In this document: piece after piece, positions 1 to 36,385 of the stretch
Position numbering within the stretch: position 1 is the stretch's first letter
How the letters are laid out: each line of letters starts with the position of its first letter
Virus record (IMG/VR): IMGVR_UViG_2698536369_000022
Strand: one strand, 5' to 3'
DNA: 36,385 nt
From: a virus
Taxonomy: Duplodnaviria > Heunggongvirae > Uroviricota > Caudoviricetes
Made by a program: the position numbers and the translations under genes
Notes under the pieces: model-generated
Databases searched by the model: none
Seen by the model: the letters and a program-made list of their open reading frames with translations, nothing else
What the model was told of the DNA's origin: nothing

Positions 1-381
1 TTATGAGTTCTGGAATTCTTCTGCCCGTCTTTCCAGCTCAGCCATGAAAGAAGTTTTGGCTTTTTCGTGAGCATCTGGGGCCATGATGCTGATGATTTGT
101 ATATTGTCATAATCCATCCAGTGCCTTGTATAAACCAGATAGATATTTGAAGTTCTGTCTATTTGGGCTTTGCTTTTCTTCCATGGTGGTTCTGACGGTA
201 GTCTTATGTGTAATTTATATACAAACGAACCACATAATCTTGCGTTATCTTCCCACTGCCCTTCATTGCCGAATCTGTCAGGGAGAACACCGGTATTTAA
301 CCAGTTTTCCAGAGCCTTTCCGTAAACTTTTGCAATGTCCTGGTATTCAACATCTTTATGAATGCTTACTTTGCTTGCCAT
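1..381 (-). CDS. YafO-like type II toxin (RelE-fold mRNA interferase family), 126 aa
   Basis: Motifs GVLPDRFG, KLHIRL and ..IYLVYTRHW..IISIMAPDAHEK..AELERRAEEF resemble E. coli YafO as I recall it (GVLPDIFG, HIHL, AHLVYCQ..LIAILKPEPHK..MAEAF). Start ATG overlaps the stop of the upstream gene (TGATG). Confidence 0.5.
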   Translation of the reverse strand: MASKVSIHKDVEYQDIAKVYGKALENWLNTGVLPDRFGNEGQWEDNARLCGSFVYKLHIRLPSEPPWKKSKAQIDRTSNIYLVYTRHWMDYDNIQIISIMAPDAHEKAKTSFMAELERRAEEFQNS

Positions 382-1019
382 CAGGAAAACTCCGGTGCCG
401 GGAGTCCCATGTTTTTATGCTCGGCAATAATCATTGCTTTCACATTTCCGTCAGACAGCGTATTGCCTAGGCTGGTCGTTTTGTCTGGTGCGGTGCTTCG
501 TTTGATGGCGTTGATGGCATCACGAGCGATAAACTCTCCCTGCGCAATTGCCCGACCAAAACGAACCAGTTTATTGCGATAGGCGATTCTTTGCTCCATG
601 CTATCCGGATACATTTTTGCCAGGTTATCCGGATCCATTACAATTTTGACAGCCTCTTTAACACGGGTGTGCTGCTTAAGTGACTCTTCGCATATTTTTA
701 TGATTTTTGCGGTTTTGTCAGCAAACAGAGCTCCCTTGCCTCTGTTCTGTCGTTCTTCAATGACTGCATTGAGCGCGGCACGCATGTTGTCATTCAGCCC
801 GTTGATATATTCAATAGCTTCTTCAAGAGGCAGAAACACCTGACCATCATGATGCTCAAATGTAAGCATTGAAACCACTCTGGCGTGTGTCACGGATTCA
901 ATAACTGTTGTTGGTAGTATCGTGCTTTTAGCTGGCACCGGAGCCAGTGATGCTGTCAGAGCTGTAGCAATAGCAGCAATGGCAGCAGACTTTGATTTTT
1001 GTTTCATAATGCACTCCAC
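381..1019 (-). CDS. Hypothetical 212-aa protein with signal-peptide-like N-terminus, translationally coupled to the YafO-like gene
   Basis: N-terminus MKQKSKSAAIAAIATALTASLAPVPA-KS has a basic n-region, Ala-rich h-region and AxA-like cleavage motif. Not similar to YafN/Phd antitoxins from memory. Stop overlaps the downstream start by 1 nt. Confidence 0.6.
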   Translation of the reverse strand: MECIMKQKSKSAAIAAIATALTASLAPVPAKSTILPTTVIESVTHARVVSMLTFEHHDGQVFLPLEEAIEYINGLNDNMRAALNAVIEERQNRGKGALFADKTAKIIKICEESLKQHTRVKEAVKIVMDPDNLAKMYPDSMEQRIAYRNKLVRFGRAIAQGEFIARDAINAIKRSTAPDKTTSLGNTLSDGNVKAMIIAEHKNMGLPAPEFS

Positions 1020-1405
1020 AGGTTGATGTGTTCAGCATATCGCAAATAGCAGCTTGTATAAAGAAACGCCACATCAGCAGTGATCGTTTTACGCGCTTTT
1101 CTTCTTGGATTTGCTGGTCGGTTTTTCTGCGCCAGCTTCCGTCAGTCGTGACATGCTGAAACACTTCTGCACGCTGTTGTTGCAATTGTTCGCCGGGCTT
1201 TACATCAGGCAGGTTATGACCGATGGGTAAGATTTGCCTGATAACAGGCTTATCCGGGCGTCCTTCAATGTTGGATATTTCCACGATGGTGCCTGCTGGC
1301 GGGTAGGCAAAACATCCCGCCTCACTGCCAGCTATGGGGCGGGGGAGTGGTACTGCCGGGTAAATGGGTGTATCGCTTTTTTTGTTACTCCGGCAATTCT
1401 GTCTG

Positions 1406-1666
1406 TTAATTCTGAGGTAAAGGCAAACTCATCTGATTGTTTCCCCTGTGTGAAGCTGGCAGATCATGCCACGGGATACCTTCTGAAGAGTGAACGCCGG
1501 AGGCGTGTTTTGATGTGAATTTATGGAAAGCTTCCAGTGTTGAGAAGCATACGCCGCATTCCAGATTGTTACACTGGTAATACTTTTGCCGCACGGTGTT
1601 TGAATCATTTTCCGGACGACTGGTGCGGATACGGGCAGATGCGCCACAAAGCGGACAACGGAACAT
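1406..1666 (-). CDS. ogr: Ogr/Delta-family zinc-finger late gene activator
   Basis: MFRCPLCGASARIRTSR...YYQCNNLECGVCF matches P2 Ogr (MFHCPLCQHAAHARTSR...YHQCQNVNC) with a Cys4 finger; small protein next to gene D as in P2. Confidence 0.85.
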   Translation of the reverse strand: MFRCPLCGASARIRTSRPENDSNTVRQKYYQCNNLECGVCFSTLEAFHKFTSKHASGVHSSEGIPWHDLPASHRGNNQMSLPLPQN

Positions 1667-1708
1667 AGAGACCTCCCTTAACGTGGTGCTGCCGCTATTC
1701 TAATTTGC

Positions 1709-2818
1709 TCACTCTGTTTCCGCTATCCATTCCGGGATTTTTGCCTCAAGCTCAAGCTGCGTGGTAAAGCCGCTGTTATCAATGGTGTGCTCGGCTTTTG
1801 CAATGATCCAGTCCTGATTATCAATCTCGCTTTTAAATCCTGTTACTGTGCCATGCATTTCGGGGTAGAGTTCTGCACGTCCACGCGCCAGCGTGATGGA
1901 GAATGATGCGGCTCCGCGTTGTAGTTGCTGCCACTTTGCCGCCGCTGCGCGTCTTGCTGCCTGCTCGTTCTGATAAGTCTTGCGTAACACAAACACATTG
2001 CCTTCCGCGCCTTCCATATAATCACCTTCACGGCTGCTGCTTTTCTCCTTTTTGGGTTTTGGCGGTTTGCGGCGTTTCACGCTGACTTTTTTCTTTTTCC
2101 CGTAATTAAGATCAAGCCAGTAAGCGCGTACCCCCGTATACGCTTCGCGGTCAGCAATGCGGAACTGATGGCGATCGCCACTGCTGCGCGTGATGGCGAA
2201 CGATGGCAACGGCTGGCCCTGTGCGTTCACGCCACCGCCAGGCATAATGAATAACAGATTACCGCTTTTTACCGTGGTGATTGCGCCCAGCATTTCCGCC
2301 ATGCGCGTAAGAAAGGACATGTCGCTTTCTTCGGTCTGGTCGGCGTGGTCGATTTCGATATCCATCAGCATTTCGCTGATTTGCGGTTTCAGACCATACC
2401 GATGAGCGATGGCGGATACCACACGCTCAACGGTCACATCATGCCAGGACACCTCACGTTTAACGTTAAATTCATCCCGAAAATCTGCGCTTCTGGCTGA
2501 AACAGTCAGCCTGTCCGGCGGTCCTTCGTGAGCGATTTCATCAACAATGTAAGTGCCTTTTTCTGTCAGCGGTTCCCCTTTCCAGCCAATGAGAACCGTC
2601 AGACGCGCGCCCCGTGGCGGTAGCTGCAACTGGCCATCGGCATCATCCAGCGTGATGGTGAGCTGGTCCGCTTCAAATCCCCGGTTGTCGGTCAGTGACA
2701 GGCTCATCAGGCGTTCTGCCACGCCGGACAGCGTTTTACCCTCGGCGAGAATATCAAAATCCGGCATTTTCACGGGGTCTGTGCCCTGACTGAGCAATTG
2801 CATGGTGGTGTCGGTCAT
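1709..2818 (-). CDS. D: Tail protein D (late control gene D family, tail hub)
   Basis: About 370 aa with gpD-family features; track ORF 1709..2950 has an implausible Pro/Arg-rich leader, so the internal Met (MTDTTMQLL..) at 2818 is the likely start. Confidence 0.8.
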   Translation of the reverse strand: MTDTTMQLLSQGTDPVKMPDFDILAEGKTLSGVAERLMSLSLTDNRGFEADQLTITLDDADGQLQLPPRGARLTVLIGWKGEPLTEKGTYIVDEIAHEGPPDRLTVSARSADFRDEFNVKREVSWHDVTVERVVSAIAHRYGLKPQISEMLMDIEIDHADQTEESDMSFLTRMAEMLGAITTVKSGNLLFIMPGGGVNAQGQPLPSFAITRSSGDRHQFRIADREAYTGVRAYWLDLNYGKKKKVSVKRRKPPKPKKEKSSSREGDYMEGAEGNVFVLRKTYQNEQAARRAAAAKWQQLQRGAASFSITLARGRAELYPEMHGTVTGFKSEIDNQDWIIAKAEHTIDNSGFTTQLELEAKIPEWIAETE

Positions 2819-2975
2819 CTGCTCCCTCCCTGTGTGGCATGGTCGCATGTGCGTGCGGAGGGGGTTACTGCTTTTTGTTGTCGCCGTGGCGGGAGAACGG
2901 CGCAGGGGTGAGATTACGCGCGTGGTGGGTGATGATTGTTGCCGAATCATTTAACGGATACAAGGGGCTGAAGCT
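2819..2975. promoter_or_regulatory. Divergent intergenic region between D and FI; candidate late promoter(s)
   Basis: 157-bp gap between divergently oriented D and FI starts; AAGGGG RBS before the FI ATG. No Ogr TGT-N12-ACA box could be matched confidently. Confidence 0.3.
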
Positions 2976-4160
2976 ATGAGTGAAACTCGTTTTCATGGTG
3001 CCCGTGTTACGGAAAATACCGACCTGGTAACAGCGATTAACGATGTTGATTCCAGCGTTATCGGTATCGTGGCAACGGCGGATGATGCGGACGCGAAGTT
3101 GTTCCCGCTGAACAAGCCCACACTGCTGACCCGCGTCAATGACGTGCTGGGAAAATGCGGAACAACGGGGACGCTTTATCGTGCGCTTAAGGCCATCGCA
3201 GACCAGGTGAGCACAAAGGTGATCGTCGTTCGCGTGGCTGAACACAAAGAAGAAGACGAAAAGACGCAGGATCAACTGGTTATCGGTGGTTCTGAGGATG
3301 ACGGCAGCTATACGGGGATGTATGCGCTGCTTGTTGCAGAGCAGGATGAAAGCATCGGATACCGTCCGCGTATTCTGGCCGCGCCGGAGCTGGACACGGA
3401 GGCGGTGACAAAATCCCTGTGCGTGATTGCGGGTAAACTGCGCGCATTTGTGTATGCCTCATGTCACGGCTGTAACACGATGGCTGAAGCGATTACCTAC
3501 CGCCAGAAATTCAACGAACGTGAAGTGATGCTCTTGTGGCCGGACTTCATCGCCTACAACCCGAAAAGTGGCGAAAACGAAACGTTCCCCGCGCCTGCCT
3601 ATGCGTGCGGCCTTCGTGCGTACATTGACCATGAGCAGGGCTGGCACAAATCGCTGTCCAACGTTCCGGTTAAAAATGTGCTGGGGATGTCCAGGCATGT
3701 GTTCTGGTCGTTACAGGCCGAAGACAGCGATGCCAACAGCCTCAACAACAAAGAAATCACGACCATTATTCGTCGCAACGGGTTCCGCTTCTGGGGCAAC
3801 CGCACACCGGAAACGAACGCCTACATCTTTGAGGTGTATACCCGAACCGCACAGGTGCTGGCTGATTCAATTGCGGAAGCGCAGTTTGAAACCATCGACA
3901 GTCCACTGACGCCTGCGAACGTGAAGGATGTTATCAGTGCCATCAGGGCAAAACTGGATTCACTGGTTACTGCCGGGAAACTGATTGGCGCGGAGTGCTG
4001 GTATGACGTGGTGGATAACAGCACCACGGATTTACGTCAGGGGCGTGTGCGTATTCGCTACAAATATACGCCCGTTCCGCCACTGGAAGACATGGAGCTT
4101 TACCAGACGTTTACTGATGAATACTTTGAACCCGCATTTGCGGTGCTGGGAGGTGCCTGA
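2976..4160 (+). CDS. FI: Contractile tail sheath protein FI
   Basis: 394 aa; motifs AIADQ, KLRAF.Y, DQEQGWHK.LSNV, RRNGFRFWGNRT, YTRTAQV, YTPVPPLE match P2 FI from memory. Confidence 0.9.
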   Translation: MSETRFHGARVTENTDLVTAINDVDSSVIGIVATADDADAKLFPLNKPTLLTRVNDVLGKCGTTGTLYRALKAIADQVSTKVIVVRVAEHKEEDEKTQDQLVIGGSEDDGSYTGMYALLVAEQDESIGYRPRILAAPELDTEAVTKSLCVIAGKLRAFVYASCHGCNTMAEAITYRQKFNEREVMLLWPDFIAYNPKSGENETFPAPAYACGLRAYIDHEQGWHKSLSNVPVKNVLGMSRHVFWSLQAEDSDANSLNNKEITTIIRRNGFRFWGNRTPETNAYIFEVYTRTAQVLADSIAEAQFETIDSPLTPANVKDVISAIRAKLDSLVTAGKLIGAECWYDVVDNSTTDLRQGRVRIRYKYTPVPPLEDMELYQTFTDEYFEPAFAVLGGA

Positions 4161-4672
4161 TGGCTGTGCCAAAACATCTTCGCTTTTTTACGCTGTTTGT
4201 GGATGGTGAAAACGAAGTGGGTAAGGTGACGTCCGTCACTTTGCCTAAGCTGACGCGCAAAACCGACAGCTACCGGGGTGGTGGCATGATGGGGGCGGTA
4301 AGTATTGATCTCGGTCTGGACGACTCCGCGCTTGATGCGAGCTTTGTCATGGGGGGCGCAGTTCGTGAGCTGTTCCTTAAGTATGGCGGCACGATTGACG
4401 GCACGCTGCTGCGTTTTGCGGGTGAATACTACACCGATGCAGAAAGCGACCTGTATGAAGTCGAAATGCGCGGACGTGTGACGGAAATTGATATGGGGGA
4501 AGCCAAACAGGGCGAAGCCACAGCACACACTTACGCCATCAAAAACACCTACTACAAGCTGAGTGTTAACGATCGCCCGTTGTGGGAGATTGACCTGCTG
4601 AACTTCATTTACCGGAAGGACGGCAAGGACATTGTGCCTGACCGTATCCGTTCCGCGCTCGGGCTTGGCTGA
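4160..4672 (+). CDS. FII: Tail tube protein FII
   Basis: 170 aa directly after the sheath gene (start overlaps FI stop), typical sheath-tube pairing; sequence character consistent with P2 FII. Confidence 0.85.
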   Translation: MAVPKHLRFFTLFVDGENEVGKVTSVTLPKLTRKTDSYRGGGMMGAVSIDLGLDDSALDASFVMGGAVRELFLKYGGTIDGTLLRFAGEYYTDAESDLYEVEMRGRVTEIDMGEAKQGEATAHTYAIKNTYYKLSVNDRPLWEIDLLNFIYRKDGKDIVPDRIRSALGLG

Positions 4673-4727
4673 TAAGTAATATGCAGGCGGCGCAGTGCGT
4701 CGCCTCTGACTGAAAAGGAGAAAACTG

Positions 4728-5102
4728 ATGAAAGACATCGATACTGAAACCCGGAATAACACCGTGGCGGATGATGTGACGGCAGGTGAGGATATGGCTG
4801 TCGAACGTGGCGTAAAACTGACCCGACCAATTGAGCGTGGTGGCGAAAAAATCACGTATGTGGAGATCACCGGGGCTATTGAACAGGCTGGATCCCTGCG
4901 TGGTCTGTCGCTGTCTGATGTGCTGAATCTGAAAGCGGATACCATGTTCACGCTGTTGCCTCGCGTGACCTCGCCACGACTGGATGAAGTGATGATTAAA
5001 AAAATGTCGTCACGCGATTTTATTCAGTTGTGCGCTGTGGCTGTAAATTTTATGAGCGAGCCAGACTCTGGCGCGAAGAGCGTGCAGGAGACGGCAGCGT
5101 AA
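4728..5102 (+). CDS. E: Tail assembly chaperone E
   Basis: Small ORF between tube and tape measure genes with an overlapping -1 frame ORF, the conserved P2 E/E' arrangement. Confidence 0.75.
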   Translation: MKDIDTETRNNTVADDVTAGEDMAVERGVKLTRPIERGGEKITYVEITGAIEQAGSLRGLSLSDVLNLKADTMFTLLPRVTSPRLDEVMIKKMSSRDFIQLCAVAVNFMSEPDSGAKSVQETAA

Positions 5103-5266
5103 TCACCCTGGTGTGCTTTGAGCGCATCGAAGATCTGGTGGCAGATATCGCCGCCATTTTTAACTGGTCGCCCGCCGAAATCTTCATGATGACGCCCGGC
5201 GAAGTGGTTAGCTGGCGTGAGCGGGCGGCACTTCGCAGCGGGAATGCAGATAATGAAGACTCTTGA
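4728..5266 (+). CDS. E+E' fusion made by programmed -1 ribosomal frameshift (join about 4728..5003 with 5003..5266)
   Basis: ORF 5030..5266 is in the -1 frame relative to E and opens right after a TAA at 4997-4999; a run of seven A (4998-5004, codons AAA AAA of E) is the only obvious slippery site before the E stop; E' ends ..IFNWSPAEIFMMTPGEVVSW.. overlapping the start of T. Confidence 0.6.
4997..5004 (+). promoter_or_regulatory. Candidate -1 frameshift slippery site (T AAA AAA A)
   Basis: Poly-A heptamer in frame with E Lys91-Lys92, directly after the -1-frame stop codon. Confidence 0.45.
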
Positions 5267-8060
5267 CATCCGGGTCGCTTTCAGCGCCGTTGACAGGCTG
5301 ACCCGGCCTGCCGAAAACGCCCGCCGCCTGATGGGGCAGTTTGGTGACTCCATCCAGCGAACGCAGGGGGCGATCAAAAATCTCGAGCGTCAGGCGCGAT
5401 CATTTGAGCGCGCCCGCGACGCTGTCAGTAAAGCGGATGCTGGCATCGTGAAAGCACGACGCCAGCTTAACGCCCTTAATCAGTTACAACGCACGGGTAC
5501 AGTGCTCAGCGAAAAACAACAAAAGCTGATGCAGCAGTTAAGCACCCGGCTTGAACGCCTGAATGAATCGCGCACACGGGAAATTCAGAAAATGCGGGAA
5601 CTTGGCGGAGAGCTGAAACGCCACGGCATTTCCCTGACAGGCAGCGATAACACCATCCAGCAGGCCATCAGACGCACCGAACAGTACAACAACCAACTTG
5701 AACGCGAACGGCAGGCGCTTGCGCGTGTAACGCGGGCGCGTGAGCGGTATTCGCGCGCGCAGGAAACCGCGGGAAAACTGAAAACAGGTGGTGCGCTGGC
5801 AATTGGTGCTGCAGCGGCTGGCGGCTATGCTGCCGGGCGTTTTTTGCAGCCTGCGATCGGGTTCGGCAAAGAGATGTCCCGCGTTCAGGCACTGACGCGA
5901 ATCGACAAAAACAGCCCGCAGTTTAAGGCGCTGCGTGAGCAGGCGTTAAAACTTGGTTCTGAAACACAGTTTACTGCGAGTGATGCCGCCAGTGGGCAGA
6001 GCTTTCTGGCAATGGCTGGTTTTACTCCGCAGGCCATTCAGGCCGCATTGCCCGGTGTTCTTAATATGGCGCTGGCAGGTGGCGTCGAACTCGGCGAGAC
6101 GGCGGATATAGGCTCCAATATCCTCACACAGTTCAACCTGACAGCCGATCAAATGGACCGGGTTGGCGATACGCTGACAGCGGCATTCACCCGGACCAAT
6201 ACTGATTTACGCGCGCTGGGCGAAACCATGAAGTATACCGGTCCGGTTGCCGCAAAACTTGGTATCAGTCTTGAAGAAGCGGCAGCCATGGCCGGGATGC
6301 TTGCCAATAATGGTCTTCGTGGAAGCGATGCTGGTACGGCCATGCGCGCAAGTCTGTCCCGCCTTGCATCACCGCCAAAAGCTGCGGCTGATGCGCTGAA
6401 AGAGCTGGGGGTGTCAGTTGCTGACGCCAGAGGCAAAATGCGCCCGATGGAGGATGTGCTGCTTGATCTCTATAAGGCGACACAAAAATACGGACAGGTG
6501 GACCAGGTCTCCTTCTTCAAGGGCATCGCCGGAGAAGAGGCGTTCGTTGGTTTGCAGACGCTTGTTGCGGCGGCTGGTTCAGGAGAGCTGCAAAAACTGA
6601 CCAGAGAATTGCAGGGGGCAAGGGGAGAGGCCGATCGCGTTGCAAAAGTAATGGCCGATAATCTTGATGGGGACCTGAAAAGTCTCGACAGCGCATGGGA
6701 AGGTCTTCGTATTCGCATCAGTGATCTGGTTGACGGTCCGCTGCGTTCTGTCACGCAGTGGCTCACGCGGGTGCTTGAAAAAATCACCTCGCTGGCGCAG
6801 GCCCATCCGGTACTGACGCGCCAGCTACTGATAGCAGGCGGTGCGTTGCTGGCAATGACTGCAACGGTTGGCTCGTTGTCGCTGGCTATTGGTGTGCTTG
6901 CTGGCCCGCTGGCAAAACTGCGTCTTGGCTTTTCCCTCCTGACCGGTTCAATGAATGCTGTCAGACTCCTGCCAGCACTATGGGGAATGGTGACGGGTTC
7001 CGTTTCGTTACTGGGGGGCGCTATCGGGGCGTTGTTCAGTCCGGTCGGTCTTATCGTGGCTGCGCTTGCCGGAGCTGCCGTTCTCATCTGGAAATACTGG
7101 GATCCCATCAGGGCATTTTTTGCCGGGGTGTTCAGCGGGATTATGGAAAGGCTGACCCCGTTGCGCGAAACCTTTGAACGGTTTGGTCCTGTTTTTGACG
7201 CAATCGGAAGCGGGATCAGCCAGGTGTTTAACTGGTTTAAATCGCTGTTGTCACCGATGGAGTCCAGCAAGGAAACGCTGGATAAATGTACCAGTGCTGG
7301 CGAGATATTCGGTAACGTTCTTGGCGGTGCGTTACAACTTGTTCTGACACCTGCAAAAATGCTACTGGATACGCTGGCGTGGATACTTGAAAAACTTGGC
7401 GTCCTTCCGGATGAAGCGGAAAGGGCGCGCAAGAAAATCGAAGACGCACAGCGTGCGGCCATTCTTCAGGACAAGGTTGCTCTGTTTCAGGGAGACATTG
7501 CGAAAATCAATCCGCCGAAGCCTGTGGAAAATGGCAATGGCACCGGAGGTGATAAACCCAAAGACAACAAACCGCTCACAGACAGCAATACCGGGACGCT
7601 ACGCAGACTCAGCAAAATTGCTGATAACACAGGTAAGCTGGTTGATGAGACGAAAAAACGCATTGGCCCCGGCGATATTGTCTTTAAGAACCTGCCCCGC
7701 GCACTTGCTGTTCGTGGGGAGTGGCAGGAGCGGAAGATTGCACAGGTCAGTAAGCCTGCCCCCGCAATTAATATCACACCCGTGGTCCCGGCTCCGCTGC
7801 CTCCGGCGCTGATCCCTGTTGTTGCGGCCAGCTCCCGCCCGGTGGCGGAGGCCATACGATCTCAAGTGGCATCAGTTCCTGTAACTTCCCGTAACCGGGA
7901 GCCTGTTGCCTCCGGATTTGGTGGTGAAATTCATGTTCATCTGCATAACGTTGTTACGCAGAACCCCCGCGAACTGGCGAAACTGGTCGGTGAAATGGTC
8001 AGGGCAGAAATGGAACGGCGCGCCCGTGCCGGGCGTGGCAGTTTTTACGATAAAGATTGA
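5217..8060 (+). CDS. T: Tail tape measure protein T
   Basis: 947 aa, long coiled-coil-rich N-terminal half, Gly/Ala-rich hydrophobic segment, position after E/E'; start may be an internal Met (MKTLDIRVAF..). Confidence 0.85.
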   Translation: MSGRHFAAGMQIMKTLDIRVAFSAVDRLTRPAENARRLMGQFGDSIQRTQGAIKNLERQARSFERARDAVSKADAGIVKARRQLNALNQLQRTGTVLSEKQQKLMQQLSTRLERLNESRTREIQKMRELGGELKRHGISLTGSDNTIQQAIRRTEQYNNQLERERQALARVTRARERYSRAQETAGKLKTGGALAIGAAAAGGYAAGRFLQPAIGFGKEMSRVQALTRIDKNSPQFKALREQALKLGSETQFTASDAASGQSFLAMAGFTPQAIQAALPGVLNMALAGGVELGETADIGSNILTQFNLTADQMDRVGDTLTAAFTRTNTDLRALGETMKYTGPVAAKLGISLEEAAAMAGMLANNGLRGSDAGTAMRASLSRLASPPKAAADALKELGVSVADARGKMRPMEDVLLDLYKATQKYGQVDQVSFFKGIAGEEAFVGLQTLVAAAGSGELQKLTRELQGARGEADRVAKVMADNLDGDLKSLDSAWEGLRIRISDLVDGPLRSVTQWLTRVLEKITSLAQAHPVLTRQLLIAGGALLAMTATVGSLSLAIGVLAGPLAKLRLGFSLLTGSMNAVRLLPALWGMVTGSVSLLGGAIGALFSPVGLIVAALAGAAVLIWKYWDPIRAFFAGVFSGIMERLTPLRETFERFGPVFDAIGSGISQVFNWFKSLLSPMESSKETLDKCTSAGEIFGNVLGGALQLVLTPAKMLLDTLAWILEKLGVLPDEAERARKKIEDAQRAAILQDKVALFQGDIAKINPPKPVENGNGTGGDKPKDNKPLTDSNTGTLRRLSKIADNTGKLVDETKKRIGPGDIVFKNLPRALAVRGEWQERKIAQVSKPAPAINITPVVPAPLPPALIPVVAASSRPVAEAIRSQVASVPVTSRNREPVASGFGGEIHVHLHNVVTQNPRELAKLVGEMVRAEMERRARAGRGSFYDKD

Positions 8061-8066
8061 GGAGTC

Positions 8067-8561
8067 ATGGCCATGATGATGATCTACGGCATGTTTGTTT
8101 TTGAGCTGCGCACGTTGCCGCATCAGCAGTTACAGCAAAACAAAAGCTGGCGGCATGTGAAAAATGAACGCGTTAACCGTTCAGCAAGCTGGCAGTATAT
8201 CGGGGCAGGCGATGATCGCATCGTTCTTTCTGGTGTGCTTTATCCTGAAATTACAGGTGGCGAAGTGTCGCTTTCGTTGCTGACCACGCAGGCATATACA
8301 GGACGCCCCTGGCCTCTGATTGATGGTGTCGGGCAGATTTACGGCATGTATGTCCTGACCGGAACGAATACGACCCGCTCCGAGTTTGATCGCTACGGTA
8401 AGGCGAAAAAGATAGAATTTTCACTGACCCTTGAACGCTGTGATGAGGATTTGCGGGAGCGCCTGCAATCCTCATCGTTCAGTGATATGCTGCCCGGCTT
8501 CAAAGATAAGGTCACATCATCCCTTAACAGCGCGGCCAGCTCCGTTAAAGGGCTGTTTTGA
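8067..8561 (+). CDS. U: Tail protein U
   Basis: MAMMMIYGMFVFELRTLPHQQ...GRPWPLIDGVGQIYGMYV..SEFDRYGKAKKIEFSLTL matches P2 gpU (MMLALGMFVF...GRAWPLLDGTGMIYGMYV..SEFDRLGKPRTIDFTLTL). Confidence 0.85.
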   Translation: MAMMMIYGMFVFELRTLPHQQLQQNKSWRHVKNERVNRSASWQYIGAGDDRIVLSGVLYPEITGGEVSLSLLTTQAYTGRPWPLIDGVGQIYGMYVLTGTNTTRSEFDRYGKAKKIEFSLTLERCDEDLRERLQSSSFSDMLPGFKDKVTSSLNSAASSVKGLF

Positions 8562-8568
8562 TTAACGC

Positions 8569-8598
8569 AAAACCGCTAATGGTCAGATTAGCGGTTTT
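8569..8598. terminator. Hairpin shared by convergent U and invertase genes
   Basis: Perfect 12-bp stem AAAACCGCTAAT / ATTAGCGGTTTT with 6-nt loop, followed by CATTTTCC on the plus strand; overlaps the invertase stop codon. Confidence 0.55.
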
Positions 8599-9193
8599 CA
8601 TTTTCCTGAGTCTTCCTGGTTGTTTCTTCAGCCTGTATATCGCCTACAGGGTGATAACGATAAATCGTCGATATGCCGATGTCGTAAATGATCGCCAGTT
8701 GTTTCCTGTCATGACCGTTTTTAATCAGCCTCGCTATTTGCGCGTGTTGTTCTTTTGTCAACTTCGGGCGACGTCCGCCAATGCGTCCTTGTGCGCGTGC
8801 TGCTGCCAGCCCGGCCAGTGTACGCTCTACAATTAATTCACGTTCCATTTCGGCTAAAGCCCCCATGACGTGAAAAAAGAAACGCCCCATGGGTGTTGAT
8901 GTGTCAATGCTGTCCGTCAGACTACGGAAATTAACACCTTTTTCCCGCAATTCCTCAATAAGCGTGATCAGGTGTTTCATACTTCTGCCCGGTCTGTCCA
9001 GCTTCCAGACAACCAGCGTATCTCCTTCTGATAGCGTTCTGAGCAGTTTTTTCAATCCCGGTCTGGCTGATTTCGTTCCGCTGATTTTATCTTCAAAAAT
9101 TAGTTCACATCCTGCGCACTCCAGCGCGTTACGCTGCAATTCTGTATTCTGGTCATTTGTTGATACGCGGACATAGCCAATAAGCATGATCAT
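8588..9193 (-). CDS. Serine DNA invertase (Hin/Gin/Cin/Pin family)
   Basis: MIMLIGYVRVSTNDQNTELQRNAL...LVVWKLDRPGRS...GRFFFHVMGALAEMERELIVERTLAGLAAARAQGRIGGRRPKLT closely matches Hin (MATIGYIRVSTIDQNIDLQRNAL...GRFFFHVMSALAEMERELIVERT..); catalytic Ser in YVRVST; C-terminal HTH. Confidence 0.9.
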   Translation of the reverse strand: MIMLIGYVRVSTNDQNTELQRNALECAGCELIFEDKISGTKSARPGLKKLLRTLSEGDTLVVWKLDRPGRSMKHLITLIEELREKGVNFRSLTDSIDTSTPMGRFFFHVMGALAEMERELIVERTLAGLAAARAQGRIGGRRPKLTKEQHAQIARLIKNGHDRKQLAIIYDIGISTIYRYHPVGDIQAEETTRKTQENENR

Positions 9194-9214
9194 CCCCCTG
9201 AATAAAAACCGGAG

Positions 9215-9610
9215 ATGATGCCAGTTAGCCGTAATCTCTGCATTTTCTTAAACGTTGGTTTGGGAGAAGCGGCAAAACGAAATGTAGGAACAGGTTCAGG
9301 TCAGATACCGGATATGAGTTCTTTTTCTGGCAGCATTGCCAGCAAGGGATATCAGAAGTTACCGGGAGGATTGATTATCCAATGGGGGGCAGGAGATGCA
9401 GGTACGGGTTATGTAGGCTCGACAGGCAATGAGATGAATTTCCCAATCGCTTTTCCGTCACAATGTTTTCAGGTGGTGACGTCCTACGATAATGGTGGAG
9501 GAAAAATTGTTGCCGGGGCAGCAGGGAATATGACCAGGACAGGATTTCTTCTACGCTGTGATGCTTCTGGTGGCAATTATAATTTTCGCTGGTTTGCAAT
9601 AGGGTGCTGA
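9215..9610 (+). CDS. Promoterless alternative tail-fibre C-terminal cassette (Hv'), expressed only after inversion
   Basis: Shares the GLGE crossover peptide with gene H, then a 113-aa Gly-rich C-terminal domain; opposite orientation to H; the N-terminal 12 codons of the track ORF are probably not translated. Confidence 0.6.
   Translation: MMPVSRNLCIFLNVGLGEAAKRNVGTGSGQIPDMSSFSGSIASKGYQKLPGGLIIQWGAGDAGTGYVGSTGNEMNFPIAFPSQCFQVVTSYDNGGGKIVAGAAGNMTRTGFLLRCDASGGNYNFRWFAIGC
9243..9268. promoter_or_regulatory. hix/gix-like 26-bp inversion site (right)
   Basis: TTTTCTTAAACG-TT-GGTTTGGGAGAA inside codons NVGLGE of the alternative tail-fibre cassette; resembles hixL TTCTTGAAAACC-AA-GGTTTTTGATAA. Confidence 0.65.
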
Positions 9611-9611
9611 T

Positions 9612-10055
9612 ATGAGTAATTATTATTTTTCACGGACGACGTTAGCTTTTTATCCGGTAGATATGCTGGAGCTATATCGCTCATATGACAGCTTACCGGA
9701 TGATATTACGCCAGTATCTGATGAAATATTTTTGACTTATTCAGGAACACCACCTGAAGGGAAAGCGCGCGGTGCAAATGATGATGGACAACCTGAGTGG
9801 GTTGATATTCCACCAATGACTCCTGAAGAAGCAATACTCCTTGCCACAGCTCAAAAACAAAATCTTATTGATAATGCCAACGAATATATGAACAGTAAGC
9901 AATGGCCTGGCAAAGCAGCTATTGGTCGTCTGAAAGGTGACGAACTGGCGCAATATAATTTGTGGCTGGATTATCTGGACGCACTGGAACTGGTCGATAC
10001 TTCCAGTGCGCCAGATTTTGAATGGCCTACGCCTCCGGCAGTTCAGGCCAGATGA
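9612..10055 (+). CDS. Tail fibre assembly chaperone (alternative, Tfa')
   Basis: 147 aa; C-terminus ..LDYLDALELVDTSSAPDFEWPTPP parallels the C-terminus of the minus-strand Tfa (..LDYIDAVEATDTSTAPDVIWPELP); directly follows the alternative fibre cassette. Confidence 0.8.
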   Translation: MSNYYFSRTTLAFYPVDMLELYRSYDSLPDDITPVSDEIFLTYSGTPPEGKARGANDDGQPEWVDIPPMTPEEAILLATAQKQNLIDNANEYMNSKQWPGKAAIGRLKGDELAQYNLWLDYLDALELVDTSSAPDFEWPTPPAVQAR

Positions 10056-10629
10056 CATCAGGCGCGGTGCTGGTATCTGTTGCCTCCACCGCGTCAATGT
10101 AATCCAGCACAGCGTTTAGACGGGTTGTTTCTGCCTGCGTCAGTTTACGTCCGGCCTGCAATTTCAGTTGAATCAGACTGATGGAAGTCATTGCTGCATC
10201 AATCAGTGACTGGCGCTGTGCTTCTGCCGCGTCTACTGCGGCACCGTGTTGTGCCTCAGTATCTGCCACCCATTTTTCACCATCCCATTTATCGTATGGC
10301 GTTAACGGGGCGATAGTGGTTGTTTTTTCGGGGTAATCACCCGGAGTTGTGATTTCTTTGGCGTCTCCCGTTTCGGTGTTATAGACGATTTCACCGCGAT
10401 GGTCTGGCACATATTCCCATGAGTTTAAATCCATCGAACGGCAGATAGCATAACCCGCCTTATGTGTGCCAGGGGCATCTAAACAGGAATATGCAGGGAT
10501 ACCGACGCCAACAGCAAGATATTCATTTGAAGTGGAAATATATTCTCGAGTTTCACCATCATAGTTATAGACGGTAATATTCCCTGCTTTGGTGGCGATA
10601 ATCTCGCTATTTAATATGGCGTTATCCAT
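10027..10629 (-). CDS. G: Tail fibre assembly chaperone G
   Basis: 200 aa immediately downstream of H; conserved Tfa C-terminal motif; 3' ends of the two tfa genes overlap convergently. Confidence 0.85.
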   Translation of the reverse strand: MDNAILNSEIIATKAGNITVYNYDGETREYISTSNEYLAVGVGIPAYSCLDAPGTHKAGYAICRSMDLNSWEYVPDHRGEIVYNTETGDAKEITTPGDYPEKTTTIAPLTPYDKWDGEKWVADTEAQHGAAVDAAEAQRQSLIDAAMTSISLIQLKLQAGRKLTQAETTRLNAVLDYIDAVEATDTSTAPDVIWPELPEA

Positions 10630-12254
10630 TATGCAGCCCTCACAATATAGTTAAATGCAATATTCCTTGGTCGAACCCTAAAACCAGCCCCTGCGCCTGC
10701 TCCAGTTGGTAGCAATTCGATAGAGGGGTATGCTGTTGCAGTGGAATATAAACCTTCACGGGAATCATAATCAGTCGTCATATAGTTAGACGCATTATCA
10801 GAAACAGTTTCTGTCGGTCTGGTAACCAGACGATAAGAGCCAGTGGTTGTTGACCTGACCAGACCAAAACTTTCAACCAGAGTGGCTTTTTGAAAGCTTA
10901 ATAATCCACGACCACTGTCAGCTCCGCGCCCATCATCCCAGCCACGAATAAACTCACCACGTAAATCAGGCAATTTATTTGTCGGATAAGCCTTTGCCAG
11001 TTCCGGGTATTCTTCAGCAGAAAAAGCTGCACCGTTGCATTTCAGCCAGCCTGTCGGCGGAGTGGCTGAAGGCCATGGAACAGGTACACCAACAGGTAAT
11101 GCCGAACCTTCTCCCAAACCAAGGTAATCAAGAACTCCCTGAGTGCTGGTTTTACCAAGAATGGCACGTCCAACACTTGTCAACGCGGTTAACGCGGCAC
11201 GATCTGCCCCTGTAAAATATGGGAGTTTATCTGCTGATGTAGCAAGCTCTGCCAGCGCCGTCAGGGTGGCATCCTTCGGTTGCTTACCCGCAAGCGCGTT
11301 AGTCATGGTGGTCGCAAAATTCGGGTCATTGCCCAGCGCCGCAGCCAGTTCGTTCAGCGTGTTCAGTGCATCAGGTGACGAATCTACAAGTGCGGCAATC
11401 GCGGCCATAACGAAAGCCGTGCTTGCGATCTGGGTACTATTAGTCCCCTGTGGCGCTGTTGGTGTTGTTGGCGTTCCGGTCAGTGCCGGGCTGTTTAATG
11501 GTGCTTTCTTGTTCGTTTCATCCATTACCGCCTTAACAGATTTTGGTGTCGCTGCCAGCGTTTCAGACGTGCTGTTCGTGGCGCTACTGAGCTGAACAAT
11601 CCCTTTTTGTGTAGTGGTGGCGTTCTGGGCGGTATATTTCCCGTTAGCCAGGTCATATGCAGCCTTAACCGCTTTCGGTGTTGCGGCCAGTGTTTCTGAT
11701 TCACTGTTAATTGCACTGCTTAACTGAGTAAAACCTTTTACGGTCAGCGAGGCGTCCGGGTGACGACGTGACTGTTCGTGCTCTGAGATTTTATCATCCA
11801 CATATTTGCGGGTTGCCAGAACCACAGACGGGTCGATTTTCAGCGTGATGGCTTCGGTGTTCGTGACAACCAGAATCATGCGGATAGTCTGGGTGCGTCC
11901 ACTGCCTTCCTGCAACTGCGGTTTGTACGTTTCCGGGCAGTTTGCCACCGCAATGAGTACACCTTCATCATCATAAAGACCAATCTCACGGATCCAGAAT
12001 CCTCCCTCGTTTTCAGGGATGATTTGCTCCGCAATAATCTGGCTCTGATTGTTAGGGTCAACACTCAGAAGATTCAGCGGTGCAATGCGTTTCTGGTTAA
12101 TCAGTTTTGTTTGTGCAGGGTCTGGTGTTGGTAACACACCATTTGCATCACCAACGGCCATTTGCGTCAGATTCAGCTTACTGCCGAGCATCGTCGCGTT
12201 AGCCAGTCGTGCCGCGCCCTGATTAGTCAGAATGGCGTAGTATTTCACTGTCAT
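10629..12254 (-). CDS. H: Tail fibre protein H (constant N-terminal part plus currently expressed variable C-terminus)
   Basis: N-terminal ..TQMAVGDANG..FWIREIGLYDDEGVLIAVAN..YKPQL.EGSGR and the repeats HEQSRRHPDASLTVKGFTQLSSA / TQKGIVQLSSATNSTSETLAATPK match P2 gpH from memory. Confidence 0.9.
   Translation of the reverse strand: MTVKYYAILTNQGAARLANATMLGSKLNLTQMAVGDANGVLPTPDPAQTKLINQKRIAPLNLLSVDPNNQSQIIAEQIIPENEGGFWIREIGLYDDEGVLIAVANCPETYKPQLQEGSGRTQTIRMILVVTNTEAITLKIDPSVVLATRKYVDDKISEHEQSRRHPDASLTVKGFTQLSSAINSESETLAATPKAVKAAYDLANGKYTAQNATTTQKGIVQLSSATNSTSETLAATPKSVKAVMDETNKKAPLNSPALTGTPTTPTAPQGTNSTQIASTAFVMAAIAALVDSSPDALNTLNELAAALGNDPNFATTMTNALAGKQPKDATLTALAELATSADKLPYFTGADRAALTALTSVGRAILGKTSTQGVLDYLGLGEGSALPVGVPVPWPSATPPTGWLKCNGAAFSAEEYPELAKAYPTNKLPDLRGEFIRGWDDGRGADSGRGLLSFQKATLVESFGLVRSTTTGSYRLVTRPTETVSDNASNYMTTDYDSREGLYSTATAYPSIELLPTGAGAGAGFRVRPRNIAFNYIVRAA
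11109..11134. promoter_or_regulatory. hix/gix-like 26-bp inversion site (left), inside gene H
   Basis: Plus strand TTCTCCCAAACC-AA-GGTAATCAAGAA, encoding LGLGE of H on the minus strand; the TTCTCCCAAACC half-site is shared in inverted orientation with the site near 9250. Confidence 0.65.
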
Positions 12255-12859
12255 GCGTTTACTCTCAGATTATCAATTAAATGAATGGCCGGGGCAGGGA
12301 AATAATCCCCTTCGACAATAATGGACTCCGGGGTGTAGGGATAAACCGTCAGGGCATCGCCGTGATAGCATCCCGTACCAACGAAAATCTTTCCGTTCAC
12401 ACTCAGGCTGATCGCCAGCCCCGTCAGATGGCGACTTACTGGTTTTGCATCCGCAATAAGGCGCTCAAGTTCCTGATACATTTCATCGGTGATGCCCTGA
12501 TCAAGTACTCCGACAACAATGCGAAATGTTCCTGGCTCCTCGTTGAGTTGCCACCACTCCTTTACTTCAATCAGGTAGCCGAGAGGCTCCACGGCTCTTC
12601 GCAGTGCGCTGATGGTCCCTTTGTGTCGGTGTATCAGCCATGCATCACGAATCACCTGTCGCTTTGTCTCTTCCGGCCAGTTGCGATCCCAGCGGTCAAC
12701 GGAAAACGCCCAGGCGAGATAAGGCAGCAGATGCACCGGGCAGGTGTCCGGCGACCACAGCGTGTTGAGATCTACCGGAATGTCTGTAATGCGTGTTCCG
12801 ACAGCTTCGGCACAACGCATGAAATTGCTGGCTGATGGTGGTAACAACGAATTACTCAT
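12251..12859 (-). CDS. I: Baseplate protein I
   Basis: MSNSLLPP..LWSPDTCP.HLLPYLAWAFSVDRWD.NWPEETKR...IHRHKGTI...EPLGYL...GITDEMYQELERLIADAKPVSRHLTG matches P2 gpI; start taken at the internal MSNSLLPP Met. Confidence 0.85.
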   Translation of the reverse strand: MSNSLLPPSASNFMRCAEAVGTRITDIPVDLNTLWSPDTCPVHLLPYLAWAFSVDRWDRNWPEETKRQVIRDAWLIHRHKGTISALRRAVEPLGYLIEVKEWWQLNEEPGTFRIVVGVLDQGITDEMYQELERLIADAKPVSRHLTGLAISLSVNGKIFVGTGCYHGDALTVYPYTPESIIVEGDYFPAPAIHLIDNLRVNA

Positions 12860-13748
12860 TACGCCCACCTTCGCTGATGGTGAATGACTCACAGCGCGCC
12901 GCCTGTATGTCGCTGATGGCCATATTCTGTGTGGGTTCGATTATCTCCACGCGTTGCACACCGTGCACATGCAGTGCGGCAGCAATGGCGGACAACGCCA
13001 CGTCCTGACCGATAAGCCCCTGTTCAGCCAGCCACTTCCTGAACGACGATTCAGCCGCGGCCAGAATAGGTTCGGATTCCGGGCCGGGGTAAAAGTACAG
13101 TTTTGCATTCAGCCGCCATGTCACGATTCTGGCGCTCTGTACGGTCAGGCGGTCGGCCACCGGGCGGGTATCCTCTGCATTCAGAACGGCGCGAACGGTA
13201 TTAAGCAACGCCTCCGTTGCTGTGCCGTCGCCTTCAGTGGACAGGATGGAAACCGTCACACAGGCCGGAGACGGACTGATAGCCCGCGCATCGCGCACCA
13301 GACCGCTGGCGCTGCGGGCAAAATACTCGTATGCACCTGACGGGCCAGCAACACTCAGGCCGTCGTACGCCCGCTGCGCCCGCAGTCTCAGCGAGGTGTC
13401 GCTCTCCATCACCGCGTCGGTGGTATCCGTTGCCGGAGTGATAACCAGGCGCTTTGTGTTCATATTGCCCGCGAGGTTGTCCAGGTCTGTCCCGGCGCTG
13501 TGGCTTAACATGCAGGCGCGTGCACCCTCATTGACCCGCTGGCGTAACAGCATTTCACGAAACGACATGGTTTGAGCGATAACGTTCAGGGGTTCCGATT
13601 CCAGCTCCAGCGCGGCGGAAACGGCTTCACGCTGTTCGGCGGGATAGGACGCAATCATCATGGCTTTTGTGTCAGCCAGAATTGCTTCAAAGTCAGGCTC
13701 CGCGATGATGGCGGGTTCCGGTAACTGGGAAAGGTCAACGGCGGGCAT
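12852..13748 (-). CDS. J: Baseplate protein J
   Basis: 298 aa between W and I in the conserved V-W-J-I order; sequence character of baseplate J family. Confidence 0.8.
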   Translation of the reverse strand: MPAVDLSQLPEPAIIAEPDFEAILADTKAMMIASYPAEQREAVSAALELESEPLNVIAQTMSFREMLLRQRVNEGARACMLSHSAGTDLDNLAGNMNTKRLVITPATDTTDAVMESDTSLRLRAQRAYDGLSVAGPSGAYEYFARSASGLVRDARAISPSPACVTVSILSTEGDGTATEALLNTVRAVLNAEDTRPVADRLTVQSARIVTWRLNAKLYFYPGPESEPILAAAESSFRKWLAEQGLIGQDVALSAIAAALHVHGVQRVEIIEPTQNMAISDIQAARCESFTISEGGRNE

Positions 13749-13751
13749 GAT

Positions 13752-14102
13752 TTACTCCCTCAGCGTGATGGTTAACTCAACATTCTGCATGGTCTGCATG
13801 ACAGTGCCCGACAGCGTCACCCCGGCGCGGCCTCCCGCTTTCCAGACAACGTCGATGGCATCCAGGGCAATGCGGGGTTCCCATCGTGTCAGCGCAATCA
13901 CGGCAGCACTCATGCATTGCAGACGCGTGGTGTTATTCATGGGTTCGTCAATCAAATCAGGCACAAGGCTGCCATATTCCCGTCGCATAACCCGGCTGGC
14001 CAGCGGGGTGGTCAGGATATCCCTGACTGACTGTTTCAGGTGCTCCATATCATTCAGGTTTCCCGTTCCGTCCGGGTTCATTCCTGTGTAGCGGGTTGTC
14101 AC
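13752..14102 (-). CDS. W: Baseplate wedge protein W (gp25-like)
   Basis: 116 aa, position between V and J. Confidence 0.8.
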   Translation of the reverse strand: MTTRYTGMNPDGTGNLNDMEHLKQSVRDILTTPLASRVMRREYGSLVPDLIDEPMNNTTRLQCMSAAVIALTRWEPRIALDAIDVVWKAGGRAGVTLSGTVMQTMQNVELTITLRE

Positions 14103-14680
14103 TGCGGGCCTCCTGTCGAATCGCTGCCACCTTTAACACCACCGTGTTTATGCGTATGCACTGTGATGCCGTTTGAGGTGAAATCGCCGCCGCTGTGCGT
14201 GATATTGCCGCTCATCTTTCCCCCTTTTGTGACGTCAAGCGTCGCTGTTCTCAGAAGGTTTGTGCATTCCACGACGGGCGTATCCAGTGTCACGCTGACG
14301 GATGCCTGCAGGGTGGCTGTTTTCATGCCGCTGGCGCTCAGTGCGCCTGCGTCTGCGTCGTAGCGGAACACCGCGCCATCCGGCGCGCTGACCACGATTT
14401 CTTTCAGGCTTTTGCCGGGGGCCGGACTGGCATCACTCCACAGGCTGCCAATTATCATGGCGGTTTCCGGGTTGCCGCCAATGCAGGCAATTACCACCTG
14501 TTCGCCTGGTGATGGCGGCAGCCACACATTGAAGGCTCCCGCGCGCGTGGTGTTCCAGCGCAACCAGCCTGTTTCCAGTTCGCCGCTGCGAACGCGCACG
14601 CGCCAGGACTTCTCATCAACTTCAGAGATGATCCCGGTGCGGATGATATTGCTCAGCAGTCGCATGAGTTCTGCGCTCAC
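14099..14680 (-). CDS. V: Baseplate spike/assembly protein V
   Basis: 193 aa, Gly-rich C-terminus HTHKHGGVKGGSDSTGG, position after S. Confidence 0.8.
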   Translation of the reverse strand: MSAELMRLLSNIIRTGIISEVDEKSWRVRVRSGELETGWLRWNTTRAGAFNVWLPPSPGEQVVIACIGGNPETAMIIGSLWSDASPAPGKSLKEIVVSAPDGAVFRYDADAGALSASGMKTATLQASVSVTLDTPVVECTNLLRTATLDVTKGGKMSGNITHSGGDFTSNGITVHTHKHGGVKGGSDSTGGPQ

Positions 14681-15321
14681 CGTACAGCCTCCGCAATCCG
14701 GCCCAGCACCGTGTTATAAATCAGGCGCTCATCTGCCTGGCTGATACCCAGCAGCTCACGTACCGGGTAATCGGTGAAAATGCCCGACGCAACCTGATCG
14801 CGCTCACCGAACTGATGAACGCGGGCAATACGTGCGGCCACGCCGCTGTAACCCACCGTCACACCGGAAGCATCTGCACGGGCTTTCAGGTAGCGGGCGG
14901 TGCGCAGTTTTACGAACATGGGGACGCGCTTTGTGCTGTCCTGGTTGATGCGCCGGGTGCGTATTTCCAGAAAGCGGTCGATGTCATCCCGGTAAAACGT
15001 GCGGATGCTGTTTTTATCCTCATCCCACCCGGTGATGGTTCGCCCGTATTTCCCCGTGTCGTGATGCCAGTTTTTCAGCGTGCGTGCTTCGTTATTCCAG
15101 ATAAAGCGAATGCGTTCCTGTATCCGGGTTACGCGGCGTCTGCGTGGTGTCCATGCGGTCCCGTCCGGCGCTTTCTGTGACCGGATGCGCGCCTGCTGGG
15201 CGCGGCGTAAATCCTGTGCCAGCTTTCTGGCGATGTTATTGATGGCCTGCTGATTCAGGCTGTCGCGGATAGCCTCAAAGGTTTCATCCACGCGGGTGAA
15301 TGCCTTATCCATCGCTTTCAC
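14677..15321 (-). CDS. S: Virion morphogenesis / tail completion protein S
   Basis: 214 aa with ..APDGTAWTP.. and ..ARVHQFG.. motifs recalled from gpS-family proteins; position R-S-V. Confidence 0.7.
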   Translation of the reverse strand: MKAMDKAFTRVDETFEAIRDSLNQQAINNIARKLAQDLRRAQQARIRSQKAPDGTAWTPRRRRVTRIQERIRFIWNNEARTLKNWHHDTGKYGRTITGWDEDKNSIRTFYRDDIDRFLEIRTRRINQDSTKRVPMFVKLRTARYLKARADASGVTVGYSGVAARIARVHQFGERDQVASGIFTDYPVRELLGISQADERLIYNTVLGRIAEAVR

Positions 15322-15772
15322 CCCACGTCACACCCTGGAATACATGCGACCAGTCGCCTTCGGAAGATGGCAGGCGGGGTTTTGGCTCCGGCAGGTGTTC
15401 TGCCTGCGGTGTCCCCTGACTGTTGCGCGTAATGCGAACGCGTTCCCGCAGGGGGAGCGTAAACAGGAGATCGGCGCTGTCATCGTCATTGATAACGGCG
15501 GAAAATTTGATGTCCTGATTACGCTCCGGATTGAGCAACAATTGCGGCTGATTTTCGGATAACCACGCCAGTAGCGGCAGCGTGAGGTCGTCCAGCTCCC
15601 CGGCGTAATCCATGACAAACATCACCATCTGATAGCGGTAAACAAACGAGGGCGTTTCTCCGGTCGTTTCAATGTTGCCGCTCTCCACGAAAATGGTGAA
15701 TTTTTCCAGGTTGGCCTGACACCATCGGCATGAACGGGTCATGGCTTCACGCAGGGAATCAGTTTTCAGCAT
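15305..15772 (-). CDS. R: Tail completion protein R
   Basis: MLKTDSLREAMT...FVESGNIET...PLLAWLSENQPQLL resembles P2 gpR (MLKPDSLRRALT...PVLAWLRENQPDIM). Confidence 0.8.
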   Translation of the reverse strand: MLKTDSLREAMTRSCRWCQANLEKFTIFVESGNIETTGETPSFVYRYQMVMFVMDYAGELDDLTLPLLAWLSENQPQLLLNPERNQDIKFSAVINDDDSADLLFTLPLRERVRITRNSQGTPQAEHLPEPKPRLPSSEGDWSHVFQGVTWGESDG

Positions 15773-16079
15773 GGTTGTTGTCCTCGTTGTTCAGTCGTTG
15801 CAGCCTGCGCTGTTCCAGTAATTCAATGGCCCGTTTATCCGCGTTACAGGTTTCCAGTGCATCCAGAAGGCGGTCGCCCCATATACCGAGATTTCCCCAT
15901 GTGGGAGTGTCAGGGAAGGGGGGGGGCGTTACCGGTATGGTCAGCGTCTGCGGGATAAGCCGGACTGACGGCGCTGGCCGTGGCGCGTTCTGCGTGCCTG
16001 CGCAACCTGTCAGTAAAACGAGCGTCAGGCAAAGCGTGGGCGCATTCATCTTTTGCAATATCGTTGCGTAGCTGTTCAC
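15759..16079 (-). CDS. lysC: Outer-membrane lipoprotein spanin (LysC/Rz1-like), nested in the lysB region in another frame
   Basis: N-terminus ..MNAPTLCLTLVLLTGCAG contains a lipobox (LLTGC), followed by a Pro-rich segment; start may be the internal Met near 16049. Confidence 0.65.
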   Translation of the reverse strand: MNSYATILQKMNAPTLCLTLVLLTGCAGTQNAPRPAPSVRLIPQTLTIPVTPPPFPDTPTWGNLGIWGDRLLDALETCNADKRAIELLEQRRLQRLNNEDNNHAEN

Positions 16080-16317
16080 GTCTGGCCTCTCCGTCCTGAT
16101 TGCGTTGCTGATTTTCCGCGCGGAGTTGTGCCAGCACCTGCTGCATATCCTGTACCCCGGTGCTGATGATATTCAGGGTGTCGACGGTACTTTTCAGGGT
16201 GCTGGCCTGCGCTTCGTTTCTGGCGTTCTCCCGGCCCAGCGACCACGACAGACGCATGGATTCTCCCCATGCGGCAATCAGAAGGAAAGCGACGCCCAGC
16301 GTGGGCCAGAGCTTCAT
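15910..16317 (-). CDS. lysB: Inner-membrane spanin (LysB/Rz-like)
   Basis: From internal Met MKLWPTLGVAFLLIAAWGE (N-terminal TM) followed by a coiled-coil-like region; the track ORF upstream extension overlaps the endolysin gene and is unlikely to be coding. Confidence 0.7.
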   Translation of the reverse strand: MKLWPTLGVAFLLIAAWGESMRLSWSLGRENARNEAQASTLKSTVDTLNIISTGVQDMQQVLAQLRAENQQRNQDGEARREQLRNDIAKDECAHALPDARFTDRLRRHAERATASAVSPAYPADADHTGNAPPLP

Positions 16318-16706
16318 GCCGGATAGGCTCCGTGTGGTAACTGAAAATGCGGTCCGTCTTTCAGGGTCTTCCAGTCGCCGCCCCATTCCACCGGAATATT
16401 CAGCTCCCGGCTGGCCTGTCTGAATGCTGCTGCGATTTTTTCGTACAGCGGCCATTCCCATGACACCTGGCTGCCGATATAAGCCACAACATCCACGGCA
16501 TGTCCCGTAAGGTGGCGGCTGTTCATGGTCTGGCTCTTACCTGTGGCCACAAGTTGCTTCTGGCGGTAACGGCTGCGCAACCCTTCGGTGATACCAAAAT
16601 CCACTTCCGAAATTTCCAGTGCCCGTCGGGTCACTTTCACCAGATCAGGATTTACGCCCTGCAAATTCTTTTCGCTCCGGCTGCTGAATTTAAATGTGTT
16701 GCTCAT
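16314..16706 (-). CDS. Endolysin, peptidase M15-type (L-alanyl-D-glutamate peptidase)
   Basis: 130 aa with DFGITEGLRS..RQKQLVATGKSQTMNSRHLTGHAVDVVAY...WEWPLYEKIAAAFRQASRELNIPVEWGGDWKTLKDGPHFQL, matching the M15 endolysin family as I recall it (His/Asp zinc ligands). Confidence 0.8.
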   Translation of the reverse strand: MSNTFKFSSRSEKNLQGVNPDLVKVTRRALEISEVDFGITEGLRSRYRQKQLVATGKSQTMNSRHLTGHAVDVVAYIGSQVSWEWPLYEKIAAAFRQASRELNIPVEWGGDWKTLKDGPHFQLPHGAYPA

Positions 16707-17026
16707 TCGTCCTTCTCCTTCACCCTGCGATTAAAGGCCGCAATAACCTTGTCGCGTGCTTTCTCTGCACCCATAAAACCGATTGATGCGCCGATAAACG
16801 TCACGGCATCTTCAGGAAAACCGAAGAAGCGCAACGACCCGGCCACGGCCATGGCAAGAACGCCGCACGCCAGCGATCCCGTTACGGTCTGAACCAGAGT
16901 TCGTCCGTCATAAAGACTCATCAGCGCGGAAATGCTGACCGCCGCGCCTACTGCATACACCGTTGGCAGGTGGTCAAAGAGCCACGCAATAACCTGCTCT
17001 GTGATCCCTGTTTGAATGGTGCTCAC
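16703..17026 (-). CDS. Y: Holin (P2 Y position)
   Basis: GTG start preceded by GGGGGAG gives about 107 aa with hydrophobic helices (VIAWLFDHLPTVYAVGAAVSISALM; GSLACGVLAMAVAGSL) and charged C-terminus; the track ORF's Arg/Gly-rich extension is unlikely to be real. Confidence 0.7.
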   Translation of the reverse strand: MSTIQTGITEQVIAWLFDHLPTVYAVGAAVSISALMSLYDGRTLVQTVTGSLACGVLAMAVAGSLRFFGFPEDAVTFIGASIGFMGAEKARDKVIAAFNRRVKEKDE

Positions 17027-17028
17027 TG

Positions 17029-17229
17029 CTACTCCCCCCACAACTGAATCATTTCTCGTTTCTTCTTCTCCGGCTCCGGCATCTCCACTTCCTGCCCGGC
17101 GTCCAGAAATACCTGCTGACAGAGTCCGGGGTTGGCATCCAGCACCTTTTCGGTGACGCCCTGCGTCGTGCCGTAGTACCGGAAACAGAGCGAATCCACG
17201 GTGTCGCCTTCCAGTGCCTTCACTTTCAT
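17029..17229 (-). CDS. X: Tail protein X (LysM-like)
   Basis: MKVKALEGDTVDSLCFRYYGTTQGVTEKVLDANPGL..VEMPEP resembles P2 gpX (MKTFALQGDTLDAICVRYYGRTEGVVETVLAANPGL); start at the internal Met. Confidence 0.85.
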   Translation of the reverse strand: MKVKALEGDTVDSLCFRYYGTTQGVTEKVLDANPGLCQQVFLDAGQEVEMPEPEKKKREMIQLWGE

Positions 17230-17732
17230 CAGCACAACTCCGCAAAGATTCGCGGGCGGCACAGAATGTCAGAGATGGCCCAGCTCACATCGCGCCACAA
17301 ATCCGATGTCTGTATATCCAGTGCGTCCGCCCGGCGGTCGCCCTTGTCCGTTGTGTCTGCATCACGATAACGCTCCAGAATCAGGGCGCGCGTGGCGGTA
17401 TAAACCGCATTGCGCCAGTGCCAGAGATTGACGCTTTCTCCGTTAATTACGGGTGCCGGAACATCGGCCAGCGTCTGATGGCCAGCCGCCTGCTGTTCCT
17501 GCTGCCACGCTTCCAGCTCGCGGGTAACGTGTGCCACGGCCCCGGTGGCGGTATGCAGCAGGCGGGAGGTGGTCACACGTCCCGGCAGTCGTACCGCCAG
17601 ACGCAGTTCACGCAGCACAATATCCGGCCAGAATGCACCCGCTGAAATACGGGTATCACCATCATCGGTATCGGTGATGTCGTCCTCTGCGGGTCCGGGG
17701 TTGGTTCTGGCAACCATACTCATGGGGTTCAC
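17229..17732 (-). CDS. L: Head completion/stabilisation protein L
   Basis: 167 aa with ..FWPDI...LADVPAP.INGESV..W..AV...TRALILERYRD.D.T.KGDRRADALD...DLWRDVSWAI matching P2 gpL features. Confidence 0.85.
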   Translation of the reverse strand: MNPMSMVARTNPGPAEDDITDTDDGDTRISAGAFWPDIVLRELRLAVRLPGRVTTSRLLHTATGAVAHVTRELEAWQQEQQAAGHQTLADVPAPVINGESVNLWHWRNAVYTATRALILERYRDADTTDKGDRRADALDIQTSDLWRDVSWAISDILCRPRIFAELC

Positions 17733-17824
17733 TCCTGAAAAAATCGGGCGGTGGGTGCGCGGTGTAAACGGTCACGGAGTCAAACCGGAACACCGCGCAC
17801 GCCGCCCGCTGACGGGGTCAGTCG

Positions 17825-18625
17825 TTAACCGCGCTTCGCCTTCTGCGTCGCGGTGGTTTTTCGTGTTGCAGGCTTCCGCGTTGTCTTTTTACTTTTGCTG
17901 CTTTCGTCCTGCGTCTGCGGTGTGCTGGCGTCTTCTGGTGCGGCTGCGGAATCGGCTTTTTTCAGGGCGCGGGAAAGGGTTGCAATCTCGCGTTTCACAC
18001 CTGCGTTCGGGTTCAGGTGCATTGCTTCGCGCAGCAGCTTCAGTGACAGGGCCATGCTGTCCGCATCACTCAGGCCACGGCGGGCAAAGGCGCACGCCTT
18101 GCATAATTTGGCGCGCACTTCGTCCGGCATGTCCTGGTCGGTGACAATCTCCCGGAGGGTGTCCAGTGGTTCGATAAAGGCGGATAAATCCGCGTCGGCA
18201 TCCGTTCCGGCCTGCGTCAGTACCGGGTTGCAGATTTCTTCGGTCAGCACTGTGGCAGCAGTACGGCCAAAGTTATCCGGCATGATGAGGTTGTGATGAA
18301 CCACATACGCACCAATACGCAATGCCAGCGGAAGATCGCCGCAGTCAATCGCCCACACCATCAGCGTGGCAATCACTTCATCCTGCTGCCCGCCGTCAGC
18401 CTCCAGCGTTCCTTCAATCCAGCCGGAAAAGTCCGGCAACAACTCTTTTTTGATGGCGGCTTTGGCGCTTCTGGCCTGTACGCCCTTAAGCCGGGCCTGT
18501 GCCAGACGCAGACGATACAGCACCTCTTCATGCGCGGTACGCGCGGCGTGGTCCACGCCTTCATTCGCCCGGCCTGCGCGCTGCGCCATCACGTTCTGCC
18601 AGTGTTGCTGTGCAGGAGTAATCAT
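17825..18625 (-). CDS. M: Terminase endonuclease (small) subunit M
   Basis: MITPAQQHW...KKELLP...ADMPDEVRAKL...AGVKREI and basic C-terminal tail match P2 gpM (MTSPAQRHM..KRELLP..ADMPDEVRAKL..AGVKKEI). Confidence 0.85.
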   Translation of the reverse strand: MITPAQQHWQNVMAQRAGRANEGVDHAARTAHEEVLYRLRLAQARLKGVQARSAKAAIKKELLPDFSGWIEGTLEADGGQQDEVIATLMVWAIDCGDLPLALRIGAYVVHHNLIMPDNFGRTAATVLTEEICNPVLTQAGTDADADLSAFIEPLDTLREIVTDQDMPDEVRAKLCKACAFARRGLSDADSMALSLKLLREAMHLNPNAGVKREIATLSRALKKADSAAAPEDASTPQTQDESSKSKKTTRKPATRKTTATQKAKRG

Positions 18626-18670
18626 TCTTTCTCTCCGTTACAGGCGGGCATGATGCCCGCCGTGAGTTGA

Positions 18671-19723
18671 TTAGCTGTCGGCGAACTTCAGGCCAGTGAC
18701 CATCGCGCACTTGCCATAGTCTTCAACGACATAAGCGTCATTGATGGACTGGTAGGTGGCGATGCGGTTGTATTCCGGCTCGTCTTTCATCAGGCGACGC
18801 ATTGAGCCTCTCTGCCAGTAAATTGACAGGTTGTTGAATGAGGTGATCAGCATCGTTGAATCCGGGAAGAACGGCGCAAGGAATACATCCAGCCCGCCAA
18901 TGGTGCGCGATGACAGGATGAGCTGTCCGGCGAGTAATTCCGCATTGGGATTCTGGCCGCTGATGCTGTTCAGAACGGGCAGACGCAGCGAGTTAAACAG
19001 GTTGCGCCCCATAATCACCACAAGGTCGTCTGCTTCCTTGTGCCATTCATCCAGCAGGGATGAGCGCGCGTCCTGTACCAGTGCATCAGCGTTCGCATAC
19101 TTACCCGCGTGCGCCACGGTGTTGTCCATGTTGCGGGAAGTCAGCGTCACGTCATTCATAACGCGTTCGCTGGCGTCGGTTCTGATGTGCTCCAGCCATC
19201 CCACGTTAACGTCCTGAAGCAGCTTGTTGGTGCTGAAATTGGATTTTTCCGCGTGTGATGTGCCATTAAAGCCGATCATGATGCGGTCAAGCGCCACCTG
19301 CCGGGCAATCTGTGTGCTGATGCGCGACTGAAAATCACTGTGAGCCGCCCAGGCATCAAGCTTCGGATACGAAATAAAGGTGTCGTAGTTCACCTGTTCA
19401 CACTGGTACTGACGAGCCTTCATATCGACAGCGTTGATCGGATTACGGCGATCTGTGCCGTCATAACTGGTATTCGTGCGCGCAATCGGCCCGGTGGTGT
19501 CCAGGAGAACTTTTTCGCCTTTCTGGTCAGTTACACCGATTACATTAATTCTTTTCGTAAATTCGGTACTTTCCTTTGAAGCGTTTTCAAAACGCTGTTG
19601 TACCGATGGATTGACGGTAAATCGCGATACCAGCGCAGAAACCGGGATATTGTTAAGCGACGCCTGCTGCGTCATGTAGCAGCCCAGCTTGTTACGGGCA
19701 TTATCTGACATCACCAGATTCAT
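18671..19723 (-). CDS. N: Major capsid protein N
   Basis: 350 aa with IMIGFNGTSHAEKS, LQDVNVGWLE, DLVVIMGRNL, LSIYWQ and YVVEDYG motifs matching P2 gpN; start may be an internal Met. Confidence 0.85.
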   Translation of the reverse strand: MNLVMSDNARNKLGCYMTQQASLNNIPVSALVSRFTVNPSVQQRFENASKESTEFTKRINVIGVTDQKGEKVLLDTTGPIARTNTSYDGTDRRNPINAVDMKARQYQCEQVNYDTFISYPKLDAWAAHSDFQSRISTQIARQVALDRIMIGFNGTSHAEKSNFSTNKLLQDVNVGWLEHIRTDASERVMNDVTLTSRNMDNTVAHAGKYANADALVQDARSSLLDEWHKEADDLVVIMGRNLFNSLRLPVLNSISGQNPNAELLAGQLILSSRTIGGLDVFLAPFFPDSTMLITSFNNLSIYWQRGSMRRLMKDEPEYNRIATYQSINDAYVVEDYGKCAMVTGLKFADS

Positions 19724-19746
19724 AAAAAATTTGCTCCTTTGTCTTA

Positions 19747-20583
19747 TCAGAAGTCAGCCAGTTGATCGGAGGCTGCGCCCGTTGCGGTGAACCGGTTCTG
19801 CGGATCGCCGTCCTGCGTGCGCAGTTTTTCCTTCAGTGCTGTCAGCTCTGTGGTCAGTGACGTGATTTTCTGACGGTCCTGCTTATGGCGGGCTTCCAGT
19901 GCATTAAAACGGTCGATAATGTCGGCCTGTGACGTTGCGACGCCTTCCACTGCTTCCTGAATGCGGGAAAAACTGGCGTCATCCGCTTTGCGGCCACGGC
20001 CAATAATCCCCATTACGCGGTTAAACCACTGGGTGCCTTCTTCCTGGCGTTGTTCTGCCATTTCGATGATTTCAGACTCGATGGCTTCGGAGATAAGCGG
20101 CGCTTCACCCTGGACACTGTTGAATGTCATTACCGCCTGACGTTGCTGTGCCGTGAATTTCAGGCGCTCAGTGCCCAGGCTTGCCGGGGTGTCGGTCATC
20201 GCCAGCCCGACCAGATAGGCGCGCCCGTTAACGGAGAACTGCGGGTGCAGTTCGATACTGGAATAGATTTTCTTGCCGTCAGCGACAAGCTGCTTCATGC
20301 GCTCGGTCGGTTCGATTTCTGCATACAGCGCAGTACGCCCGGCCAGCGGACCTTCCGTAATGTCTTCCGTACTCAGTGCGGTGACATCGCCCATTGCGGA
20401 AAATTCGCTTGACGGGCATGGCGAGAGATAGTGCTCAACGTTCACTCGGGCAGCGTAAACATCCGGGTCGAAGTTCTCAGCAGCTTCACGCAGATGCACC
20501 GGACTGATTTCGCGACCGTCAACAGTTGATCCGGAGACAGCCACGCGAAACTTTTTGCGGGATGTCTTTTTTTCATTAGCCAT
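19747..20583 (-). CDS. O: Capsid scaffolding protein O
   Basis: MANEKKTSRKKFRVAVSGSTVDGREISPVHLREAAENFDP..AYLVGLAMTDTPASLGTE matches P2 gpO (MAKKVSKFFRIGVEGDTCDGRVISAQDIQEMAETFDP..CYLVGLAVTDDPASLGTE); start at the internal Met. Confidence 0.85.
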   Translation of the reverse strand: MANEKKTSRKKFRVAVSGSTVDGREISPVHLREAAENFDPDVYAARVNVEHYLSPCPSSEFSAMGDVTALSTEDITEGPLAGRTALYAEIEPTERMKQLVADGKKIYSSIELHPQFSVNGRAYLVGLAMTDTPASLGTERLKFTAQQRQAVMTFNSVQGEAPLISEAIESEIIEMAEQRQEEGTQWFNRVMGIIGRGRKADDASFSRIQEAVEGVATSQADIIDRFNALEARHKQDRQKITSLTTELTALKEKLRTQDGDPQNRFTATGAASDQLADF

Positions 20584-20737
20584 AGTTTTTGCCCCTCTGA
20601 CTGGTTCTTCAGTCATGATGGCAAAGCGTAACAGGCTGATACAAAGGGCTTTTGTTGTAAGAAAACGGCCAGAACAGGGGGTTAAGGAGAACGGTTTCGC
20701 GCGCGGGTAATCTTCCTGTAATTACTCAGGGGGAGCA
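20584..20737. promoter_or_regulatory. Divergent intergenic region between O and P (expected late promoters for capsid and terminase operons)
   Basis: 154-bp gap between divergently transcribed O and P, as in P2; GGGGGAG RBS before P. No Ogr box verified. Confidence 0.35.
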
Positions 20738-22489
20738 ATGATTCAGGACGCTTTTGTGCGCCAGCGTGCGCGGCAACTTTACTGGCAGGGTTATCCGCCC
20801 GCAGAAATATCACGTCTGATGGGAATAAACCCGAACACGATTTATGCGTGGAAAAAACGTGACCAGTGGGATGAAACGCCACCCGTGCAGCGTGTCACGC
20901 AGTCCATCGATGCGCGCCTCATCCAGCTTACTGAAAAACAGAATAAAACAGGCGGTGACTTTAAGGAAATAGACCTGCTGACCCGGCAGCTTAAAAAACT
21001 GCATGATGGCCATCCGGATGCGACGGTCACAGGAAAGAAAGGCCGGGCGAAAAAACTCAAAAATCATTTCACGCCGGAACAGATTGCCGCACTGCGGGAA
21101 AAAATCATCAGCAGGCTGGAGTGGCATCAGCGGGGCTGGTTTGACTCCCTGACCCTTTGCAGGGAAGCCGGGATACGTAACAGGATGATCCTGAAATCCC
21201 GACAGATTGGGGCGACCTGGTATTTTGCACAGGAAGCACTGCTGATGGCGCTGCGTGACGATGTGGCGCAACCTTACCAGCGTAACCAGATTTTTTTGTC
21301 TGCGTCGCGTCGTCAGGCGTTCCAGTTTAAAAGCATTATTCAGAAGGCCGCGGCTGAAGTTGATGTGGAGCTGAAAGGGGGCGATAAAATCATCCTCTCC
21401 AACGGCGCAGAGCTGCATTTTCTCGGCACTTCTGCTGCGTCGGCACAGTCCTATACGGGCAATTTTTATTTTGATGAATTTTTCTGGGTCAGTCGCTTTG
21501 CTGAACTGCGCAAGGTGGCTGGCGCTATGGCAACCCTCAGCGGACTGCGGCGCACCTACTTCTCCACGCCATCCACCGAAACGCACGAGGCATACGCCTA
21601 CTGGAACGGCGACCGCTGGAACGAGAAAAAGGCCTCGCATAAACGCCAGCGTTTTTCTGTGGACTGGAAAACGCTGCATAACGGGCTTATCTGCCCTGAC
21701 CGGACGTGGCGGCAAATTGTCACGCTGGAAGATGTGGTTAATCACGGCTGGAAACACACCGATATTGACGAAATCCGTGATGAAAACACCGAAGACGAGT
21801 TCCTCAATCTCTATATGTGTGAGTTTGTTCGCGAAGGGGAATCGGCATTTAACCTGAATATCCTGATTGGCTGCGGTGTTGACGGATACGACGACTGGAA
21901 AGACTGGAAACCTTTTGCTCCCCGCCCGATGGGGAATCGTCCGGTATGGATTGGGTATGACGCAAACGGCAGCAGTGGCAACGGCGACAGCGGCGCTGTG
22001 TCCGTGGTGGTTCCTCCGGCTGTTCCTGGTGGCCGTTTTCGAACGGTGGAGACGCGACGCGTTCAGGGGCTGGAGTTTGAAGAACAGGCCAGAGTCATTG
22101 AAGAGTTCACGTGTCGCTACAACGTGGAACACATCGGCATTGATGTGACGGGCGGGAACGGGGAGGCTGTTTATCAGATAGTGAAACGGTTTTTCCCTGC
22201 TGCTATTCCGTACACCTTCACGCTGTCATCAAAACGGTCGCTGGTACTGAAAATGCTGCAAATAATGCGTGCCGGGCGGTGGGAATACGATCGCGCCGAA
22301 CGCGAGCTGGTCGCGGCCTTTAACGCCGTGCGTAAGGTGAAAACACCGGGCGGCTTTATCACTTACGAAACGGACCGCGCGAGGGGGATCAGCCACGGCG
22401 ACCTTGCGTGGGCAACCATGCTTGCTGTCATTAACGAACCGATTGGCGGCGAAGGAGAAAACGAGCGTTTCACGGTTATGGAGTTCTGA
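20738..22489 (+). CDS. P: Terminase ATPase (large) subunit P
   Basis: 583 aa; N-terminal HTH-like MIQDAFVRQRARQLYWQGYPPAEISRLMGINPNTIYAWKKRD and ATPase/nuclease core typical of P2 gpP. Confidence 0.9.
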   Translation: MIQDAFVRQRARQLYWQGYPPAEISRLMGINPNTIYAWKKRDQWDETPPVQRVTQSIDARLIQLTEKQNKTGGDFKEIDLLTRQLKKLHDGHPDATVTGKKGRAKKLKNHFTPEQIAALREKIISRLEWHQRGWFDSLTLCREAGIRNRMILKSRQIGATWYFAQEALLMALRDDVAQPYQRNQIFLSASRRQAFQFKSIIQKAAAEVDVELKGGDKIILSNGAELHFLGTSAASAQSYTGNFYFDEFFWVSRFAELRKVAGAMATLSGLRRTYFSTPSTETHEAYAYWNGDRWNEKKASHKRQRFSVDWKTLHNGLICPDRTWRQIVTLEDVVNHGWKHTDIDEIRDENTEDEFLNLYMCEFVREGESAFNLNILIGCGVDGYDDWKDWKPFAPRPMGNRPVWIGYDANGSSGNGDSGAVSVVVPPAVPGGRFRTVETRRVQGLEFEEQARVIEEFTCRYNVEHIGIDVTGGNGEAVYQIVKRFFPAAIPYTFTLSSKRSLVLKMLQIMRAGRWEYDRAERELVAAFNAVRKVKTPGGFITYETDRARGISHGDLAWATMLAVINEPIGGEGENERFTVMEF

Positions 22490-23535
22490 TGAGCAGAAAA
22501 AATAAAAAAGTGCGCATGAGTTCACGCATTGATCTCGCTGATGCGCTCAGGAAAGAATCATCGCTCAGTGCATTCACATTTGATGGTCCTTATAGCCTGA
22601 CCGGGCATGACCTGCTGGACAATATGTACTGTGCTGATAACGGGCGGTGGTATGAAACCCCGGTGGACTGGTACGGTCTGGCAAGAGCTGCCCGGCAAAC
22701 GTCCTGGCATCAGTCTGCGCTTTACTTTAAGCGCAATGTATTACTCGGTTGCTACATCCCGCACCCACTGCTTTCCCGGCAGGATTTCTCGGCGCTGGCG
22801 CTGGACTGGTTTGTGTTCGGTAACGCATTCCTTGAGCTTCGAAACAATATGCTCGGCGAACCGCTTAAATTACGGCACGCTCTGGCGAAATACATGCGAC
22901 GCGGAAGCGATCTTGAATCATGGTGGTATGTGCAGGATGGCAAGGACGCGTTCCAGTTTCGCCCTGGCAAAGTGTGCCACCTGATGAATCCGGATATTAA
23001 CCAGGAAATCTACGGCATGCCGGAATATCTTGGCGCATTACTCTCGGCCAGCCTGTCTCATTCGGCGGACATGTTCAGAAAACTGTATTACGACAACGGA
23101 TCCCACGCCGGGTGCATCATCTACATCGGTGCAGCGCAGGTAAACCGTGAAAGCATGGACTCCCTGAAAGAAACGCTACAGGGTGCACGTGGTGGTGGTG
23201 CGTTTAAAAACGTGCTCATTCATGCGCCCAACGGGGGCAAAGAAGGTGTGCAAATTTTGCCGTTCCAGCAGATCACCGCAAAGGATGAGTTCATGAATGT
23301 TAAGTCGGCATCCCGTGATGATGTGCTGGCTGCGCACCGCGTTCCGCCGCAACTGATGGGGGCGATGCCGGGCGAAAAAAGTGCGTTTGGTGATGTGGAG
23401 AAGGCCGCGCGGGTTTACGCAATTAACGAGCTGATGCCTGTCATGGAGGCCATGAAGCACATCAATGACTGGCTTGGCGAAGAGGTGATCCGTTTTAATT
23501 CTTATGCTCTTCTTGATGAAAAAACAGCCCCGTGA
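22489..23535 (+). CDS. Q: Portal (capsid) protein Q
   Basis: 348 aa following P with ATGA-type overlap; P2 Q-like sequence character. Confidence 0.85.
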   Translation: MSRKNKKVRMSSRIDLADALRKESSLSAFTFDGPYSLTGHDLLDNMYCADNGRWYETPVDWYGLARAARQTSWHQSALYFKRNVLLGCYIPHPLLSRQDFSALALDWFVFGNAFLELRNNMLGEPLKLRHALAKYMRRGSDLESWWYVQDGKDAFQFRPGKVCHLMNPDINQEIYGMPEYLGALLSASLSHSADMFRKLYYDNGSHAGCIIYIGAAQVNRESMDSLKETLQGARGGGAFKNVLIHAPNGGKEGVQILPFQQITAKDEFMNVKSASRDDVLAAHRVPPQLMGAMPGEKSAFGDVEKAARVYAINELMPVMEAMKHINDWLGEEVIRFNSYALLDEKTAP

Positions 23536-23551
23536 TGGGGCTGTCCTTTTT
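23524..23551. terminator. Bidirectional hairpin between convergent Q and the orphan gene
   Basis: Stem ACAGCCCC / GGGGCTGT with loop GTGAT, flanked by AAAA upstream and CCTTTTT downstream; overlaps both stop codons. Confidence 0.6.
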
Positions 23552-24074
23552 ACCAGAGTTGAACCATTTTCTGGGTGCCGTCAGGCTTGAGATTATCAAT
23601 TTCAGAGAGAACGTAATATTGAATGGCTTCACAAACGGTGGTGTATGGTGAATTACCTTCTTTAAGTGGCACGATATTATTATTAACGCGAACCTGTATT
23701 TCATCGTTATACATTGCGATCGAAAGAGGAGTATGCACGAACGCGACTTCGCCAGGTGTGTCGTCAACCACTGTCTCAATGCTGAAAATCAGTTTTCGCT
23801 CATCATTGCCGCCCCTTGCTTTGGGGGTAGCGGCAGGAATCTGAGATAAAGGCATTCTGCGAAACCCTTCAGTTGTTTCCAGTCCGCATGAAACGTAATG
23901 CTGGCGATTACCGTCGCTATCCGTCCATGTCTGTGATGGCAGCTCCAGAGAGATTTCATAAGCATCAACAATTCCCTGGGCAAGGTGTACAAGCGGGGTC
24001 AGATCTTCATTGCGGCGAAAACTTTCCTTTACCTGCTCTCGTTTTTCTCGTAACTGCTTGTAATTAATGACCAT
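23550..24074 (-). CDS. Orphan protein of about 174 aa (no recognised family)
   Basis: ORF with internal ATG (MVINYKQLREK..) preceded by GGAGG; protein-like composition; no motif I recognise. Track ORF 23550..24113 starts at GTG. Confidence 0.6.
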   Translation of the reverse strand: MVINYKQLREKREQVKESFRRNEDLTPLVHLAQGIVDAYEISLELPSQTWTDSDGNRQHYVSCGLETTEGFRRMPLSQIPAATPKARGGNDERKLIFSIETVVDDTPGEVAFVHTPLSIAMYNDEIQVRVNNNIVPLKEGNSPYTTVCEAIQYYVLSEIDNLKPDGTQKMVQLW

Positions 24075-24639
24075 AAAACAGCCTCCATTGATTTCTTTGC
24101 TCGTATTTTGCACTTATGAAGTGTGGTCGGCAAGGTGCCGCATCACTGACGCGCTTCGCTTGTCTGCTGCTTCGCCGGGGCATAAAAAATTTATGCCCCG
24201 ACTCTCCAGCTCCTGTATCAATCAGATAATTTCACGACGTCTTCCGACTTATCGCTATCATCGACAGTCAGGCTCTTACGCAATCCCGCCGCGCTGACTG
24301 CATGTTCTCGCCGCCTCAGTGCGATTTTGATGGCCTTACCTTTCATCCCATCAAATCAGAACCCCTTACGTCTTTTTCACGTTCAGCGTGAGCGATACAG
24401 CCATTCTGTTGTGTCGCTGCGACATCGTTCAGGGAATGCTATTTACCCCCTGAAACGCGGGCTGTTCCCCCGTCACCTGCGCGCAGAAAAAGCGCGTTTT
24501 TTTGTGCACGCACGGATCCTTGACGGATCCAGCCGCCACGCGGGCCGGAAGGGCAAAAATTCGTTCAAAAAAATTGTGCAAATTTGTGCACTATTGTGCA
24601 GCAGGGCGATGTGCGATTATCGCCCTGGTTTGAGGGGGA

Positions 24640-25179
24640 TCAGGTGTTATTTTTATCTGTCGTCAGTGGGCTAAACCATCCACAATTTACATCGCAGGAC
24701 TGATGCGTTCTGTCCTCGTGTTTCTCCTGCCACAATGCTTTTCCGCCAGCCTTTATGATGGCTCTTTCAACATCCCGCTCGTATCGCAAGGGCTGAAATA
24801 CGTCATTAATGAAATATTCGCTTATGTCCGGAAGCGATACTGCAAGATTATTTGTTTGTTGCGCCGTCCGGCTATGCAGCAAAGCGGCATACTTTAATGC
24901 GTCCTGTGCTTTCTGGAATTTAAGTGCATAGTCAGTGGCGATTTTTTCCAGTTCAGCGATGCGATTTTTTGCTGTTTCCAGTTCATCCAGCAGTGCCAGC
25001 ATGTCTTCCGGTCCAGCCAGAAGTCTGAAGGTGTTGATCGCGTCAATATCCACACCGTAATCTTTAAGTTCCTGTTCGCTTAACAAATCATCATCAACTG
25101 GCAATATTAACAGGCGTTCCATTGCCGGAATTGCACGTTCTGCTGCCATTTGTAGTGCCTGATAGTCAATTTTGCTCAC
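24640..25179 (-). CDS. Ead/Ea22-like family protein (paralogue 1)
   Basis: MSKIDYQALQMAAERA..MLALLDELETAKNRIAELEK shares N-terminal module with the adjacent gene. Confidence 0.55.
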   Translation of the reverse strand: MSKIDYQALQMAAERAIPAMERLLILPVDDDLLSEQELKDYGVDIDAINTFRLLAGPEDMLALLDELETAKNRIAELEKIATDYALKFQKAQDALKYAALLHSRTAQQTNNLAVSLPDISEYFINDVFQPLRYERDVERAIIKAGGKALWQEKHEDRTHQSCDVNCGWFSPLTTDKNNT

Positions 25180-25751
25180 TGACTGCCTCCTTTACGTAGC
25201 TCGGCGGCAAAAGCTACTGCGTGATCATGATGTTCAAGTGTGTATGCACACTCCGCAAACATCTCCACGCCCTGCGCCCGCACTTCAGCCAGGAAAGCAT
25301 CGGTGGCTGGAATGGGCTTTTGTGGTGATATAGCAATGCGAATTGTCTCAAGGTCTGGAGCTGTTTCCGCTGTTGGCACCTTGATATAACCCGTCTGCAC
25401 CCCATTCATGATGAACCTGCGACGGTCATCACATATCGCCTTAAGCCCTGCATTCTCCGCCGCCAGCGCCGCACGACTGGCCTCCAGTTCAGCAATGCGT
25501 TTGTTTTGGGCTTCCCGTTCATCCAGCAGCGCCTGCACTACTTCAGGGTTGAAAGCTGCGATATAACGAGCATTAGCAGCAGCTTTTTTCTGTCCATCAA
25601 ACCCAGGCCATTTGATAACATCTTCGCATCGTTTATCACCTGGCGTATGCACCGCATACGTACCAGTACCCGGCGAAATAAATGCGACCCATTCGCCCTG
25701 TGTTGCCTGTTTTGCTAACTCACGCAGTGCCTGATAGTTGATTTCGCTCAT
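25176..25751 (-). CDS. Ead/Ea22-like family protein (paralogue 2)
   Basis: MSEINYQALRELAKQATQGEW...NARYIAAFNPEVVQALLDEREAQNKRIAELE; family name from memory of prophage annotations. Confidence 0.55.
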   Translation of the reverse strand: MSEINYQALRELAKQATQGEWVAFISPGTGTYAVHTPGDKRCEDVIKWPGFDGQKKAAANARYIAAFNPEVVQALLDEREAQNKRIAELEASRAALAAENAGLKAICDDRRRFIMNGVQTGYIKVPTAETAPDLETIRIAISPQKPIPATDAFLAEVRAQGVEMFAECAYTLEHHDHAVAFAAELRKGGSQ

Positions 25752-25814
25752 TAAGTCGGTCTCCTTGTTTATGTTCTGAGGTGGAGATCAGGGCGAACTC
25801 GCCCTGACGTTGTG

Positions 25815-26126
25815 TTATTCAGGAAATAACGCCCTGATATTTCCGGCCATCTGACTGGTTATCTGTGCGGTTGGTACTGGCTGTGAGTCGGGGCGTTCTG
25901 TCCTGGTTTGTGTCACTGATAACGCCTCATCATCAGCCCATGCAGCCAGTCGGTAAGCCTCTGCCGGATTCATTTTCAGAAGTGCCAGCCCAGCCAGAAA
26001 AGCCACGCGTTGGCCGCTTTTGCGGGCTTCTGGTGTAAGGCTGTCCAGCCATGCGCATGCTTCGCCTTCGTTCTTGACGGCGGCGGGCTTCAGATAGAAA
26101 CTTATCCGTCTGGTTGGTGTCGTCAT
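25815..26126 (-). CDS. parR: ParR-like adaptor/repressor of a type II partition system
   Basis: From internal Met: MTTPTRRISFYLKPAAV..AWLDSLTPEARKSGQRVAFLAGLALL resembles R1 ParR N-terminus (..RRTIAFKLNPD..LDSIPQGERS..RAALTAGLAL); immediately downstream of the parM-like gene. Confidence 0.55.
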   Translation of the reverse strand: MTTPTRRISFYLKPAAVKNEGEACAWLDSLTPEARKSGQRVAFLAGLALLKMNPAEAYRLAAWADDEALSVTQTRTERPDSQPVPTAQITSQMAGNIRALFPE

Positions 26127-26130
26127 TGGT

Positions 26131-27090
26131 TTACTCCTTGTCCATTGCGTACAGCCCATTAACCAGAGCAAACTGTGGCACCCCGTCCGCGATGAAAGTC
26201 GCATTAACTCCGCAGGCTTCGCGGATAGCGGGTGCCACAATCTCCGCCCCTCCACCGACAACCATCACCCGCCCGTAACCCGAAAAAACCGCCAGCGCGC
26301 GGATCACGCGTTGTTTCAGTGTTTCTTCCTTTTCACGAATAACCGCCATCAGGCTGTTGTAATGCGCGTCATTGTGGATGTGCTGGCGCAGCCAGGCTTC
26401 ATCATGGCGATGTTCGATAATGGTATTGGCGATGTGGTGACTGGTACGCATACCGTTAGTGGCCATCACCGACAGTACGGCATCGGCCATCAGGGAAACG
26501 CCTACGTGTGGATCGCAAAACACCTGGCTGATACCTGCCAGTTGTCCCTGAACCTTTGCCACATCCAGCGTGGTTCCGCCTAAATCCACAATCAGCAGGG
26601 ATTCAAACGGACTCATGTCAGCCAGTGCCTTAAAGCCAGCCGGAATGGATTCAGGCATAACCCGTACGTTGCGGATAGTGAATGCCTCACTGTTCTGATA
26701 CTCCACCGGGCGCATAACGTTCGCTTTTTTGCGGTTGATGTTGGCCATGTCCGGCTGGGCGTTTGTGTCGAAATACTCGCTCAGTGGCAGGGTGACAACC
26801 ACATCCACCTCCTGTGGCGTGATGCCTGATTTGACCAGCGCATGATGAATGGCAATGACATTCACATCGCTGTACTGGTATTGCGTGTCGGTCGTCTGGA
26901 CAAAGCGATCGCTGACCGGATCAAAACCATAGCGCACGCCATCAAGCATGTAGTTCGCGGGCTGCATGCCACCGAACGGCGCAGACCATTCCGACTTGAA
27001 GCTGTTCGGGCTGATGGCGTTGCGGCGTTCGCCGTTCTCAGTCCATGCCAGCTTGATGTTGGTGGAGCCGTCGTCGATGTGAATTTTCAT
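26131..27090 (-). CDS. parM: ParM/StbA-family actin-like ATPase
   Basis: MKIHIDDGSTNIKLAW, ISPNSFK, YSDVNVIAIHHALVKSG, NRKKAN, VRVMPESIPAG, LLIVDLGGTTLDVAKV, VMVVGGGAE and ALVNGLY align with R1 ParM motifs as I recall them. Confidence 0.75.
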   Translation of the reverse strand: MKIHIDDGSTNIKLAWTENGERRNAISPNSFKSEWSAPFGGMQPANYMLDGVRYGFDPVSDRFVQTTDTQYQYSDVNVIAIHHALVKSGITPQEVDVVVTLPLSEYFDTNAQPDMANINRKKANVMRPVEYQNSEAFTIRNVRVMPESIPAGFKALADMSPFESLLIVDLGGTTLDVAKVQGQLAGISQVFCDPHVGVSLMADAVLSVMATNGMRTSHHIANTIIEHRHDEAWLRQHIHNDAHYNSLMAVIREKEETLKQRVIRALAVFSGYGRVMVVGGGAEIVAPAIREACGVNATFIADGVPQFALVNGLYAMDKE

Positions 27091-27121
27091 GTCGCTTTTC
27101 CTTATGTTGATTAATTAATCG

Positions 27122-27148
27122 TTTACGGGATTTTTAAATCCCGTTTTT
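27122..27148. repeat. Palindrome TTTACGGGATTT-TT-AAATCCCGTTTT upstream of parM
   Basis: 9-bp perfect inverted arms with 2-bp spacer in the 76-bp gap between the A stop and parM start. Confidence 0.6.
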
Positions 27149-27166
27149 GCCTGTTTTATGCGCGCT

Positions 27167-30007
27167 TCATATATCGCGGCGCGTTTTTTGCTCATTTACG
27201 GGATTTGTGAATCCCGTTTCTGTCTGTTTTTTGTTTCCACTGGTCAGGCCACCCCGCAGCAGGTCTGCTTTGCGGCGGGCGCGTTCAGTGGTTTCACTGA
27301 TTCTCTGTGCGTGCTCTGCGTCGCGGATGGCGCGCAGCATGTCAGAAAGCACGGTAACGGGTGTTTTCATGGTGTTCTGGTCTTGCTGAAGTGTGGATGC
27401 CAGGCGTGCGGCGGCTTCGGGGTCTGATGCCCCCAGCTGTTCCAGATAGCTGGCGATCGGGTTATGGCGGATCTCCGTGCTGCTTACGCCGTGGTTACGG
27501 CTCAGGCGCTGCCAGAGCTGCGTGATCCGTCTGTCCGGTCGGGTATCCGGTTTGCGTACAATTTCAAATTCCTGCGGTGCAATGATGCTGCCGTCAACGT
27601 ACAGGCTGCCGCCCCGTAACAGGTGCTGCATCTGCTGTTCACCGATATGCAGGCCGAGAGATTCGGCAGATTCCCGCCATTCTTTAGCGAGTAATTCGTG
27701 GTTATCAGGCAAAGGCCGCTGCTGTTTGCGGCTCTGTGTCCAGCTCTGCATTTCATCACTGCTGTTTTTTGCCTGTTTGTCACGAAGCGAACGCATCAGC
27801 GCCCGGCGTTCGTGCCGTTTCAGTGAGCGCATCCATTCGTTCACTTCAACGCCGTCAGGGAGCTGCGGCCACGGTGCTGGCCGTTCTTCCGGCTGTTCTG
27901 TCCCGTTGTTGTCCGTTTCCTGTACACGGGGACAGTTATTGCCACGAGTCCAAGGGGCGGCAGGGCCGCCCTGAAGGTCAAAACCATTTTCGCGGGCGCT
28001 GTCTTCCGCTTCCGGTTTGCGTCTTACCAGCTTCCAGTTATCCGGATGCGTGCATACGCGGGAAGACTCCCCAATGAGCGGCGACCAGATCCCGTAAATC
28101 TGTACGCTCTGTTCACCGTAATCGTTCAGCTCATCTGCGAGGTCGTAGGCGGTGCGAATCAGGTAGTCTTTGCGTGGAACAAGTACGCCACCCTGTTTCT
28201 CAATGTAGGTGGCAAAACATCCGGCATCAGCGGCAGCGAGTACCGCGTCCATTGCGTCATCCTTCAGCCGTTGCGGGCCTTCCGGGTTGCGTGCCATCTG
28301 GCTGGCAAGGCGGCGCAGTTCACGCCACACCTGACGGGAGGGGATACCAAAGAACTGGAACTGGCGGACCCGGTGAAGGCGCGCCCAGCCGATGGCGCGT
28401 TCCACGCTCTCGGCCATTGATTTTCCGGTTTCGTGGTCAACGCGTGGCTTGCCCGTTTTCGGGTCGATGCCATCTACGGCGCGGCTGTCCAGGTTTTTTC
28501 CGATGTAGGTCGCGATATAGCTGGTTGGTGTGCCTTTTGAGCCGTCGACATACTCCGCCTTAAAGCGCGGAGTAATATCATTGCCCAGCTCGTGGCGGTC
28601 TTCCTGAATGGCAATATCGCGGGTGATGACCACGATGCTGTCGATTTCTTCCGGATGAGCAAAGACCATCATATGCCAGTGCACGGTGCCGTCATGGTGA
28701 GGCTCCACCGTGCGGATGCCATACCAGCGAAGACCGTCGCGGCTCAGTTTTTTGCGGACCGCCGCAAAAAACGTGTTAACCAGGTAATCGCTGGAGTCGC
28801 GCATGGTGGCCCCGTTCCATTTGGGGTTCGGATGACCGTTCTCCGTTGTTGCGTGGTATTTTGACGGGCAGGTGACAGTCAGAAACACCGCTCTGTCGCC
28901 ACGGGCTTCGGCCAGAAGTTCCAGTCCTTTCATGGTGGCCATCATTTCTGCCTTACGGTGAACCGGGTTACTTACTCCCGCGTAATACACTGTCTCGAGA
29001 TCAATCGTGAACCCGTCTTCATTTTCCAGCATGAAACTTTTCAGGAAATCGCGTGTTTTCTCGCGCTGTGCGCGAAACTCGCTTAACGCGTCCTGGCTCA
29101 GATAGGGTGATGTTTTTCTGGAAACCAGACAGGCGGCGCGGCGTTGTTCTTCTCTCCACTCGCAACGTAACAGCCACAGTTTGCGTTTCCACCAGTCCGC
29201 ACAGGTCAGGCGAAGGATTGCGCCCGGCAGCAGTTCTGTGTCCGGTTCGTTCCTCCGGTCTTTGTCTGTTGTCAGTGCGTCATAATGTGGCGGCATGGCG
29301 TGCAGGTGTAACGCCATTCGGGCCAGCATCTGATACGCCTTCAGCGCCACTTCCATGGTCAGCTCACCATCGGTCGCGCCAAAGCCATCGCAGAGTGTCT
29401 CGAAGGTGCTGCTGAACATTGCCGCCGTCATGGTGGCCAGTGTCTGTATCTGGTGTTTGTTGAGCTGCGGCAGGTACAGCAAATCGTCCAGGCGTTCGCG
29501 CCCGGCAAGGGAGCGATAACCCGGTGTCAGCCAGCGTCCGTCAGTGCGATCCAGACGTTCGAATATTTTGCGCAGGGTTCCGCGTGCATAGCGTTCAGCC
29601 TGCCAGCTCTTTTTGCCTTTCTGGCGATCGGCTTCCTGTTTTTTGCGCAGGAAAGAGAGGTGGCAGCTCAGTGGTTCACGCAGATAAACAGGTAGTGCCT
29701 TTAGTGTGGCAAAGGCACGGGCTACTGGGTCTTGTTCTGTTGCCCGGCGCTTACTGATGATGCTCTGTGCCAGCTTTTCACGCTGTCCGGCTTCCTCAAG
29801 GGATGCCATGAGTTTTTTACCCATGGCGGATTGTGCGAAAAAGGCTTCTTCCTTCGCTTCCTGTTCTTCCTGTGCCCTTTTGTCTGCCTCAAGGTAGTAA
29901 CGGATGGCGCGTTGCAGGTCGGTTTCAGTTTCCTGCCTGTGCTCCGTAAATCTGGCCGGATCAATGGCTGGCCGTGGTTCATTCCAGCTCCATGCAAACT
30001 CATTCAT
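27167..30007 (-). CDS. A: Replication initiation protein A (rolling-circle endonuclease, GPA family)
   Basis: About 946 aa from the internal MNEFAWSW Met (ATGA overlap with the upstream ORF); contains HDGTVHWHMMVF HUH-like motif; position in the early operon as P2 A. Confidence 0.8.
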   Translation of the reverse strand: MNEFAWSWNEPRPAIDPARFTEHRQETETDLQRAIRYYLEADKRAQEEQEAKEEAFFAQSAMGKKLMASLEEAGQREKLAQSIISKRRATEQDPVARAFATLKALPVYLREPLSCHLSFLRKKQEADRQKGKKSWQAERYARGTLRKIFERLDRTDGRWLTPGYRSLAGRERLDDLLYLPQLNKHQIQTLATMTAAMFSSTFETLCDGFGATDGELTMEVALKAYQMLARMALHLHAMPPHYDALTTDKDRRNEPDTELLPGAILRLTCADWWKRKLWLLRCEWREEQRRAACLVSRKTSPYLSQDALSEFRAQREKTRDFLKSFMLENEDGFTIDLETVYYAGVSNPVHRKAEMMATMKGLELLAEARGDRAVFLTVTCPSKYHATTENGHPNPKWNGATMRDSSDYLVNTFFAAVRKKLSRDGLRWYGIRTVEPHHDGTVHWHMMVFAHPEEIDSIVVITRDIAIQEDRHELGNDITPRFKAEYVDGSKGTPTSYIATYIGKNLDSRAVDGIDPKTGKPRVDHETGKSMAESVERAIGWARLHRVRQFQFFGIPSRQVWRELRRLASQMARNPEGPQRLKDDAMDAVLAAADAGCFATYIEKQGGVLVPRKDYLIRTAYDLADELNDYGEQSVQIYGIWSPLIGESSRVCTHPDNWKLVRRKPEAEDSARENGFDLQGGPAAPWTRGNNCPRVQETDNNGTEQPEERPAPWPQLPDGVEVNEWMRSLKRHERRALMRSLRDKQAKNSSDEMQSWTQSRKQQRPLPDNHELLAKEWRESAESLGLHIGEQQMQHLLRGGSLYVDGSIIAPQEFEIVRKPDTRPDRRITQLWQRLSRNHGVSSTEIRHNPIASYLEQLGASDPEAAARLASTLQQDQNTMKTPVTVLSDMLRAIRDAEHAQRISETTERARRKADLLRGGLTSGNKKQTETGFTNPVNEQKTRRDI
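27195..27220. repeat. Second copy of the palindrome (ACGGGATT-TGTG-AATCCCGT) inside the 3' end of gene A
   Basis: Near-identical arms about 73 bp from the first copy; encodes TGFTNPV of the A protein C-terminus. Confidence 0.6.
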
Positions 30008-30393
30008 GGCTGGTATCCCGTCACGCGCTGCCACTCCTGCGAGAAGAGGGCAGAAAGGCGGTTAAATTCAGCGGTGTATTCACTCAGCGAGGCACACCCG
30101 CCAGCAGTGCGATGCGCCAGCATTGCCGCAAATACGGAGGCCGGGGAGTCGTAATACGCCAGCAGTGATTCTCCGTGTGGTGTCAGGCAGTGCAACGCCA
30201 GCCCGTGTGGTGTGAAGTCCACGCGGTAGCAGTCGTCTACTGTGAAATAAAGGGTGTCTGCATTCTCCGGTTTTGTGGTGCGTGCTCTGTTGTCACGACC
30301 ACGGATGTAGAGATCAAATAATCCCTGAAGAACGGGAGCCAGACGGGTGTCCTGTGTGCGCACCCATCTTGTGAAGTCATGAGCGTCAATCAT
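30004..30393 (-). CDS. Hypothetical protein (129 aa), coupled upstream of A
   Basis: Protein-like ORF whose stop overlaps the A start; no recognised motif. Confidence 0.55.
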   Translation of the reverse strand: MIDAHDFTRWVRTQDTRLAPVLQGLFDLYIRGRDNRARTTKPENADTLYFTVDDCYRVDFTPHGLALHCLTPHGESLLAYYDSPASVFAAMLAHRTAGGCASLSEYTAEFNRLSALFSQEWQRVTGYQP

Positions 30394-30465
30394 GCTGCAA
30401 TTCTCTTTACTACAGATGTGCGAAGGCCTCCCGCCGCAAGGTGCAGGAAAGGCCCGGAACAGGAA

Positions 30466-30693
30466 TTAATGGAGTTTGTTTTGCTGCTGGATGAGCCGTT
30501 GAAGTTCGCGCAGATCATCCGCCAGATAGCTGAAAACAGAGGCGGAATAGGTGTTTGATAGCGCGTGGCTGCGCTCATGCAGCATATTGATGTGCATGAT
30601 TTGCGCGACGCGTGATGCGCGGAAAAGCCTGCGGTTGATTTCAGTCTGGATGTGACGACGCGCAGCGTATGCGCGCTGTTTGCGGTTTGCCAT
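30466..30693 (-). CDS. Hypothetical small basic protein (75 aa)
   Basis: ORF with helical, Arg-rich character; no recognised family. Confidence 0.4.
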   Translation of the reverse strand: MANRKQRAYAARRHIQTEINRRLFRASRVAQIMHINMLHERSHALSNTYSASVFSYLADDLRELQRLIQQQNKLH

Positions 30694-30865
30694 GGTGTGG
30701 CCTCTGCGGTAGTAAGTTGTAAAAACTCACCATCCAGAGGTGGAAAACTCGGGGTGGTGAGACGTACAGGGTTTCCACAACCGGCTACCACAGAACCCGG
30801 CCCGACCGAAGTCGGCCCCATACGCCCCACCATAATTCGTGTGCGAAAAAGACGTGGCGATACGG

Positions 30866-30893
30866 TACGCACAAAAAAACCGCTGGCGCGGTT
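30866..30893 (-). terminator. Rho-independent terminator for minus-strand transcription
   Basis: Minus-strand reading AACCGC-GCCA-GCGGTT followed by TTTTTTTG. Confidence 0.5.
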
Positions 30894-31136
30894 GTGCGCT
30901 GTGATAGTCAGCGGGGTGGAAATCCCGGCACCCGTTTTATGAGGTGCAGCGGAAATGTAACCTGACTGATTGCGGCATGGCAAGCGGTTTTTTTGTGTGT
31001 GCATATACAGTTTTACTCCGTTTAATCCGGTTTTTTTTGCCTTCAACCGGAAAAGAAGGGTGTGTTACGCTTGAAGCACCCGCTGTTCCGTCAAAAACAA
31101 GGCGGGTGCTTTGTTCAACACACGTAAGGAAAATAA

Positions 31137-31223
31137 ATGTCTGATAGCGATAAATTTCATGTACCACGACAACCCGCACCCGCTCCGGAAAAGGGGCAGG
31201 GTTGGGATGATGAGGAGGACTAG
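31137..31223 (+). CDS. Possible 28-aa leader ORF (MSDSDKFHVPRQPAPAPEKGQGWDDEED)
   Basis: ATG preceded by AAGGAAAA; ends 6 nt before the membrane-protein gene; below the ORF-track size cutoff; weak evidence. Confidence 0.25.
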   Translation: MSDSDKFHVPRQPAPAPEKGQGWDDEED

Positions 31224-31229
31224 ATAGCA

Positions 31230-31715
31230 ATGGGTAATCAGCCATCTGAAAATAATGCTGCGCGGCGACACGAGGTGATGTATCGCCTCTGGAATAGTTA
31301 CTGGCTTGAGCACATTGTGGAGGTGTTTAATCGCCGCATGGATACGGTTATCAATGCAGTTATTCTTACGTTGGGAGCCACGGTGTTTGCTGACAGTAAT
31401 TTCAGTTGGCTGCTGGGCGGTATAGTGGCTGTACTTAGCGGCTGCAATATCGCCTGGAAATTTGGTCAGCGTGCGGAGGCGGCGAAAGCACAAGCCCATC
31501 GTTACAGTGTGCTGATTTCCGAAAGCGGCAATCTCAGCACGGAAGATGTGCTTAACAGGCTTCTGGAAACAGAGAAGCAGGACTCCCCAGTGATTGAAGG
31601 CATGGATGCAGTCGCGCGAAACAAGGCGAGTGCATCTATGGGGCTTAAACATCGCGACCAACTTTCCCTTCCTCAAAAAATCATTGCGTTATTGACCGTT
31701 GGTAATCCCGGTTAA
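31230..31715 (+). CDS. Two-TM membrane protein (161 aa), oriented opposite to the early operon
   Basis: GAGGAGG RBS 11 nt upstream; two adjacent hydrophobic helices (TVINAVILTLGATVFA; FSWLLGGIVAVLSGCNIAW) then a charged helical C-terminal region; own terminator. Confidence 0.65.
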   Translation: MGNQPSENNAARRHEVMYRLWNSYWLEHIVEVFNRRMDTVINAVILTLGATVFADSNFSWLLGGIVAVLSGCNIAWKFGQRAEAAKAQAHRYSVLISESGNLSTEDVLNRLLETEKQDSPVIEGMDAVARNKASASMGLKHRDQLSLPQKIIALLTVGNPG

Positions 31716-31742
31716 GCGCAAACGCTTAACTTTTCATTTCTT
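31711..31742 (+). terminator. Rho-independent terminator after the membrane-protein gene
   Basis: GTTAAGCG-CAAA-CGCTTAAC followed by TTTTCATTTCTT; overlaps the stop codon. Confidence 0.55.
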
Positions 31743-31754
31743 AAAGCGCGGCTT

Positions 31755-32069
31755 TCAGTCGTGCTTTTCTGTTGCACCAAGAAAAAAATCAAAAACCTTG
31801 TCGATGCGTTGAAGCAGTTCGCGCTGCATTGCTTCCGGTGTTTCGGGTTCTCCGGGTGAACCCAGCGTTGCGCAGAAGTCAGTGATTTCATGACGGAGCG
31901 TCAGGTGAATGGCAGGAGCCGTGGTTCTGGCGTGCTCCAGCTCATCCAGCAGCGCCAGCACGGCAGACGGCGAGAGCATTGCGCGAAACGCCAGTAATTT
32001 TTGATGTGTTGCCATTCGTTGCAGGTCAGTCGCCAGTTTGCGTAATTCCTGGTGGTTGATGGTTCTCAT
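31755..32069 (-). CDS. Ea22-like N-terminal-module protein (104 aa, third paralogue)
   Basis: MRTINHQELRKLATDLQ...AVLALLDELEHAR shares the INYQALRELA / LALLDELE module with the two genes at 24640-25751. Confidence 0.5.
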   Translation of the reverse strand: MRTINHQELRKLATDLQRMATHQKLLAFRAMLSPSAVLALLDELEHARTTAPAIHLTLRHEITDFCATLGSPGEPETPEAMQRELLQRIDKVFDFFLGATEKHD

Positions 32070-32311
32070 GCTCTGGCTTCCTTCAGTAGCTGGTTAAACA
32101 TGTTGGTAAGTGGATTGCCGCACCCGAATGGCATCGGGTTTATCTGGTAAGAAAAGCGACCGCCTGTTTTGCGCTCTTTTCTTACGACTGAACCGCTGCG
32201 CCAGAGTCGGCGTAACTCCGCATTAATGGCTGTGGCTGGGGTATTCAGTGCTGCGGCGATTTCTCCACCGCTACAATTCGGATGGGTAGAGATGTAGTCC
32301 AGAATGGTCAT
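32066..32311 (-). CDS. Putative winged-helix DNA-binding protein (81 aa)
   Basis: MTILDYISTHPNCSGGEIAAALNTPATAINAELRRLWRSGSVVRKER looks like a wHTH (helix, recognition helix, basic wing); start overlaps the upstream stop. Confidence 0.45.
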   Translation of the reverse strand: MTILDYISTHPNCSGGEIAAALNTPATAINAELRRLWRSGSVVRKERKTGGRFSYQINPMPFGCGNPLTNMFNQLLKEARA

Positions 32312-32511
32312 CTGCGTGACTCCTGTACCTGTCTGATAAGATTCACCTGCACCACGTTGGTGGCGCAGAAGTAAGTGTCGTCAGTGAGGTAAATGTGATG
32401 CGCGTCAGGTTGCGAACGGTGACGGTCGAGCGTTTTAATCAGCCGTTCGTCAACTTCGTATTCACGCCCTCTGGATGTGAAACGAATGACGGAAAAACGC
32501 TTAATTGCCAT
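32308..32511 (-). CDS. Hypothetical protein (67 aa)
   Basis: Small ORF in operon register (ATGA overlap with the next gene). Confidence 0.4.
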   Translation of the reverse strand: MAIKRFSVIRFTSRGREYEVDERLIKTLDRHRSQPDAHHIYLTDDTYFCATNVVQVNLIRQVQESRR

Positions 32512-32534
32512 TGCGCCCCCTTTGTCCAGTAACC

Positions 32535-32945
32535 CTATGCGTTAAATACGGTGCGCTGTGCGTCATCAATGAATGCGACTTGAGAGCGCTCAATCAGGCG
32601 GAGATTTGTCAGAATCTCTGATTCCCTTATGGGGTGAGGAGTGATCAGGTATTTATCCTGTAATCCGGCGATAATGGTGTATCGCTGTAGCTCCGAGCCA
32701 ATTGTGTAAATAAGGCATCCGGTGTTAGACAAATCCAGTCCGGTGACTGGTTGAGTTTTGAAAAGCGTAAGTTCCGCACCCTGTTCTTCGATGATTTTGG
32801 CGGCTTCTGCCGTGACTTTTGCGACTATCATCGTGTGGGTAGCGACGTCTATATGATCATTTGCTACGGCTTTTTTCGCTACTTCGCTTTCCATCTTTGA
32901 AATTTCTTTCAGTGCTCTGATGATGCCTTCTTCTTTTGCATGCAT
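32535..32945 (-). CDS. Hypothetical protein (136 aa)
   Basis: Protein-like ORF in the early operon; no recognised motif. Confidence 0.5.
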   Translation of the reverse strand: MHAKEEGIIRALKEISKMESEVAKKAVANDHIDVATHTMIVAKVTAEAAKIIEEQGAELTLFKTQPVTGLDLSNTGCLIYTIGSELQRYTIIAGLQDKYLITPHPIRESEILTNLRLIERSQVAFIDDAQRTVFNA

Positions 32946-33038
32946 TTTTGTATCTCCGTTATTTGCGTGTGCGAATACCTCCGCTAATACGGATGGTTTT
33001 CACGTTTTCTTATTTAATCTGGTGTTTTGTTTGTGCTG

Positions 33039-33152
33039 TTATTCGTCAGGGAAATAACGCTCAATCTTTTTTACTGAATGAATAATTCGCATAATCCCGA
33101 TTGCGCAGGCCACCGAAATAATCAGAACAATCCATGATATAAATATACTCAT
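33039..33152 (-). CDS. Possible 37-aa single-TM peptide (MSIFISWIVLIISVACAIGIMRIIHSVKKIERYFPDE)
   Basis: ATG overlaps the stop of the upstream 80-aa gene (ATGA); strongly hydrophobic core then basic tail; not in the ORF track (too short); hand-translated. Confidence 0.35.
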   Translation of the reverse strand: MSIFISWIVLIISVACAIGIMRIIHSVKKIERYFPDE

Positions 33153-33391
33153 ACGATATTCCCCAGTTTATATGGCTCAATGCGCTCTCCGCATTCTGCG
33201 GCGCAGACGAGTTCGGAAAGCTCGTTAATTGCATCCAAATCGTCAGCATAAAAGGCTACGTCATAAAGACTTCTGATTGCTCTTGCTAATGAGTCATGGG
33301 CTGCGTGTTCGGCGTGGGGGCCTGATGTGTTTAAGCGAAAATGAAAACGCTCAAGTGCTTTGTTAATGAGAGTTTTATATTCTTTGTCCAT
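33149..33391 (-). CDS. Hypothetical protein (80 aa)
   Basis: Protein-like small ORF in the early operon. Confidence 0.45.
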   Translation of the reverse strand: MDKEYKTLINKALERFHFRLNTSGPHAEHAAHDSLARAIRSLYDVAFYADDLDAINELSELVCAAECGERIEPYKLGNIV

Positions 33392-33411
33392 TGCATTTTC
33401 CCGGAAAACAA

Positions 33412-33666
33412 TTAAACAAAATCTCTTAATGGTTTACCTGATTCAATGCGCTCAATTGTATCGTTAATAACTATGCATGCCGCGTAATCATCTGCATAGC
33501 CTGCACATTCCAGTAGCGCCTTTAATCCGCTGATAATATCGCTTTTTGCTTTCGGTAAAGGTTTTCTCGTATTTAGTGCATCACAGGCATTATTAGCTAT
33601 GAGCCGGTGTATGATAAGAGTGTAAGCCGCGGCTATCTCTGTCATGTCTTTTGCTGTTGTTGCCAT
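33412..33666 (-). CDS. Hypothetical protein (84 aa)
   Basis: Protein-like small ORF in the early operon. Confidence 0.45.
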   Translation of the reverse strand: MATTAKDMTEIAAAYTLIIHRLIANNACDALNTRKPLPKAKSDIISGLKALLECAGYADDYAACIVINDTIERIESGKPLRDFV

Positions 33667-33669
33667 TGG

Positions 33670-34155
33670 TTAATTCCCTCGTGGATGCTGAAAACTACGG
33701 CCTGCAATTAAGCGGTCAACGGTGCGCAGTGCTTCGTACAATGTGAAATCCTGCCCGAACTGATTGTCGCCGCAGCTCAATGCAAAAATGCGGTTTCCGG
33801 TAAACGGATTGCGTGGGCATCTGTGAACCACGATTCCAGCTTTCTCAATCAGCCAGGTGTGTTCGCCGATTTGTTTTACAGCGTGGCCATCCGGCGTTGC
33901 GTGTGTTTCGCTCAGGCTGTAGCGAGAGTTGCTACGTGATGCACTGGTAGCGAAACGGTTAGCATGGCGTTCCGCACCGTTGCGGAAGCGCTGCTGTGAA
34001 GAATTGCGCTGTTGCTTCATGTCAAAAACTCCGTACCTGTTTACTTCCCCGGCATAACGCCCATTTTCAAAGTAATTGCGGCGAAATCCCGTGTTATGAG
34101 GTTCGCTGTTTCGCTGTTGCTTATTCATTTTTCGAGCCTCTACCCAATGAGCCAA
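33670..34155 (-). CDS. Hypothetical protein (161 aa)
   Basis: ORF with Arg/Asn-rich N-terminal half and compact C-terminal region; no recognised family. Confidence 0.5.
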   Translation of the reverse strand: MAHWVEARKMNKQQRNSEPHNTGFRRNYFENGRYAGEVNRYGVFDMKQQRNSSQQRFRNGAERHANRFATSASRSNSRYSLSETHATPDGHAVKQIGEHTWLIEKAGIVVHRCPRNPFTGNRIFALSCGDNQFGQDFTLYEALRTVDRLIAGRSFQHPRGN

Positions 34156-34346
34156 ATAACAAACGCTATGAGCACCGCGCCAATAGTGGTCGGAAAAAGA
34201 CCTCTGGTATAGGCGGCGAGGTAATGAACGTTGAGAACAATAAAGCGCTCTTTTTGTCCTGTTAGCTTGTTAAGCAGATAAATCGCTATTACACCCACTT
34301 CCAGGTACACAAAGTTCAAAATGGCGCTGATGATGTTGCTGGTCAT
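34140..34346 (-). CDS. Small two-TM membrane protein (68 aa)
   Basis: Internal Met of track ORF 34140..34595; MTSNIISAILNFVYLEVGVIAIYLL...FPTTIGAVLIAFVIWLIG; the track ORF N-terminal part overlaps the Cox-like gene in another frame. Confidence 0.45.
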   Translation of the reverse strand: MTSNIISAILNFVYLEVGVIAIYLLNKLTGQKERFIVLNVHYLAAYTRGLFPTTIGAVLIAFVIWLIG

Positions 34347-34356
34347 TTTTGTGTGT

Positions 34357-34878
34357 TTAGTTGCCTTCGCTGCTTTTGAGTCGTTCCAGCTTTGAGCTTC
34401 TACCCATATAAACCCGTTTTCCGTTAACGGTCTGGCAGTCTTCTTTGTCGGCTGGAGAGAACTTTCTTTTCTGGCGGTCATACGTCCAGTAACTTTTCCA
34501 GTTGTGCCATTCTGGGGGCTCGTACTCTGGTAGCTCATCAGCCAACTTGTCCCACTCTTTGGCGTTAAACCACCATACTCCGTCTGAGTTTTCATCTTCT
34601 GGGTTTGTGCGCGTTTTGTGTCCCGGCATTTGACCGCGATGAATGGCTACGCGCAGTGCAGATTTTGTTAGGCCAATATATGCCGCACCTTTTTCCAGAG
34701 AGCAAAGCCCGGCGATCGGACCATCCAGCCGTAAAGTCGCTCCTTTTTTGTAGGAACGCTTTTTCTTGTTTTCTTCGTGTTCGTCGTCGTTGGCGGCATC
34801 AATGGATCCGCTGAGTGTGTCGCTTTCCTGAAGTGGTTGGTGGTCAGATAACTCTTTATCGGCAATGAAGTCCCGCAT
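34357..34878 (-). CDS. Cox/Apl-like excisionase-type HTH regulator, first gene of the early operon
   Basis: Divergent from the C repressor across a 103-bp gap; HTH ..GAAYIGLTKSALRVAIHRGQMPG.. followed by ..GVWWFNAKEWDKL.. resembles AlpA/Xis-type winged helices; longer (173 aa) than P2 Cox with an acidic N-terminal extension. Confidence 0.55.
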   Translation of the reverse strand: MRDFIADKELSDHQPLQESDTLSGSIDAANDDEHEENKKKRSYKKGATLRLDGPIAGLCSLEKGAAYIGLTKSALRVAIHRGQMPGHKTRTNPEDENSDGVWWFNAKEWDKLADELPEYEPPEWHNWKSYWTYDRQKRKFSPADKEDCQTVNGKRVYMGRSSKLERLKSSEGN

Positions 34879-34981
34879 TTGTTATCCTCTTGCGTTGGTG
34901 CGCTTGTTGCGCCTTGTGATGGTTTGTTTTGGTTTGTTTTCTTCACCCTGTGGTGAAGAGCGAAAAGAGGATACTCATCGT
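34879..34981. promoter_or_regulatory. Lysis-lysogeny switch region (divergent Pe/Pc-type promoters and operators)
   Basis: 103-bp gap between the Cox-like and C genes containing direct repeats GGTTTGTTTT x2 and palindrome TTCACC-CTGT-GGTGAA. Confidence 0.5.
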
Positions 34982-35323
34982 ATGGTGAACATGTCAAGAG
35001 ATTACGCCAAAAAACTAAAGGCGATCAGAAATGCGGAAAAACTTACACAATCTCAGTTTTCGCAAGTAACGGGGGTTTCTGTAGGGACTATAGGAAATTA
35101 TGAGTCTGGATATAAACCTGCGCGAATTGAGGTTGTAGAAAAAGTAATCCAGGTCGAGCGATTCGAAAAATACACTATGTGGATACTTCACGACAAAACA
35201 TTTCCCGCTGCCGGGCAGGTTGCTCCGGCTCTCTCTCTTGATGGCTCTATTCAGTCGGAGGGCGATCAGGTTTCAATCGGCATTACCCAAAAATCGCCCC
35301 GATCAGGCCGCAATGTTGGCTGA
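34982..35323 (+). CDS. C: Immunity repressor C (XRE-type HTH)
   Basis: ..LTQSQFSQVTGVSVGTIGNYESGYKP...RFEKYTMWILHDKTFPAAGQVAPALS resembles P2 C (..LSRQQLADLTGVPYGTLSYYESGRSTP...QFTKYTLWFMTNQIAPESGQIAPALA); start at the internal ATG after AAGAGGA; the track ORF N-terminal extension is unlikely. Confidence 0.8.
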   Translation: MVNMSRDYAKKLKAIRNAEKLTQSQFSQVTGVSVGTIGNYESGYKPARIEVVEKVIQVERFEKYTMWILHDKTFPAAGQVAPALSLDGSIQSEGDQVSIGITQKSPRSGRNVG

Positions 35324-35392
35324 CGCTACACATTGAGCGAATTACATCTCGCAAGGAGTGTTTAGTTAATTTATCCGTTGGAGGGGCTAATC

Positions 35393-36385
35393 ATGTCGAT
35401 TAAGCAACTCAAAGACGGACGTTATCAGGTTGATGTAAGGCCTCAGGGTGCGGAAGGAAAGCGGATTCGAAAAATCTTCACCCTGAAATCAAAGGCTCAG
35501 GAGTTTGAGAAGTATGTGTTACAGAACTTCCATGACAAGCCATGGCAGGCTAAGCCAGCTGATCAGCGGCGATTATCAGAGTTACTTGATGCGTGGTGGA
35601 TGCTTGACGGGCGTAATCAGGCTTACGGGGATAGCTACAGGGTCAGGTTAGGGAAGGTTATTCGTGAAATGGGGGATCCTCGTGCCAGTCAGATGACGCG
35701 AAAATTTATGCTCGAGTATCGGTCAGAGAAATTACAGGCCGGATTAATGCCGTCCAGTATTAATCGTGACTTATGCGTTCTGTCTACCATGTTCACGGTG
35801 CTGATTGAAGCTGAGGTCTTTCACAACGTGAACCCTGTGCGCGGTATACGCAAACTGAAAGTTCAGAACACGGAAATGGCCTTTCTTTCTGATGATGAGA
35901 TTGAACGGCTTCTTGAGCGACTGGAAGGGGATGCGCGTCGTGTTGCCATTCTGTGCCTTTCTACTGGTGCCCGATGGAGTGAAGCATCGGAACTACGTGG
36001 AGAACATATCGTTGGCAACCGGGTGACGTTTTTTAACACCAAAAACGGAAAATCCCGCTCGGTTCCTGTGGCGGATTCGGTCGTGCCTCTGATTAAAACC
36101 CGTCGAACGGGATTGTTGTATCAGGTTGATTATTTGAAGTTCCGGGAGATTCTTCAGGAGGTGAAACCGGATTTGCCGAAGGGGCAGGCTACGCATGTCA
36201 TGCGTCATACATTTGCCACGCACTTTATGATGAATGGCGGAAATATTGTTACGTTGCAACGAATCCTGGGGCACGCAACGATTCAGCAAACAATGACGTA
36301 CGCTCATTTTTCGCCGGACTTCTTACAGGACGCGATCAACTTTAATCCGCTGGCTGAAAGTGTCCATAAACTGTCCATCGATTAG
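35393..36385 (+). CDS. int: Tyrosine integrase (P2-type)
   Basis: GGAGGGG RBS then MSIKQLKDGRYQV..; C-terminal catalytic region ..HVMRHTFATHFMMNGGNIVTLQRILGHATIQQTMTYAHF with the R..H..R..Y signature; stop is the last codon of the window. Confidence 0.85.
   Translation: MSIKQLKDGRYQVDVRPQGAEGKRIRKIFTLKSKAQEFEKYVLQNFHDKPWQAKPADQRRLSELLDAWWMLDGRNQAYGDSYRVRLGKVIREMGDPRASQMTRKFMLEYRSEKLQAGLMPSSINRDLCVLSTMFTVLIEAEVFHNVNPVRGIRKLKVQNTEMAFLSDDEIERLLERLEGDARRVAILCLSTGARWSEASELRGEHIVGNRVTFFNTKNGKSRSVPVADSVVPLIKTRRTGLLYQVDYLKFREILQEVKPDLPKGQATHVMRHTFATHFMMNGGNIVTLQRILGHATIQQTMTYAHFSPDFLQDAINFNPLAESVHKLSID

Follow-up and report, generated by a model that had tools for sequence, protein, structure and literature searches.

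A YafO-family toxin gene at the start of the window (the whole 36,385-nucleotide stretch of viral DNA analysed here) lies directly behind a gene for a long protein with no similarity to the usual YafO antitoxin. We favour the reading, with a probability of roughly 0.6, that a P2-like prophage carries the two genes at its ogr-att end as a moron, a cargo cassette resembling a type II toxin-antitoxin system. Comparison of the sequences indicates that the pair probably makes up a type II toxin-antitoxin module whose antitoxin belongs to a new class. The features of the cassette and its surroundings are listed in Table 1.

Table 1. Features at the start of the window, with the evidence for each.
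Feature	Position	Strand	Evidence or detail
YafO-family toxin gene, 126 aa	1..381	(-)	Stop codon at window 1-3; Pfam match
Partner gene, 208 aa, putative new-class antitoxin	381..1007	(-)	ATG at 1007; homologue family, YafO linkage
C-terminal module of partner, codons about 148-208	384..566	(-)	Putative YafO-neutralising region; conservation, hhalign
Signal-peptide-like segment of partner, codons 1-28	924..1007	(-)	Rule-based signal-peptide test
Shine-Dalgarno GGAG of partner gene	1014..1017	(-)	6 nt 5' of ATG; read from sequence
Sigma-70-type promoter candidate	1034..1062	(-)	-35 TTTATA 1062-1057, 17-nt spacer, -10 TATGCT 1039-1034
Pseudogene fragment (aa 299-395 of a 565-aa baseplate/tail-type protein)	1096..1386	(-)	tblastn, PHROG 2258 baseplate protein

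The sequence-only reading had described the 126-aa protein as YafO-like, and profile search placed it inside the family, not outside. The match to Pfam YafO_toxin (PF13957) scored 96.5 bits (cutoff 25, E = 1.1e-27) and covered profile positions 2-101 of 101. The score against NCBIfam PRK09885, the equivalog for K-12 YafO, was 42.7 bits and did not reach the cutoff of 153, and identity to Escherichia coli K-12 YafO was 31% across 104 aa. By these comparisons, the protein is a member of the YafO family and no ortholog of K-12 YafO. Residues H58, R76 and H105 were invariant in a toxin alignment that included the K-12 protein. The K-12 toxin has been proven to be an mRNA interferase whose action depends on translation, and it is neutralised by an antitoxin encoded upstream of it (PMC2814082). 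By homology, the YafO of the window should also act as a translation-dependent mRNA interferase. The two systems share the PF13957 toxin with its His and Arg positions, and in both the toxin gene is directly preceded by an abutting partner gene. They differ in the partner, which is a 208-aa, all-helical protein in the window and the 97-aa, Phd/YefM-type YafN in K-12. They differ also in setting, as the window cassette is carried on a prophage, with relatives in phage and unrelated chromosomal sites, and not in the SOS-regulated dinB-yafN-yafO-yafP operon.

The junction of the two genes is the TGATG overlap that had been reported, and can be read directly on the minus strand at 383-379, where the partner TGA (383-381) and the toxin ATG (381-379) have one base in common. 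The upstream gene is likewise the long, conserved open reading frame that had been proposed, although its length of 212 aa requires correction. The mechanical list of open reading frames starts it from a GTG at 1019, which is 12 nt 5' of an ATG at 1007. The ATG is most likely the true start, giving 208 aa, because the GTG overlaps the Shine-Dalgarno sequence GGAG (1017-1014), and because RefSeq annotates 627 bp and every homologue starts at the same Met. The misplaced GTG, and a misleading name in some records (see below), could be taken as signs that the long frame is an annotation artefact, either a short antitoxin with a wrong start or a cover for a hidden small open reading frame or RNA antitoxin. 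This seems very improbable. The Shine-Dalgarno sequence stands before ATG 1007, and homologues as distant as 23% identity keep a length of 197-210 aa, their conserved residues being distributed between positions 22 and 201. No conserved small open reading frame was found, and the minimal contexts hold just two genes; a search of the cassette for a hidden RNA antitoxin gave no Rfam family and no ToxI-like repeats. The partner is therefore a full-length conserved gene, which disposes of the concern that it might be a mis-started fusion of a short antitoxin with upstream sequence.

The partner protein had no family match in Pfam, NCBIfam, PHROGs (none below E 0.25) or PADLOC. Its supposed lack of relation to YafN held up, as BLASTP against K-12 YafN returned no alignment at E up to 100, leaving nothing to suggest a Phd/YefM antitoxin. 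Homologues form a small family of 38 clusters; a set of 1.84 billion proteins contained 32 representatives of it at 50% identity, and tblastn of the phage GenBank collection gave no match. An AlphaFold2 model of the protein is a helical bundle (pLDDT 82.6), and on this model the partner is an uncharacterised all-helical protein of a small family. HTH, RHH and AbrB-type domains were absent by Pfam and fold search. With no recognisable DNA-binding domain, classical autoregulation by the partner is unsupported. Some RefSeq records label the protein 'SufA'. A SufA/IscA iron-sulfur scaffold was considered and rejected, as there was no Pfam or NCBIfam match to one at E up to 1, and the name looks like a propagated mis-annotation.

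The association of partner and toxin was strict. A YafO gene was found directly 3' of the partner gene wherever a full-length partner gene was readable through to the next gene, and this held in all eight species genomes (8/8). In IMG/VR, the partner lay upstream in 10 of the 10 diverged loci read, the other six being repeats of the window's own cassette. The cassette occurs in 24 of 5,426 complete E. coli genomes, with both genes present every time. The contexts of the pair comprise four positions in P2-like phages, other prophages and non-phage chromosomal sites. Phage contexts were next to HicAB and Baseplate_J, between gpD and ogr, and in the cos-adjacent P2 hotspot; on chromosomes, the pair was found between an aldose epimerase gene and gapA and, at a prophage-free site in Morganella, between rne and a DUF496 gene. 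Junctions in the loci examined were overlaps or gaps of up to 15 nt. The toxin was always better conserved than the partner, for example 60% versus 28%. No YafO gene without a partner was seen in the clade of the window's toxin, and the partner also persists in orphan derivatives of 150 aa that lack YafO. The pair thus has the properties of a type II module: adjacent, co-oriented genes, the partner first, frames that overlap or abut, inheritance as a unit across unrelated contexts, and a toxin better conserved than its partner.

These data also bear on a different arrangement, a sensor-effector anti-phage system in which the partner senses a phage cue and releases or activates YafO, or a pair that merely travels together with separate functions. 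The cassette does lie in prophage cargo regions, including the cos-adjacent P2 defence hotspot, and its neighbours include HicAB, a methylase or an OLD-like nuclease. The partner, with about 200 aa, is large and lacks a DNA-binding domain, and its orphan derivatives survive without the toxin. However, the order of the genes, the overlap of stop and start codons, the strict pairing and the faster evolution of the upstream partner make up the classical type II pattern, and the lack of any partnerless YafO gene in the clade is consistent with the toxin requiring an antidote. Neither protein matched known or candidate defence models in PADLOC-DB 2.0 at E up to 1, so direct support for a defence role was absent from the database comparison. 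We consider such a system, or mere co-travel, rather improbable. The sequence-only reading had left two choices, a new class of YafO antitoxin or a pair that is no classical toxin-antitoxin unit. The first is favoured by the linkage, by the conservation of the toxin and by a C-terminal module shared with other YafO partners; the second is less favoured.

That module consists of an FGRAxA helix, a loop, a helix at residues 186-199 and the tail AEHKNMGLPAPEF. Two of its residues, E196 and H197, do not vary within the partner family, and two more, L200 and G201, are near-invariant. Two further kinds of long YafO partner were found here, both uncharacterised and of about 190-200 aa: a CUS-3 type (phage CUS-3, Pectobacterium, Salmonella) and a Flyfo type (Flyfo siphovirus, Klebsiella, Leclercia). 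In phages CUS-3 and Flyfo, Pfam-confirmed YafO genes lie behind 193-aa and 190-aa proteins, respectively, and the toxins of these types are only 25-33% identical to that of the window. Gene order, similar length and lack of a Pfam family are common to the window partner and both types. All have a C-terminal end of the form H-x-x-L/F-G-x-x-x-P-x-W/F right before the YafO start (SHKRFGMEAPKW in the CUS-3 193-aa partner, SHILLGAEPPNW in the Flyfo 190-aa partner). The N-terminal 120-150 residues of the CUS-3 and Flyfo types, in contrast, have no detectable similarity to the window partner and lack both its basic N-terminus and its A-P-V-P-A-x-S motif. Comparison of the family profiles with hhalign linked the window partner family to the Flyfo type over the last 59 residues (probability 92.7%, E = 4e-7), and the CUS-3 type to the Flyfo type over the C-terminal 59-79 residues (probability 83%). 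The direct match between the window partner family and the CUS-3 type was weak (probability 23%, last 27 residues). By hhalign, the three partner families are therefore linked only via their C-terminal 27-79 residues. This suggests that the C-terminal module (E/S-H-x-x-L-G-x-x-x-P-x-F/W) is likely the neutralising element.

A mechanism can be proposed on this basis. Both genes would be carried on one bicistronic mRNA, and the stop/start overlap would couple synthesis of the toxin to that of the partner. The partner would bind and neutralise YafO via its conserved C-terminal helix and tail. Should the supply of partner fail, for instance through loss of the element or through host shut-off under infection by another phage, free YafO would then cut ribosome-bound mRNA and growth would be arrested. 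The outcome could be prophage addiction or an abortive-infection defence. Because the pair recurs at the cargo sites of prophages, both P2-like and other, it is a reasonable candidate for either.

The N-terminus of the partner had been read as a Sec signal peptide, and the resemblance is real. Residues 1-28 comprise a basic N-terminus, an Ala/Ile/Leu-rich helix and a near-invariant A-P-V-P-A-x-S motif, in the sequence MKQKSKS-AAIAAIATALTASLA-PVPAKS. The segment passed a rule-based test of n-, h- and c-regions, for which the exported neighbours LolA, MipA, BhsA-like, BamD and VasI served as passing controls and cytoplasmic controls failed. Of the 71 ATG-initiated open reading frames in the window that reach 100 aa, only one passed. 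In the family, 43 of 45 full-length members had a basic N-terminus together with 14-31 uncharged residues in a row and an A-x-S site, and by crude rules these N-termini were indistinguishable from real Sec signal peptides. The segment shares with Sec-type peptides, which signal peptidase I cleaves, a positively charged n-region and an h-region that is uncharged and rich in Ala, Leu and Ile; prolines that break the helix and small residues at -3 and -1 are likewise common to both.

If this N-terminus acted as a Sec signal peptide, or as a signal anchor that stays uncleaved, export or tethering would place the helical domain of the partner outside the cytoplasm, a reading we regard as unlikely. 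Control of the cytoplasmic YafO would then be coupled to export. The pre-protein might neutralise YafO before translocation and be made short-lived by secretion instead of proteolysis, or the membrane or translocon might retain the complex. It is a shade less likely again that the antitoxin is steadily exported or translocon-tethered, with its lifetime set by secretion or membrane status and not by proteolysis. Several properties agree with export. The n-region carries a charge of +1 to +5, the h-region is uncharged, and the P-x-P-A-x-S c-region obeys the -3/-1 rule, in 43/45 members. Rule scores equal those of LolA, MipA, BamD, the BhsA-like protein and VasI. Lys residues stand on either side of a run of twenty uncharged residues, the N-side being the more positive, and a long, disordered and variable linker follows the segment. 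The helix is nearly without polar residues (polar fraction 0.06) and has no charged face, which is odd for a helix of a soluble bundle.

The segment does not, however, behave as a removable tag. It has the lowest entropy in the partner, unlike ordinary signal peptides, and shows a periodic alternation of large and small residues. The A-P-V-P-A-x-S motif co-deviates with P60 of an internal FLPL strand (Fisher p about 3e-4, uncorrected for phylogeny). In the AlphaFold2 model, residues 11-20 have a pLDDT of about 93, and a strand at 21-25 is paired with a strand at 56-60; true signal peptides can be packed onto mature domains by AlphaFold2. Two members with intact YafO genes, P0041 and P0047, have acidic or interrupted N-termini that are not signal-like; these could be decaying copies. 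The related Flyfo-type and CUS-3-type partners also have no signal-like N-terminus. A ribosome-dependent cytoplasmic RNase would be beyond the reach of an exported protein, and no precedent for such control was found in the searchable literature. Three candidates for a naturally N-terminally truncated partner beside an intact YafO gene were uninformative: P0060 is cut by a contig end, P0042 stands in a decayed cassette and P0062 is an orphan.

Synonymous sites in the A-P-V-P-A codons vary freely, which points to selection on the N-terminal peptide. An RNA-level cause of the motif was considered and rejected: in the window, the APVP codons are perfectly complementary to the Shine-Dalgarno region of YafO over 10 nt, but this match is unconserved, and synonymous sites are free. 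From the conservation and the structural model, the likeliest role of the N-terminus is that of a hydrophobic helix integral to the fold, with a Pro-rich clip packed on the FLPL strand of the bundle, and not that of a cleaved export signal. The Sec-like appearance of the segment stands, and its cleavage as a signal is made doubtful by conservation, covariation, the model and the two non-signal-like members.

If a toxin-antitoxin function of the pair is confirmed, the partner would represent a second, unrelated class of YafO antitoxin, made up of long helical proteins with a short C-terminal neutralising module and varied N-terminal parts. It would also be a clean case of modular partner swapping in toxin-antitoxin evolution, and would give a testable function to an unannotated family mislabelled SufA in RefSeq. 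The signal-peptide look-alike is a useful caution for automated predictors. Were the N-terminus a real export signal after all, it would be an unprecedented form of antitoxin control, and the switch could fire a ribosome-dependent RNase when phage or stress disturbs synthesis or the envelope. Literature searches on YafO with prophage or signal peptide, on exported or membrane antitoxins and on P2 hotspots gave no account of the pair.

The cassette had been placed at or beyond the edge of the prophage, and this proved wrong. Strain SMBL is 100% identical to window 1-1019 and 99.9% identical over 1-1700. Its 20-bp att core, AAAGCGCCTGCGGGCGCTTT (serS terminator), is duplicated, with one copy about 190 bp beyond window position 1 and the other next to int. 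As the att core lies beyond position 1, the cassette falls within the prophage as its final cargo, between ogr and att. Its GC content is 42-47%, compared with 52-58% in the neighbouring tail genes. Rousset et al. (2022; PMC9122126) describe the cos-adjacent P2 hotspot (the tin/old region) as a reservoir of defence genes. The window cassette resembles such P2-like cargo and defence loci in being a low-GC accessory cassette, and relatives of the pair occur in the hotspot itself. It differs in position, at the ogr-att junction in the window and between gpD and ogr in other prophages; PMC9122126 makes no mention of ogr, gpD or YafO.

The pseudogene fragment upstream of the cassette is 88% identical (tblastn) to an intact gene of E. 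coli A2. The window matches A2 at 98.6% over 1-1107 and at 93% over 1108-1381, and A2 has 1,025 bp more between these two parts. Judged from this alignment, the cassette came from an A2-like prophage arrangement and brought the pseudogene fragment along.

A TTCTTTATAC ... TAT(G/T/A/C)CT arrangement recurs 5' of the partner gene in unrelated genomic contexts. The promoter candidate of the window matches 8 of 12 consensus positions, which is below the scan threshold of 9/12; from the recurrence of the arrangement we infer a promoter function for the element. The conserved promoter region also holds TGATG-like repeats. A hairpin masking the YafO ribosome-binding site was rejected, as the local folds were no stabler than shuffled sequences (z about 0) and were unconserved. 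The sole repeat in the cassette, of 9 nt in 2.4 copies, falls within Ala-Ile codons.

The 126-aa protein had been likened to YafO, and it proved to be a clear member of that family: the Pfam YafO_toxin profile matches it over its whole length (96.5 bits against a gathering score of 25, E = 1.1e-27), and it also matches an unnamed PHROG. Positions that do not vary in an alignment including YafO of E. coli K-12 include H58, R76 and H105. As the protein scores below the NCBIfam equivalog cutoff for YafO and is 31% identical to the K-12 toxin, it is a family member, not an ortholog.

The TGA of the upstream gene (383–381) and the toxin ATG (381–379) have one base in common, as expected from the TGATG-type overlap described earlier. 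The 212 aa first given for the upstream protein correspond to the ORF from GTG at 1019 in a mechanical ORF list. This GTG overlaps a GGAG Shine-Dalgarno sequence, itself 6 nt upstream of an ATG at 1007; all homologues start with the Met at this ATG, and the RefSeq annotation gives the gene 627 bp. The partner is therefore 208 aa long. It matched nothing in Pfam, NCBIfam, PHROGs or PADLOC (nor did PADLOC match the toxin), and showed no similarity to YafN, the usual antitoxin of K-12 YafO, so that the supposed lack of relationship holds. Many database records (e.g. RefSeq WP_069934482.1, locus L002) name it 'iron-sulfur cluster assembly scaffold protein SufA'. This name has no backing from any Pfam or NCBIfam profile and looks like a propagated mis-annotation.

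Coordinates of features in the window and at its junctions
Feature	Position	Strand	Remark
YafO-family toxin ORF, 126 aa	1-381	minus	Pfam YafO_toxin match
Partner gene	381-1007	minus	
Candidate promoter	-35 TTTATA 1062-1057, 17-nt spacer, -10 TATGCT 1039-1034	minus	
Pseudogene fragment (aa 299-395) of 565-aa baseplate-type protein	1096-1386	minus	intact beside same cassette in A2
ogr	1406-1666	minus	P2-like prophage neighbour
gpD	1709-2950	minus	P2-like prophage neighbour
Unknown 187-aa ORF	23550-24113		cos-adjacent variable region
Two Ead/Ea22-like proteins	24640-25751		cos-adjacent variable region
ParM/StbA-like segregation ATPase	26131-27090		cos-adjacent variable region
AAAGCGCCTGCGGGCGCTTT copies	L001:7790-7809 and L034:615-634		just outside both window ends

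The partner family, found mainly in Enterobacterales, is small: it comprises 38 clusters (90% identity) in a set of 5.8 billion proteins and 32 representatives (50% identity) in one of 1.84 billion. Wherever a locus could be followed past a full-length partner gene, the very next gene was a YafO gene. This was so in eight species genomes, and also in other settings: between rne and a DUF496 gene in Morganella, with no prophage; between an aldose epimerase gene and gapA on a chromosome; beside HicAB and Baseplate_J in a phage; and, in other P2-like prophages, between gpD and ogr or, next to cos, between gpA and the portal gene. It was present at 10/10 diverged IMG/VR loci read, the other 6 being copies of the window's own cassette. 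The toxin is always more conserved than the partner (e.g. 75% vs 49%, 60% vs 28%). Joint inheritance and a better-conserved toxin are standard comparative signatures of a toxin-antitoxin pair; that the genes form a sensor-effector system, or merely travel together, seems decidedly unlikely. An annotation artefact, or a small antitoxin hidden at the locus, is extremely improbable, being contradicted by conservation of the partner over its full length and by the lack of any Rfam family or ToxI-like repeats.

Partner derivatives of 143–150 aa (P0035, P0037, P0038; L015:6964-7416, also L016 and L017) lack the N-terminal segment, and their C-terminal module is wholly or largely missing. P0035, the one whose locus was read, is encoded in a P2-like prophage, flanked by ogr and by gpD, whose stop its gene overlaps; no YafO gene is present. 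Such derivatives could have arisen by decay of the gpD-pair-ogr arrangement (as in loci L027-L030), or be orphan domains retained for some other function. After another homologue, P0047, an intact 126-aa YafO gene (L061:4628-5005, Pfam 77 bits) had been missed by the source assembly's gene caller; absent gene calls in these collections need checking at the DNA level.

Two residues of the partner, E196 and H197, do not vary across the family, and I193, L200 and G201 hardly vary. Searching deposited phage genomes with the toxin (tblastn) located distant YafO genes, both Pfam-confirmed, in phage CUS-3 and a Flyfo siphovirus. Upstream of these are unannotated proteins of 193 aa (ending ...SHKRFGMEAPKW) and 190 aa (...SHILLGAEPPNW), respectively, each defining its own small family; the window partner ends ...AEHKNMGLPAPEF. 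Profile-profile comparison connected the three families solely via their C-terminal parts: window family and Flyfo type with 92.7% probability (E = 4e-7, 59 residues), CUS-3 and Flyfo types with 83% (E = 9e-6, 79 residues), and window family and CUS-3 type with 23% (E = 9e-4, 27 residues). YafN, in contrast, is without this ending. A short C-terminal module that otherwise dissimilar proteins have in common, and that invariably borders on a YafO gene, fits the expectation for a toxin-binding element.

The sequence-only reading also noted that the upstream protein begins like a Sec signal peptide. The resemblance is real: of 45 full-length members, 43 start with a basic segment (+1 to +5), followed by 14–31 uncharged residues and a P-V-P-A-x-S end fitting the -3/-1 rule. 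With a crude rule set that accepts LolA, MipA, BhsA-like, BamD and VasI from the loci examined but rejects cytoplasmic proteins, the partner was the sole pass among 71 window ORFs. Its N-terminal helix has almost no polar residues and is followed by a variable, disordered linker, as would suit a protein that is exported or membrane-anchored. Ordinary signal peptides, however, are the least conserved region of a protein, whereas residues 8–28 are the most conserved stretch of the partner (entropy 1.68 for the helix, 0.68 for A-P-V-P-A-x-S, 1.75–2.29 for the bundle helices). Large hydrophobics are fixed at 13, 17 and 21, and occur at 10 in 84% of sequences, with small residues between. Synonymous sites vary freely, so it is the peptide that is conserved. 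In an AlphaFold2 model from a 32-sequence alignment (partner pLDDT 82.6; ~93 for residues 11–20), strand 21–25 pairs with strand 56–60, the near-invariant FLPL. Where P60 is missing, 4/4 sequences deviate in the N-terminal motif, compared with 3/40 others (Fisher p ~3e-4, uncorrected for phylogeny); the four retain the FGRA and EH..LG motifs. The starts of P0041 (MGATDLDIV...) and P0047 (...KSRIISELSASMAPAPEAC) are not signal-like, yet an intact YafO gene directly follows each, and no signal-like start was found in Flyfo-type and CUS-3-type partners. Export or anchoring is thus unlikely. We take the N-terminal part to be a hydrophobic helix integral to the fold, plus a clip; the signal-peptide-like start is unusual, but an export signal is probably not its meaning.

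A 9-nt tandem repeat at 966-987 (AGCAATAGC, 2.4 copies) encodes Ala-Ile-Ala units of the N-terminal helix. An extra AAI unit in this helix of the P0010 variant is consistent with slippage at the repeat.

The pair had been placed at or beyond the prophage edge, and this placement has to be revised. Strain SMBL is 100% identical to the window over 1-1019 and 99.9% over 1-1700, with serS 233 bp beyond position 1. The prophage lies between serS and dmsA. One copy of the 20-bp AAAGCGCCTGCGGGCGCTTT (serS terminator hairpin) closely follows serS, and the second lies between int and dmsA. This sequence is the att core, which puts the cassette inside the att repeats, ~190 bp from the prophage end. TGTCCAT-type repeats flanking or near both copies are possibly Int arm sites.

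Cassette GC is 42–47%, against 52–58% for the tail genes. In E. coli A2, a cassette 98.6% identical to window 1-1107 belongs to another prophage, where an intact 565-aa baseplate-type gene precedes it. Window 1108-1381 comes from the interior of that gene, and 1,025 bp between the two matching pieces in A2 are absent from the window. The module thus arrived together with a remnant of the gene that used to adjoin it, which shows how it moved between prophage types. Both genes are present in all 24 of the 5,426 complete E. coli genomes that have the cassette.

The cassette also appears to carry its own promoter, since a TTCTTTATAC...TAT(N)CT element recurs upstream of the partner gene in unrelated contexts; the window candidate falls just below the promoter scan threshold. 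Words resembling TGATG are found repeatedly around this element or shortly upstream of it (window ~1060-1100, minus strand; L005, L006, L007, L011, L023), examples being TGATGgTTCTTTATAC, the palindrome TTGATCATCAA in Photorhabdus and direct repeats of TGATGATTTT in L023; they could be an operator.

Beyond the gene content, linkage, conservation pattern and promoter-like element observed here, a mechanism can be proposed with the partner as a putative antitoxin of a new class. Toxin-antitoxin families are well known to exchange partners, so such a class would be a variant and no new category; still, the family has no annotation beyond the wrong RefSeq name, and its proposed role could readily be tested. 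The cassette promoter would probably drive a single mRNA for both genes, possibly under autoregulation, with the stop/start overlap tying toxin translation to that of the partner. A labile partner would bind and neutralise YafO via its C-terminal helix and tail. If its supply stopped, YafO would cleave ribosome-bound mRNA, as demonstrated for K-12 YafO (PMC2814082). The prophage might benefit by addiction or, were there a defence phenotype, by keeping competing phages out. Relatives of the pair occupy the cos-adjacent P2 hotspot, a reservoir of defence genes (Rousset et al. 2022, PMC9122126), in whose description neither YafO nor the ogr region is mentioned.

In the window, this known hotspot is the variable region at 23550-27100, where PADLOC matched none of the genes. 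The ogr-att junction, not discussed in the hotspot paper (PMC9122126), seems to be a recurrent cargo site as well, given the hok/gef-type small toxin gene just after ogr in other P2-like prophages (L027:7524-7667, L029, L030, L015:7912-8052) and the N6/N4 DNA methylase gene ~0.7 kb beyond ogr in L028.

Follow-up and report, generated by a model that had tools for sequence, protein, structure and literature searches.

The F operon of phage P2 runs from the promoter pF through FI, FII, E, E', T, U and D and is followed by ogr, which places the gene for an Ogr-family activator beside D. Pfam searches and tblastn against P2 recovered the same gene set, again with an Ogr-family activator encoded beside D, in the 36,385-nucleotide viral sequence analysed here (IMG/VR record IMGVR_UViG_2698536369_000022; referred to as the window). 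The proteins of the window and of P2 share only 33-49% identity, and the gap between D and ogr is 42 bp in the window compared to 81 bp in P2. Unlike in P2, FI through U is inverted in the window, D lies outside the F operon, and the D-FI interval would make a second region of divergent promoters, without counterpart in P2.

Table 1. Features of the window (coordinates are those of the whole stretch).
Feature	Position	Strand	Remarks
ogr	1406-1666	-	Ogr/Delta-type zinc-finger late activator, 86 aa, ATG start, 42 bp downstream of D
D	1709-2818	-	Tail or baseplate hub protein, 369 aa; Pfam Phage_GPD
Divergent D-FI control region	2819-2975		157 bp
Predicted pD -10-like hexamer, GACCAT	2839-2844	-	43.5-48.5 bp from dyad centre, mirror-symmetric with that of pF
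Predicted Ogr-type activator dyad, TTGT-N12-AGAA	2878-2897		Centre 2887.5; 88.5 bp to FI ATG, 69.5 bp to D ATG
Predicted pF -10-like hexamer, GATGAT	2931-2936	+	43.5-48.5 bp from dyad centre
FI	2976-4160	+	Tail sheath; Pfam Phage_sheath_1, Gp18_domIII_N, Phage_sheath_1C
FII	4160-4672	+	Tail tube; Pfam Phage_tube (E=1e-46)
E + E'	4728-5266	+	E 4728-5102; E' extension in -1 frame, open 5000-5266 (three-frame translation)
T	5253-8060	+	Tape measure protein; Pfam PhageMin_Tail (E=1e-55); start most likely
U	8067-8561	+	Tail protein; Pfam Phage_P2_GpU (E=2e-38)
Terminator-like hairpin	8569-8598	both directions	Common to U and invertase gene
Serine DNA invertase (Gin/Cin/Pin/Hin type)	8588-9193	-	Pfam Resolvase and HTH_7
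cix-like crossover sites	9243-9269; 11108-11134	+; -	Flank tail-fibre switch
Invertible tail-fibre segment	9243-11134		Between the window's only two cix-like crossover sites
Content of fibre segment			Alternative fibre C-terminus 9215-9610; assembly chaperones 9612-10055 (+) and 10027-10629 (-); 3' end of H
Second TTGT-N12-AGAA copy	20655-20674		Divergent P-O region; centre 73.5 bp to P ATG, 81.5 bp to O start 20583 (P88 annotation)

The initial annotation had described FI through U as inverted relative to D, ogr and the remaining late genes, and both the gene identities and the strands were borne out by Pfam and ORF analysis (Table 1). The block FI-FII-E/E'-T-U (2976-8561) lies on the strand opposite to that of D, ogr and the late genes O to G, the order is inverted with respect to P2 and 186, and D is no longer found 3' of U. 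The divergence of D and FI across 157 bp also stands; the D reading frame is open back to 2950, and the ATG at 2818, which has a Shine-Dalgarno sequence and is conserved across loci, is the start given in the P88 annotation. At the other end, the hairpin said to be shared by the tail-to-tail U and invertase genes is real, with a 12-bp stem, U-runs on both strands, folding energies of -15.9 and -16.9 kcal/mol and z-scores of -3.0 and -4.1. The earlier ogr coordinates (1429-1647) were corrected to those in Table 1. The ogr product matches Pfam PF04606 (Ogr_Delta, E=5e-14), its translation begins MFRCPLCG and continues to a C-X4-C motif, and it is 100% identical to an ORF that the P88 record leaves unannotated. 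Identity to the P2 proteins is 49% for D and 46% for FI. The match of E, the tail assembly chaperone, to Phage_TAC_7 is weak, and candidate slippery sites for the E/E' frameshift are an A7 run (4998-5004) and A_AAT_TTT (5045-5051). E and E' are annotated as two separate ORFs in P88, and the start of T follows the P88 annotation.

Sequence comparison identifies the window as a P88-like prophage (Xuanwuvirus, Peduoviridae). Nucleotide identity of positions 1371-9186 to P88 and its Xuanwuvirus relatives was 91-96%; an 8-kb query was covered to 98-99% at 92-96% identity, in one piece in most phage records, and the same order was found uninterrupted in 13 phage records (91-96% identity). Gene order and orientation in P88 are those of the window, with the RefSeq annotation and tblastn mapping in agreement, and the PhiSM annotation gives the same picture. 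P88, P884B11, 500465-2, 520873 and Citrobacter PhiSM all carry ogr and D, then FI, FII, E, E', T and U, then the invertase and the fibre switch; the differences between the window and P88 and other Xuanwuvirus members are allelic only (E 75% identical, invertase 81-86%, tail fibres diverged). In Chuche and PhiR44_2 other cargo takes the place of the invertase. The inverted FI-U block is also present in Salmonella SEN4/5, in Klebsiella phages of the genera Reginaelenavirus and Reipivirus, and in Serratia KSP20. In these phages the D-FI gap is 151-157 bp, and D, FI, FII, E and U are 44-75% identical to the window's proteins (T down to 28%); unlike the window, they have no invertase adjoining U. 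P88, PhiSM, SEN4/5 and KSP20/PP4 are viable phages, in that particles or plaques are made (PMC5285337, PMC6456863, PMC5261728, PMC9826266).

The divergent order spans four ICTV genera as well as Serratia phage KSP20, and was seen in SEN4 (Senquatrovirus), Kp4871-3 (Reginaelenavirus), Kp4847-1 (Reipivirus) and KSP20 alike. Of 5426 complete E. coli genomes, 1109 carried the D-FI junction in one piece, and none of the 1388 E. coli genomes examined had a colinear U-to-D junction, so that only one of the two orientations was seen in natural populations of this species. Among loci from GTDB genomes, D was opposite to and divergent from FI, and not directly downstream of U, in each of the clade's 60 loci; identity of D was at least 61% in 60 of 60 divergent loci and at most 53% in 14 of 14 colinear ones. 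Since the compared sequences are related by descent, counts of conserved features overstate independence. Raw identity thresholds failed to part the two arrangements for FII and U, whereas in neighbour-joining trees of D, FI, U and FII a single split in each separated divergent from colinear loci, the colinear comparison set being small (15 loci). More distant P2-like phages, of Burkholderia and Mannheimia and Serratia MQ-4, are colinear. The xenorhabdicin xnp1 locus, considered as a member of the clade, was rejected, as its described variable region between fibre and sheath genes is of the colinear type.

On these comparisons, the inverted order is the standard, inherited arrangement of a large P2-related clade comprising P88, SEN4, KSP20 and their relatives, and not an anomaly. 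The suggestion that the arrangement was unusual or possibly recent is therefore not upheld, since this orientation is the standard one in close and distant relatives alike (P88, P884B11, PhiSM, 500465-2, Chuche, the Klebsiella Reginaelenavirus and Reipivirus phages, KSP20 and SEN4/5), which is the finding that the initial annotation itself had named as grounds for rejection. P2 and 186 do not provide a template for all Peduoviridae. The clade for which the inverted block is the normal state is large; roughly one in five complete E. coli genomes harbours a member, as do many other Enterobacterales, and the orientation is hence no reason for a flag from annotation pipelines or from software that detects rearrangements.

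Several explanations for the orientation were weighed. Misassembly, which had been raised as a possibility, has a vanishingly small chance of being correct, as independent assemblies contain the identical junction: those of 1109 complete E. coli genomes and of 13 phages, each sequenced separately, together with 60 loci from other genera. The serine invertase abuts U, and a recent or reversible flip of the 5.7-kb block by this enzyme, at cryptic sites in the D/FI and U/invertase junctions, could be imagined. The initial annotation had thought such an origin conceivable while reporting no hix-like site at either junction. We likewise found no hix- or cix-like site there, and no inverted repeat at either junction; inverted crossover sites flanking FI-U (2819-8600) were absent, the only two in the window being those of the fibre segment, and an inverted-repeat search across 1300-10800 revealed nothing that joins the two junctions. 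The generic hix core AAACCNNGGTTT gave matches at chance level and was useful only as a pointer to 9250 and 11116. The invertase gene shares about 80-92% nucleotide identity with its counterparts in other phages. The same orientation occurs with no invertase there in SEN4, Chuche, the Klebsiella phages and the majority of the 60 divergent loci from GTDB, and the other orientation was seen in 0 of 1388 E. coli genomes. A flip by the invertase is hence very improbable. In the Mu G, P1 C and e14 P systems (Gin/Cin/Pin/Hin), a segment beside a serine invertase contains alternative fibre C-termini and chaperones and is bounded by crossover sites, some 26 bp long, in inverted orientation. The arrangement at 8588-11134 is of this type, while the FI-U block is unflanked by such sites and is not subject to switching. 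The invertase switches only the tail-fibre segment and had no part in the inversion of FI-U.

The block might instead have been replaced by the module of another phage in reverse orientation. P2-like phages are mosaic, and identities of FII and U within the divergent clade fall to 40-47%, overlapping the values obtained against colinear phages. However, relative to P2, SEN4 and Kp4871-3, FI-U has diverged in step with the flanking late genes; trees show the same split whether the gene lies outside the block (D) or inside it (FI, FII, U); and the distance from the pF site to the FI ATG is that of P2. Identity to P2 is 33-46% for FI-U and 41-55% for Q, P, N, V, W, J and D; this comparable degree of divergence argues for an origin in situ, and we regard replacement as unlikely. 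The single split seen in each of the four gene trees fits one ancient inversion. We propose that this inversion, occurring in place, carried the F-operon promoter together with FI through U. One breakpoint would have fallen precisely between U and D, the other on the upstream side of the activator site of pF. As a result D-ogr would have become a separate leftward unit, and the dyad-symmetric site at which Ogr would bind in pF would have come to lie some 70 bp upstream of D.

With FI-U inverted, D is no longer downstream of U, and D and ogr must be transcribed from the 157-bp gap; the view that D has been uncoupled from its operon holds in this sense. Across 57 distinct homologous intergenic sequences the gap measures 140-162 bp, with a mean of 154; in the window, a scan for sigma-70 promoters detected no consensus promoter in it. 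It contains a single TTGT-N12-AGAA dyad. A dyad of the type TGT-N12-A(C/G)A is found at the same position in 58 of 58 distinct sequences, with at least five of six core bases matched in 54. The half-sites are kept while the spacers have diverged, and two Providencia loci show a symmetric TCT...AGA change. The position is shared by SEN4/5, the Klebsiella phages and KSP20, and the dyads of SEN4, Kp4871-3 and KSP20 are perfect TGT-N12-ACA; the right half-site of the window is AGA, not ACA. The dyad centre lies 78.5-88.5 bp from the FI ATG across the clade, compared to 83 bp at the annotated pF site of P2, which shares a dyad of the TGT-N12-xCA type. Its distance from the D ATG is 64.5-80.5 bp across the clade, with a single exception (L062, 55.5 bp). 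The pattern TTGT-N12-AGAA occurs three times in 36 kb against 2.45 expected, which is chance level, and only the locations are non-random, two of the three lying in the two divergent late regions, D-FI and P-O. The perfect P2-consensus TGT-N12-ACA has five matches in the window, fewer than expected by chance and none at late promoters. The 137-bp gap upstream of R (15773-15909) is without such a dyad as a pV-type site, and a near-match at 16224-16247 is intragenic.

Alignment anchored on the dyad revealed -10-like blocks about 44-50 bp from its centre on both sides. On the FI side a gA..AT block is conserved at +44 to +50, and transcription from pF is predicted to start at about 2943-2945. The pF geometry was taken from the mapped start site of P2 pF. 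On the D side the conserved block, GAAACCATC, GAAATCATG or GCAATCATG, resembles the -10 region of P2 pO, GAAACTGATGCC; the pD start predicted from geometry and conservation, at about 2830-2833, implies a short D leader of approximately 12-17 nt. From the same two lines of evidence, we infer that pD depends on Ogr.

It could be argued that D has a promoter of its own (weak and constitutive, otherwise regulated, or using a second activator site) and that the dyad serves pF only. The conserved D-side blocks, a GCGCGCG run and the -10-like element, could form such a promoter, and the distance from the dyad to D is more variable than that to FI. Against this, the gap is without a sigma-70-like promoter and keeps a length of around 150 bp, D belongs to the late structural genes, the D-side -10-like block mirrors that of pF about the dyad, and P2 offers a precedent of one site for two promoters. 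An independent D promoter is a minority possibility that we consider rather doubtful. The single D-FI dyad probably drives transcription in both directions, as the pP/pO site of P2 does. We lean, with some reserve, towards the reading that the dyad is bidirectional and that the inversion was tolerated because the pF site it carried at once gave the orphaned D-ogr pair late, Ogr-dependent transcription. In this bidirectional arrangement Ogr would bind the one site and activate back-to-back late promoters with two starts: pF would drive FI-U and end at the hairpin, and the new pD would drive D with read-through into ogr. Taken as a whole, the account of a P88-like prophage in which the FI-U orientation is ancestral and fixed in a deep enterobacterial clade, arose by one ancient inversion in situ, and is served by a shared dyad activating pF and pD is one in which we have good confidence.

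In the literature on P88, Xuanwuvirus, SEN4/5, KSP20, inversion in Peduoviridae and P2 late promoters, we found no discussion or test of the inverted block, and a divergent architecture with a shared dyad is apparently undescribed for the clade. If the proposal is correct, these phages possess a second divergent promoter pair of the pP/pO kind and a direct positive feedback loop from Ogr to pD to ogr, and the clade may illustrate from nature how a promoter region that depends on an activator came to be used in both directions after an inversion. A parallel exists in P2 itself, whose record assigns a single activator site (3057-3087) to pO and pP together; transcription begins 55-56 bp away from it on each side. 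The D-FI gap of the window resembles that region in having one dyad-symmetric activator site between divergent late genes, and its dyad-to-ATG distances of 69.5 and 88.5 bp, together with symmetric hexamers at 43.5-48.5 bp, are compatible with P2-like starts about 55 bp off centre.

ORF listing and Pfam searches of the window bore out the gene calls of the initial annotation and confirmed that FI, FII, E/E', T and U are oriented opposite to ogr and D and to the genes from O to G. The tail-fibre switch region lies beyond the invertase gene and is followed by the minus-strand genes H, I, J, W, V and onwards through O; P and Q have plus-strand orientation, and the right end carries early genes and int. 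The D-FI gap is 157 bp with the D start at 2818, an extension of the D ORF to 2950 (413 aa) not being conserved, while the ogr start was corrected to the ATG at 1666. U and the invertase gene converge on a hairpin with a 12-bp stem, which folds on both strands. E/E' has two candidate -1 slippery sites, and the -1 frame of E' runs over the start of T. At the left end, beyond ogr, a YafO-family toxin ORF lies beside two ORFs with no family match, a region that looks like cargo at the ogr-proximal prophage end. A ParM actin-like segregation gene is placed downstream of the replication gene A, as in P88, a hint that this P2-type prophage might have the option of being maintained like a plasmid.

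Features of the window discussed in the text
Feature	Position	Strand	Assignment
YafO-family ORF	1-381		type II toxin, Pfam E=1e-27
ORFs beside it	381-1019; 928-1284		no family match
ogr	1406-1666	-	Ogr_Delta, E=5e-14
D	1709-2818	-	Phage_GPD
-10-like hexamer	2839-2844	-	GACCAT
D-FI dyad	2878-2897		TTGT-N12-AGAA
-10-like hexamer	2931-2936	+	GATGAT
FI	2976-4160	+	sheath
FII	4160-4672	+	tube
E	4728-5102	+	chaperone
E'	5000-5266	+	-1 frame, open
Slippery site candidates	4998-5004; 5045-5051		A7 run; A_AAT_TTT
T	5253-8060	+	tape measure
U	8067-8561	+	P2 GpU
Hairpin	8569-8598		12-bp stem
Invertase	8588-9193	-	Resolvase + HTH_7
Crossover site	9243-9269	+	cix-like
Fibre C-terminus	9215-9610		alternative
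Tail-fibre chaperone	9612-10055	+	assembly chaperone
Tail-fibre chaperone	10027-10629	-	assembly chaperone
Crossover site	11108-11134	-	cix-like
R, S, V	14099-15909		genes contiguous or overlapping; range includes the 137-bp gap upstream of R
P-O dyad	20655-20674		TTGT-N12-AGAA
ParM gene	26131-27090		StbA_N + ParM_N
A	27167-30034		replication

Comparison with related phages, as suggested in the initial annotation, showed that P88, SEN4 and KSP20 share this orientation. By the ground that annotation itself had named, its suggestion of an unusual, invertase-linked or artefactual rearrangement is refuted. A megablast search of the phage collection with 1300-9300 returned 13 records, mostly matching in a single piece with 90-99% query coverage and 91-96% identity, including P88, P884B11, 500465-2, 520873, 503458, Citrobacter PhiSM, PhiR44_2 and Chuche; the annotated orientations in P88, P884B11 and PhiSM, all classified as Xuanwuvirus, were those of the window. 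An unbroken D-FI junction (2300-3500) occurs in 1109 of 5426 complete E. coli genomes. For comparison a synthetic P2-type junction was used, in which the U 3' end runs into the D 5' end; 1388 genomes carry these sequences, and 0 of them have this junction unbroken. These results exclude both misassembly, which had been raised initially, and flip-flop of the FI-U block within a population. Particles or plaques have been obtained for P88, PhiSM, SEN4/5 and the KSP20-like PP4 (PMC5285337, PMC6456863, PMC5261728, PMC9826266), and the divergent gene order is therefore functional.

The ogr gene of P88 (locus L003, NC_026014.1, 34476-34733) is 99-100% identical yet unannotated, and labels in PhiSM (L002, OR565851.1, 2294-4745) are shifted, D being named ogr and the sheath 'late control gene D protein'. 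The small ORFs P88 gp50 and SEN4_27, which overlie the promoter region, are probably spurious. IS100-family (IS21-like) insertions interrupt the matched tail region in 520873 (CP025923.1/NC_049344.1) and 503458 (CP025874.1/NC_049341.1), and the D-FI region is disrupted in Klebsiella sp. WOUb02 (L046); all three are likely to be defective prophages. A P88-type tail region under a Firmicute label ('Vagococcus sp. WN89Y', L011, NZ_JBQPOM010000071.1), 94-99% identical to E. coli (E, 76%), is probably assembly contamination or misassignment.

The depth of the arrangement was assessed by tblastn with D and FI. The divergent order was found at ~55-75% protein identity in Klebsiella Kp4871-3 (Reginaelenavirus) and Kp4847-1 (Reipivirus), Serratia KSP20 and Salmonella SEN4/5 (Senquatrovirus), and the colinear order in Cartapus, pro483, P2, L-413C and phages of Burkholderia, Mannheimia and Serratia (MQ-4). 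A GTDB scan with one genome per species returned 80 loci, 60 of them divergent (H+ U- T- E- FII- FI- D+ ogr+), all with D at least 61% identical, and 14 colinear, all with D at most 53% identical; L046 was one further, disrupted, locus of divergent type. Hosts included Salmonella, Serratia, Klebsiella, Enterobacter, Pantoea, Erwinia, Pectobacterium, Brenneria, Xenorhabdus, Photorhabdus, Providencia, Morganella, Yersinia, Hafnia and Edwardsiella. The order initially considered unusual is the normal one of a known phage group, shared by phage records, E. coli genomes and these 60 loci. Neighbour-joining trees were built for D, FI, U and FII, and in every one a single split divided divergent from colinear loci. 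Raw FII and U identities overlap between the two arrangements, and the divergent clade is therefore old.

The block could have been acquired as a foreign module or inverted in place. FI-U proteins (33-46% identity) and the other virion proteins (41-55%) are equally distant from those of P2, and in comparisons with SEN4 and Kp4871-3, too, FI-U divergence parallels that of the genes on either side. Since the block has diverged in step with its surroundings, these sequence comparisons favour a single in-situ inversion over the foreign module. A role for the adjacent invertase, entertained initially, was not borne out. The gene is missing beside U in SEN4, the Klebsiella phages and Chuche, and is present in only ~9 of the 60 divergent GTDB loci. 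The window contains two crossover sites (common sequence TTGGTTTGGGAGAA) and no others; between them lie the 3' end of H, a pair of assembly chaperones and the alternative fibre C-terminus, and 9243-11134 is a complete Gin/Cin/Pin-type tail-fibre switch of the classical kind. The intervals 2819-2975 and 8562-8600 are not linked by any inverted repeat, and the invertase is a bystander to the inversion.

An Ogr-type dyad lies in the D-FI gap, and its half-sites are identical to those in the P-O divergent gap, these being two of only three matches to TTGT-N12-AGAA in 36 kb. The O start as listed (20616) probably lies 33 nt upstream of the true one; with the start annotated in P88, equivalent to 20583, the P-O dyad is 73.5 bp from the P start codon and 81.5 bp from that of O. 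All 58 distinct homologous gaps (140-162 bp) contain a TGT-N12-A(C/G)A-type dyad, centred 78.5-88.5 bp from the FI ATG and, in 57 of them, 64.5-80.5 bp from the D ATG (55.5 bp in the remaining locus, L062), with diverged spacers. The perfect TGT-N12-ACA occurs in SEN4, KSP20 and Kp4871-3. Two Providencia loci (L047 and L055) have TTCT-N12-AGAA for TTGT-N12-ACAA, a symmetric change expected of co-evolution with a symmetric DNA-binding activator. When the 30 least-redundant gaps were anchored on the dyad, -10-like blocks were conserved ~44-50 bp from its centre on both sides, the D-side block resembling the -10 region of P2 pO; the hexamers in the window lie 43.5-48.5 bp from the centre. No sigma-70 consensus promoter was found in the D-FI gap.

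The most economical model, judging from site conservation and the P2 analogy, is that the inversion brought pF, together with the symmetric Ogr site, to just upstream of D, so that the same site would now serve both pF and a new pD, whose transcript is predicted to read through into ogr, just 42 bp downstream. A literature search found no paper commenting on the FI-U inversion, which is already visible in deposited, annotated genomes including KSP20, P88 and SEN4; only the predicted shared bidirectional Ogr site is new, and mildly so.

In the P2 GenBank record the pF activator site is annotated ~83 bp from the FI ATG, and one activator site (3057-3087) is shared by pO and pP, whose mapped transcription starts lie 55-56 bp away on either side; P2 sites are themselves imperfect (TGT-N12-CCA). 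R, S and V in the window lack a P2-like pV gap, and no Ogr-type dyad was found in the 137-bp gap that precedes R (15773-15909); late promoters may differ in number or placement between this clade and P2. The locus would work like the P2 late system but lacks the defining feature of the P2 F operon, D colinear with U, and it belongs fully to the P88-type organisation.

What the first reader, a model, noticed from the sequence alone, without database searches (positions are those of the whole stretch)
8588..11134. Hin/Gin-type invertase with an invertible tail-fibre cassette bounded by 26-bp hix-like sites
A serine invertase gene sits beside two tail-fibre C-terminal domains, each with its own tfa chaperone, arranged head-to-head. 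The crossover site lies in the codons for GLGE in both H and the silent cassette: about 11109-11134 is TTCTCCCAAACC-AA-GGTAATCAAGAA and about 9243-9268 is TTTTCTTAAACG-TT-GGTTTGGGAGAA, in inverted orientation and resembling hixL. Inversion of about 1.87 kb would swap a 159-aa receptor-binding tip for a 113-aa one and swap the chaperone. P2 itself lacks this switch; it is the Mu/P1/e14 mechanism grafted into a P2-like tail-fibre locus.
Basis: partly seen in the sequence, partly recalled or inferred. Interest (0 to 1): 0.5.

Follow-up and report, generated by a model that had tools for sequence, protein, structure and literature searches.

The report
Pin-type invertible tail-fibre switch, P2-like prophage
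This is a working copy of a textbook DNA switch: a small recombinase flips a 1.87-kb piece of an E. coli P2-like prophage so that the tail fibre gets one of two alternative receptor-binding tips. The same switch is already well documented in relatives.

Summary
Two 26-bp sites lie in inverted orientation at 9243-9268 and 11109-11134. They are the only matches in the 36-kb window to the gix/cix/pix site consensus, against 0 expected by chance. Their 2-bp cores (TT and AA) are compatible for inversion.

A 199-aa serine invertase (8588-9187, minus strand) is 82% identical to e14 Pin. It sits just outside the segment and carries the conserved enhancer stretch in its 5' end.

Flipping 9255-11122 in silico keeps the reading frame. 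H changes from 541 aa to 495 aa, the tip from 159 aa to 113 aa, and the chaperone from 200 aa to 147 aa.

The decisive evidence comes from public assemblies. The window is from E. coli GCA_001284545.1. Another E. coli assembly (GCA_016022515.1) carries the same prophage, with flanks 99.97% identical and exactly this segment inverted, with breakpoints inside the two sites. Two O157:H7 strains show the same thing with identical sites.

Fels-2, Gemsvirus phages and the EPEC P2-like prophages carry it, and inversion in the EPEC prophages has been shown experimentally.

The only unusual feature is an L66P change in the invertase, at a position known in Hin to control Fis dependence.

The parts
8588..9187 (-). 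Serine DNA invertase gene (199 aa from MLIGY; the ORF has an alternative ATG at 9193). It lies outside the invertible segment and reads away from it. It carries L66P in the LDRLGRS motif.
   Evidence: Pfam Resolvase 3e-50 and HTH_7 1.8e-12; PHROG DNA invertase; 82/72/75% identity to PinE/Gin/Cin, with S9, R7, R65, R68, Q150, R153 and L154 conserved; P66 is absent from the 120 best homologue clusters.
9098..9169 (-). Stretch homologous to the annotated P1 cin recombinational enhancer (gene nt 19-90). It holds two conserved G-N13-C 15-mers at 9152-9166 and 9103-9117, which are candidate Fis sites. The proximal one is centred about 96 bp from the centre of site L.
   Evidence: 58/72 identical to the P1 enhancer against 64% for the rest of the gene; the 15-mers are conserved in window, pinE, gin and cin. 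Fis binding is inferred, not tested.
9243..9268 (.). Recombination site L (invertase-proximal), TTTTCTTAAACG-TT-GGTTTGGGAGAA; core dinucleotide at 9255-9256.
   Evidence: 25/26 identical to the e14 Pin-proximal site; the inversion breakpoint in L038 and in the O157 pair falls inside it.
9255..11122 (.). Invertible segment, 1868 bp from core to core.
   Evidence: In-silico flip; observed inverted in L038, L041 and L042 relative to the window and in BB24-1 relative to FRIK944.
9257..9610 (+). Spare, promoterless 3' cassette: GLGE plus a 113-aa alternative tip with a Gp53-like C-terminal domain, then the stop codon.
   Evidence: Pfam PF21882 2.9e-20; in frame after inversion; expressed form found as a 495-aa H' in L038.
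9612..10055 (+). Tail-fibre assembly chaperone Tfa' (147 aa), paired with the spare tip.
   Evidence: Pfam Caudo_TAP 1.9e-28; follows H' on the same strand in the flipped isolate L038.
10027..10629 (-). Tail-fibre assembly chaperone Tfa (200 aa), paired with the currently expressed tip. It overlaps tfa' by 29 bp, tail to tail.
   Evidence: Pfam Caudo_TAP 3.6e-31; PHROG tail fibre assembly 1e-96.
10629..12254 (-). Tail fibre gene H in its present form (541 aa). The constant part is residues 1-382 (12254 down to about 11109). The variable 159-aa Collar-domain tip is encoded inside the invertible segment.
   Evidence: Pfam Phage_tail_fib, Phage_fiber_2 and Collar; shared and variable parts; the tip plus tfa are about 90% identical to HK97/HK106 stf-tfa.
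11109..11134 (.). Recombination site R inside H, TTCTCCCAAACC-AA-GGTAATCAAGAA; core at 11121-11122. The inner half encodes GLGE. The outer half (TTCTTGATTACC) is the weaker half-site.
   Evidence: identical in the O157:H7 prophages that are seen in both orientations.

Best explanation
This is a Pin/Gin/Cin-type site-specific inversion switch in a P2-like (Gemsvirus-type) E. coli prophage.

**Proposed mechanism.**
1. The serine invertase encoded at 8588-9187 binds as dimers to the two inverted 26-bp sites.
2. The Fis-bound enhancer inside the 5' end of its own gene assembles the complex.
3. The enzyme cuts both sites with 2-bp staggers at the TT and AA cores, rotates one pair of subunits by 180 degrees and religates.
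4. This inverts 9255-11122.

**Consequence.** The crossover lies inside gene H, just upstream of the shared GLGE codons. The constant 382-aa N-terminal part of the tail fibre is therefore joined to one of two tips, each followed by its own chaperone gene:
- a 159-aa Collar-domain tip with the 200-aa Tfa (the present state);
- a 113-aa gp53-like tip with the 147-aa Tfa'.

A lysogen population should thus release phage of two receptor specificities.

**Shown here:** the sites, the frame, the gene content, and the existence of both orientations in nearly identical prophages.

**Inferred from the family:** Fis and enhancer dependence, the chemistry, and the change of host range.
For: **Sites.** They are unique in the window, against 0 expected by chance. 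They match the gix, cix and pix sites recovered by the same scan. The cores are TT and AA, the same dinucleotide once one site is read in reverse complement. Hin work shows that mismatched cores block ligation in the inverted orientation (PMC4817059).

**Invertase.** It has the Resolvase and HTH_7 domains and is 82% identical to PinE. The residues equivalent to the Hin Fis-contact residues Gln151, Arg154 and Leu155 are conserved (Q150, R153, L154; with PMC3798978).

**Enhancer.** The homologous stretch is 81% identical to the annotated P1 enhancer, against 64% for the rest of the gene. Its proximal Fis-like site lies about 96 bp from site L. In Hin the corresponding distance is about 100 bp (PMC3798978).

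**Frame.** The flip keeps the reading frame.

**Both orientations of this element.**
- L036 is the window's source (100% identity).
- L038 has flanks with 2 mismatches in 6682 bp and 1 in 3893 bp, and has 9252-11122 inverted at 99.95% identity. It encodes the predicted 495-aa H' and Tfa'.
- L041 and L042 are also flipped.

**Related prophages.**
- O157:H7 strains FRIK944 and BB24-1 have 100% identical flanks, an inverted segment and sites identical to the window's.
- In 25 IMG/VR contigs with the exact R site, the H constant part is joined to a Collar-type tip 15 times, to a gp53-like tip 9 times and to a third type 3 times.
- Inversion in P2-like prophages of EPEC was measured experimentally (PMC4272514). 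The EPEC E2348/69 invertase is in the same 90% cluster as the window's.
Against: - The invertase has Pro at position 66 (LDRPGRS), where all four reference invertases and the 120 best homologue clusters lack Pro and almost all have Leu. This residue lies between the catalytic arginines, so activity of this allele is not proven. Flipping could instead be done in trans by another invertase of the host.
- The outer half of site R (TTCTTGATTACC) departs from the AAACC core of the other half-sites.
- No read-level data, Fis binding or host-range data are available here.
- Orientation differences between isolates show that inversion happened, not how often.
Confidence: 0.9

Rival explanations
1. The switch is intact in cis, but the resident invertase is disabled by L66P. 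The segment is flipped only in trans by another Hin/Gin/Cin/Pin-family invertase present in the same cell, for example e14 Pin or that of another prophage.
For: - P66 is unique among the 120 best homologue clusters, at a near-invariant Leu between the catalytic arginines R65 and R68.
- E. coli genomes that have any match to this module hold a median of 2 and up to 13 places matching it, so helper invertases are probably common.
- Cross-complementation among these invertases is established: Fin of Fels-2 acts on the Hin system (Kutsukake 2006, cited in PMC4272514).
Against: - Both orientations occur among the informative contigs that carry exactly this allele, 4 in the window's orientation and 3 flipped, with almost no other sequence change. 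That is most simply explained by an active resident enzyme.
- The gene is otherwise intact and the allele recurs on 8 contigs in several assemblies and sequencing runs.
- In Hin the equivalent residue is regulatory, and substitutions there activate rather than kill (PMC4513852).
Confidence: 0.12
2. The arrangement is a frozen relic. It arose when an e14-type cassette was acquired by recombination and no longer inverts. The orientation differences between genomes are old, rare events or assembly artefacts.
For: - The module is mosaic: homology to e14 stops exactly at the crossover.
- The outer half of site R is a weaker half-site.
- Short-read contigs often end in or near the segment, so some assemblies are unreliable here.
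Against: - L038 differs from the window by 3 substitutions in 10.6 kb of flank yet has the segment inverted.
- FRIK944 and BB24-1 are complete genomes with 100% identical flanks and opposite orientation.
- The breakpoints coincide with the 26-bp sites in both pairs.
- The sites, the core match, the enhancer stretch and both cassettes are all intact.
Confidence: 0.04
3. Inversion happens by general (RecA-dependent) homologous recombination between the short inverted repeats or between the similar 3' ends of the two tfa genes, not by the invertase.
For: Inverted repeats exist: 18 nt at the sites, and 24 nt (79% complementary) at 9965-9988 / 10085-10108 inside the tfa genes.
Against: - The observed breakpoints map to 9252-9269 and 11108-11122, not to the tfa repeat.
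- 18 bp is too short for efficient RecA recombination (established knowledge).
- The repeats have the half-site, 2-bp core, half-site anatomy of invertase sites, and a cognate invertase with its enhancer lies next to them.
Confidence: 0.02

Closest known systems
Pin / invertible P segment of the e14 element of E. coli K-12 (Plasterk & van de Putte 1985; pinE, stfE/tfaE, stfP/tfaP)
   Same: - The invertase is 82% identical.
- Window 8747-11125 is 93.5% identical in one piece to an e14-type module (L003).
- Site L matches the e14 site at 25/26 and site R at 22/26.
- The layout is the same: invertase outside the segment, spare tip plus tfa, then tfa plus the expressed tip.
   Different: - The constant part of the fibre gene and the outer half of site R come from a P2-type H gene, not from the e14 tail fibre gene.
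- The invertase C-terminus is 15 aa longer and unrelated to PinE's over the last 53 codons.
- The host element is an apparently complete P2-like prophage, not a defective lambdoid remnant.
P2-like prophages with an invertase: Fels-2 (Fin), Gemsvirus phage 500465-2, the O157:H7 P2-like prophage, and the EPEC E2348/69 P2-like prophages
   Same: - The gene order is the same: D(-), FI..U(+), invertase(-), spare tip, tfa', tfa, H, I, J, W, V.
- The 26-bp sites are identical in the O157:H7 prophage.
- The EPEC invertase is in the same 90% cluster.
- Inversion in the EPEC prophages was shown experimentally (PMC4272514).
- The Fels-2 invertase is 79% identical and lies next to a gpH-like gene.
   Different: - The differences are at allele level: 92-98% nucleotide identity, cassettes about 91-94% identical with divergent stretches, and L66P in the invertase.
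- One EPEC prophage has three sites (a small shufflon); the window has only two.
Gin / G segment of phage Mu and Cin / C segment of phage P1
   Same: - The mechanism class and purpose are the same: alternative S/S' tail-fibre C-termini with U/U' chaperones.
- The sites are 26 bp with conserved AAACC half-site ends.
- The enhancer lies in the 5' end of the invertase gene.
- The invertases are 72% and 75% identical.
   Different: - The phage families differ (Mu-like, P1-like).
- Their segments are larger, 3 kb and 4.2 kb.
- In P1 cin reads towards the segment, and cixL overlaps its 3' end.
- The gix core is GA/TC rather than AA/TT.
Hin / H segment of Salmonella (flagellar phase variation)
   Same: - The enzyme family is the same.
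- Sites are 26 bp with a 2-bp core.
- The Fis enhancer lies about 100 bp from the nearest site.
- The Fis-contact residues are conserved.
   Different: - Hin lies inside its invertible segment.
- It switches a promoter rather than exchanging the 3' end of a coding sequence.
- It has no tail-fibre connection.

Membership tests
Fis/enhancer-dependent DNA invertases (Hin/Gin/Cin/Pin, 'Din' family of small serine recombinases) | N-terminal serine-recombinase catalytic domain with the nucleophilic Ser (S9 here; S10 in Hin) and the catalytic Arg residues, plus a C-terminal HTH DNA-binding domain, in a protein of about 185-200 aa. | tested here: met
   Pfam Resolvase 3e-50 and HTH_7 1.8e-12. S9, R7, R65 and R68 are invariant in the alignment with PinE, Gin and Cin, at 82/72/75% identity. 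Caveat: L66P between R65 and R68.
Fis/enhancer-dependent DNA invertases (Hin/Gin/Cin/Pin, 'Din' family of small serine recombinases) | Two 26-bp recombination sites in inverted orientation, each made of two imperfect 12-bp half-sites around a 2-bp core, with cores that match after inversion. | tested here: met
   Sites at 9243-9268 and 11109-11134, with cores TT and AA. There are only two matches in the window against 0 in 100 shuffles. The same scan finds the sites at the annotated cix positions, at the annotated Mu G-segment boundaries and flanking the e14 invertible region. Half-site comparison.
Fis/enhancer-dependent DNA invertases (Hin/Gin/Cin/Pin, 'Din' family of small serine recombinases) | A recombinational enhancer in cis with two Fis-binding sites, located in the 5' part of the invertase gene in Gin, Cin and Pin. 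| tested here: inconclusive
   The sequence homologue of the annotated P1 enhancer is present at 9098-9169: 58/72 identical against 64% for the rest of the gene. It holds two conserved G-N13-C 15-mers, the proximal one about 96 bp from site L. Fis binding and enhancer function cannot be tested with these tools.
Fis/enhancer-dependent DNA invertases (Hin/Gin/Cin/Pin, 'Din' family of small serine recombinases) | Residues that contact Fis or the enhancer and are conserved only in invertases: Hin Gln151, Arg154, Leu155, and basic residues 47, 48 and 51. | tested here: met
   Q150, R153 and L154 are invariant. K46, K47 and R50 are present in the window protein. The residue roles come from PMC3798978.
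Fis/enhancer-dependent DNA invertases (Hin/Gin/Cin/Pin, 'Din' family of small serine recombinases) | The segment between the sites is actually found in both orientations. | tested here: met
   Window/L036 against L038, L041 and L042. FRIK944 against BB24-1. Breakpoints lie inside the sites.
Invertible tail-fibre (host-range) cassettes of the Mu G / P1 C / e14 P type | The crossover lies inside the tail-fibre gene, so that a constant N-terminal part is fused in frame to either of two C-terminal tips, each followed by its own tfa-type chaperone, with the two units arranged tail to tail. | tested here: met
   382 aa are shared, the tips are 159 and 113 aa, and both forms are in frame. There are two Caudo_TAP genes, convergent. 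The flipped form is seen intact in L038.
Invertible tail-fibre (host-range) cassettes of the Mu G / P1 C / e14 P type | The two orientations give phage with different receptor or host specificity. | not testable with these tools
   The two tips are unrelated domains, Collar against Gp53-like_C. The expressed tip is about 90% identical to HK97/HK106 side-tail-fibre tips. Host range needs experiments.
Peduoviridae (P2-like phages), Gemsvirus-type gene order | A P2-type tail and baseplate gene set (V W J I H, FI FII E T U D), with the FI-U block on the opposite strand and the invertase between U and the fibre cassettes. | tested here: met
   Pfam GpU, Tail_P2_I, Baseplate_J and Phage_tail_fib. 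PHROG sheath and gpD-like tail protein. The order is the same as phage 500465-2, genus Gemsvirus. It contrasts with P2.
Shufflon / multiple-inversion systems (p15B Min, the EPEC three-site prophage) | Three or more recombination sites allowing several alternative segments. | tested here: not met
   Only two sites are present in the whole 36-kb window at up to 3 mismatches.

The most novel reading that the evidence does not exclude
The natural L66P allele of the invertase changes the Leu that corresponds to Hin Leu67. That residue lines the 'Phe88 pocket' that locks the inactive dimer, and laboratory substitutions there give strongly hyperactive, Fis-independent Hin (PMC4513852). This prophage lineage may therefore carry a naturally deregulated invertase that flips its tail-fibre segment without, or with less need for, Fis and the enhancer. 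The roughly even split of orientations among near-identical isolates would fit. The opposite reading, a dead enzyme rescued in trans, is also not excluded.
Probability: 0.15. Interest if true: 0.35.

Novelty: already known. Interest (0 to 1): 0.12.

Why it matters
The finding matters mainly for annotation. It shows that this prophage can present two different tail-fibre tips. It also shows that the 'gp53-like domain-containing protein' annotated as a separate gene is really a spare 3' cassette of H, and that assemblies may report either orientation or break here.

For biology it adds one more example of host-range bet-hedging in P2-like prophages, which is already established. The L66P allele would be worth a bench test only for someone working on the regulation of serine invertases.

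Tried and rejected
- **Exact-match scan of the 26-bp R site in genome contigs (GTDB representatives):** 0 hits. The species representatives simply lack this prophage, so this was uninformative.
- **Junction searches in complete E. coli genomes** with the flipped and unflipped junctions. No record covered 80% or more of either 801-nt query, because the cassettes are mosaic. This led me to compare specific pairs of genomes instead, which worked.
- **Review on serine invertases, looked up by a remembered PMC id:** not held. The canonical hixL and hixR sequences are therefore not cited from a tool. I used gix, cix and pix taken from annotated records instead.
- **Sigma-70 promoter scan of 8450-9700:** it found nothing convincing for the invertase gene, 1 weak hit against 1.9 expected. 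No promoter claim is made.
- **tRNA scan of the window:** none found.
- **FI-U block on the opposite strand to P2 as a possible second, larger inversion:** rejected as an event specific to this window. The order is shared by classified Gemsvirus phage 500465-2 and many E. coli prophages.
- **L66P as a sequencing error:** rejected. The exact protein is on 8 contigs in several assemblies and sequencing runs.
- **Contig ends near the segment in short-read assemblies (L039-L043) as a sign of mixed orientation:** not used. They may equally reflect repeats of stf/tfa sequences elsewhere in those genomes.

Full report
**1. What is in the sequence**

The region holds the following, from left to right:
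- the end of a P2-type tail operon on the + strand: tape measure at 5217-8060 and gpU at 8067-8561;
- a hairpin at 8569-8598;
- a 199-aa serine recombinase gene on the minus strand at 8588-9187;
- a 26-bp site at 9243-9268;
- a promoterless open frame on the + strand ending at 9610, carrying a Gp53-like C-terminal tail-fibre domain;
- a 147-aa tail-fibre assembly gene at 9612-10055(+);
- a convergent 200-aa tail-fibre assembly gene at 10027-10629(-);
- the 541-aa P2-type tail fibre gene H at 10629-12254(-), which contains the second 26-bp site at 11109-11134;
- then I, J, W and V on the minus strand.

**2. Is it more than chance?**

Yes.
- The consensus TTNTCNNAAACCNNGGTTTNNGANAA, allowing up to three mismatches, matches only these two places in the whole 36,385-bp window. 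One hundred dinucleotide-preserving shuffles gave no match at all.
- As a positive control, my own scan with the same consensus recovers the sites at the annotated cixL and cixR positions of P1, at the annotated G-segment boundaries of Mu, and a matching pair flanking the invertible region of e14 in K-12.
- The sites are in inverted orientation. Their central dinucleotides are TT and AA, which is the same dinucleotide once one site is read in reverse complement. Hin work shows that a mismatch in the core blocks ligation in the inverted configuration (PMC4817059).
- Site L matches the Pin-proximal site of e14 at 25 of 26 positions. Site R matches the distal e14 site at 22 of 26.
- The inner half-sites are identical (TTCTCCCAAACC, encoding GLGE on the coding strand). 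The outer half of site R (TTCTTGATTACC) belongs to the P2-type H gene and is the most divergent half-site.

**3. The recombinase and its enhancer**

The protein has the Resolvase and HTH_7 domains. It is 82% identical to PinE, 72% to Gin and 75% to Cin. The serine nucleophile, the catalytic arginines and the residues equivalent to Hin Gln151, Arg154 and Leu155 are all conserved. Johnson's laboratory proposes that those three residues interact with Fis and that they are specific to enhancer-dependent invertases (PMC3798978).

The P1 record annotates the Cin enhancer at nucleotides 19-90 of cin. The homologous stretch of the window gene (9098-9169) is 58/72 identical to it, against 64% identity for the rest of the gene. 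It contains two 15-mers of the form G-N13-C that are conserved in the window gene, pinE, gin and (the second one) cin. The proximal one is centred about 96 bp from the centre of site L. In the Hin system the corresponding distance is about 100 bp (PMC3798978).

This is homology evidence for an enhancer. Fis binding was not and cannot be tested here.

**4. Consequence of inversion**

Reverse-complementing 9255-11122 (1868 bp) leaves the H frame open.
- The first 382 residues stay the same.
- The 159-aa Collar-domain tip is replaced by a 113-aa gp53-like tip (541 aa becomes 495 aa).
- The 147-aa chaperone gene then follows H' on the same strand, in place of the 200-aa one.

Neither is met.

**5. 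Both orientations exist, for this very element**

The exact invertase protein of the window is in public collections (WP_053883530.1) and is encoded on eight contigs.
- L036 (E. coli GCA_001284545.1, contig CYBM01000008.1) is 100% identical to the window over 12.4 kb and is evidently its source.
- L038 (GCA_016022515.1) has flanks with 2 mismatches in 6682 bp and 1 in 3893 bp, while 9252-11122 aligns on the opposite strand at 99.95%. It encodes precisely the predicted 495-aa H' followed by Tfa'.
- L041 and L042 are also in the flipped state.
- L037, L039 and L040 are in the window's state.

Independently, the complete genomes of O157:H7 strains FRIK944 and BB24-1 carry the same prophage. Their flanks are 100% identical, their 26-bp sites are identical to the window's, and the 1.9-kb segment is in opposite orientations, with breakpoints inside the sites.

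Among 25 IMG/VR contigs with the exact R site, the constant part of H is joined to a Collar-type tip 15 times, to a gp53-like tip 9 times and to a third type 3 times.

**6. Origin of the module**

Window 8747-11125 is 93.5% identical in a single alignment to the pin/P-segment of an e14-type element, and the similarity stops at the crossover in site R. The expressed tip and its chaperone are also about 90% identical to the side-tail-fibre tip and tfa of HK97 and HK106.

P2 itself has H, G, a terminator and fun(Z) at this place, and no invertase.

**7. Comparison with what is known**

The combination is not new.
- The same gene order, invertase included, is found in phage 500465-2 (Peduoviridae, genus Gemsvirus), in many E. 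coli prophages and in Fels-2.
- 114 phage records encode a close homologue of the invertase.
- 3761 of 5426 complete E. coli genomes have a match to part of the region.
- Goldberg et al. 2014 measured ongoing inversion in two P2-like prophages of EPEC E2348/69: one a simple two-state switch, one with three sites (PMC4272514). The E2348/69 invertase falls in the same 90% cluster as the window's.

I therefore rate the finding as already known.

**8. The one unusual feature**

The window invertase has Pro at position 66 (LDRPGRS). PinE, Gin, Cin and the 120 best homologue clusters have no Pro there, and almost all have Leu.

The equivalent Hin residue, Leu67, is listed among the catalytic-domain residues where strong hyperactivating, Fis-independent mutations were isolated (PMC4513852). 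The substitution could thus be neutral, disabling or deregulating.

Both orientations are found among contigs that carry this exact allele and differ by almost nothing else. The segment has therefore flipped since the allele arose, either through the resident enzyme or through another invertase acting in trans. I rate an active resident enzyme as most likely, trans-complementation of a dead enzyme at about 0.12, and a naturally hyperactive enzyme at about 0.15. The last is a sub-case of the active-enzyme explanation.

**9. Verdict**

The mechanism is a Pin/Gin-type site-specific inversion that exchanges the tail-fibre tip and its chaperone (confidence 0.9). The novelty rating is 'already known' and the interest is low.

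Noticed in passing
window 8991-8993 (codon 66 of the invertase, minus strand): The invertase has L66P in the LDRLGRS motif. No Pro occurs at this position in the 120 best homologue clusters. The residue equals Hin Leu67, a site of strong hyperactivating mutations. The exact allele recurs on 8 public contigs and is associated with both orientations.
   Followed up: partly
window 1709-8561: The FI-FII-E-T-U block (2976-8561) is on the + strand, while gene D (1709-2950) and V-W-J-I-H are on the minus strand. In P2 all of these are co-directional, and FI to D form one operon. D and FI start back to back here, only 25 bp apart by the longest ORFs. The same order is found in Gemsvirus phage 500465-2 and many E. 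coli prophages, so it is a lineage trait. How D is transcribed was not examined.
   Followed up: partly
window 9215-9610: The spare tip cassette forms a 131-aa ORF with a chance ATG upstream of site L. RefSeq annotates the equivalent ORF in related genomes as a separate 'gp53-like domain-containing protein' or 'hypothetical protein'. In the flipped O157 genome BB24-1 the Collar tip is likewise annotated as a stand-alone 'phage tail protein'.
   Followed up: yes
window 9965-9988 / 10085-10108 and 10027-10055: The two chaperone genes converge and overlap by 29 bp. Their 3' ends form a 24-nt, 79% complementary inverted repeat that reflects the conserved Tfa C-termini (LDYLDALE / LDYIDAVE). It is not the inversion breakpoint.
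   Followed up: yes
window 8569-8598: A perfect 12-bp stem with a 6-nt loop, flanked by T-runs on both strands, lies between the convergent gpU and invertase genes. It is probably a bidirectional terminator.
   Followed up: no
L020 (1399, 3404), L031 (44, 1909), L012/L018/L030: Some IMG/VR contigs carry two copies of the exact R-type site, direct in L020 and inverted in L031. A third tip type (GAPAIGVP...) is joined at the same GLGE junction. This suggests multi-cassette or rearranged variants of the switch.
   Followed up: no
L039-L043 (contigs carrying the same invertase allele): Short-read contigs end at window positions 9220, 10210, 10349 and 10555, that is, next to or inside the invertible segment. 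This could reflect mixed orientations in the sequenced cultures or repeats of stf/tfa elsewhere in those genomes.
   Followed up: no
L004 (E. coli O157:H7 BB24-1) 5474-6203: In this flipped O157 genome the constant part of H is annotated as two pseudogene fragments, although the DNA is 100% identical to FRIK944 there. This is probably an annotation consequence of the fused H' form rather than real decay.
   Followed up: no

What the first reader, a model, noticed from the sequence alone, without database searches (positions are those of the whole stretch)
24114..24639. About 530-bp non-coding region with dense repeats next to the packaging genes (candidate cos/promoter region)
No plausible ORF. 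It contains a 10-bp-stem palindrome GGGGCATAAA-AAA-TTTATGCCCC (about 24177-24199), palindrome GGATCCTTGACGGATCC, three direct TTGTGCA repeats within 30 bp (about 24570-24600), and A5-GCGCG-T7. cos in P2-like phages lies near the portal gene, so this is the likeliest site for cos and terminase recognition, plus the promoter of the orphan gene. I could not match the P2 19-nt cohesive end with confidence.
Basis: seen in the sequence. Interest (0 to 1): 0.35.

Follow-up and report, generated by a model that had tools for sequence, protein, structure and literature searches.

The report
Packaging (cos) site of P88-like prophage
This non-coding stretch holds the DNA-packaging (cos) signal of a P2-family, P88-like E. 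coli prophage, next to a terminator-like hairpin; it is an ordinary and expected feature, but it had not been annotated for this phage lineage.

Summary
The real content is narrower than 530 bp. A block of about 160 bp (24441-24601) is the cos site.

- **Cleavage-site equivalent:** it lies at 24459/60-24477 (GGGCTGTTCCCCCGTCACC; reverse complement GGTGACGGGGGAACAGCCC, 13/19 identical to the P2 cohesive end). It is flanked by TGCGCGC and followed by a T-run plus TTGTGCAC. This is the only completely invariant stretch among 72 distinct P88-like sequences.
- **The three TTGTGCA repeats (24574-24600):** they sit at +118/+128/+138 from the 19-mer. P2, 186 and P4 carry three ATGCA repeats at almost the same offsets (+116/+126/+139).
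- **Boundaries:** homology in every relative stops at 24600/24601, where the variable cos-adjacent gene hotspot begins.
- **Satellite:** a roughly 12-kb satellite-like island in E. coli shares only this block (plus an integrase) with the window, as P4 does with P2.
- **The 10-bp-stem palindrome (24177-24199):** it is not part of cos. It is a very stable, conserved hairpin at the position of the P2/186 portal-operon terminators.
- **The other two repeats:** the GGATCC palindrome and the A5-GCGCG-T7 hairpin are lineage-specific.

The physical DNA ends were not tested. Verdict: a new member of a known kind, of low to moderate interest.

The parts
24441..24601 (.). Whole cos block. This is the stretch conserved in close relatives (P88-like, about 93-98%), in distant relatives (Klebsiella/Enterobacter Novemvirus-like, 70-78%), and in a satellite-like island (80%).
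   Evidence: BLAST edges fall at 24435/24446/24456 on the left and at 24599-24601 on the right in nearly all of about 110 loci. The block is present in 1148 of 5426 complete E. coli genomes, with no annotated feature under the match in 59 of the 60 rows listed.
24459..24477 (-). Predicted cosN, the equivalent of the cohesive-end segment. The G-rich strand is the - strand: 5'-GGTGACGGGGGAACAGCCC-3'. The left nick is uncertain by 1-3 nt: the HMM register gives 24460-24477 (18 nt).
   Evidence: It matches the P2 19-mer at 13/19 in the same orientation relative to the portal gene. It aligns colinearly with P2, 186 and 186-like cos cores through intermediates. 24460-24479 is the only 20-nt bin with zero variable sites among 72 distinct P88-like sequences.
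24478..24484 (.). TGCGCGC flank of the 19-mer. The weaker left flank is ACGCG at 24455-24459.
   Evidence: Near-invariant in P88-like and Novemvirus-like sequences. GCGCGC-type flanks lie on one or both sides of the 19-mer in P2, 186, L116 and L138.
24479..24503 (+). It is terminator-like on the + strand and occupies the position of the CCGCCCC..GGGGCGG inverted repeat plus TTTT in P2 and P4.
   Evidence: Flagged as terminator-like. Its stem is no more stable than shuffles (z -0.8). The stem is absent in Novemvirus-like relatives, but the T-run is kept.
24502..24508 (+). Proximal TTGTGCA(C) copy, the equivalent of TTTT(A/C)ATGCAC in the P2/186/P4 55-bp core.
   Evidence: TGC[AG] lies at offset +46 in 50 of 56 P88-like and 30 of 32 Novemvirus-like sequences, against +44 in 43 of 43 P2/186-like sequences. 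See also the alignment.
24514..24530 (.). GGATCC-TTGAC-GGATCC palindrome in the spacer; lineage-specific.
   Evidence: Kept in P88-like sequences and replaced by unrelated sequence in Novemvirus-like ones. Its fold is not significant. Other lineages (P4, 186-like) have unrelated GC-rich hairpins in this spacer, and P2 has none.
24540..24559 (.). Moderately conserved GGGCCGGAAGGGCA plus an A-tract. The GenBank record LR595891 (P88_4B11) is opened here, between 24555 and 24556.
   Evidence: The segment is polymorphic, with 10 variable sites in 20 nt among P88-like sequences. The depositors chose nt 1 'relative to reference genomes' (PMC6969025).
24574..24600 (+). Three TTGTGCA direct repeats at a 10-bp period. 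They form the distal cos element and are inferred to be a terminase recognition array.
   Evidence: One search gives the coordinates. The offsets are +118/+128/+138, against +116/+126/+139 for 3x ATGCA in P2/186-like sequences. A triple is present in 55 of 56 P88-like, 28 of 32 Novemvirus-like and 29 of 43 P2/186-like distinct sequences, against at most 0.07% of shuffles. P4 has the same array. The best nhmmer hit of a P2/186-like cos profile in the whole window is 24542-24603, E = 0.035.
24146..24213 (.). Conserved 68-bp module that begins at the portal stop codon in P88. It contains the 11-bp-stem hairpin 24176-24200 and sits at the position of the portal-operon terminators (tQ/tW) of P2 and 186, but it has no U-tract.
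   Evidence: Searches show the position in P88, and searches show tQ and tW. It is near-invariant in 72 sequences and 98.5% identical in L114, L115 and L120, which have different portals. The scan did not flag it as a terminator.
24214..24440 (.). Spacer between the hairpin and cos. It is conserved only within the P88-like lineage and has no assigned function.
   Evidence: No coding signature for the 42-aa ORF 24218-24346 that is annotated in P88. No Rfam hit. Not alignable to Novemvirus-like relatives.
23536..24145 (-). Inserted cassette, absent from P88 itself. It carries a 174-aa gene of unknown function (23550-24074, - strand, PHROG 5091), its GGAGG at 24082-24086, and its untranslated leader.
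   Evidence: Homology to P88 resumes at 24138-24146. No Pfam or PADLOC hit; PHROG 5091. The + strand terminator 23524-23544 overlaps the portal stop.
24602..24627 (-). Hairpin CAGGGCGAT..ATCGCCCTG just after the stop codon (24640-24642) of the Ead/Ea22-like hotspot gene. It belongs to the variable cassette, not to cos.
   Evidence: -15.6 kcal/mol, z -3.6. It lies outside the conserved block.

Best explanation
The window is a P88-like (Xuanwuvirus, Peduoviridae) prophage. The intergenic stretch 24075-24639 is composite, and its functional core is the phage's cos site at 24441-24601.

**How it most likely works.**
1. The P2-type terminase recognises this block on replicated phage DNA. The small subunit (gpM family) is encoded at 17825-18625 and the large subunit (gpP family) at 20738-22489.
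2. It makes staggered nicks at the two edges of the G/C-rich segment 24459/60-24477, giving 5'-protruding cohesive ends of about 18-19 nt (5'-GGTGACGGGGGAACAGCC(C) on the portal-proximal end).
3. It then packages one genome unit.

**Elements of the site.** The segment next to the nick sites (TGCGCGC, T-run, TTGTGCAC) corresponds to the 55-bp core shared by P2-family phages. The three helically phased TTGTGCA repeats about 100 bp further on are the lineage's version of the three ATGCA repeats of P2, 186 and P4. They are most likely where terminase, probably the small subunit, binds and sets packaging specificity.

**What is not part of cos.** The strong palindrome at 24176-24200 is a conserved hairpin that normally sits just after the portal gene, at the position of the terminators of the terminase-portal operon in P2 and 186. 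In this window a 610-bp cassette carrying a gene of unknown function has been inserted between it and the portal gene.

**Shown versus inferred.**
- Shown: the location, conservation, colinear homology and sharing with a satellite-like island.
- Inferred: the exact nick positions, the 5' polarity and length of the overhang, which protein binds the repeats, and terminator activity of the hairpin.

**Confidence by sub-claim.** The overall figure of 0.8 is for cos lying in this block with cosN at about 24459-24477. I put the nick positions (within 3 nt) at about 0.6 and the repeats as terminase sites at about 0.55.
For: **Context**
- The gpM-family small terminase, gpP-family large terminase, portal, and gpA replication protein are all present.
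- Two Ead/Ea22-like genes lie between gpA and this site.
- This is the cos-proximal arrangement described for P2-like phages (PMC9122126).

**Conservation edges**
- About 110 related loci stop aligning at 24600/24601.
- Distant relatives (portal 67-69% identical) begin aligning only at 24446-24456.

**Constraint**
- 24460-24479 is the only invariant 20-nt bin among 72 distinct P88-like sequences.

**Homology to known cos sites**
- In the same orientation relative to the portal gene, P2, 186, 186-like, L125-127, L116-119, Novemvirus-like sequences and the window share one order of elements: GCGCGC-type flank, C-rich 19-mer, inverted repeat or T-run, (A/G)TGCAC, a spacer of about 60 bp, then three (A/G)TGCA.
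- A profile of 42 P2/186-like cos regions matches L116-119 over positions 4-152 (E about 1e-16) and Novemvirus-like loci over positions 19-164 (E down to about 1e-5; most between 1e-5 and 1e-2). Those loci are 70-78% identical to the window over 24446-24601.
- The profile's best hit in the window itself is 24542-24603.
- The TGC[AG] offsets agree within 2 bp between lineages.
- P4 carries the same distal triple repeat.

**Satellite**
- A roughly 12-kb island in E. coli mip270_05 carries integrases, a toprim primase, an Ogr/Delta protein and its own P2-family capsid gene, with no terminase or portal annotated.
- It shares only 24435-24601 (80%) and an integrase segment with the window.
- In a 1.1-kb query from that island, about 400 E. 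coli genomes match only the 160-167-bp cos block.

**Published P2-family cohesive ends resemble the predicted one**
- phiRSA1: GGTGAGGCGGGGTCCAAC (PMC5694545).
- Smp131: GGCGTGGCGGGGAGACGAG (PMC3931495).
Against: - No physical end data exist for this lineage.
- The direct match of the window's 19-mer to P2 is only 13/19.
- The P2/186-like profile does not reach the window's core on its own: only the distal part scores, at E = 0.035. Assignment of cosN therefore rests on transitive homology through intermediates.
- The one P88-like GenBank record that is opened inside this block (LR595891) is opened at 24555/24556, about 80 bp from the predicted nicks.
- A better raw match to the P2 19-mer (16/19) exists elsewhere in the window, at 31473-31491.
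- Literature held here describes only a 55-bp core as the conserved cos region. A role for the distal repeats in packaging is therefore my inference.
- The hairpin at 24176-24200 lacks a U-tract.
Confidence: 0.8

Rival explanations
1. The cleavage site is not at 24459-24477 but in the G-rich segment 24540-24555 (GCGGGCCGGAAGGGCA). On this reading the invariant block at 24459-24484 is an accessory terminase-binding or termination element.
For: - GenBank LR595891 (P88_4B11, sequenced from virions) is linearised exactly at 24555/24556, inside the conserved block. An arbitrary opening point would fall inside this 160-bp block by chance in about 0.4% of a 37-kb genome.
- A sister record from the same study (LR595869) starts inside the true P2 cos.
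- The segment loosely resembles GGCGGGGAAAGCAC.
Against: - The depositors state that contig-end repeats were removed and nt 1 was chosen relative to reference genomes. The record's two ends abut without overlap or gap.
- The segment is polymorphic among close relatives, with 10 variable sites in 20 nt, whereas 24460-24479 is invariant.
- Its G-rich strand has the opposite orientation relative to the portal gene from P2 and 186.
- In the profile alignment this position corresponds to the variable spacer of P2/186-like cos regions.
Confidence: 0.06
2. cos is correctly placed, but the three TTGTGCA repeats are not terminase sites. On this reading they bind another protein, such as a regulator of the adjacent hotspot or cassette genes or a nucleoid or bending protein, or they form promoter elements. 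In P2 the third ATGCA overlaps a TTGAAT hexamer upstream of the old-tin transcript start.
For: - In P2 the old-tin mRNA starts lie about 25-50 bp beyond the third ATGCA (and the sequence).
- The published conserved cos core is only 55 bp.
- No binding data exist.
Against: - The array keeps the same distance from the 19-mer (within 2 bp) in lineages whose neighbouring hotspot genes differ completely in content and orientation.
- In the window the neighbouring genes converge on cos, so no outward gene needs a promoter there.
- P4 and the satellite-like island, which share little else with their helpers, keep the array.
- The Ogr-type TGT-N12-ACA motif is not present, read directly from the sequence.
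Confidence: 0.12
3. The stretch is only an intergenic region with terminators and leftover repeats, and the functional cos lies elsewhere, for example at the 16/19 match to the P2 cohesive end at 31473-31491.
For: - 31473-31491 (GCGGAGGCGGCGAAAGCAC) is the best raw match to the P2 19-mer in the window.
- Terminator-like sites are enriched in 23400-24900: 6 found against 1.3 expected.
Against: - The 31473 site lies inside an ORF and has none of the flanking cos architecture.
- It has the wrong orientation.
- The cos profile gives no hit there.
- The surrounding 200 bp has no match in any of 50,697 phage records, so relatives lack it.
- The 24441-24601 block is the segment shared with distant relatives and with a satellite-like island.
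Confidence: 0.02

Closest known systems
cos sites of coliphages P2, 186 and satellite P4 (19-nt 5' cohesive ends GGCGAGGCGGGGAAAGCAC / GGCGTGGCGGGGAAAGCAT; 55-bp conserved core of Ziermann & Calendar 1990, as cited in PMC5694545 and PMC3931495)
   Same: - Position between the portal gene and the gpA-side variable hotspot.
- Orientation of the G-rich strand relative to the portal gene.
- Order of elements: GCGC-type flank, 19-mer, T-run plus (A/G)TGCAC, a spacer of about 60 bp, three (A/G)TGCA at +116 to +139.
- A cognate gpM/gpP-type terminase.
- Sharing of the block with a small satellite-like element.
   Different: - No nucleotide BLAST match to P2 or 186.
- The 19-mer is only 13/19 identical and may be 1-3 nt shorter.
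- TGCGCGC lies on the hotspot side of the 19-mer rather than the portal side.
- The repeat unit is TTGTGCA rather than ATGCA.
- About 260 bp of lineage-specific spacer, and here a 610-bp gene cassette, separate cos from the portal gene. In P2 and 186 the distance is about 170 bp.
Phage lambda cos (cosQ-cosN-cosB, with three R sites for the small terminase gpNu1 and an IHF site); comparison from my own knowledge
   Same: A nicking site plus a nearby array of three short repeats that would serve as small-terminase binding sites. It works like this in outline.
   Different: - No sequence or protein homology was tested or expected.
- The overhang is 19 nt rather than 12 nt.
- The repeats lie on the side away from the terminase genes.
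- No IHF consensus is seen by eye.
- This is an analogy only, not membership.
tQ (P2) and tW (186) terminators of the terminase-portal operon
   Same: The hairpin 24176-24200 lies about 30 nt after the portal stop codon in P88, between the portal gene and cos, as tQ and tW do.
   Different: - No U-tract on either strand.
- In this window it is separated from the portal gene by an inserted cassette that brings its own canonical terminator (23524-23544).

Membership tests
P2-family cos site | Lies between the 3' end of the portal gene (gpQ) and the variable region next to the replication gene gpA | tested here: met
   The portal gene is at 22489-23535, gpA at 27167-30034, and Ead/Ea22-like variable genes at 24640-25751. 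The arrangement is described in PMC9122126.
P2-family cos site | G/C-rich cohesive-end segment of about 19 nt resembling GGCGAGGCGGGGAAAGCAC, with the G-rich strand reading towards the portal gene | tested here: met
   24459-24477 matches at 13/19 in the correct orientation. The HMM register through Novemvirus-like loci gives 24460-24477. This is the most constrained segment. On its own, 13/19 would be weak.
P2-family cos site | Colinear 55-bp core (flank, 19-mer, inverted repeat or T-run, TTTT-N-ATGCAC) | tested here: inconclusive
   It is colinear by eye and by profile on the intermediates L116-119 and the Novemvirus-like loci. The P2/186-like profile does not reach the window's own core, so the link is transitive through 70-78% identical relatives.
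P2-family cos site | Distal array of three (A/G)TGCA repeats about 116-139 nt from the start of the 19-mer. This feature was found here in P2, 186, P4 and relatives; it is not a published criterion as far as I could check. | tested here: met
   Offsets are +118/+128/+138 in the window's lineage, against +116/+126/+139. P4 is shown. The profile hit is at 24542-24603, E = 0.035.
P2-family cos site | Cognate P2-type terminase (gpM small subunit, gpP large subunit) | tested here: met
   PF05944 at 5e-37 (17825-18625); PF06056, PF03237 and PF17289 (20738-22489).
P2-family cos site | Virion DNA ends with complementary 5' single-stranded extensions at this site | not testable with these tools
   No read data or end sequences are available. 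The only record opened inside the block (LR595891) had its nt 1 chosen by the depositors.
P2-family cos site | Sufficient for packaging, or shared with satellites that borrow the helper's terminase | tested here: met
   The sequence part is met: a satellite-like island shares only this block and an integrase segment with the window. Actual mobilisation was not tested.
Intrinsic (rho-independent) terminator, for hairpin 24176-24200 | G+C-rich stem-loop followed directly by a U-tract | tested here: not met
   The stem is very stable, but no T-run follows on either strand and the scan does not list it. It is therefore filed as 'terminator-position hairpin', not as a canonical terminator.
Lambda-type cosB | Repeats bound by the small terminase, with an IHF site between them | not tested
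   Binding cannot be tested here. No WATCAANNNNTTR match is seen by eye in 24540-24600. This is an analogy only.

The most novel reading that the evidence does not exclude
The distal triple repeat, together with the 19-mer, may act as a packaging-specificity code for the P2 family: GTGCA-type in the P88-like/Novemvirus-like lineages and ATGCA-type in the P2/186/P4 lineages. Such a code would sort helpers and their satellites into separate compatibility groups. The capsid-encoding 12-kb island found here would then be a dedicated parasite of P88-like phages. The sharp homology break immediately after the third repeat would mark the recombination boundary through which the cos-adjacent defence hotspot is exchanged.
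Probability: 0.3. Interest if true: 0.5.

Novelty: new member of a known kind. Interest (0 to 1): 0.25.

Why it matters
It places the packaging site of a prophage lineage found in about one fifth of complete E. coli genomes, where the database records examined annotate nothing at this position.

- The prediction is testable: nicks at about 24459/60 and 24477, and a recognition array at 24574-24600.
- It defines the exact backbone edge (24600/24601) of the cos-adjacent hotspot used to mine anti-phage genes.
- It offers a sequence handle for finding satellites that exploit P88-like helpers.
- The conserved spacing of a triple repeat across P2, 186, P4 and this lineage suggests the functional cos is longer than the 55-bp core usually quoted.

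None of this is surprising in kind.

Tried and rejected
- **Direct BLAST:** megablast and blastn of the stretch against 50,697 phage records found only P88-like phages and one Novemvirus, not P2 or 186.
- **Direct profile search:** a P2/186-like cos profile scored only the distal part of the block in the window.
- **Rfam:** nothing inside the stretch. The only hit is a sub-threshold nadA match at 24763-24847, outside it.
- **Promoter scan:** none in 24075-24639.
- **Small ORFs:** the ORFs annotated in P88 (gp21, gp22) and others show no codon-position bias.
- **LR595891 nt 1 as a physical end:** rejected after reading the methods of the source paper.
- **16/19 decoy at 31473-31491:** rejected.
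- **Spacer hairpin as a family feature:** common but not universal, and P2 lacks it.
- **A5-GCGCG-T7 stem as a conserved structure:** absent in Novemvirus-like relatives.
- **Motifs checked by eye:** the IHF consensus and the Ogr TGT-N12-ACA motif are not matched.
- **parC/ParR centromere idea:** rejected because P2, 186 and P4 have the repeats but, to my knowledge (not checked here), carry no ParMR genes.
- **Source literature:** the Ziermann & Calendar 1990 paper itself is not held, so I could not check whether the distal repeats were already described.
- **PDB sequence search of the 174-aa cassette protein:** only low-complexity matches to designed helical repeat proteins.
Full report
**What the window is.** The ORF map and Pfam scans show a P2-family phage genome.
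- The small terminase (PF05944) is at 17825-18625 on the - strand.
- The large terminase (gpP-type) is at 20738-22489 and the portal at 22489-23535, both on the + strand.
- The replication protein gpA is at 27167-30034. A ParM/StbB pair lies at 25815-27090. Two Ead/Ea22-like genes lie at 24640-25751. An integrase runs off the right end.
- The closest phage records are Xuanwuvirus (P88-like) phages of E. coli and Citrobacter.
- The portal is about 45% identical to P2 Q and about 49% identical to 186 W.

**Checking the observation.**
- The palindrome is at 24177-24199, with an 11-bp stem at 24176-24200.
- GGATCCTTGACGGATCC is at 24514-24530.
- TTGTGCA occurs at 24574-80, 24584-90 and 24594-600, with a fourth copy at 24502-08.
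- A5-GCGCG-T7 is at 24487-24503.
- The four TTGTGCA copies are 4 of only 6 in the whole window.
- The big hairpin is far more stable than shuffles (z -5.4 and -6.6). The GGATCC palindrome and the A5..T7 stem are not.
- The neighbouring gene really starts at ATG 24074, not GTG 24113. The non-coding stretch is therefore 24075-24639.
- Candidate ORFs inside the stretch, including two annotated in P88, show evenly spread substitutions over the codon positions, variable start codons and frameshifts among 72 distinct relatives. The region is non-coding.

**Comparative anatomy.**
- I fetched 80 loci around close portal relatives and 80 around the portal of Enterobacter phage phiT5282H, which range from 100% down to 47% identity.
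- BLAST of the stretch against all of them gives a very regular picture.
  - Loci without the inserted cassette begin to align at 24138-24146.
  - Nearly all loci stop aligning at 24599-24601.
  - Distant relatives (Klebsiella/Enterobacter, 70-78%) align only from 24446-24456 to 24600.
- The stretch therefore divides into five parts:
  - an inserted cassette end (to 24145);
  - a 68-bp module with the hairpin (24146-24213);
  - a lineage-specific spacer (24214-24440);
  - a deeply conserved block of about 160 bp (24441-24601);
  - the start of a variable cassette.

**Finding the cohesive-end segment.**
- Within the conserved block, the multiple alignment shows four conserved islands:
  - GGGCTGTTCCCCCGTCACC-TGCGCGC;
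  - T-run plus TTGTGCAC;
  - GGGCCGGAAGGGCA plus an A-tract;
  - the triple TTGTGCA.
- Among 72 distinct P88-like sequences, 24460-24479 is the only 20-nt bin with no variable site.
- The reverse complement of 24459-24477, GGTGACGGGGGAACAGCCC, matches the P2 end GGCGAGGCGGGGAAAGCAC at 13/19. Its G-rich strand reads towards the portal gene, as in P2 and 186.
- Intermediates bridge the gap. L116-119 read GGCGAGGCGGGGGAGCAAG at the same place, and the 186-like loci read the 186 end.
- Laid side by side in the portal-to-hotspot direction, P2, 186, the 186-like loci, L125-127, L116-119, the Novemvirus-like loci and the window share one order of elements.
- A profile built from 42 P2/186-like cos regions gives these matches:
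  - L116-119 end to end, E about 1e-16;
  - Novemvirus-like loci over model positions 19-164, E about 1e-5 to 1e-2;
  - in the window, only the distal part, 24542-24603, E = 0.035, the best hit on both strands.
- The HMM register places the 19-mer equivalent at 24460-24477, with one insertion and two deletions. The left nick is therefore uncertain by 1-3 nt.
- Published ends of other P2-family phages are similar: phiRSA1 GGTGAGGCGGGGTCCAAC and Smp131 GGCGTGGCGGGGAGACGAG.

**The triple repeat.**
- P2 (TTAATGCAATCTCATGCACCCTTGAATGCA), 186 and P4 (ATGCAAAGCCATGCACCTTATCGATGCA) each carry three ATGCA copies about 100 bp beyond the 19-mer on the hotspot side.
- Measured from the start of the 19-mer, TGC[AG] occupies these offsets:
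  - +44, +50, +116, +126 and +139 in P2/186-like sequences;
  - +46, +118, +128 and +138 in P88-like and Novemvirus-like sequences.
- The sequences between these positions are unalignable.
- A triple with 9-13-bp spacing is present in 55/56, 28/32 and 29/43 distinct sequences of the three groups, against at most 0.07% of shuffles.
- I infer that they are terminase recognition sites. Binding has not been tested, and the literature I could read speaks only of a 55-bp core. The original paper is not held.

**Independent support from a satellite-like island.**
- One of the weaker E. coli matches (80%) lies in a roughly 12-kb island between gcd and hpt in strain mip270_05.
- The island carries two integrases, an HTH regulator, an Icd-like protein, a toprim primase, an Ogr/Delta zinc-finger protein, its own P2-family major capsid gene and MazEF. 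No terminase, portal or tail genes are annotated.
- It shares only 24435-24601 and part of the integrase gene with the window.
- With a 1.1-kb query from the island, 52 genomes carry the island context. About 400 others match only the 160-167-bp cos block.
- This mirrors P2 and P4, whose only shared region is cos (PMC9122126). It argues that the whole block, repeats included, is the packaging signal.

**The palindrome.**
- In P88 the portal stop codon is the TGA at the start of the 68-bp module, and the hairpin follows about 30 nt later. This is the position of terminators tQ and tW in P2 and 186.
- The module is almost invariant. It is 98.5% identical in three loci whose portals differ strongly.
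- It has no U-tract and is not flagged by the terminator scan. Terminator function is therefore inferred from position only.
- In this window, a 610-bp cassette separates the hairpin from the portal gene.
  - The cassette carries a 174-aa gene of unknown function: PHROG 5091, with no Pfam or PADLOC hit.
  - It brings its own canonical terminator at 23524-23544.
- Insertions between cos and the portal gene are known in this family (PMC5694545).

**Rivals.**
- LR595891 (P88_4B11) is opened at 24555/24556. However:
  - the depositors removed end repeats and chose nt 1 relative to reference genomes;
  - that segment is polymorphic;
  - it aligns to the spacer of P2/186-like cos regions.
- A 16/19 match to the P2 end at 31473-31491 lies inside an accessory ORF. 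It is in the wrong orientation, lacks the cos architecture, and sits in DNA that no phage record shares.
- A regulatory role for the repeats cannot be excluded. It fits poorly with their fixed spacing from the 19-mer across lineages with unrelated neighbouring genes, and with their retention in P4 and in the island.

**Verdict.**
This is the cos region of a P88-like P2-family prophage, with the cleavage segment predicted at 24459/60-24477 and a recognition array at 24574-24600.
- It is a new, previously unannotated member of a well-known kind of site, so interest is low to moderate.
- The exact nick positions, the overhang, the binding protein and the hairpin's function remain to be shown experimentally.

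Noticed in passing
window 31473-31491 (+ strand): GCGGAGGCGGCGAAAGCAC matches the P2 cohesive end at 16/19, better than the true site. It lies inside an accessory ORF (31230-31715), has no cos-like flanks, and sits in DNA absent from all phage records. It is a decoy for motif-only searches.
   Followed up: yes
L171 and L173 (E. coli mip270_05, NZ_CM132658.1, about 4411344-4423858): This is a satellite-like island of about 12 kb between gcd and hpt. It carries two integrases, an Icd-like protein, a toprim primase, an Ogr/Delta protein, its own P2-family major capsid gene (PF05125, 2e-72) and MazEF, with no terminase or portal annotated. It has a P88-type cos block that is 80% identical to window 24435-24601. 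The island context is present in 52 of 5426 complete E. coli genomes.
   Followed up: partly
L095 3812-3955 and 4045-4153 (IMGVR_UViG_2675903480_000004): There are two cos cores in tandem about 230 bp apart. The second is divergent and has decayed distal repeats. This is possibly a scar of hotspot exchange by recombination at cos.
   Followed up: partly
L060 4377/4378 (equivalent to window 24479/24480): An IS1 end is inserted 2 nt from the predicted cleavage segment in one relative. This presumably inactivates packaging of that prophage.
   Followed up: partly
window 24146-24213; L114, L115, L120: The 68-bp portal-stop-plus-hairpin module is 98.5% identical in loci whose portal proteins are only about 67% identical to relatives of this lineage. 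It is either a small mosaic segment or an unusually constrained one.
   Followed up: no
window 23536-24145: This cassette is inserted between the portal gene and its hairpin, relative to phage P88. It carries a 174-aa gene (23550-24074, - strand; PHROG 5091, unknown function; no Pfam or PADLOC hit). It replaces the last three portal codons and supplies a canonical terminator at 23524-23544.
   Followed up: partly
L169 1-40 (GenBank LR595869, Peduovirus P2_2H4): The deposited record begins with a remnant of the Nextera transposase adapter (…AGATGTGTATAAGAGACAG), followed by GGGAAAGCAC, which is position 10 of the P2 cohesive end. This is adapter contamination in a public phage genome.
   Followed up: no
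L027 about 4935 onward (equivalent to window 24542): One metagenomic relative diverges from the cos block at 24542. It lacks the A-tract and the triple repeat at the usual place. It may be a deleted or rearranged cos.
   Followed up: no
window 24763-24847 (+ strand): There is a sub-threshold Rfam match to the nadA riboswitch family (25.1 bits against a gathering score of 37.5). It lies antisense within the Ead/Ea22-like gene and is probably a chance match.
   Followed up: no

Follow-up and report, generated by a model that had tools for sequence, protein, structure and literature searches.

Type II (ParMRC) partition systems stabilise plasmids by means of ATP-dependent filaments, which are dynamically unstable and drive paired replicons apart. 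The C-terminus of R1 ParR binds ParM. Phage-plasmids of the P1, N15, D6 and SSU5 type are extrachromosomal, possess a plasmid-type replication module and usually lack an integration module. In P2 biology, gpA-type rolling-circle replication yields monomeric circles. Partition-like genes have nevertheless been recorded in integrating phages. Rousset et al. (2022), who surveyed the gpA-gpQ region of E. coli P2-like prophages, reported that about a quarter of P2-like phages have a putative partition system, through which they might be maintained as plasmids (PMC9122126). P88, one of the relatives considered below, is a chromosomal prophage inducible by mitomycin C (PMC5285337). The AlpA/AlpC/alpS system of the Corynebacterium glutamicum prophage CGP3, induced soon after excision, is required if the excised circle is to replicate efficiently, and not for inheritance by daughter cells (PMC4446434). 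More than a thousand genomes in GenBank and RefSeq have the two genes annotated as ParM and as a partitioning/stability family protein, PHROGs includes dedicated families for both proteins, and the GenBank record of D6 itself remarks on the similarity to P88 StbA. The observation and its main interpretation are therefore already published, and the cassette described here is typical of a group that is abundant, annotated and already noted. The present analysis adds its linkage to gpA, a ParM clade that crosses genera, purifying selection, a count of chromosomal copies and a minimal two-dyad cis element.

The window, by which we mean the whole 36,385-nt stretch analysed (IMGVR_UViG_2698536369_000022), represents an integrating P2-like phage of E. 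coli with an intact plasmid-style ParM DNA-segregation cassette. An integrase, a C-type helix-turn-helix (HTH) repressor and Cox are all encoded in it, which bears out the initial annotation's description of an integrative P2-like phage with int and C. The order on the minus strand is gene A, a 76-bp gap, parM and parR, and the early operon lies on the same strand as these three genes. Gene A (27167..30034, minus strand) encodes a 955-aa rolling-circle replication endonuclease (Pfam Phage_GPA, 1.6e-129). Downstream of parMR lie two Ead/Ea22-like ORFs and one ORF of PHROG 5091, here called cargo, and the portal and terminase genes. The locus is 97.6% identical to that of phage P88 at the nucleotide level, and gpA, portal and terminase proteins are 93%, 98% and 98% identical, respectively. 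The window belongs to Xuanwuvirus, the P88-like Peduoviridae.

The parM gene (26131..27090, minus strand) encodes a 319-aa actin-fold ATPase of the R1 ParM/StbA family. Its product covers two Pfam domains full-length, both above the curated cut-off: StbA_N (residues 1-157, 1.2e-81) and the ParM C-terminal domain (residues 159-316, 6.8e-69). It also matches PHROG 691, "partition protein" (1.4e-89), and can be aligned over its entire length with the solved R1 ParM (PDB 1mwk, E 5.6e-92). The nucleotide-binding motifs are intact, namely phosphate-1 DDGSTNIK, phosphate-2 DLGGTTLD, GGGAE and MPESIPAG, and the substitutions private to the window, at residues 4, 42 and 134, fall outside the catalytic motifs. 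The proposal that this protein is a ParM thus holds in Pfam, PHROG, structure-linked and motif comparisons.

The parR gene (25815..26126, minus strand) encodes a 103-aa ParR/StbB adaptor. A mechanically called ORF spans 25815-26261; the actual start is the ATG at 26126, which is preceded by an AAGGAG ribosome-binding site and lies 4 nt past the parM stop. The product matches Pfam Plasmid_stab_B (PF10784) at 4.1e-24, with a score of 84.6 bits where the cut-off is 25. It also matches PHROG 2515, "partition protein", over its whole length (2.2e-58). The downstream gene had been likened to ParR at its N-terminus, and these matches identify it as such. With both the ParM/StbA and the ParR profiles matched, assignment of the 319-aa protein to another actin/Hsp70 subfamily falls away and the ParR partner is present.

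Alignment of phage, IncI, R1-type and D6 ParRs reveals two shared segments. The first is R-R/K-x-S-F-Y-L-x-P at the N-terminus (RRISFYLKP in the window), which fits the expected ribbon of a ribbon-helix-helix fold; two helices are predicted after it in a single-sequence AlphaFold model whose pLDDT is only 49. A PDB sequence search with ParR returned chance antibody matches only and no solved ParR. The second shared segment is the C-terminal tail N-[IA]-x-x-[LF]-[FI]-[PN]; the R1-type StbB ends in ...KKNAMKLIN and the window ParR in ...AGNIRALFPE (tail N-I-x-x-L-F-P-E). Across 80 population samples, residues 1-14 and the tail hardly vary, and the linker between them (residues ~65-95) is hypervariable, with at least four very different allele classes. 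Many megablast matches, including those to O157:H7, span just the first 18 parR codons because these linker classes diverge. Judged from their sequences, the products of 26131-27090 and 25815-26126 are a true R1-family ParM and ParR, arranged in the plasmid order of cis sites, parM and parR.

Pairwise dN/dS values, 0.02-0.2 in parM and 0.13-0.28 in parR, show purifying selection on the two genes. Among 81 parM sequences (54 nucleotide alleles) 106 polymorphic codons are synonymous-only and 35 change an amino acid. The 319-aa parM ORF is intact in 80/80 relatives and parR is full-length in 78/80. These values bear on the possibility that the cassette is a decaying relic of past plasmid-phage recombination, now without function. 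Such a relic would account for a cis region that is shrunken relative to R1 parC (two dyads against ten iterons) and for a carrier that integrates, but the selection and the intact ORFs effectively exclude it. The conserved catalytic motifs and ParR tail, and the retention of the cassette at a constant position across genera down to 58% identity, argue in the same direction, and we give a relic almost no credence. The O111 and O157 prophages in which A is truncated or the morphogenesis region is degraded still have intact parM and parR, an observation that fits a benefit to the lysogen as well as one to lytic growth, and in that respect tells against the replicative role that we favour below.

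The cassette is closely tied to the replication gene. In 78/80 IMG/VR loci gpA lies directly upstream of parM. The distance from the last aligned gpA residue to the parM ATG could be measured in 74 loci and equals 79 nt in 66 of them, and gpA adjoins parM in every phage-clade locus examined that has enough upstream sequence. Among complete E. coli genomes the P88-type A gene is found in 1372 and parMR in 1307. The distance from parR to the portal gene ranges from 1.0 to 4.2 kb in the same 80 IMG/VR loci. Because the gpA-parM side is constant and the parR-portal side is variable, the variation hotspot of P2-like phages starts after parR or in its 3' part. One E. albertii prophage combines an A-parMR block of 93-99% identity with a portal and a terminase of only 30-35% identity, from which it follows that a replication-plus-partition block moves as a unit. 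The pair had been placed in a variable accessory island between A and the portal gene. Its position between these genes is as described, but parMR is a backbone module tied to one gpA type and not variable cargo. A GC-rich hairpin (TCAGGGCGA-gt-TCGCCCTGA, 25788..25807) just past the parR stop possibly marks the end of the parMR unit and the left edge of the variable cargo.

Assignment of parMR to the anti-phage defence systems of the P2 gpA-gpQ hotspot was considered and rejected. A PADLOC search for defence systems gave no match, and parMR, unlike the cargo past parR, is constant beside gpA rather than variably present.

A partition pair was regarded in the initial annotation as unexpected on a P2-like phage, yet it is normal in Xuanwuvirus, and the locus occurs in 1307/5426 complete E. 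coli genomes (24%), with up to three copies per genome. It is 94-98% identical to 14 annotated phage records, among them P88, Xuanwuvirus P884B11 and Citrobacter phage phiSM. The conserved cassette is carried by about a quarter of complete E. coli genomes, O157:H7, O104:H4 and ST131 included, and by the Salmonella SopE phage. The order A-parM-parR-cargo-portal recurs in prophages of Hafnia, Plesiomonas and Serratia, whose ParMs are 58-62% identical to that of the window and in which int, cox and an HTH repressor are present where the contig extends far enough.

In species-representative genomes all ParMs at least 58% identical to the window protein adjoin gpA; none of those at 52% or below has gpA, portal or terminase within 6 kb. 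A neighbour-joining tree, calculated without bootstrap, places the gpA-linked ParMs as an exclusive clade among enterobacterial plasmid ParMs, and this clade spans Escherichia, Salmonella, Hafnia, Plesiomonas and Serratia. Since the gpA-linked ParMs nest in this way, the data fit a single old capture of a par cassette from a plasmid. The hybrid phage-plasmid ancestry suggested earlier is retained in this restricted form, as one cassette capture. The parM of a 44-kb Apirhabdus plasmid, 64% identical and frameshifted, was set aside: its carrier is a true Rep3/ParA plasmid and not a phage.

The upstream palindromes mentioned in the initial annotation are real. A 42-nt direct repeat precedes parM in two copies that are 86% identical and spaced by 73 bp. 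Each copy contains a 20-bp dyad of the form ACGGGATT-N4-AATCCCGT, at 27198-27217 and 27125-27144, for which the chance expectation is 0. The distal repeat unit (27192..27233, minus strand; dyad ACGGGATTCACAAATCCCGT) lies within the last codons of gene A. The proximal unit (27119..27160, minus strand; dyad ACGGGATTTAAAAATCCCGT) has its dyad 34-54 nt before the parM ATG and is a candidate ParR operator or half of a parC. The dyads stand at -127 and -54 from parM in ten relatives inspected by eye and in 78 IMG/VR relatives, and the 73-bp spacing is kept in 72 of those 78. The arms of the proximal dyad are retained at -54 in 76/78 population samples, the central bases varying most. At the distal dyad, the gpA tail tolerates changes of amino acid, but most of the DNA arm sequence is retained. 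In the P2-like prophages of Hafnia and Plesiomonas (ParM 62% identical) the best repeat pair is spaced by 73 and 72 bp and differs in sequence; the Serratia relatives have two other palindromes upstream of parM, 93 bp apart.

The dyad arms, AAATCCC/GGGATTT, form two inverted cores that resemble the core AAAACCC of the R1-type parC iterons. The R1-type locus used for comparison has an StbA 99.7% identical to the R1 ParM in the PDB, and its parC consists of 11-bp iterons. With four half-sites against about ten iterons in R1, the cis region looks like a strongly reduced parC, and the two dyads may serve as a centromere or as an operator only. Two dyads, where R1 has ten iterons, may be too few for a ParR complex that captures filaments, and this weighs against a DNA-moving function of the cassette.

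A consensus sigma-70 scan upstream of parM found no strong promoter match, and manually picked -10/-35 elements in this region were unconvincing and were dropped. A phasing of A-tracts by 11 bp over the cis region, considered by eye, is likewise not claimed. On the gene strand no terminator-like site was found between A and parM. Since neither a promoter match nor such a site is seen, parMR is likely transcribed by read-through from the early operon.

How the carrier lives determines what such a cassette could move. Of the copies of the locus in complete E. coli genomes, 1453/1455 are chromosomal. The window has int, cox and a C-type repressor, unlike a phage-plasmid, and gpA is the sole replication gene identified; the carrier is an integrative P2-like phage rather than an autonomous low-copy replicon. 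Because the carrier integrates and its copies are chromosomal, a claim that the pair is a plasmid partition locus is weakened, whereas a claim that it works like one is not. Seven PLSDB records contain the locus; the inspected ones are those described next, and the other three are large replicons of 227 kb to 1.4 Mb. Three of the inspected records were rejected as phage-plasmids. In pBone4_5 (542 kb) chromosomal dmsABC surrounds an integrated prophage, in a Salmonella IncHI2 record (272 kb) pheA-tyrA-aroF-ffh surrounds an integrated sopE-carrying phage, and a Shigella record of 26.7 kb is a linear, IS-ridden fragment. The only phage-sized circle found is NZ_CP148288.1, deposited as a circular "plasmid" of 34,461 bp, which contains int and represents a complete P88-like genome. 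It could be a stable episome or excised replicating DNA.

An episomal lifestyle as the regular state, one of the options raised at first, is disfavoured because all but two of the E. coli copies are chromosomal and the inspected large "plasmids" hold an integrated prophage; an occasional or transient episomal state is possible. The check suggested in the initial annotation, whether the element is found extrachromosomally, yields one phage-sized circle against about 1450 chromosomal copies. A related proposal is that the phage is a facultative plasmid prophage, which in certain hosts or under certain conditions, such as a missing or occupied attachment site, persists as an episome of low copy number. 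Rousset et al. (2022) propose such a reading (PMC9122126), which would explain why a complete ParMRC-type cassette is under selection and why a complete P88-like genome was deposited as a circle, and a related StbA/StbB pair does serve the plasmid prophage D6. We nevertheless regard it as unlikely: int and cox are kept in all members examined, no plasmid-type replication gene is seen beside the rolling-circle gpA in its repressor-controlled early operon, the copies are chromosomal with two exceptions, the two large PLSDB records inspected are chromosome segments, and spontaneous induction could have produced the lone circle. If the phage were a conditional episome, the boundary between integrative phages and phage-plasmids would be blurred and P88-like phages would be conditional phage-plasmids. 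The circular record does imply an episomal state at least sometimes, which sits awkwardly with a cassette that acts in the replicative phase.

Among the lifestyle readings we favour co-option, in which the cassette would act while the phage replicates. More specifically, we hold with middling confidence that a working ParMRC cassette moves excised or infecting phage circles in the replicative phase and does not serve stable maintenance of a plasmid prophage. ParR dimers would bind the dyads at -127 and -54, each with two inverted iteron-like AAATCCC cores, the proximal one in an operator position just upstream of parM, as in R1. The C-terminal tail of ParR would capture growing ParM-ATP filaments, and ParR-bound DNA molecules would be pushed apart. 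The two genes are probably co-transcribed at the distal end of the early unit, from Cox to A, a timing read from gene order alone. From this early-unit position, the monomeric circles that gpA makes and the nearly constant integration of the element, the cargo of the filaments would be the excised or infecting circular phage genome in a replicative or transitional phase. The cassette might then disperse or position replicating circles, or deliver copies to the two daughter cells ahead of integration. That parMR is tightly linked to gpA, and not to the variable hotspot, likewise points to a replication-related role. No functional study was found in the literature on ParM/ParR of P88, Xuanwuvirus and CP-933T, and EHEC transcriptome and proteome papers with their supplements gave no usable ParM/ParR expression data.

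The cassette might instead act in the lysogen, with ParR as a regulator, with sister prophage loci pushed apart, or by interference, through incompatibility or exclusion, with incoming related phages or ParMRC plasmids. As such a role predicts, the cassette stays intact where the prophage has a truncated A or its morphogenesis region is degraded, up to three copies may share a genome, and the several divergent alleles of the ParR linker are as expected if cross-talk between co-resident elements matters. The locus also borders the known P2 defence hotspot (PMC9122126). Yet it is linked tightly to gpA rather than to that hotspot, it matches no PADLOC defence model, and the scan revealed no strong promoter of its own. 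Its ParR shares just 27% identity with R1 ParR and its sites are unlike R1 iterons, which makes cross-binding to plasmid parC unlikely. On this evidence a role in the lysogen seems quite improbable. We are similarly doubtful that an actin spindle of plasmid origin, acting through a minimal centromere of two dyads, regularly serves an integrating phage, whether to bridge a transient episomal stage or to act on the integrated locus. Action on the integrated locus, if true, would mean that chromosome or prophage segregation is influenced in a quarter of E. coli strains.

The cassette can be set beside four described systems. Those of P88, Xuanwuvirus and phiSM are the same system, with 94-98% nucleotide identity, the A-parM-parR order and the dyad sites in common; the differences are allelic only and comprise the three ParM residues private to the window and the cargo after parR. 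The ParMRC loci (parA/stb) of R1/R100 and IncI plasmids share with the window the protein families, the gene order, cis sites upstream, the adjacency of the parM stop and parR start, the ParR tail and a site core of an A-tract followed by CCC, and the context of the ribosome-binding site is similar. They differ in sequence, ParM being 46% identical to that of R1 and 52% to that of an IncI plasmid, and ParR 27% identical to that of R1. The window ParR has 103 aa against 116-140 aa. R1 parC has about ten direct 11-bp iterons flanking the promoter, whereas the window has two dyads 73 bp apart, one of them inside gene A, and the R1 and IncI carriers are autonomous low-copy plasmids, whereas the carrier here is an integrating phage.

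D6, a P1-like phage-plasmid, is another tailed phage with members of the ParM and ParR families, StbA and StbB. Its ParM is 47.5% identical to that of the window and is not part of the gpA-linked clade. Unlike the window, D6 is a true plasmid prophage, and a long multi-repeat region lies upstream of its stbA. AlpAC of CGP3 resembles the phage cassette in other respects: the genes for an actin-like filament protein and for an adaptor that binds DNA are located on an integrated prophage, and the adaptor sites lie upstream of the operon. AlpC, however, is a distant Alp and not an R1-family ParM, and the adaptor gene comes first. CGP3 AlpA/AlpC/alpS would still be the best functional analogy to phage parMR. 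If parMR does position replicating circles, AlpAC would have an R1-family counterpart among Gram-negative bacteria, and one that is a genetically tractable model of cytoskeleton-assisted phage replication.

Among the records found, NZ_CP148288.1 is the only phage-sized extrachromosomal one. It was deposited as a circular 'plasmid' of 34,461 bp from E. coli strain Z1323PEC0009, and the whole record amounts to one complete genome of a P88-like phage, in which int, cox, a repressor gene, A and parMR are all present. Two large records that are also labelled plasmid, Salmonella pS2122_1 and E. coli pBone4_5, carry a P88-like prophage integrated in stretches of core chromosome. The core-chromosome genes are pheA-tyrA-aroF-rplS-ffh in pS2122_1, which also has sopE, and dmsABC in pBone4_5. 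These records represent either chromosome capture or assembly/labelling artefacts. The nearest plasmid-borne relative that was seen is on a 44-kb Rep3/ParA/UmuDC plasmid of Apirhabdus apintestini (positions 5992-7269), and consists of a frameshifted parM, with 64% identity to the phage ParM, and a 102-aa ParR.

The A-parM block of the Escherichia albertii NBRC 107761 prophage (3270-7276) is 93-99% identical to the window, while the portal and terminase of the same prophage (8383-11128) share just 30-35% identity with it. Judged from these sequence identities, the replication/partition module has evidently been swapped between different P2-like morphogenesis backbones. The parM and parR ORFs are still intact in clearly defective prophages of O157:H7 F6321 and O111:NM 14614; in one of this pair gene A is cut short by IS3, and in the other parR is adjoined by IS3 and tail genes.

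Comparison of parR (25815-26126) with its IMG/VR relatives (L063-L142) reveals a mosaic. About 18 codons at the start and about 8 at the end are nearly invariant, whereas at least four allele classes can be told apart in the middle (about 52% identity between the window type and the O157 type). This pattern suggests that the recombination hotspot has its left edge inside parR. The variable cargo 3' of parR occupies 23550-25751 in the window. It consists of a tandem pair of Ead/Ea22-like ORFs (25176-25751, then 24640-25179), a gap of about 525 nt without an ORF (24114-24640), and a PHROG 5091 ORF (23550-24113). None of the cargo ORFs in 23550-25751 matched any PADLOC defence model.

Two gathering-level Rfam matches, both on the minus strand, lie in the early region of the window, 5' of gene A: a C4 antisense RNA (30750-30837, 78.8 bits) and the Hfq-binding sRNA isrK (30873-30947, 64.7 bits). 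Both overlap a mechanically called ORF that has an Ash-family Pfam match. In P1 and P7, C4 is part of the immI region, which controls the antirepressor. By analogy, the C4 match would suggest that this P2-like phage has a switch of a similar kind.

What the first reader, a model, noticed from the sequence alone, without database searches (positions are those of the whole stretch)
27122..27220. Twin palindromes (ACGGGATTT..AAATCCCGT) upstream of parM, one embedded in the A coding sequence
Two near-identical inverted repeats about 73 bp apart flank the end of gene A; the second is maintained inside coding sequence, implying selection at the DNA level. They are candidate ParR operator or centromere-like sites, or another dimeric regulator's operators. 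On the plus strand each is followed by a T-run and would also fold as a terminator, but no plus-strand gene ends here.
Basis: seen in the sequence. Interest (0 to 1): 0.4.

Follow-up and report, generated by a model that had tools for sequence, protein, structure and literature searches.

The report
Likely centromere of a phage ParMR module
Two 20-bp palindromes just upstream of a plasmid-type parM-parR partition operon in a P2-like (P88-type) E. coli prophage are most likely where the ParR adaptor protein binds, that is the module's centromere or operator; this is an unannotated but expected part of a known kind of system.

Summary
ACGGGATT-N4-AATCCCGT occurs at 27125-27144 and 27198-27217, 73 bp apart, and forms the core of a 42-nt direct repeat.

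The window is a P88-like (Xuanwuvirus, P2-like) phage. Gene A is followed on the minus strand by parM (R1-type actin-like ATPase) and parR (PF10784, ribbon-helix-helix).

The palindromes travel with parMR, not with A:
- A relative with the same A but other cargo lacks them.
- Another relative has a different upstream ORF that reads into the same tail.

The "coding" palindrome is therefore module DNA that the A reading frame runs into.

In Hafnia and Plesiomonas P2-like prophages (ParM 62% identical) the perfect palindromes, hairpins and T-runs are gone. Exactly two GGG-N10-CCC cores remain, 72-73 bp apart, at the same distance from parM. That is conservation at the DNA level with helical phasing.

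No compensatory changes, Rfam match or conserved terminator were found.

Best reading (about 0.6): a bipartite, palindromic parC/operator bound by ParR. Binding itself is untested. It is a new variant of a known kind and of modest interest.

The parts
27125..27144 (.). Proximal palindrome ACGGGATT-TTTA-AATCCCGT, intergenic, centred 44.5 bp upstream of the parM ATG; proposed ParR site 1
   Evidence: Present at -54 in 78 of 79 related IMG/VR loci. The central GG/CC pairs are invariant in all 15 distinct variants. A GGG-N10-CCC core sits at the equivalent position in Hafnia and Plesiomonas.
27198..27217 (.). Distal palindrome ACGGGATT-TGTG-AATCCCGT, inside the last ~17 codons of the A ORF; proposed ParR site 2
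   Evidence: Present at -127 in 77 of 79 loci. Its core is conserved 72-73 bp from the proximal one in four lineages. It is absent from the UMNK88 relative, which has the same A but no parMR.
27119..27160 (.). Proximal copy of the 42-nt direct repeat (palindrome plus flanks; A-rich 5' flank on the parM-sense strand)
   Evidence: family D3.
27192..27233 (.). Distal copy of the 42-nt direct repeat; its outer edge (~27233) is the left boundary of the parMR module
   Evidence: D3. In L082 homology to a different upstream gene ends at AAAAACAGACA. This is the most conserved stretch of the region in 95 haplotypes (-140 to -131).
27145..27197 (.). 53-bp spacer between the palindromes; contains the A stop codon (27167-27169); variable in relatives; no consensus promoter
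26131..27090 (-). parM, actin-like partition ATPase (319 aa)
   Evidence: Pfam StbA_N 1.2e-81 and ParM C-terminal domain 6.8e-69. R1 ParM structure 1mwk E=5.6e-92. PHROG 'partition protein'.
25815..26126 (-). parR, ribbon-helix-helix adaptor (103 aa); invariant N-terminal RRISFYLKP strand and C-terminal NIxxLFPE tail
   Evidence: PF10784 1.7e-24. A profile of 20 homologues hits the pB171 ParR structure 2JD3 at E=0.0018. Alignment A4.
27167..27226 (-). Last 19 codons (QTETGFTNPVNEQKTRRDI) plus stop of the A ORF: a read-in tail encoded by module DNA, not native A sequence
   Evidence: The UMNK88 A ends ...GKGNSEKKK* about where this tail begins. In L082 a different 157-aa ORF acquires the same tail. 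The L032 deletion variant ends ...KQTKTGFKNPVTD*.
27109..27138 (-). Weak candidate parM promoter: -35 TTTAAA in the centre of the proximal palindrome, 17 bp, ATTAAT
   Evidence: My own rough position-weight-matrix scan gave 7.3 bits, against 9.2 for an R1-like promoter scored the same way. It was not found by the stricter consensus scan. Inference only.

Best explanation
The two palindromes are the cis-acting site (parC centromere and probably operator) of a type II ParMR partition module carried by this P2-like phage directly downstream of replication gene A. Proposed mechanism: ParR, a ribbon-helix-helix dimer, reads the GGG/CCC half-sites with its N-terminal beta-strand (RRISFYLKP). Two dimers would sit on each 20-bp palindrome. 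The two palindromes lie 73 bp apart, about 7.0 helical turns, so both complexes face the same side, like the two iteron blocks of R1 parC. The conserved C-terminal tail of ParR then captures growing ParM filaments, which move or position copies of the phage DNA. The proximal site may also repress a weak parM promoter. Shown here: the genes are ParM and ParR; the sites belong to their module; a twin core with fixed spacing is conserved at the DNA level. Inferred: ParR binding, stoichiometry, phasing effect, autoregulation and partition activity.
For: (1) Gene identity. parM matches Pfam StbA_N and the ParM C-terminal domain, and R1 ParM structures at 5.6e-92. parR matches PF10784 and the pB171 ParR structure 2JD3.
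(2) Position. The sites lie directly upstream of parM, where plasmid relatives sampled here carry their repeats and where R1 parC lies (PMC2241845).
(3) Module linkage. UMNK88 has the same A but an AAA ATPase and S8 peptidase instead of parMR, and no palindromes; homology to the window is lost about 27252-27270. In L082 a different upstream ORF joins at the edge of the distal repeat.
(4) Conservation. E. coli/Cronobacter, a Hafnia MAG (ParM 93% identical), Hafnia (62%) and Plesiomonas (62%) each have exactly two GGG-N10-CCC. They lie at -125/-52, -124/-51, -128/-55 and -131/-59, spacing 73, 73, 73 and 72. This holds although the inner bases, the spacer, the reading frame and the upstream gene all differ. 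Such a twin arose in at most 1 of 20,000 shuffles, and there are only 5 such motifs in the whole 36-kb window.
(5) Variation. In 78 haplotypes the central GG/CC pairs never vary and the centres vary most.
(6) Reader residues. The ParR strand RRISFYLKP is invariant across alleles that are only 52-95% identical overall. Relatives with NRKISFYL have a different dyad architecture.
(7) Specificity. Two copies of the core were found only beside parM in the IMG/VR sample.
(8) Precedent. A palindromic parC bound by its ParR is known for a chromosomal C. botulinum system (PMC12270681).
Against: No binding or partition data exist. There are only four half-sites, whereas R1 has ten iterons and its plasmid relatives carry arrays of about 11-bp direct repeats (PMC2241845). 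No good sigma-70 promoter lies between or after the sites, so the classic autoregulated-promoter layout is not evident, and parMR may simply be read through from the early operon. Serratia/Enterobacter relatives have a different upstream architecture, so the motif is not universal for phage parMR. One natural variant (L032) has lost one copy. In the E. coli lineage the sites are also good hairpins followed by T-runs on the + strand. The cross-lineage evidence rests on four lineages.
Confidence: 0.6

Rival explanations
1. Tandem intrinsic terminators on the + strand (antisense to A and parM). They would stop antisense transcription entering the early operon, for example read-through from the convergent terminase/portal operon or from cargo genes.
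For: Both score as terminator-like on the + strand: 8-bp stem, 4-nt loop, then TTTTTGCC or TTTCTGTCTGTTTTTT. Hairpin energy is about -10.2 kcal/mol, z about -3.2. The A-run/T-run flank is kept in E. coli-like and Hafnia-MAG variants.
Against: No + strand gene ends nearby; in P88 the nearest + strand genes, portal and terminase, lie more than 2 kb away behind several minus-strand genes. In Hafnia and Plesiomonas no terminator-like site is found at the equivalent positions, and three of the four elements there fold no better than shuffles, the Plesiomonas proximal one being the exception, yet the GGG-N10-CCC twin persists. Stem polymorphisms give G.U-type mispairs on the + strand in one palindrome and on the - strand in the other.
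Confidence: 0.1
2. Sense-strand mRNA hairpins in the A-parM transcript that act in RNA processing, stability or translational control of parM.
For: On the - strand each folds at -10.7 or -11.0 kcal/mol, z -4.3 and -4.7. They bracket the A stop codon and precede the parM ribosome-binding site.
Against: There is not one compensatory double change in 78 haplotypes, and single-sided changes break pairs. In Hafnia and Plesiomonas only the 3-4 bp GGG/CCC core still pairs (the Plesiomonas proximal element gains extra flanking pairs), with z -0.2 to -2.0 on the sense strand. No Rfam family matches.
Confidence: 0.1
3. Operators for a dimeric DNA-binding protein other than ParR, either a phage or a host regulator.
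For: Dyad symmetry and fixed spacing point to protein binding but do not identify the protein.
Against: The sites co-occur strictly with parMR and are missing when the same A gene carries other cargo. ParR is the only DNA-binding protein encoded in the module. The sites show no resemblance to the P2 Cox, C or Ogr site patterns as I recall them (own knowledge, not tested).
Confidence: 0.1
4. A functionless duplication or recombination scar at a module junction: a 73-bp duplication that copied an older single hairpin.
For: The 42-nt direct repeat is 86% identical. A natural variant has cleanly lost one unit (L032). The distal copy sits exactly at the module boundary.
Against: The twin arrangement with the same spacing is retained in lineages whose ParM is only 62% identical and whose intervening sequence has diverged. 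This is not expected for a neutral scar.
Confidence: 0.05

Closest known systems
parC of plasmid R1/NR1 (ParMRC, stb locus)
   Same: It lies directly upstream of parM-parR. It is bipartite, with two ParR-binding blocks separated by a spacer. The ParR belongs to the same Pfam family (PF10784). R1-like iterons sampled here have an A-rich stretch followed by CCC (L116), which resembles the right half of each phage element. By my arithmetic the block centres are a whole number of helical turns apart in both: 94 bp in R1 (from PMC2241845) and 73 bp here.
   Different: R1 has 2 x 5 direct 11-bp iterons flanking a clear promoter in a 39-bp spacer (PMC2241845). Here there are only two 20-bp palindromes (four inverted half-sites), a 53-bp spacer without a recognisable promoter, and one site inside the upstream ORF. 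The host replicon is an integrating P2-like phage, not a plasmid.
pB171 ParR (StbB) and its parC (structure 2JD3)
   Same: The ParR profile built here aligns to 2JD3 over residues 9-74 (E=0.0018), so the same ribbon-helix-helix adaptor fold is expected.
   Different: The sequence relationship is remote. As I recall, the pB171 centromere is an iteron array; this was not tested here.
Chromosomal cParCMR of Clostridium botulinum (PMC12270681)
   Same: A parC made of a few palindromic repeats, shown by EMSA to bind its ParR; it lies on a chromosome rather than a plasmid.
   Different: It has three palindromic repeats and an unrelated sequence. The paper's text and its figure legend differ on placement relative to the genes. 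The ParM/ParR pair is distant and Gram-positive. No phage context is described.
AlpAC/alpS of Corynebacterium prophage CGP3 (PMC4446434)
   Same: A prophage-encoded actin-like filament plus an adaptor that binds repeats upstream of its own operon; it is needed for efficient phage DNA replication. This is the best functional analogue for what a phage might do with such a module.
   Different: The gene order is adaptor first. There are 24 short TTAAnnG repeats. The proteins are unrelated in sequence and the phage type differs.
Arc/Mnt-type ribbon-helix-helix operators (own knowledge)
   Same: Two ribbon-helix-helix dimers bind inverted half-sites about one helical turn apart on a ~21-bp dyad, which is the geometry proposed for each palindrome.
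   Different: They are repressor operators, not centromeres. This is an analogy only and was not tested.

Membership tests
Type II (ParMRC) partition locus | Actin-like ATPase ParM | tested here: met
   Pfam StbA_N 1.2e-81 and ParM C-terminal domain 6.8e-69. R1 ParM structures at E=5.6e-92.
Type II (ParMRC) partition locus | Small ribbon-helix-helix adaptor ParR encoded directly downstream of parM, with a C-terminal ParM-binding tail | tested here: met
   PF10784 1.7e-24. Profile hit to pB171 ParR 2JD3. parR starts 4 nt after the parM stop. Invariant N-terminal strand and C-terminal NIxxLFPE, with a predicted C-terminal helix 86-100. That the tail binds ParM is inferred.
Type II (ParMRC) partition locus | Repeated cis sites (parC) upstream of parM that travel with the module | tested here: met
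   Two repeats at -127 and -54. They are module-linked. The twin core is conserved in four lineages.
Type II (ParMRC) partition locus | R1-type architecture: arrays of ~11-bp direct iterons flanking the par promoter | tested here: not met
   There are only two palindromic 20-mers, and no consensus promoter in the spacer. Plasmid relatives do show such arrays.
Type II (ParMRC) partition locus | ParR binds parC specifically; the locus stabilises a replicon and exerts incompatibility | not testable with these tools
   Needs EMSA or footprinting and plasmid-stability assays.
Intrinsic (Rho-independent) terminator | G+C-containing stem-loop followed by a U-run | tested here: met
   Met on the + strand only. 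On the sense strand the tail is AAAUGAGC or UAAACGAU.
Intrinsic (Rho-independent) terminator | Lies at the end of a transcription unit on that strand, and is conserved as hairpin plus U-run in orthologous positions | tested here: not met
   No + strand gene lies upstream. No terminator-like site is found in Hafnia or Plesiomonas at the equivalent place.
Structured RNA element | Base pairs maintained by compensatory changes; match to a curated family | tested here: not met
   0 compensatory pairs in 78 haplotypes. Only one sub-threshold Rfam hit, 16 bits against a gathering score of 100.
P2-type replication origin (A nick site inside gene A) | Cis site that travels with gene A | tested here: not met
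   The UMNK88 prophage keeps a closely related A (91.5% nucleotide identity over its 3' 450 bp) but lacks both palindromes.

The most novel reading that the evidence does not exclude
This is a minimal, palindromic, phage-type centromere: four ParR half-sites in two phased 20-mers, partly overlapping whatever ORF lies upstream. With ParMR it would actively position or partition replicating, or transiently episomal, P2-like phage genomes. About a quarter of complete E. coli genomes (1376 of 5426), including O157:H7 EDL933, would then carry a plasmid-type centromere in the chromosome. The strongly diverged ParR alleles with invariant DNA-reading and ParM-binding ends could reflect selection for mutually compatible modules among co-resident prophages.
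Probability: 0.3. Interest if true: 0.5.

Novelty: new variant of a known kind. Interest (0 to 1): 0.33.

Why it matters
The parM and parR genes of P88-like prophages are routinely annotated. Their cis site is not, and I found no paper describing it or the role of ParMR in P2-like phages.

If the twin palindromes are the centromere, they give a compact and precisely defined target of about 95 bp. The target has natural variants, including a one-copy deletion. It could be used to ask why an integrating, rolling-circle-replicating phage carries a plasmid partition machine. It could also show how few ParR sites suffice to engage ParM filaments.

The result also illustrates how cis elements of mobile modules can end up "inside" neighbouring genes simply because the upstream ORF reads into them.

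Tried and rejected
(1) Small gene. A 26-aa ORF (27115-27195, minus strand) repeats the A tail in the same frame (TGFKNPVND against TGFTNPVNE). I rejected it as a gene, and rejected a frameshift product. Substitutions in relatives are mostly non-synonymous for it, the A6 run is too short for slippage, and Hafnia and Plesiomonas have no such ORF.

(2) Protein-level conservation of the A tail. The element is read in different frames and by different ORFs in other lineages.

(3) RNA structure. There is no covariation and no Rfam match. Hairpins are not conserved across lineages.

(4) Long hairpin. The whole 141 nt folds into one long hairpin by pairing the two palindromes, -41 kcal/mol on the + strand. 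This recalls the long inverted repeat of the Serratia-type relatives. Hafnia and Plesiomonas do not support a common hairpin, so I left it as a curiosity.

(5) Origin of replication or single-strand origin. Rejected because the sites are absent from a relative with the same A.

(6) Promoter between the sites. None was found by the consensus scan. Only a weak candidate overlaps the proximal site.

(7) Co-variation of palindrome variants with ParR alleles. The variants are shared among alleles, so this was uninformative.

(8) AlphaFold2 of the ParR monomer gave pLDDT 54, too poor for a fold search, so none was run. A single-sequence PDB search for ParR found nothing; only the profile found 2JD3.

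(9) Defence-system reading of parMR. There are no PADLOC hits.

(10) Viral-contig searches seeded with Hafnia or Plesiomonas ParM found almost nothing. The genome-contig scan mostly returned plasmid-type loci.
Full report
**What is there**

The window is a P88-like (Xuanwuvirus, Peduoviridae) P2-type phage. The region 25800-27700 is 94-98% identical to phages PhiR44_2, P88, Shae_phiSM and others. It matches 1376 of 5426 complete E. coli genomes, almost always on the chromosome.

On the minus strand, replication gene A (27167-30034, Phage_GPA 1.6e-129) is followed by two genes:
- parM (26131-27090): StbA_N 1.2e-81 and ParM C-terminal domain 6.8e-69; R1 ParM structures at E=5.6e-92.
- parR (25815-26126): PF10784 at 1.7e-24; a 20-sequence profile hits the pB171 ParR structure 2JD3 at E=0.0018.

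The two palindromes are at 27125-27144 and 27198-27217. Each has 8-bp arms and a 4-nt centre, and they are 73 bp apart. They form the core of a 42-nt direct repeat (27119-27160 and 27192-27233, 86% identical). ACGGGATT occurs 6 times in the window against 1.0 expected.

**Whose sites are they?**

The E. coli UMNK88 prophage has a closely related A but carries an AAA ATPase and an S8 peptidase instead of parMR. Homology to the window ends at about 27252-27270. Its A ends ...GKGNSEKKK*, and neither palindrome is present.

In IMG/VR locus L082 a shorter A is followed by an unrelated 157-aa ORF. That ORF joins the window sequence at AAAAACAGACA, the outer edge of the distal repeat, and acquires the same C-terminal tail ...KQTKTGFTNPVNEQKTRSDI*.

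The roughly 140 bp upstream of parM therefore belongs to the parMR module. The last ~19 codons of "A" are a read-in, not native A sequence. This removes the apparent puzzle of a palindrome maintained inside a coding sequence.

**Population variation**

Of 79 related IMG/VR loci with a complete upstream region, 78 have both palindromes: 77 at -127 and -54 from the parM ATG, and one with the distal copy at -126. The remaining locus (L032) has a clean 73-bp deletion between the repeats.

Across 78 unique haplotypes:
- The central GG/CC pairs never vary, and the 4-nt centres vary most.
- All stem changes are single-sided; there is not one compensatory pair.
- The G.U-compatible strand differs between the two palindromes.

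This gives no support for an RNA structure on either strand. Rfam gives nothing.

**Divergent relatives**

The order A, then parM, then parR recurs in P2-like prophages of a Hafnia MAG (ParM 93% identical), Hafnia (62%), Plesiomonas (62%), Serratia and Enterobacter (53-58%).

In the first three, as in E. coli, Cronobacter and Salmonella, the 260 bp upstream of parM contain exactly two GGG-N10-CCC motifs:

| Lineage | Positions from parM ATG | Spacing (bp) |
|---|---|---|
| E. coli (window) | -125 / -52 | 73 |
| Hafnia MAG | -124 / -51 | 73 |
| Hafnia | -128 / -55 | 73 |
| Plesiomonas | -131 / -59 | 72 |

The bases between GGG and CCC, the spacer, the reading frame and even the upstream gene differ between lineages. 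In Hafnia a 167-aa ORF covers the distal element and stops inside the proximal one.

In the two 62% lineages the equivalent elements are no longer terminator-like. Three of the four fold no better than shuffled sequence; the exception is the Plesiomonas proximal element, which gains extra flanking pairs.

A twin at 70-76 bp arose in at most 1 of 20,000 shuffles of each upstream region. The whole 36-kb window holds only five such motifs.

What is conserved, then, is a pair of short dyad cores at fixed, helically phased spacing. That is the signature of a protein-binding DNA site, not of a hairpin or a neutral duplication.

All these lineages share the ParR strand TRR(I/V)SFYL. Serratia/Enterobacter relatives have NRKISFYL and a different dyad architecture: a 19-21-nt-arm inverted repeat plus CGTTTAAACGG.

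Within Escherichia, ParR alleles range from 52 to 95% identity. They keep RRISFYLKP and the C-terminal NIxxLFPE invariant.

**Comparison with known centromeres**

Plasmid relatives sampled here carry arrays of about 11-bp direct repeats on both sides of a promoter upstream of parM. R1-like loci have an A-rich stretch followed by CCC; others have TTCTC. R1 parC has 2 x 5 iterons with a 39-bp promoter spacer, one ParR dimer per iteron, and an unbound spacer (PMC2241845).

The phage site is bipartite in the same way. It differs in having only two 20-bp palindromes and no recognisable promoter in its 53-bp spacer. A weak candidate promoter has its -35 hexamer in the centre of the proximal palindrome (inference only).

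A palindromic parC bound by its ParR has precedent in a chromosomal C. botulinum system (PMC12270681). A prophage actin-like system with upstream adaptor repeats is known from CGP3 (PMC4446434). I found no description of this phage site.

**Specificity**

- 77 lie in loci that carry parM, nearly all within 250 nt of its start.
- 3 are truncated P88-like contigs.
- 40 are single hits in unrelated contexts, which is about chance level.

Two copies together never occur away from parM.

**Verdict**

The most likely explanation (about 0.6) is a bipartite, palindromic parC/operator for the phage ParR. The remaining probability is divided among:
- + strand terminators (E. coli lineage only);
- sense-strand mRNA hairpins;
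- a different binding protein;
- a functionless scar.

Binding and partition activity are untested. It is a new variant of a known kind of element, of modest, specialist interest.

Noticed in passing
window 27115-27195 (-): A 26-aa ORF, MSKKRAAIYEARIKQAKTGFKNPVND, lies between the palindromes. Its end mirrors the A tail in the same frame. Changes in relatives are mostly non-synonymous, and it is absent in Hafnia and Plesiomonas, so it is probably not a gene.
   Followed up: yes
L032 (IMG/VR), equivalent to window 27145-27217: A natural variant has a clean 73-bp deletion between the two 42-nt repeats. One palindrome remains and A then ends ...KQTKTGFKNPVTD*.
   Followed up: partly
window 25815-26126 (parR); breakpoint near 26072: Escherichia ParR alleles span 52-95% identity while the adjacent ParM stays at about 97-99%. 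The first 18 residues and the last ~8 are invariant and the middle is replaced; EDL933 carries such an allele. This suggests recombination inside parR, or selection on the middle part.
   Followed up: partly
window 25788-25807: A GC-rich palindrome, TCAGGGCGAACTCGCCCTGA, lies 8 nt after the parR stop, before the next gene (Ead/Ea22-like). There is no U-run on the sense strand. It contains GGG-N8-CCC.
   Followed up: no
L087, L092, L134, L135, L215 (about -120 to -35 from parM): Serratia/Enterobacter P2-like prophages have a different upstream architecture. It consists of the inverted repeat GGGAACGAnATAGAAAAAT ... ATTTTTCTnTTTCgTTCCC, a central small palindrome that changes sequence but stays palindromic, and CGTTTAAACGG with TTTAAA placed as a possible -35.
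   Followed up: partly
L002 (E. coli UMNK88), L215, L087, L088: The region after gene A and parMR is a variable cargo site. Different relatives carry an AAA ATPase plus S8 peptidase, a KAP NTPase, HicAB, or a DUF3800 protein. In the window it holds two Ead/Ea22-like genes (24640-25751) with no PADLOC hits.
   Followed up: partly
window 27109-27119 (-); Hafnia L083 and Plesiomonas L086 equivalents: ATTAATCAA, between the proximal element and the parM ribosome-binding site, is conserved in E. coli, Hafnia and Plesiomonas. It could be a -10-like element.
   Followed up: no
window 28086-28099: A 13-of-14 match to the half-site plus flank (ATTTACGGGAT) lies inside gene A, about 880 bp from the distal palindrome. 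It may be chance.
   Followed up: no
L090 (contig labelled Vagococcus sp. WN89Y): This contig carries a 97% identical A-parM-parR module with both palindromes. An enterobacterial prophage in a Gram-positive assembly probably means contamination.
   Followed up: no
window 27105-27245: Folded as one strand, the two palindromes pair with each other rather than with themselves. The result is a ~95-nt hairpin capped by a GCGCGC...GCGCG stem, at -41 kcal/mol on the + strand and -33 on the - strand.
   Followed up: partly

Follow-up and report, generated by a model that had tools for sequence, protein, structure and literature searches.

A probable P4/P1-type antisense-RNA immunity cassette preceding an epsilon-like gene and the replication gene A in a P88-like, P2-type prophage

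In P2-type phages, the choice between lysogeny and lytic growth is classically ascribed to a purely protein-based C/Cox switch. The analysis of one window (the whole stretch of DNA that was studied, 36,385 nucleotides in length), identified by its gene content and sequence similarity as a P88 / Xuanwuvirus-group prophage of P2 type that has gpA and its own C/Cox switch, points to an additional layer: positions 30694-31004, read on the minus strand, probably form an antisense-RNA immunity cassette of the P4/P1 type, which would gate the expression of an epsilon-like gene, orf129 and A. Both RNA families involved and their mechanism are already known from P4, P1/P7, N15, Gifsy-1 and Stx phages; no description was found of a P2-type phage carrying such a module together with an epsilon homologue and gpA. 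The features on which this reading depends, together with their proposed counterparts in P4, are collected in Table 1.

Table 1. Predicted features in and around the interval, with proposed P4 counterparts.
Feature	Position	Strand	Remark	P4 counterpart
Promoter-like site	30954..30983	(-)	-35 TTGCCA 30983-30978, 18-nt spacer, -10 TACATT 30959-30954	PLE
IsrK/seqA-like small RNA (upstream target RNA)	30873..30947	(-)	Rfam RF01394, full model	seqA
Target site a1	30923-30916	(-)	AUUUCCAC, in isrK	
Target site b1	30907-30899	(-)	CUAUCACAG, in isrK	
C4/CI-like antisense RNA	30750..30837	(-)	Rfam RF01695, full model	CI (seqB)
Specificity element b'	30793-30785	(-)	CUGUGGUAG, C4 hairpin 2 loop	
Specificity element a'	30778-30772	(-)	GUGGAAA, bulge after hairpin 2	
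Alternative hairpin	30721..30761	(-)	C4 closing-stem 3' strand 30761-30748 pairs with 30739-30726	
Target site a2 (downstream target, leader)	30747-30740	(-)	complementary to a'	seqC (with b2)
Target site b2 (downstream target, leader)	30712-30704	(-)	CUACCGCAG, overlaps Shine-Dalgarno	seqC (with a2)
Shine-Dalgarno AGAGG	30705-30701	(-)	epsilon-like gene	
ATG	30693-30691	(-)	epsilon-like gene	
Epsilon-like gene, 75 aa	30466..30693	(-)	first gene after module; its ATG side is the left boundary of the interval	
orf129	30004-30393	(-)	function unknown	
Replication endonuclease A	27167-30034	(-)	overlaps orf129 by 31 nt	
Controlled genes (epsilon-like, orf129, A)				kil/eta, epsilon, orf151, ..., alpha
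Cargo cassette leader	31005..31137	(+)	not in RNA module	
28-aa ORF	31138-31223	(+)	right boundary of the interval; cargo cassette	
161-aa ORF	31230-31715	(+)	follows the 28-aa ORF; cargo cassette	

A preliminary description, made from the letters alone, had presented 30694-31136 as a single structured non-coding stretch of about 440 bp within the early region, devoid of a credible ORF, and inspection of the ORF list bears this last point out, since the ORFs listed there, such as one of 218 aa at 30390-31046(-), run across the RNA elements. The covariance-model search that had been proposed as a check matched two Rfam families inside the interval, both on the minus strand; in a scan of the whole window these two, isrK and C4, were the only matches at the gathering threshold. 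The suspected small-RNA locus in fact holds two RNAs, each above its Rfam gathering score. The non-coding element had been correctly seen, while its probable nature as an antisense immunity cassette of the P4/P1 type had gone unrecognised. Homology to related phages ends at ~31004, which means that the interval contains two unrelated things and is not one stretch: its right-hand part is an inserted opposite-strand cassette. The idea of early genes on both sides must be abandoned, the right neighbour being plus-strand cargo.

The upstream RNA scores 64.7 bits against the full-length isrK model (gathering score 50), and its predicted fold (-26.1 kcal/mol, z -3.6) matches the family consensus, with three hairpins of which the last, at 30893-30873, is a t1-like intrinsic terminator. 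This is the minus-strand terminator noticed at the outset, consisting of 30893-30878 (AACCGCGCCAGCGGTT) and a T7 tract down to 30873; it had been read mainly as a stop to early-operon read-through, a role that is better replaced by that of the small RNA's own terminator, which we take to be the counterpart of P4 t1. A terminator scan also located it, as one of four terminator-like sites in the 3-kb region, a number not above the 4.5 found in shuffles; what makes it credible is not the scan but its place as the 3' hairpin of isrK, a hairpin whose helix is invariant and 100% paired in relatives.

An internal promoter had also been anticipated, and a promoter-like TTGCCA-18-TACATT is present 6 nt ahead of the 5' end of isrK, with an A7 tract (30994-30988) directly upstream. 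It matches the consensus at 9 of 12 positions, which would be expected about once per 3 kb by chance, and it is the sole such site in a scan of 29500-32500, where the shuffle expectation of 1.7 is not exceeded. Both hexamers are invariant in 47 distinct modules, and P4 carries TTGCCT-18-TATAGT at the equivalent position relative to its own isrK match. As a consensus match, this promoter-like site may be the resident promoter that drives the module. Candidate promoters do not fit the 35-nt gap between isrK and C4, and the predicted terminator must be read through for C4 and the downstream mRNA to be produced.

The second RNA matches positions 1-87 of 87 of the C4 model with 78.8 bits (gathering score 45), and is laid out as a 17-bp closing stem around hairpin 1 (30799-30818) and hairpin 2; hairpin 1 corresponds to the GGCCCG...CGGCCC hairpin (GGCCCGACCGAAGTCGGCCC) that had been pointed out earlier. 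Its fold (-44.1 kcal/mol, z -3.8) agrees with the family consensus. In 47 distinct sequences, pairing in the three C4 helices (helices 4-6) stands at 100%, and both partners have changed at 3 pairs; for hairpin 1, pairing in relatives is likewise 100%, with 2 pairs altered on both sides. The sole hint of RNase P maturation, by which C4 could, by analogy, be processed from a longer transcript, is a conserved ...CCACC where the closing stem ends on its 3' side.

C4 is followed by the leader of the epsilon-like gene, in which b2 lies on the ribosome binding site. When the full leader is folded, b' pairs in cis with b2 and the Shine-Dalgarno, and when non-self bipartite targets for the C4 loops are ranked across the window, the leader site comes first (-26.0 kcal/mol). 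The isrK site ranks about 13th of 48 bipartite candidates by energy, unremarkable within the window alone, and since this is indistinguishable from chance, energy was not used as evidence for that site; the case for C4 pairing is thus comparative, through covariation, and not thermodynamic. The leader can also form an alternative hairpin that presents a2 in its loop and is followed by U5 (30725-30721). Its fold of -16.5 kcal/mol (z -3.5) was equalled by none of 200 shuffles, and it is 85.7% paired in relatives. No covariation was found in this hairpin among P88-like phages, and it is for this reason kept only as a structural parallel with P4, where a corresponding arrangement of different sequence (GCUAUCGCC...GGCGAUAGC) likewise places a2 in the loop. 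The P4 sites t1, t4 and timm are reported to have been described by Sabbattini (1995) and by Briani et al. (2000), the latter placing a CI-dependent terminator t4 between cI and timm; the 30761-30721 hairpin is a candidate counterpart, which by analogy would act as a terminator.

The comparison across relatives carries most of the argument. The sample comprised 80 IMG/VR loci with the 75-aa protein, three annotated records and the window itself, or 84 copies, which reduce to 49 distinct sequences, 47 of which were aligned. The module is carried by all 83 of the collected relatives (a scan of a genome collection with the 75-aa protein returned 3 loci and is uninformative on distribution). The alignment has a mean column identity of 90%, without any change in the promoter hexamers or the terminator, and variation is clustered in six short blocks, which are a1, b1, b', a', a2 and b2. 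Between C4 and isrK (b'/a' with b1/a1), 100% of 704 cells are paired, with 10 of 15 pairs changed on both sides and up to five pair types per position; between C4 and the leader (b'/a' with b2/a2), the corresponding values are 97.7% of 705 cells and 9 of 15 pairs. The covariation scores, 0.691 against 0.122 in shuffles for C4-isrK and 0.642 against 0.115 for C4-leader, were reached by none of 500 shuffles in either case, a control that overstates significance and is generous because the sequences are related, whereas the slid controls, in which moving the partner by 1-3 columns lowers pairing to 29-55%, and the many independent pair types speak against kinship as the explanation.

The blocks define 13 b and 6 a specificity types, found in 17 combinations, and in all of them the cognate duplex is the most stable one, for 13/13 b types against both b1 and b2 and for 6/6 a types against both a1 and a2. 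As judged from these alignments, base-pairing among three segments has been kept through extensive sequence diversification, and a structural explanation is hard to avoid. Many orthogonal types are also the pattern expected of an immunity or exclusion determinant. One prophage, L017, displays two b' specificities in tandem.

By sequence, the product of the first gene downstream is homologous to epsilon of P4, the anti-repressor that derepresses the helper. It matches Pfam PF25738 'Derepression' with 29.9 bits (gathering score 27), a family matched by P4 epsilon itself at E 9e-51, and BLASTP aligns the two proteins with 33% identity over 51 residues (E 1e-8), the window's being 20 aa shorter; it also belongs to PHROG 3688, and related records call it 'derepression protein'. 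The gene A product matches Pfam Phage_GPA at E 1.6e-129 and is 30% identical to P2 A, while orf129 has no similarity to P4 orf151. Identity to the corresponding part of P88-like Peduoviridae is 91-96% for the early region and for the module with its flanks, a value that holds for 30411-31004 with P88, PhiR44_2, an O104:H4 prophage and others. The repressor encoded in the window is a homologue of P2 C, and P4 epsilon is reported to inactivate P2 C (Liu et al., as cited in PMC8628076), which makes the epsilon-like protein a plausible anti-repressor of its own phage; by analogy, it may inactivate the C repressor of this phage. P88 can be induced with mitomycin C. In the window, no AT-rich or convincing LexA box was found, and LexA control was rejected, as the sole CTGT-N8-ACAG sequence falls within gene A, with a spacer that is rich in GC.

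On the other side of the module, comparison of the loci shows positions 31005-31136 to be the leader of a plus-strand cargo cassette, which is rare and occupies a variable slot. Homology to P88-like phages ends at ~31004 or 30997. The slot is empty in 51 of 73 loci, in which ~29 nt separate the module from the end of the upstream early gene, and filled in the remaining 22 with varied cargo of 111-1859 nt; the cassette of the window recurs, among the fetched loci, only in L001 (E. coli AVS0542), at 98% identity. A strong hairpin (z -3.58) is predicted at 31074-31111. The CCGGTT..AACCGG hairpin listed in the preliminary description exists as well (31028-31051), although its fold is no better than those of shuffles (z -0.38). 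The 161-aa cargo protein has no PADLOC or NCBIfam match, falls below threshold for Pfam ATP-synt_I (19.9 bits, cut-off 25.1), and belongs to a PHROG of unknown function; its family is small, the 15 relatives of the protein being unnamed or called 'hypothetical protein'.

These elements can be combined into a model of regulation. The promoter-like site would drive a 75-nt IsrK/seqA-like RNA ending at its own terminator, and read-through transcripts would give rise to the C4/CI-like RNA and then to the mRNA for the epsilon-like anti-repressor, orf129 and A. C4 would expose two specificity elements, b' in a loop and a' in a bulge. By pairing with a2/b2, it would cover the Shine-Dalgarno of the epsilon-like gene and involve the terminator-like hairpin, so that the operon would be silent both in the lysogen and in any phage of its type that superinfects; the same pairing could also lower the expression of orf129 and A, by polarity or termination. 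Pairing with a1/b1 could autoregulate read-through, in analogy to P4 t1, and free IsrK could titrate C4 and turn the operon on, in analogy to Gifsy-1. We infer the sign of the regulation, and termination at the t4-like hairpin, from these known systems.

One alternative is that the interval is a plain intergenic spacer, in which the early operon is terminated, an unrelated internal promoter serves A and the hairpins are incidental. A terminator and a promoter-like site both exist, and neither kind of site is more frequent in the region than in shuffles; two curated covariance models nonetheless match at full length and above their gathering scores, and three separate segments covary at 15 + 15 positions in 47 sequences while the remainder is frozen, a pattern that already contradicts a spacer. 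In most relatives, moreover, neither a gene boundary nor a cassette lies between the module and the upstream early genes, and this explanation is regarded as very unlikely. Coding by the 218-aa ORF is more improbable still: it is open across the entire module, and the P88 record has a 'hypothetical protein' over the RNAs, on the opposite strand, but the ORF matches no family and overlaps the epsilon-like gene in another frame, and the variation falls in short pair-compensating blocks at three sites, not in a codon pattern. The P4 record NC_001609 itself still lists a 137-aa 'cI gene product' ORF (8168-8584) overlapping the C4 match, at a locus identified as CI RNA (PMC3632133). On these points, a protein-coding reading of the gap was rejected. 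An equally negligible likelihood attaches to a retron-like or inverted-repeat element, suggested by a 21-nt repeat (30867-30887 / 30980-31000) that surrounds isrK, is 90% complementary and invariant in both arms in relatives, and recalls the a1/a2 repeats around msr-msd of retrons. Its arms are the A7 tract upstream of the -35 hexamer and the U-tract of the terminator, so that the match is largely A7/T7; no reverse-transcriptase ORF lies nearby, a change in an arm is seen in a single relative (L056, G to A) and is not compensated, and P4 is devoid of the repeat. This element was rejected on these four grounds.

Greater weight, if still rather little, can be given to the idea that the module is mainly a controller of replication or copy number through A, with an anti-repressor role that is secondary or absent, as in the antisense RNAs of plasmid replicons and in the control of P4 alpha. 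Several of P4, P1, P7 and N15 are plasmid prophages. A appears to be in the transcription unit of the epsilon-like gene, as a scan found no minus-strand terminator-like site between 30693 and 29500; parM/stbB-like partition genes follow A; the P4 cassette also precedes a replication gene, alpha; and C4-type systems related to this one occur in P4, P1, P7 and N15 (PMC3632133). The ribosome binding site that C4 would cover is, however, that of the epsilon-like gene and not that of A, and the proximal gene is an anti-repressor or regulator in every characterised relative. Control of A is compatible with the immunity cassette proposed here and does not exclude it.

The immunity-cassette reading would place a second, RNA-based immunity layer, and possibly an induction route, in P88-like phages. 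DNA matching a query of the module and the epsilon-like gene is found in 1284 of 5426 complete E. coli genomes, and a common P2-type prophage lineage would carry a P4 RNA immunity cassette together with an epsilon homologue. The lineage would then be a likely source, or sink, in the evolution of the control region of the P4 left operon; an analysis of P4-like satellites names delta/ogr as the sole P4-specific gene that has clear homologues among P2-like phages (PMC8628076). The 13 x 6 RNA-RNA specificities would also be a naturally occurring orthogonal set. Searches of the literature on C4 in P2-like phages, on P88 / Xuanwuvirus and on CP-933T sRNAs yielded no account of the module in P2-like phages; in the P88-like records examined, neither isrK nor C4 is annotated, and several of them carry a 'hypothetical protein' or 'transcriptional regulator' CDS over the matched DNA.

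A further proposal, to which we would assign only a small chance, is that P88-like helpers and P4-like satellites share a homologous IsrK-C4-epsilon cassette in front of non-homologous replication genes and employ their RNA 'barcode' as a weapon in conflict. The barcode is hypervariable and has two parts, and the conflicts in question would be those between phages and between helper and satellite. The polarity of the a element is inverted between the two groups, the element being purine-rich in the C4 of the window and pyrimidine-rich in the CI of P4-like elements, and because of this opposite polarity a satellite CI RNA resembles the target of the helper's own C4; a' triplets of satellites coincide with a1 triplets of P88-like phages in two cases out of three. 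RNA cross-talk between helper and satellite, as suggested by this inversion and by the triplets shared with 76 P4-like loci, is unlikely, and no a or b type is common to the window group and the 76 P4-like loci examined. If it did occur, CI RNA from a satellite could soak up the C4 of its helper and switch on the helper's epsilon-like anti-repressor; in the opposite direction, the satellite could be silenced by helper C4 of a matching type, and the tandem b' of L017 would represent an expanded immunity range.

Among known systems, P2 itself offers a contrast: in agreement with the preliminary description, it lacks such an interruption, its early genes being contiguous, and it gives no Rfam match at E <= 0.01. 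In P1/P7, the immI locus (c4-icd-ant) has a c4 layout with two-site pairing like that of the window. Citron & Schuster are said to have described there, in 1990, an antisense RNA that matures from the leader of its own target operon; two short elements of this RNA reportedly pair with upstream a1 b1 and with downstream a2 b2 at the ribosome binding site, and differences in the elements are said to define hetero-immune types. N15 has a related secondary-immunity locus, annotated cA, and N15 is among the DNA matches to the window. The hosts of these loci, P1, P7 and N15, are plasmid prophages with other primary repressors, and neither the 75-aa nor the 129-aa protein of the window has a match to the Icd, Ant or KilA families in Pfam or PHROG.

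The isrK-orf45(STnc1160)-anrP locus of Gifsy-1 follows the order proposed for the window: promoter, IsrK with a leaky terminator, C4-like segment and gene of the anti-repressor class (PMC4825925). A read-through mRNA that folds with its RBS sequestered is a further resemblance. Gifsy-1 is, however, a lambdoid phage of Salmonella whose AnrP bears no relation to epsilon, a 45-codon ORF has been described across its C4-like segment while none is evident in the window, and activation by IsrK in trans has been demonstrated in Gifsy-1 whereas in the window it is proposed by analogy. Stx-converting lambdoid phages carry both Rfam families in an isrK-C4 module that is 74% identical to the window over 30707-30946, and one Stx record, LC710660.1, annotates both RNAs; in these phages, the RNA pair is followed by a Phage_pRha (Rha-family) regulator and not by epsilon and gpA.

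The closest parallel is that with P4. When applied to P4, the C4 model matches the CI RNA (8507-8420) and the isrK model the seqA leader (8692-8615), and the literature equates IsrK with seqA and C4 / STnc1160 with CI (PMC3632133; PMC4825925); on both counts, the layouts of the window and of P4 run in parallel. The same two families occur in the same order and orientation, and the P4 succession of promoter, seqA, CI, seqC and lytic/replication operon is found on one strand in the window, with the promoter-like site in first place. Read by eye, P4 follows the window from a1-b1 and the terminator through b'-a' and the hairpin loop holding a2 to b2, which lies on the Shine-Dalgarno, and the ATG; the a2 hairpin uses the 3' strand of the CI/C4 closing stem in both, and the distance from C4 to the ATG is 56 nt in the window and 55 nt in P4. 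A homologous epsilon lies downstream, and a replication gene comes last in the operon. The two differ in the first ORF, which is epsilon in the window and the nested kil/eta in P4, in the replication gene, which encodes the gpA nicking endonuclease in the former and the alpha primase in the latter, and in the spacing between isrK and C4 (35 nt against 107 nt). P4 is a satellite, whereas the window is a complete P2-type phage with its own C/Cox switch, and the set by which P4-like satellites are recognised (psu, delta, sid and alpha primase, with no virion genes) is not what it contains. As the element is a P88-like P2-type prophage, it would share with P4 the function of the cassette, without being a P4-like satellite.

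The combinatorial use of C4 specificities extends to the P4-like satellites, where 76 loci (within L087-L166) display six b' types and three a' types. The polarity of the a element is opposite in these satellites and in P88-like phages, so that a satellite a' looks like a1, the target in P88-like phages, with which it has two of its three triplets in common. In one P88-like prophage (L017, 236-340), the C4 RNA was seen to carry two tandem loop-2 hairpins that bear differing b' specificities, CUUUGCUCU and CUUGUGUAG; the prophage's own targets fit only the second of these (CUUGUGUAG), and not the first (CUUUGCUCU). The double b' may widen the range of immunity.

The isrK RNA of the window is bracketed by an inverted repeat (see table) that is absent from P4; one of its arms is formed by the A7 tract preceding the -35 hexamer, the other by the U-tract of the terminator. 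Both arms are invariant among relatives. The complete repeat would be present in a single transcript only through read-through from upstream, and the arrangement may be a coincidence.

Coordinates of features associated with the isrK-C4 module and its surroundings
Feature	Location	Strand	Remarks
ParM-like and StbB-like plasmid partition genes	window 25815-27090		directly downstream of A
Inverted repeat, 21 nt	window 30867-30887 and 30980-31000		90% complementary; brackets isrK RNA
Cargo slot, holding a cassette	window 31005-31754	plus	28-aa ORF, 161-aa ORF and terminator
Strong hairpin in cargo slot	window 31074-31111
Terminator of cargo cassette	window 31710-31731		in the window's slot
isrK-C4 pair directly upstream of Phage_pRha regulator	L086 3044-3232 and 2345-2968		Stx2a-converting phages

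Directly upstream of the isrK promoter lies a variable cargo slot. Of the 73 P88-like loci, 51 have nothing in this slot, and the remaining 22 carry an insert of 111-1859 nt there. Relatives of the 161-aa protein encoded by the window's cassette are unnamed or annotated solely as 'hypothetical', and a search of this protein for a defence-system match found none; by eye, a hydrophobic stretch at residues about 40-80 looks like two membrane helices.

On the other side of the module, the gpA homologue (27167-30034) comprises 955 aa, versus 761 aa for the P2 protein, to which it aligns over its own residues 107-815, leaving approximately 140 extra residues at its C-terminus. Plasmid-type partition genes follow the gene in the P2-type prophage, which is integrated; P88 likewise harbors ParM-like and StbB-like genes.

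The isrK-C4 pair also occurs in Stx2a-converting phages, and in most of their records the site carries no annotation at all. In the P4 reference record (L004, NC_001609), a 137-aa 'cI gene product' ORF (8168-8584) is still annotated across the CI RNA, the C4 counterpart of this satellite, and a 218-aa minus-strand ORF of the window (30390-31046) extends over the module in just the same manner.
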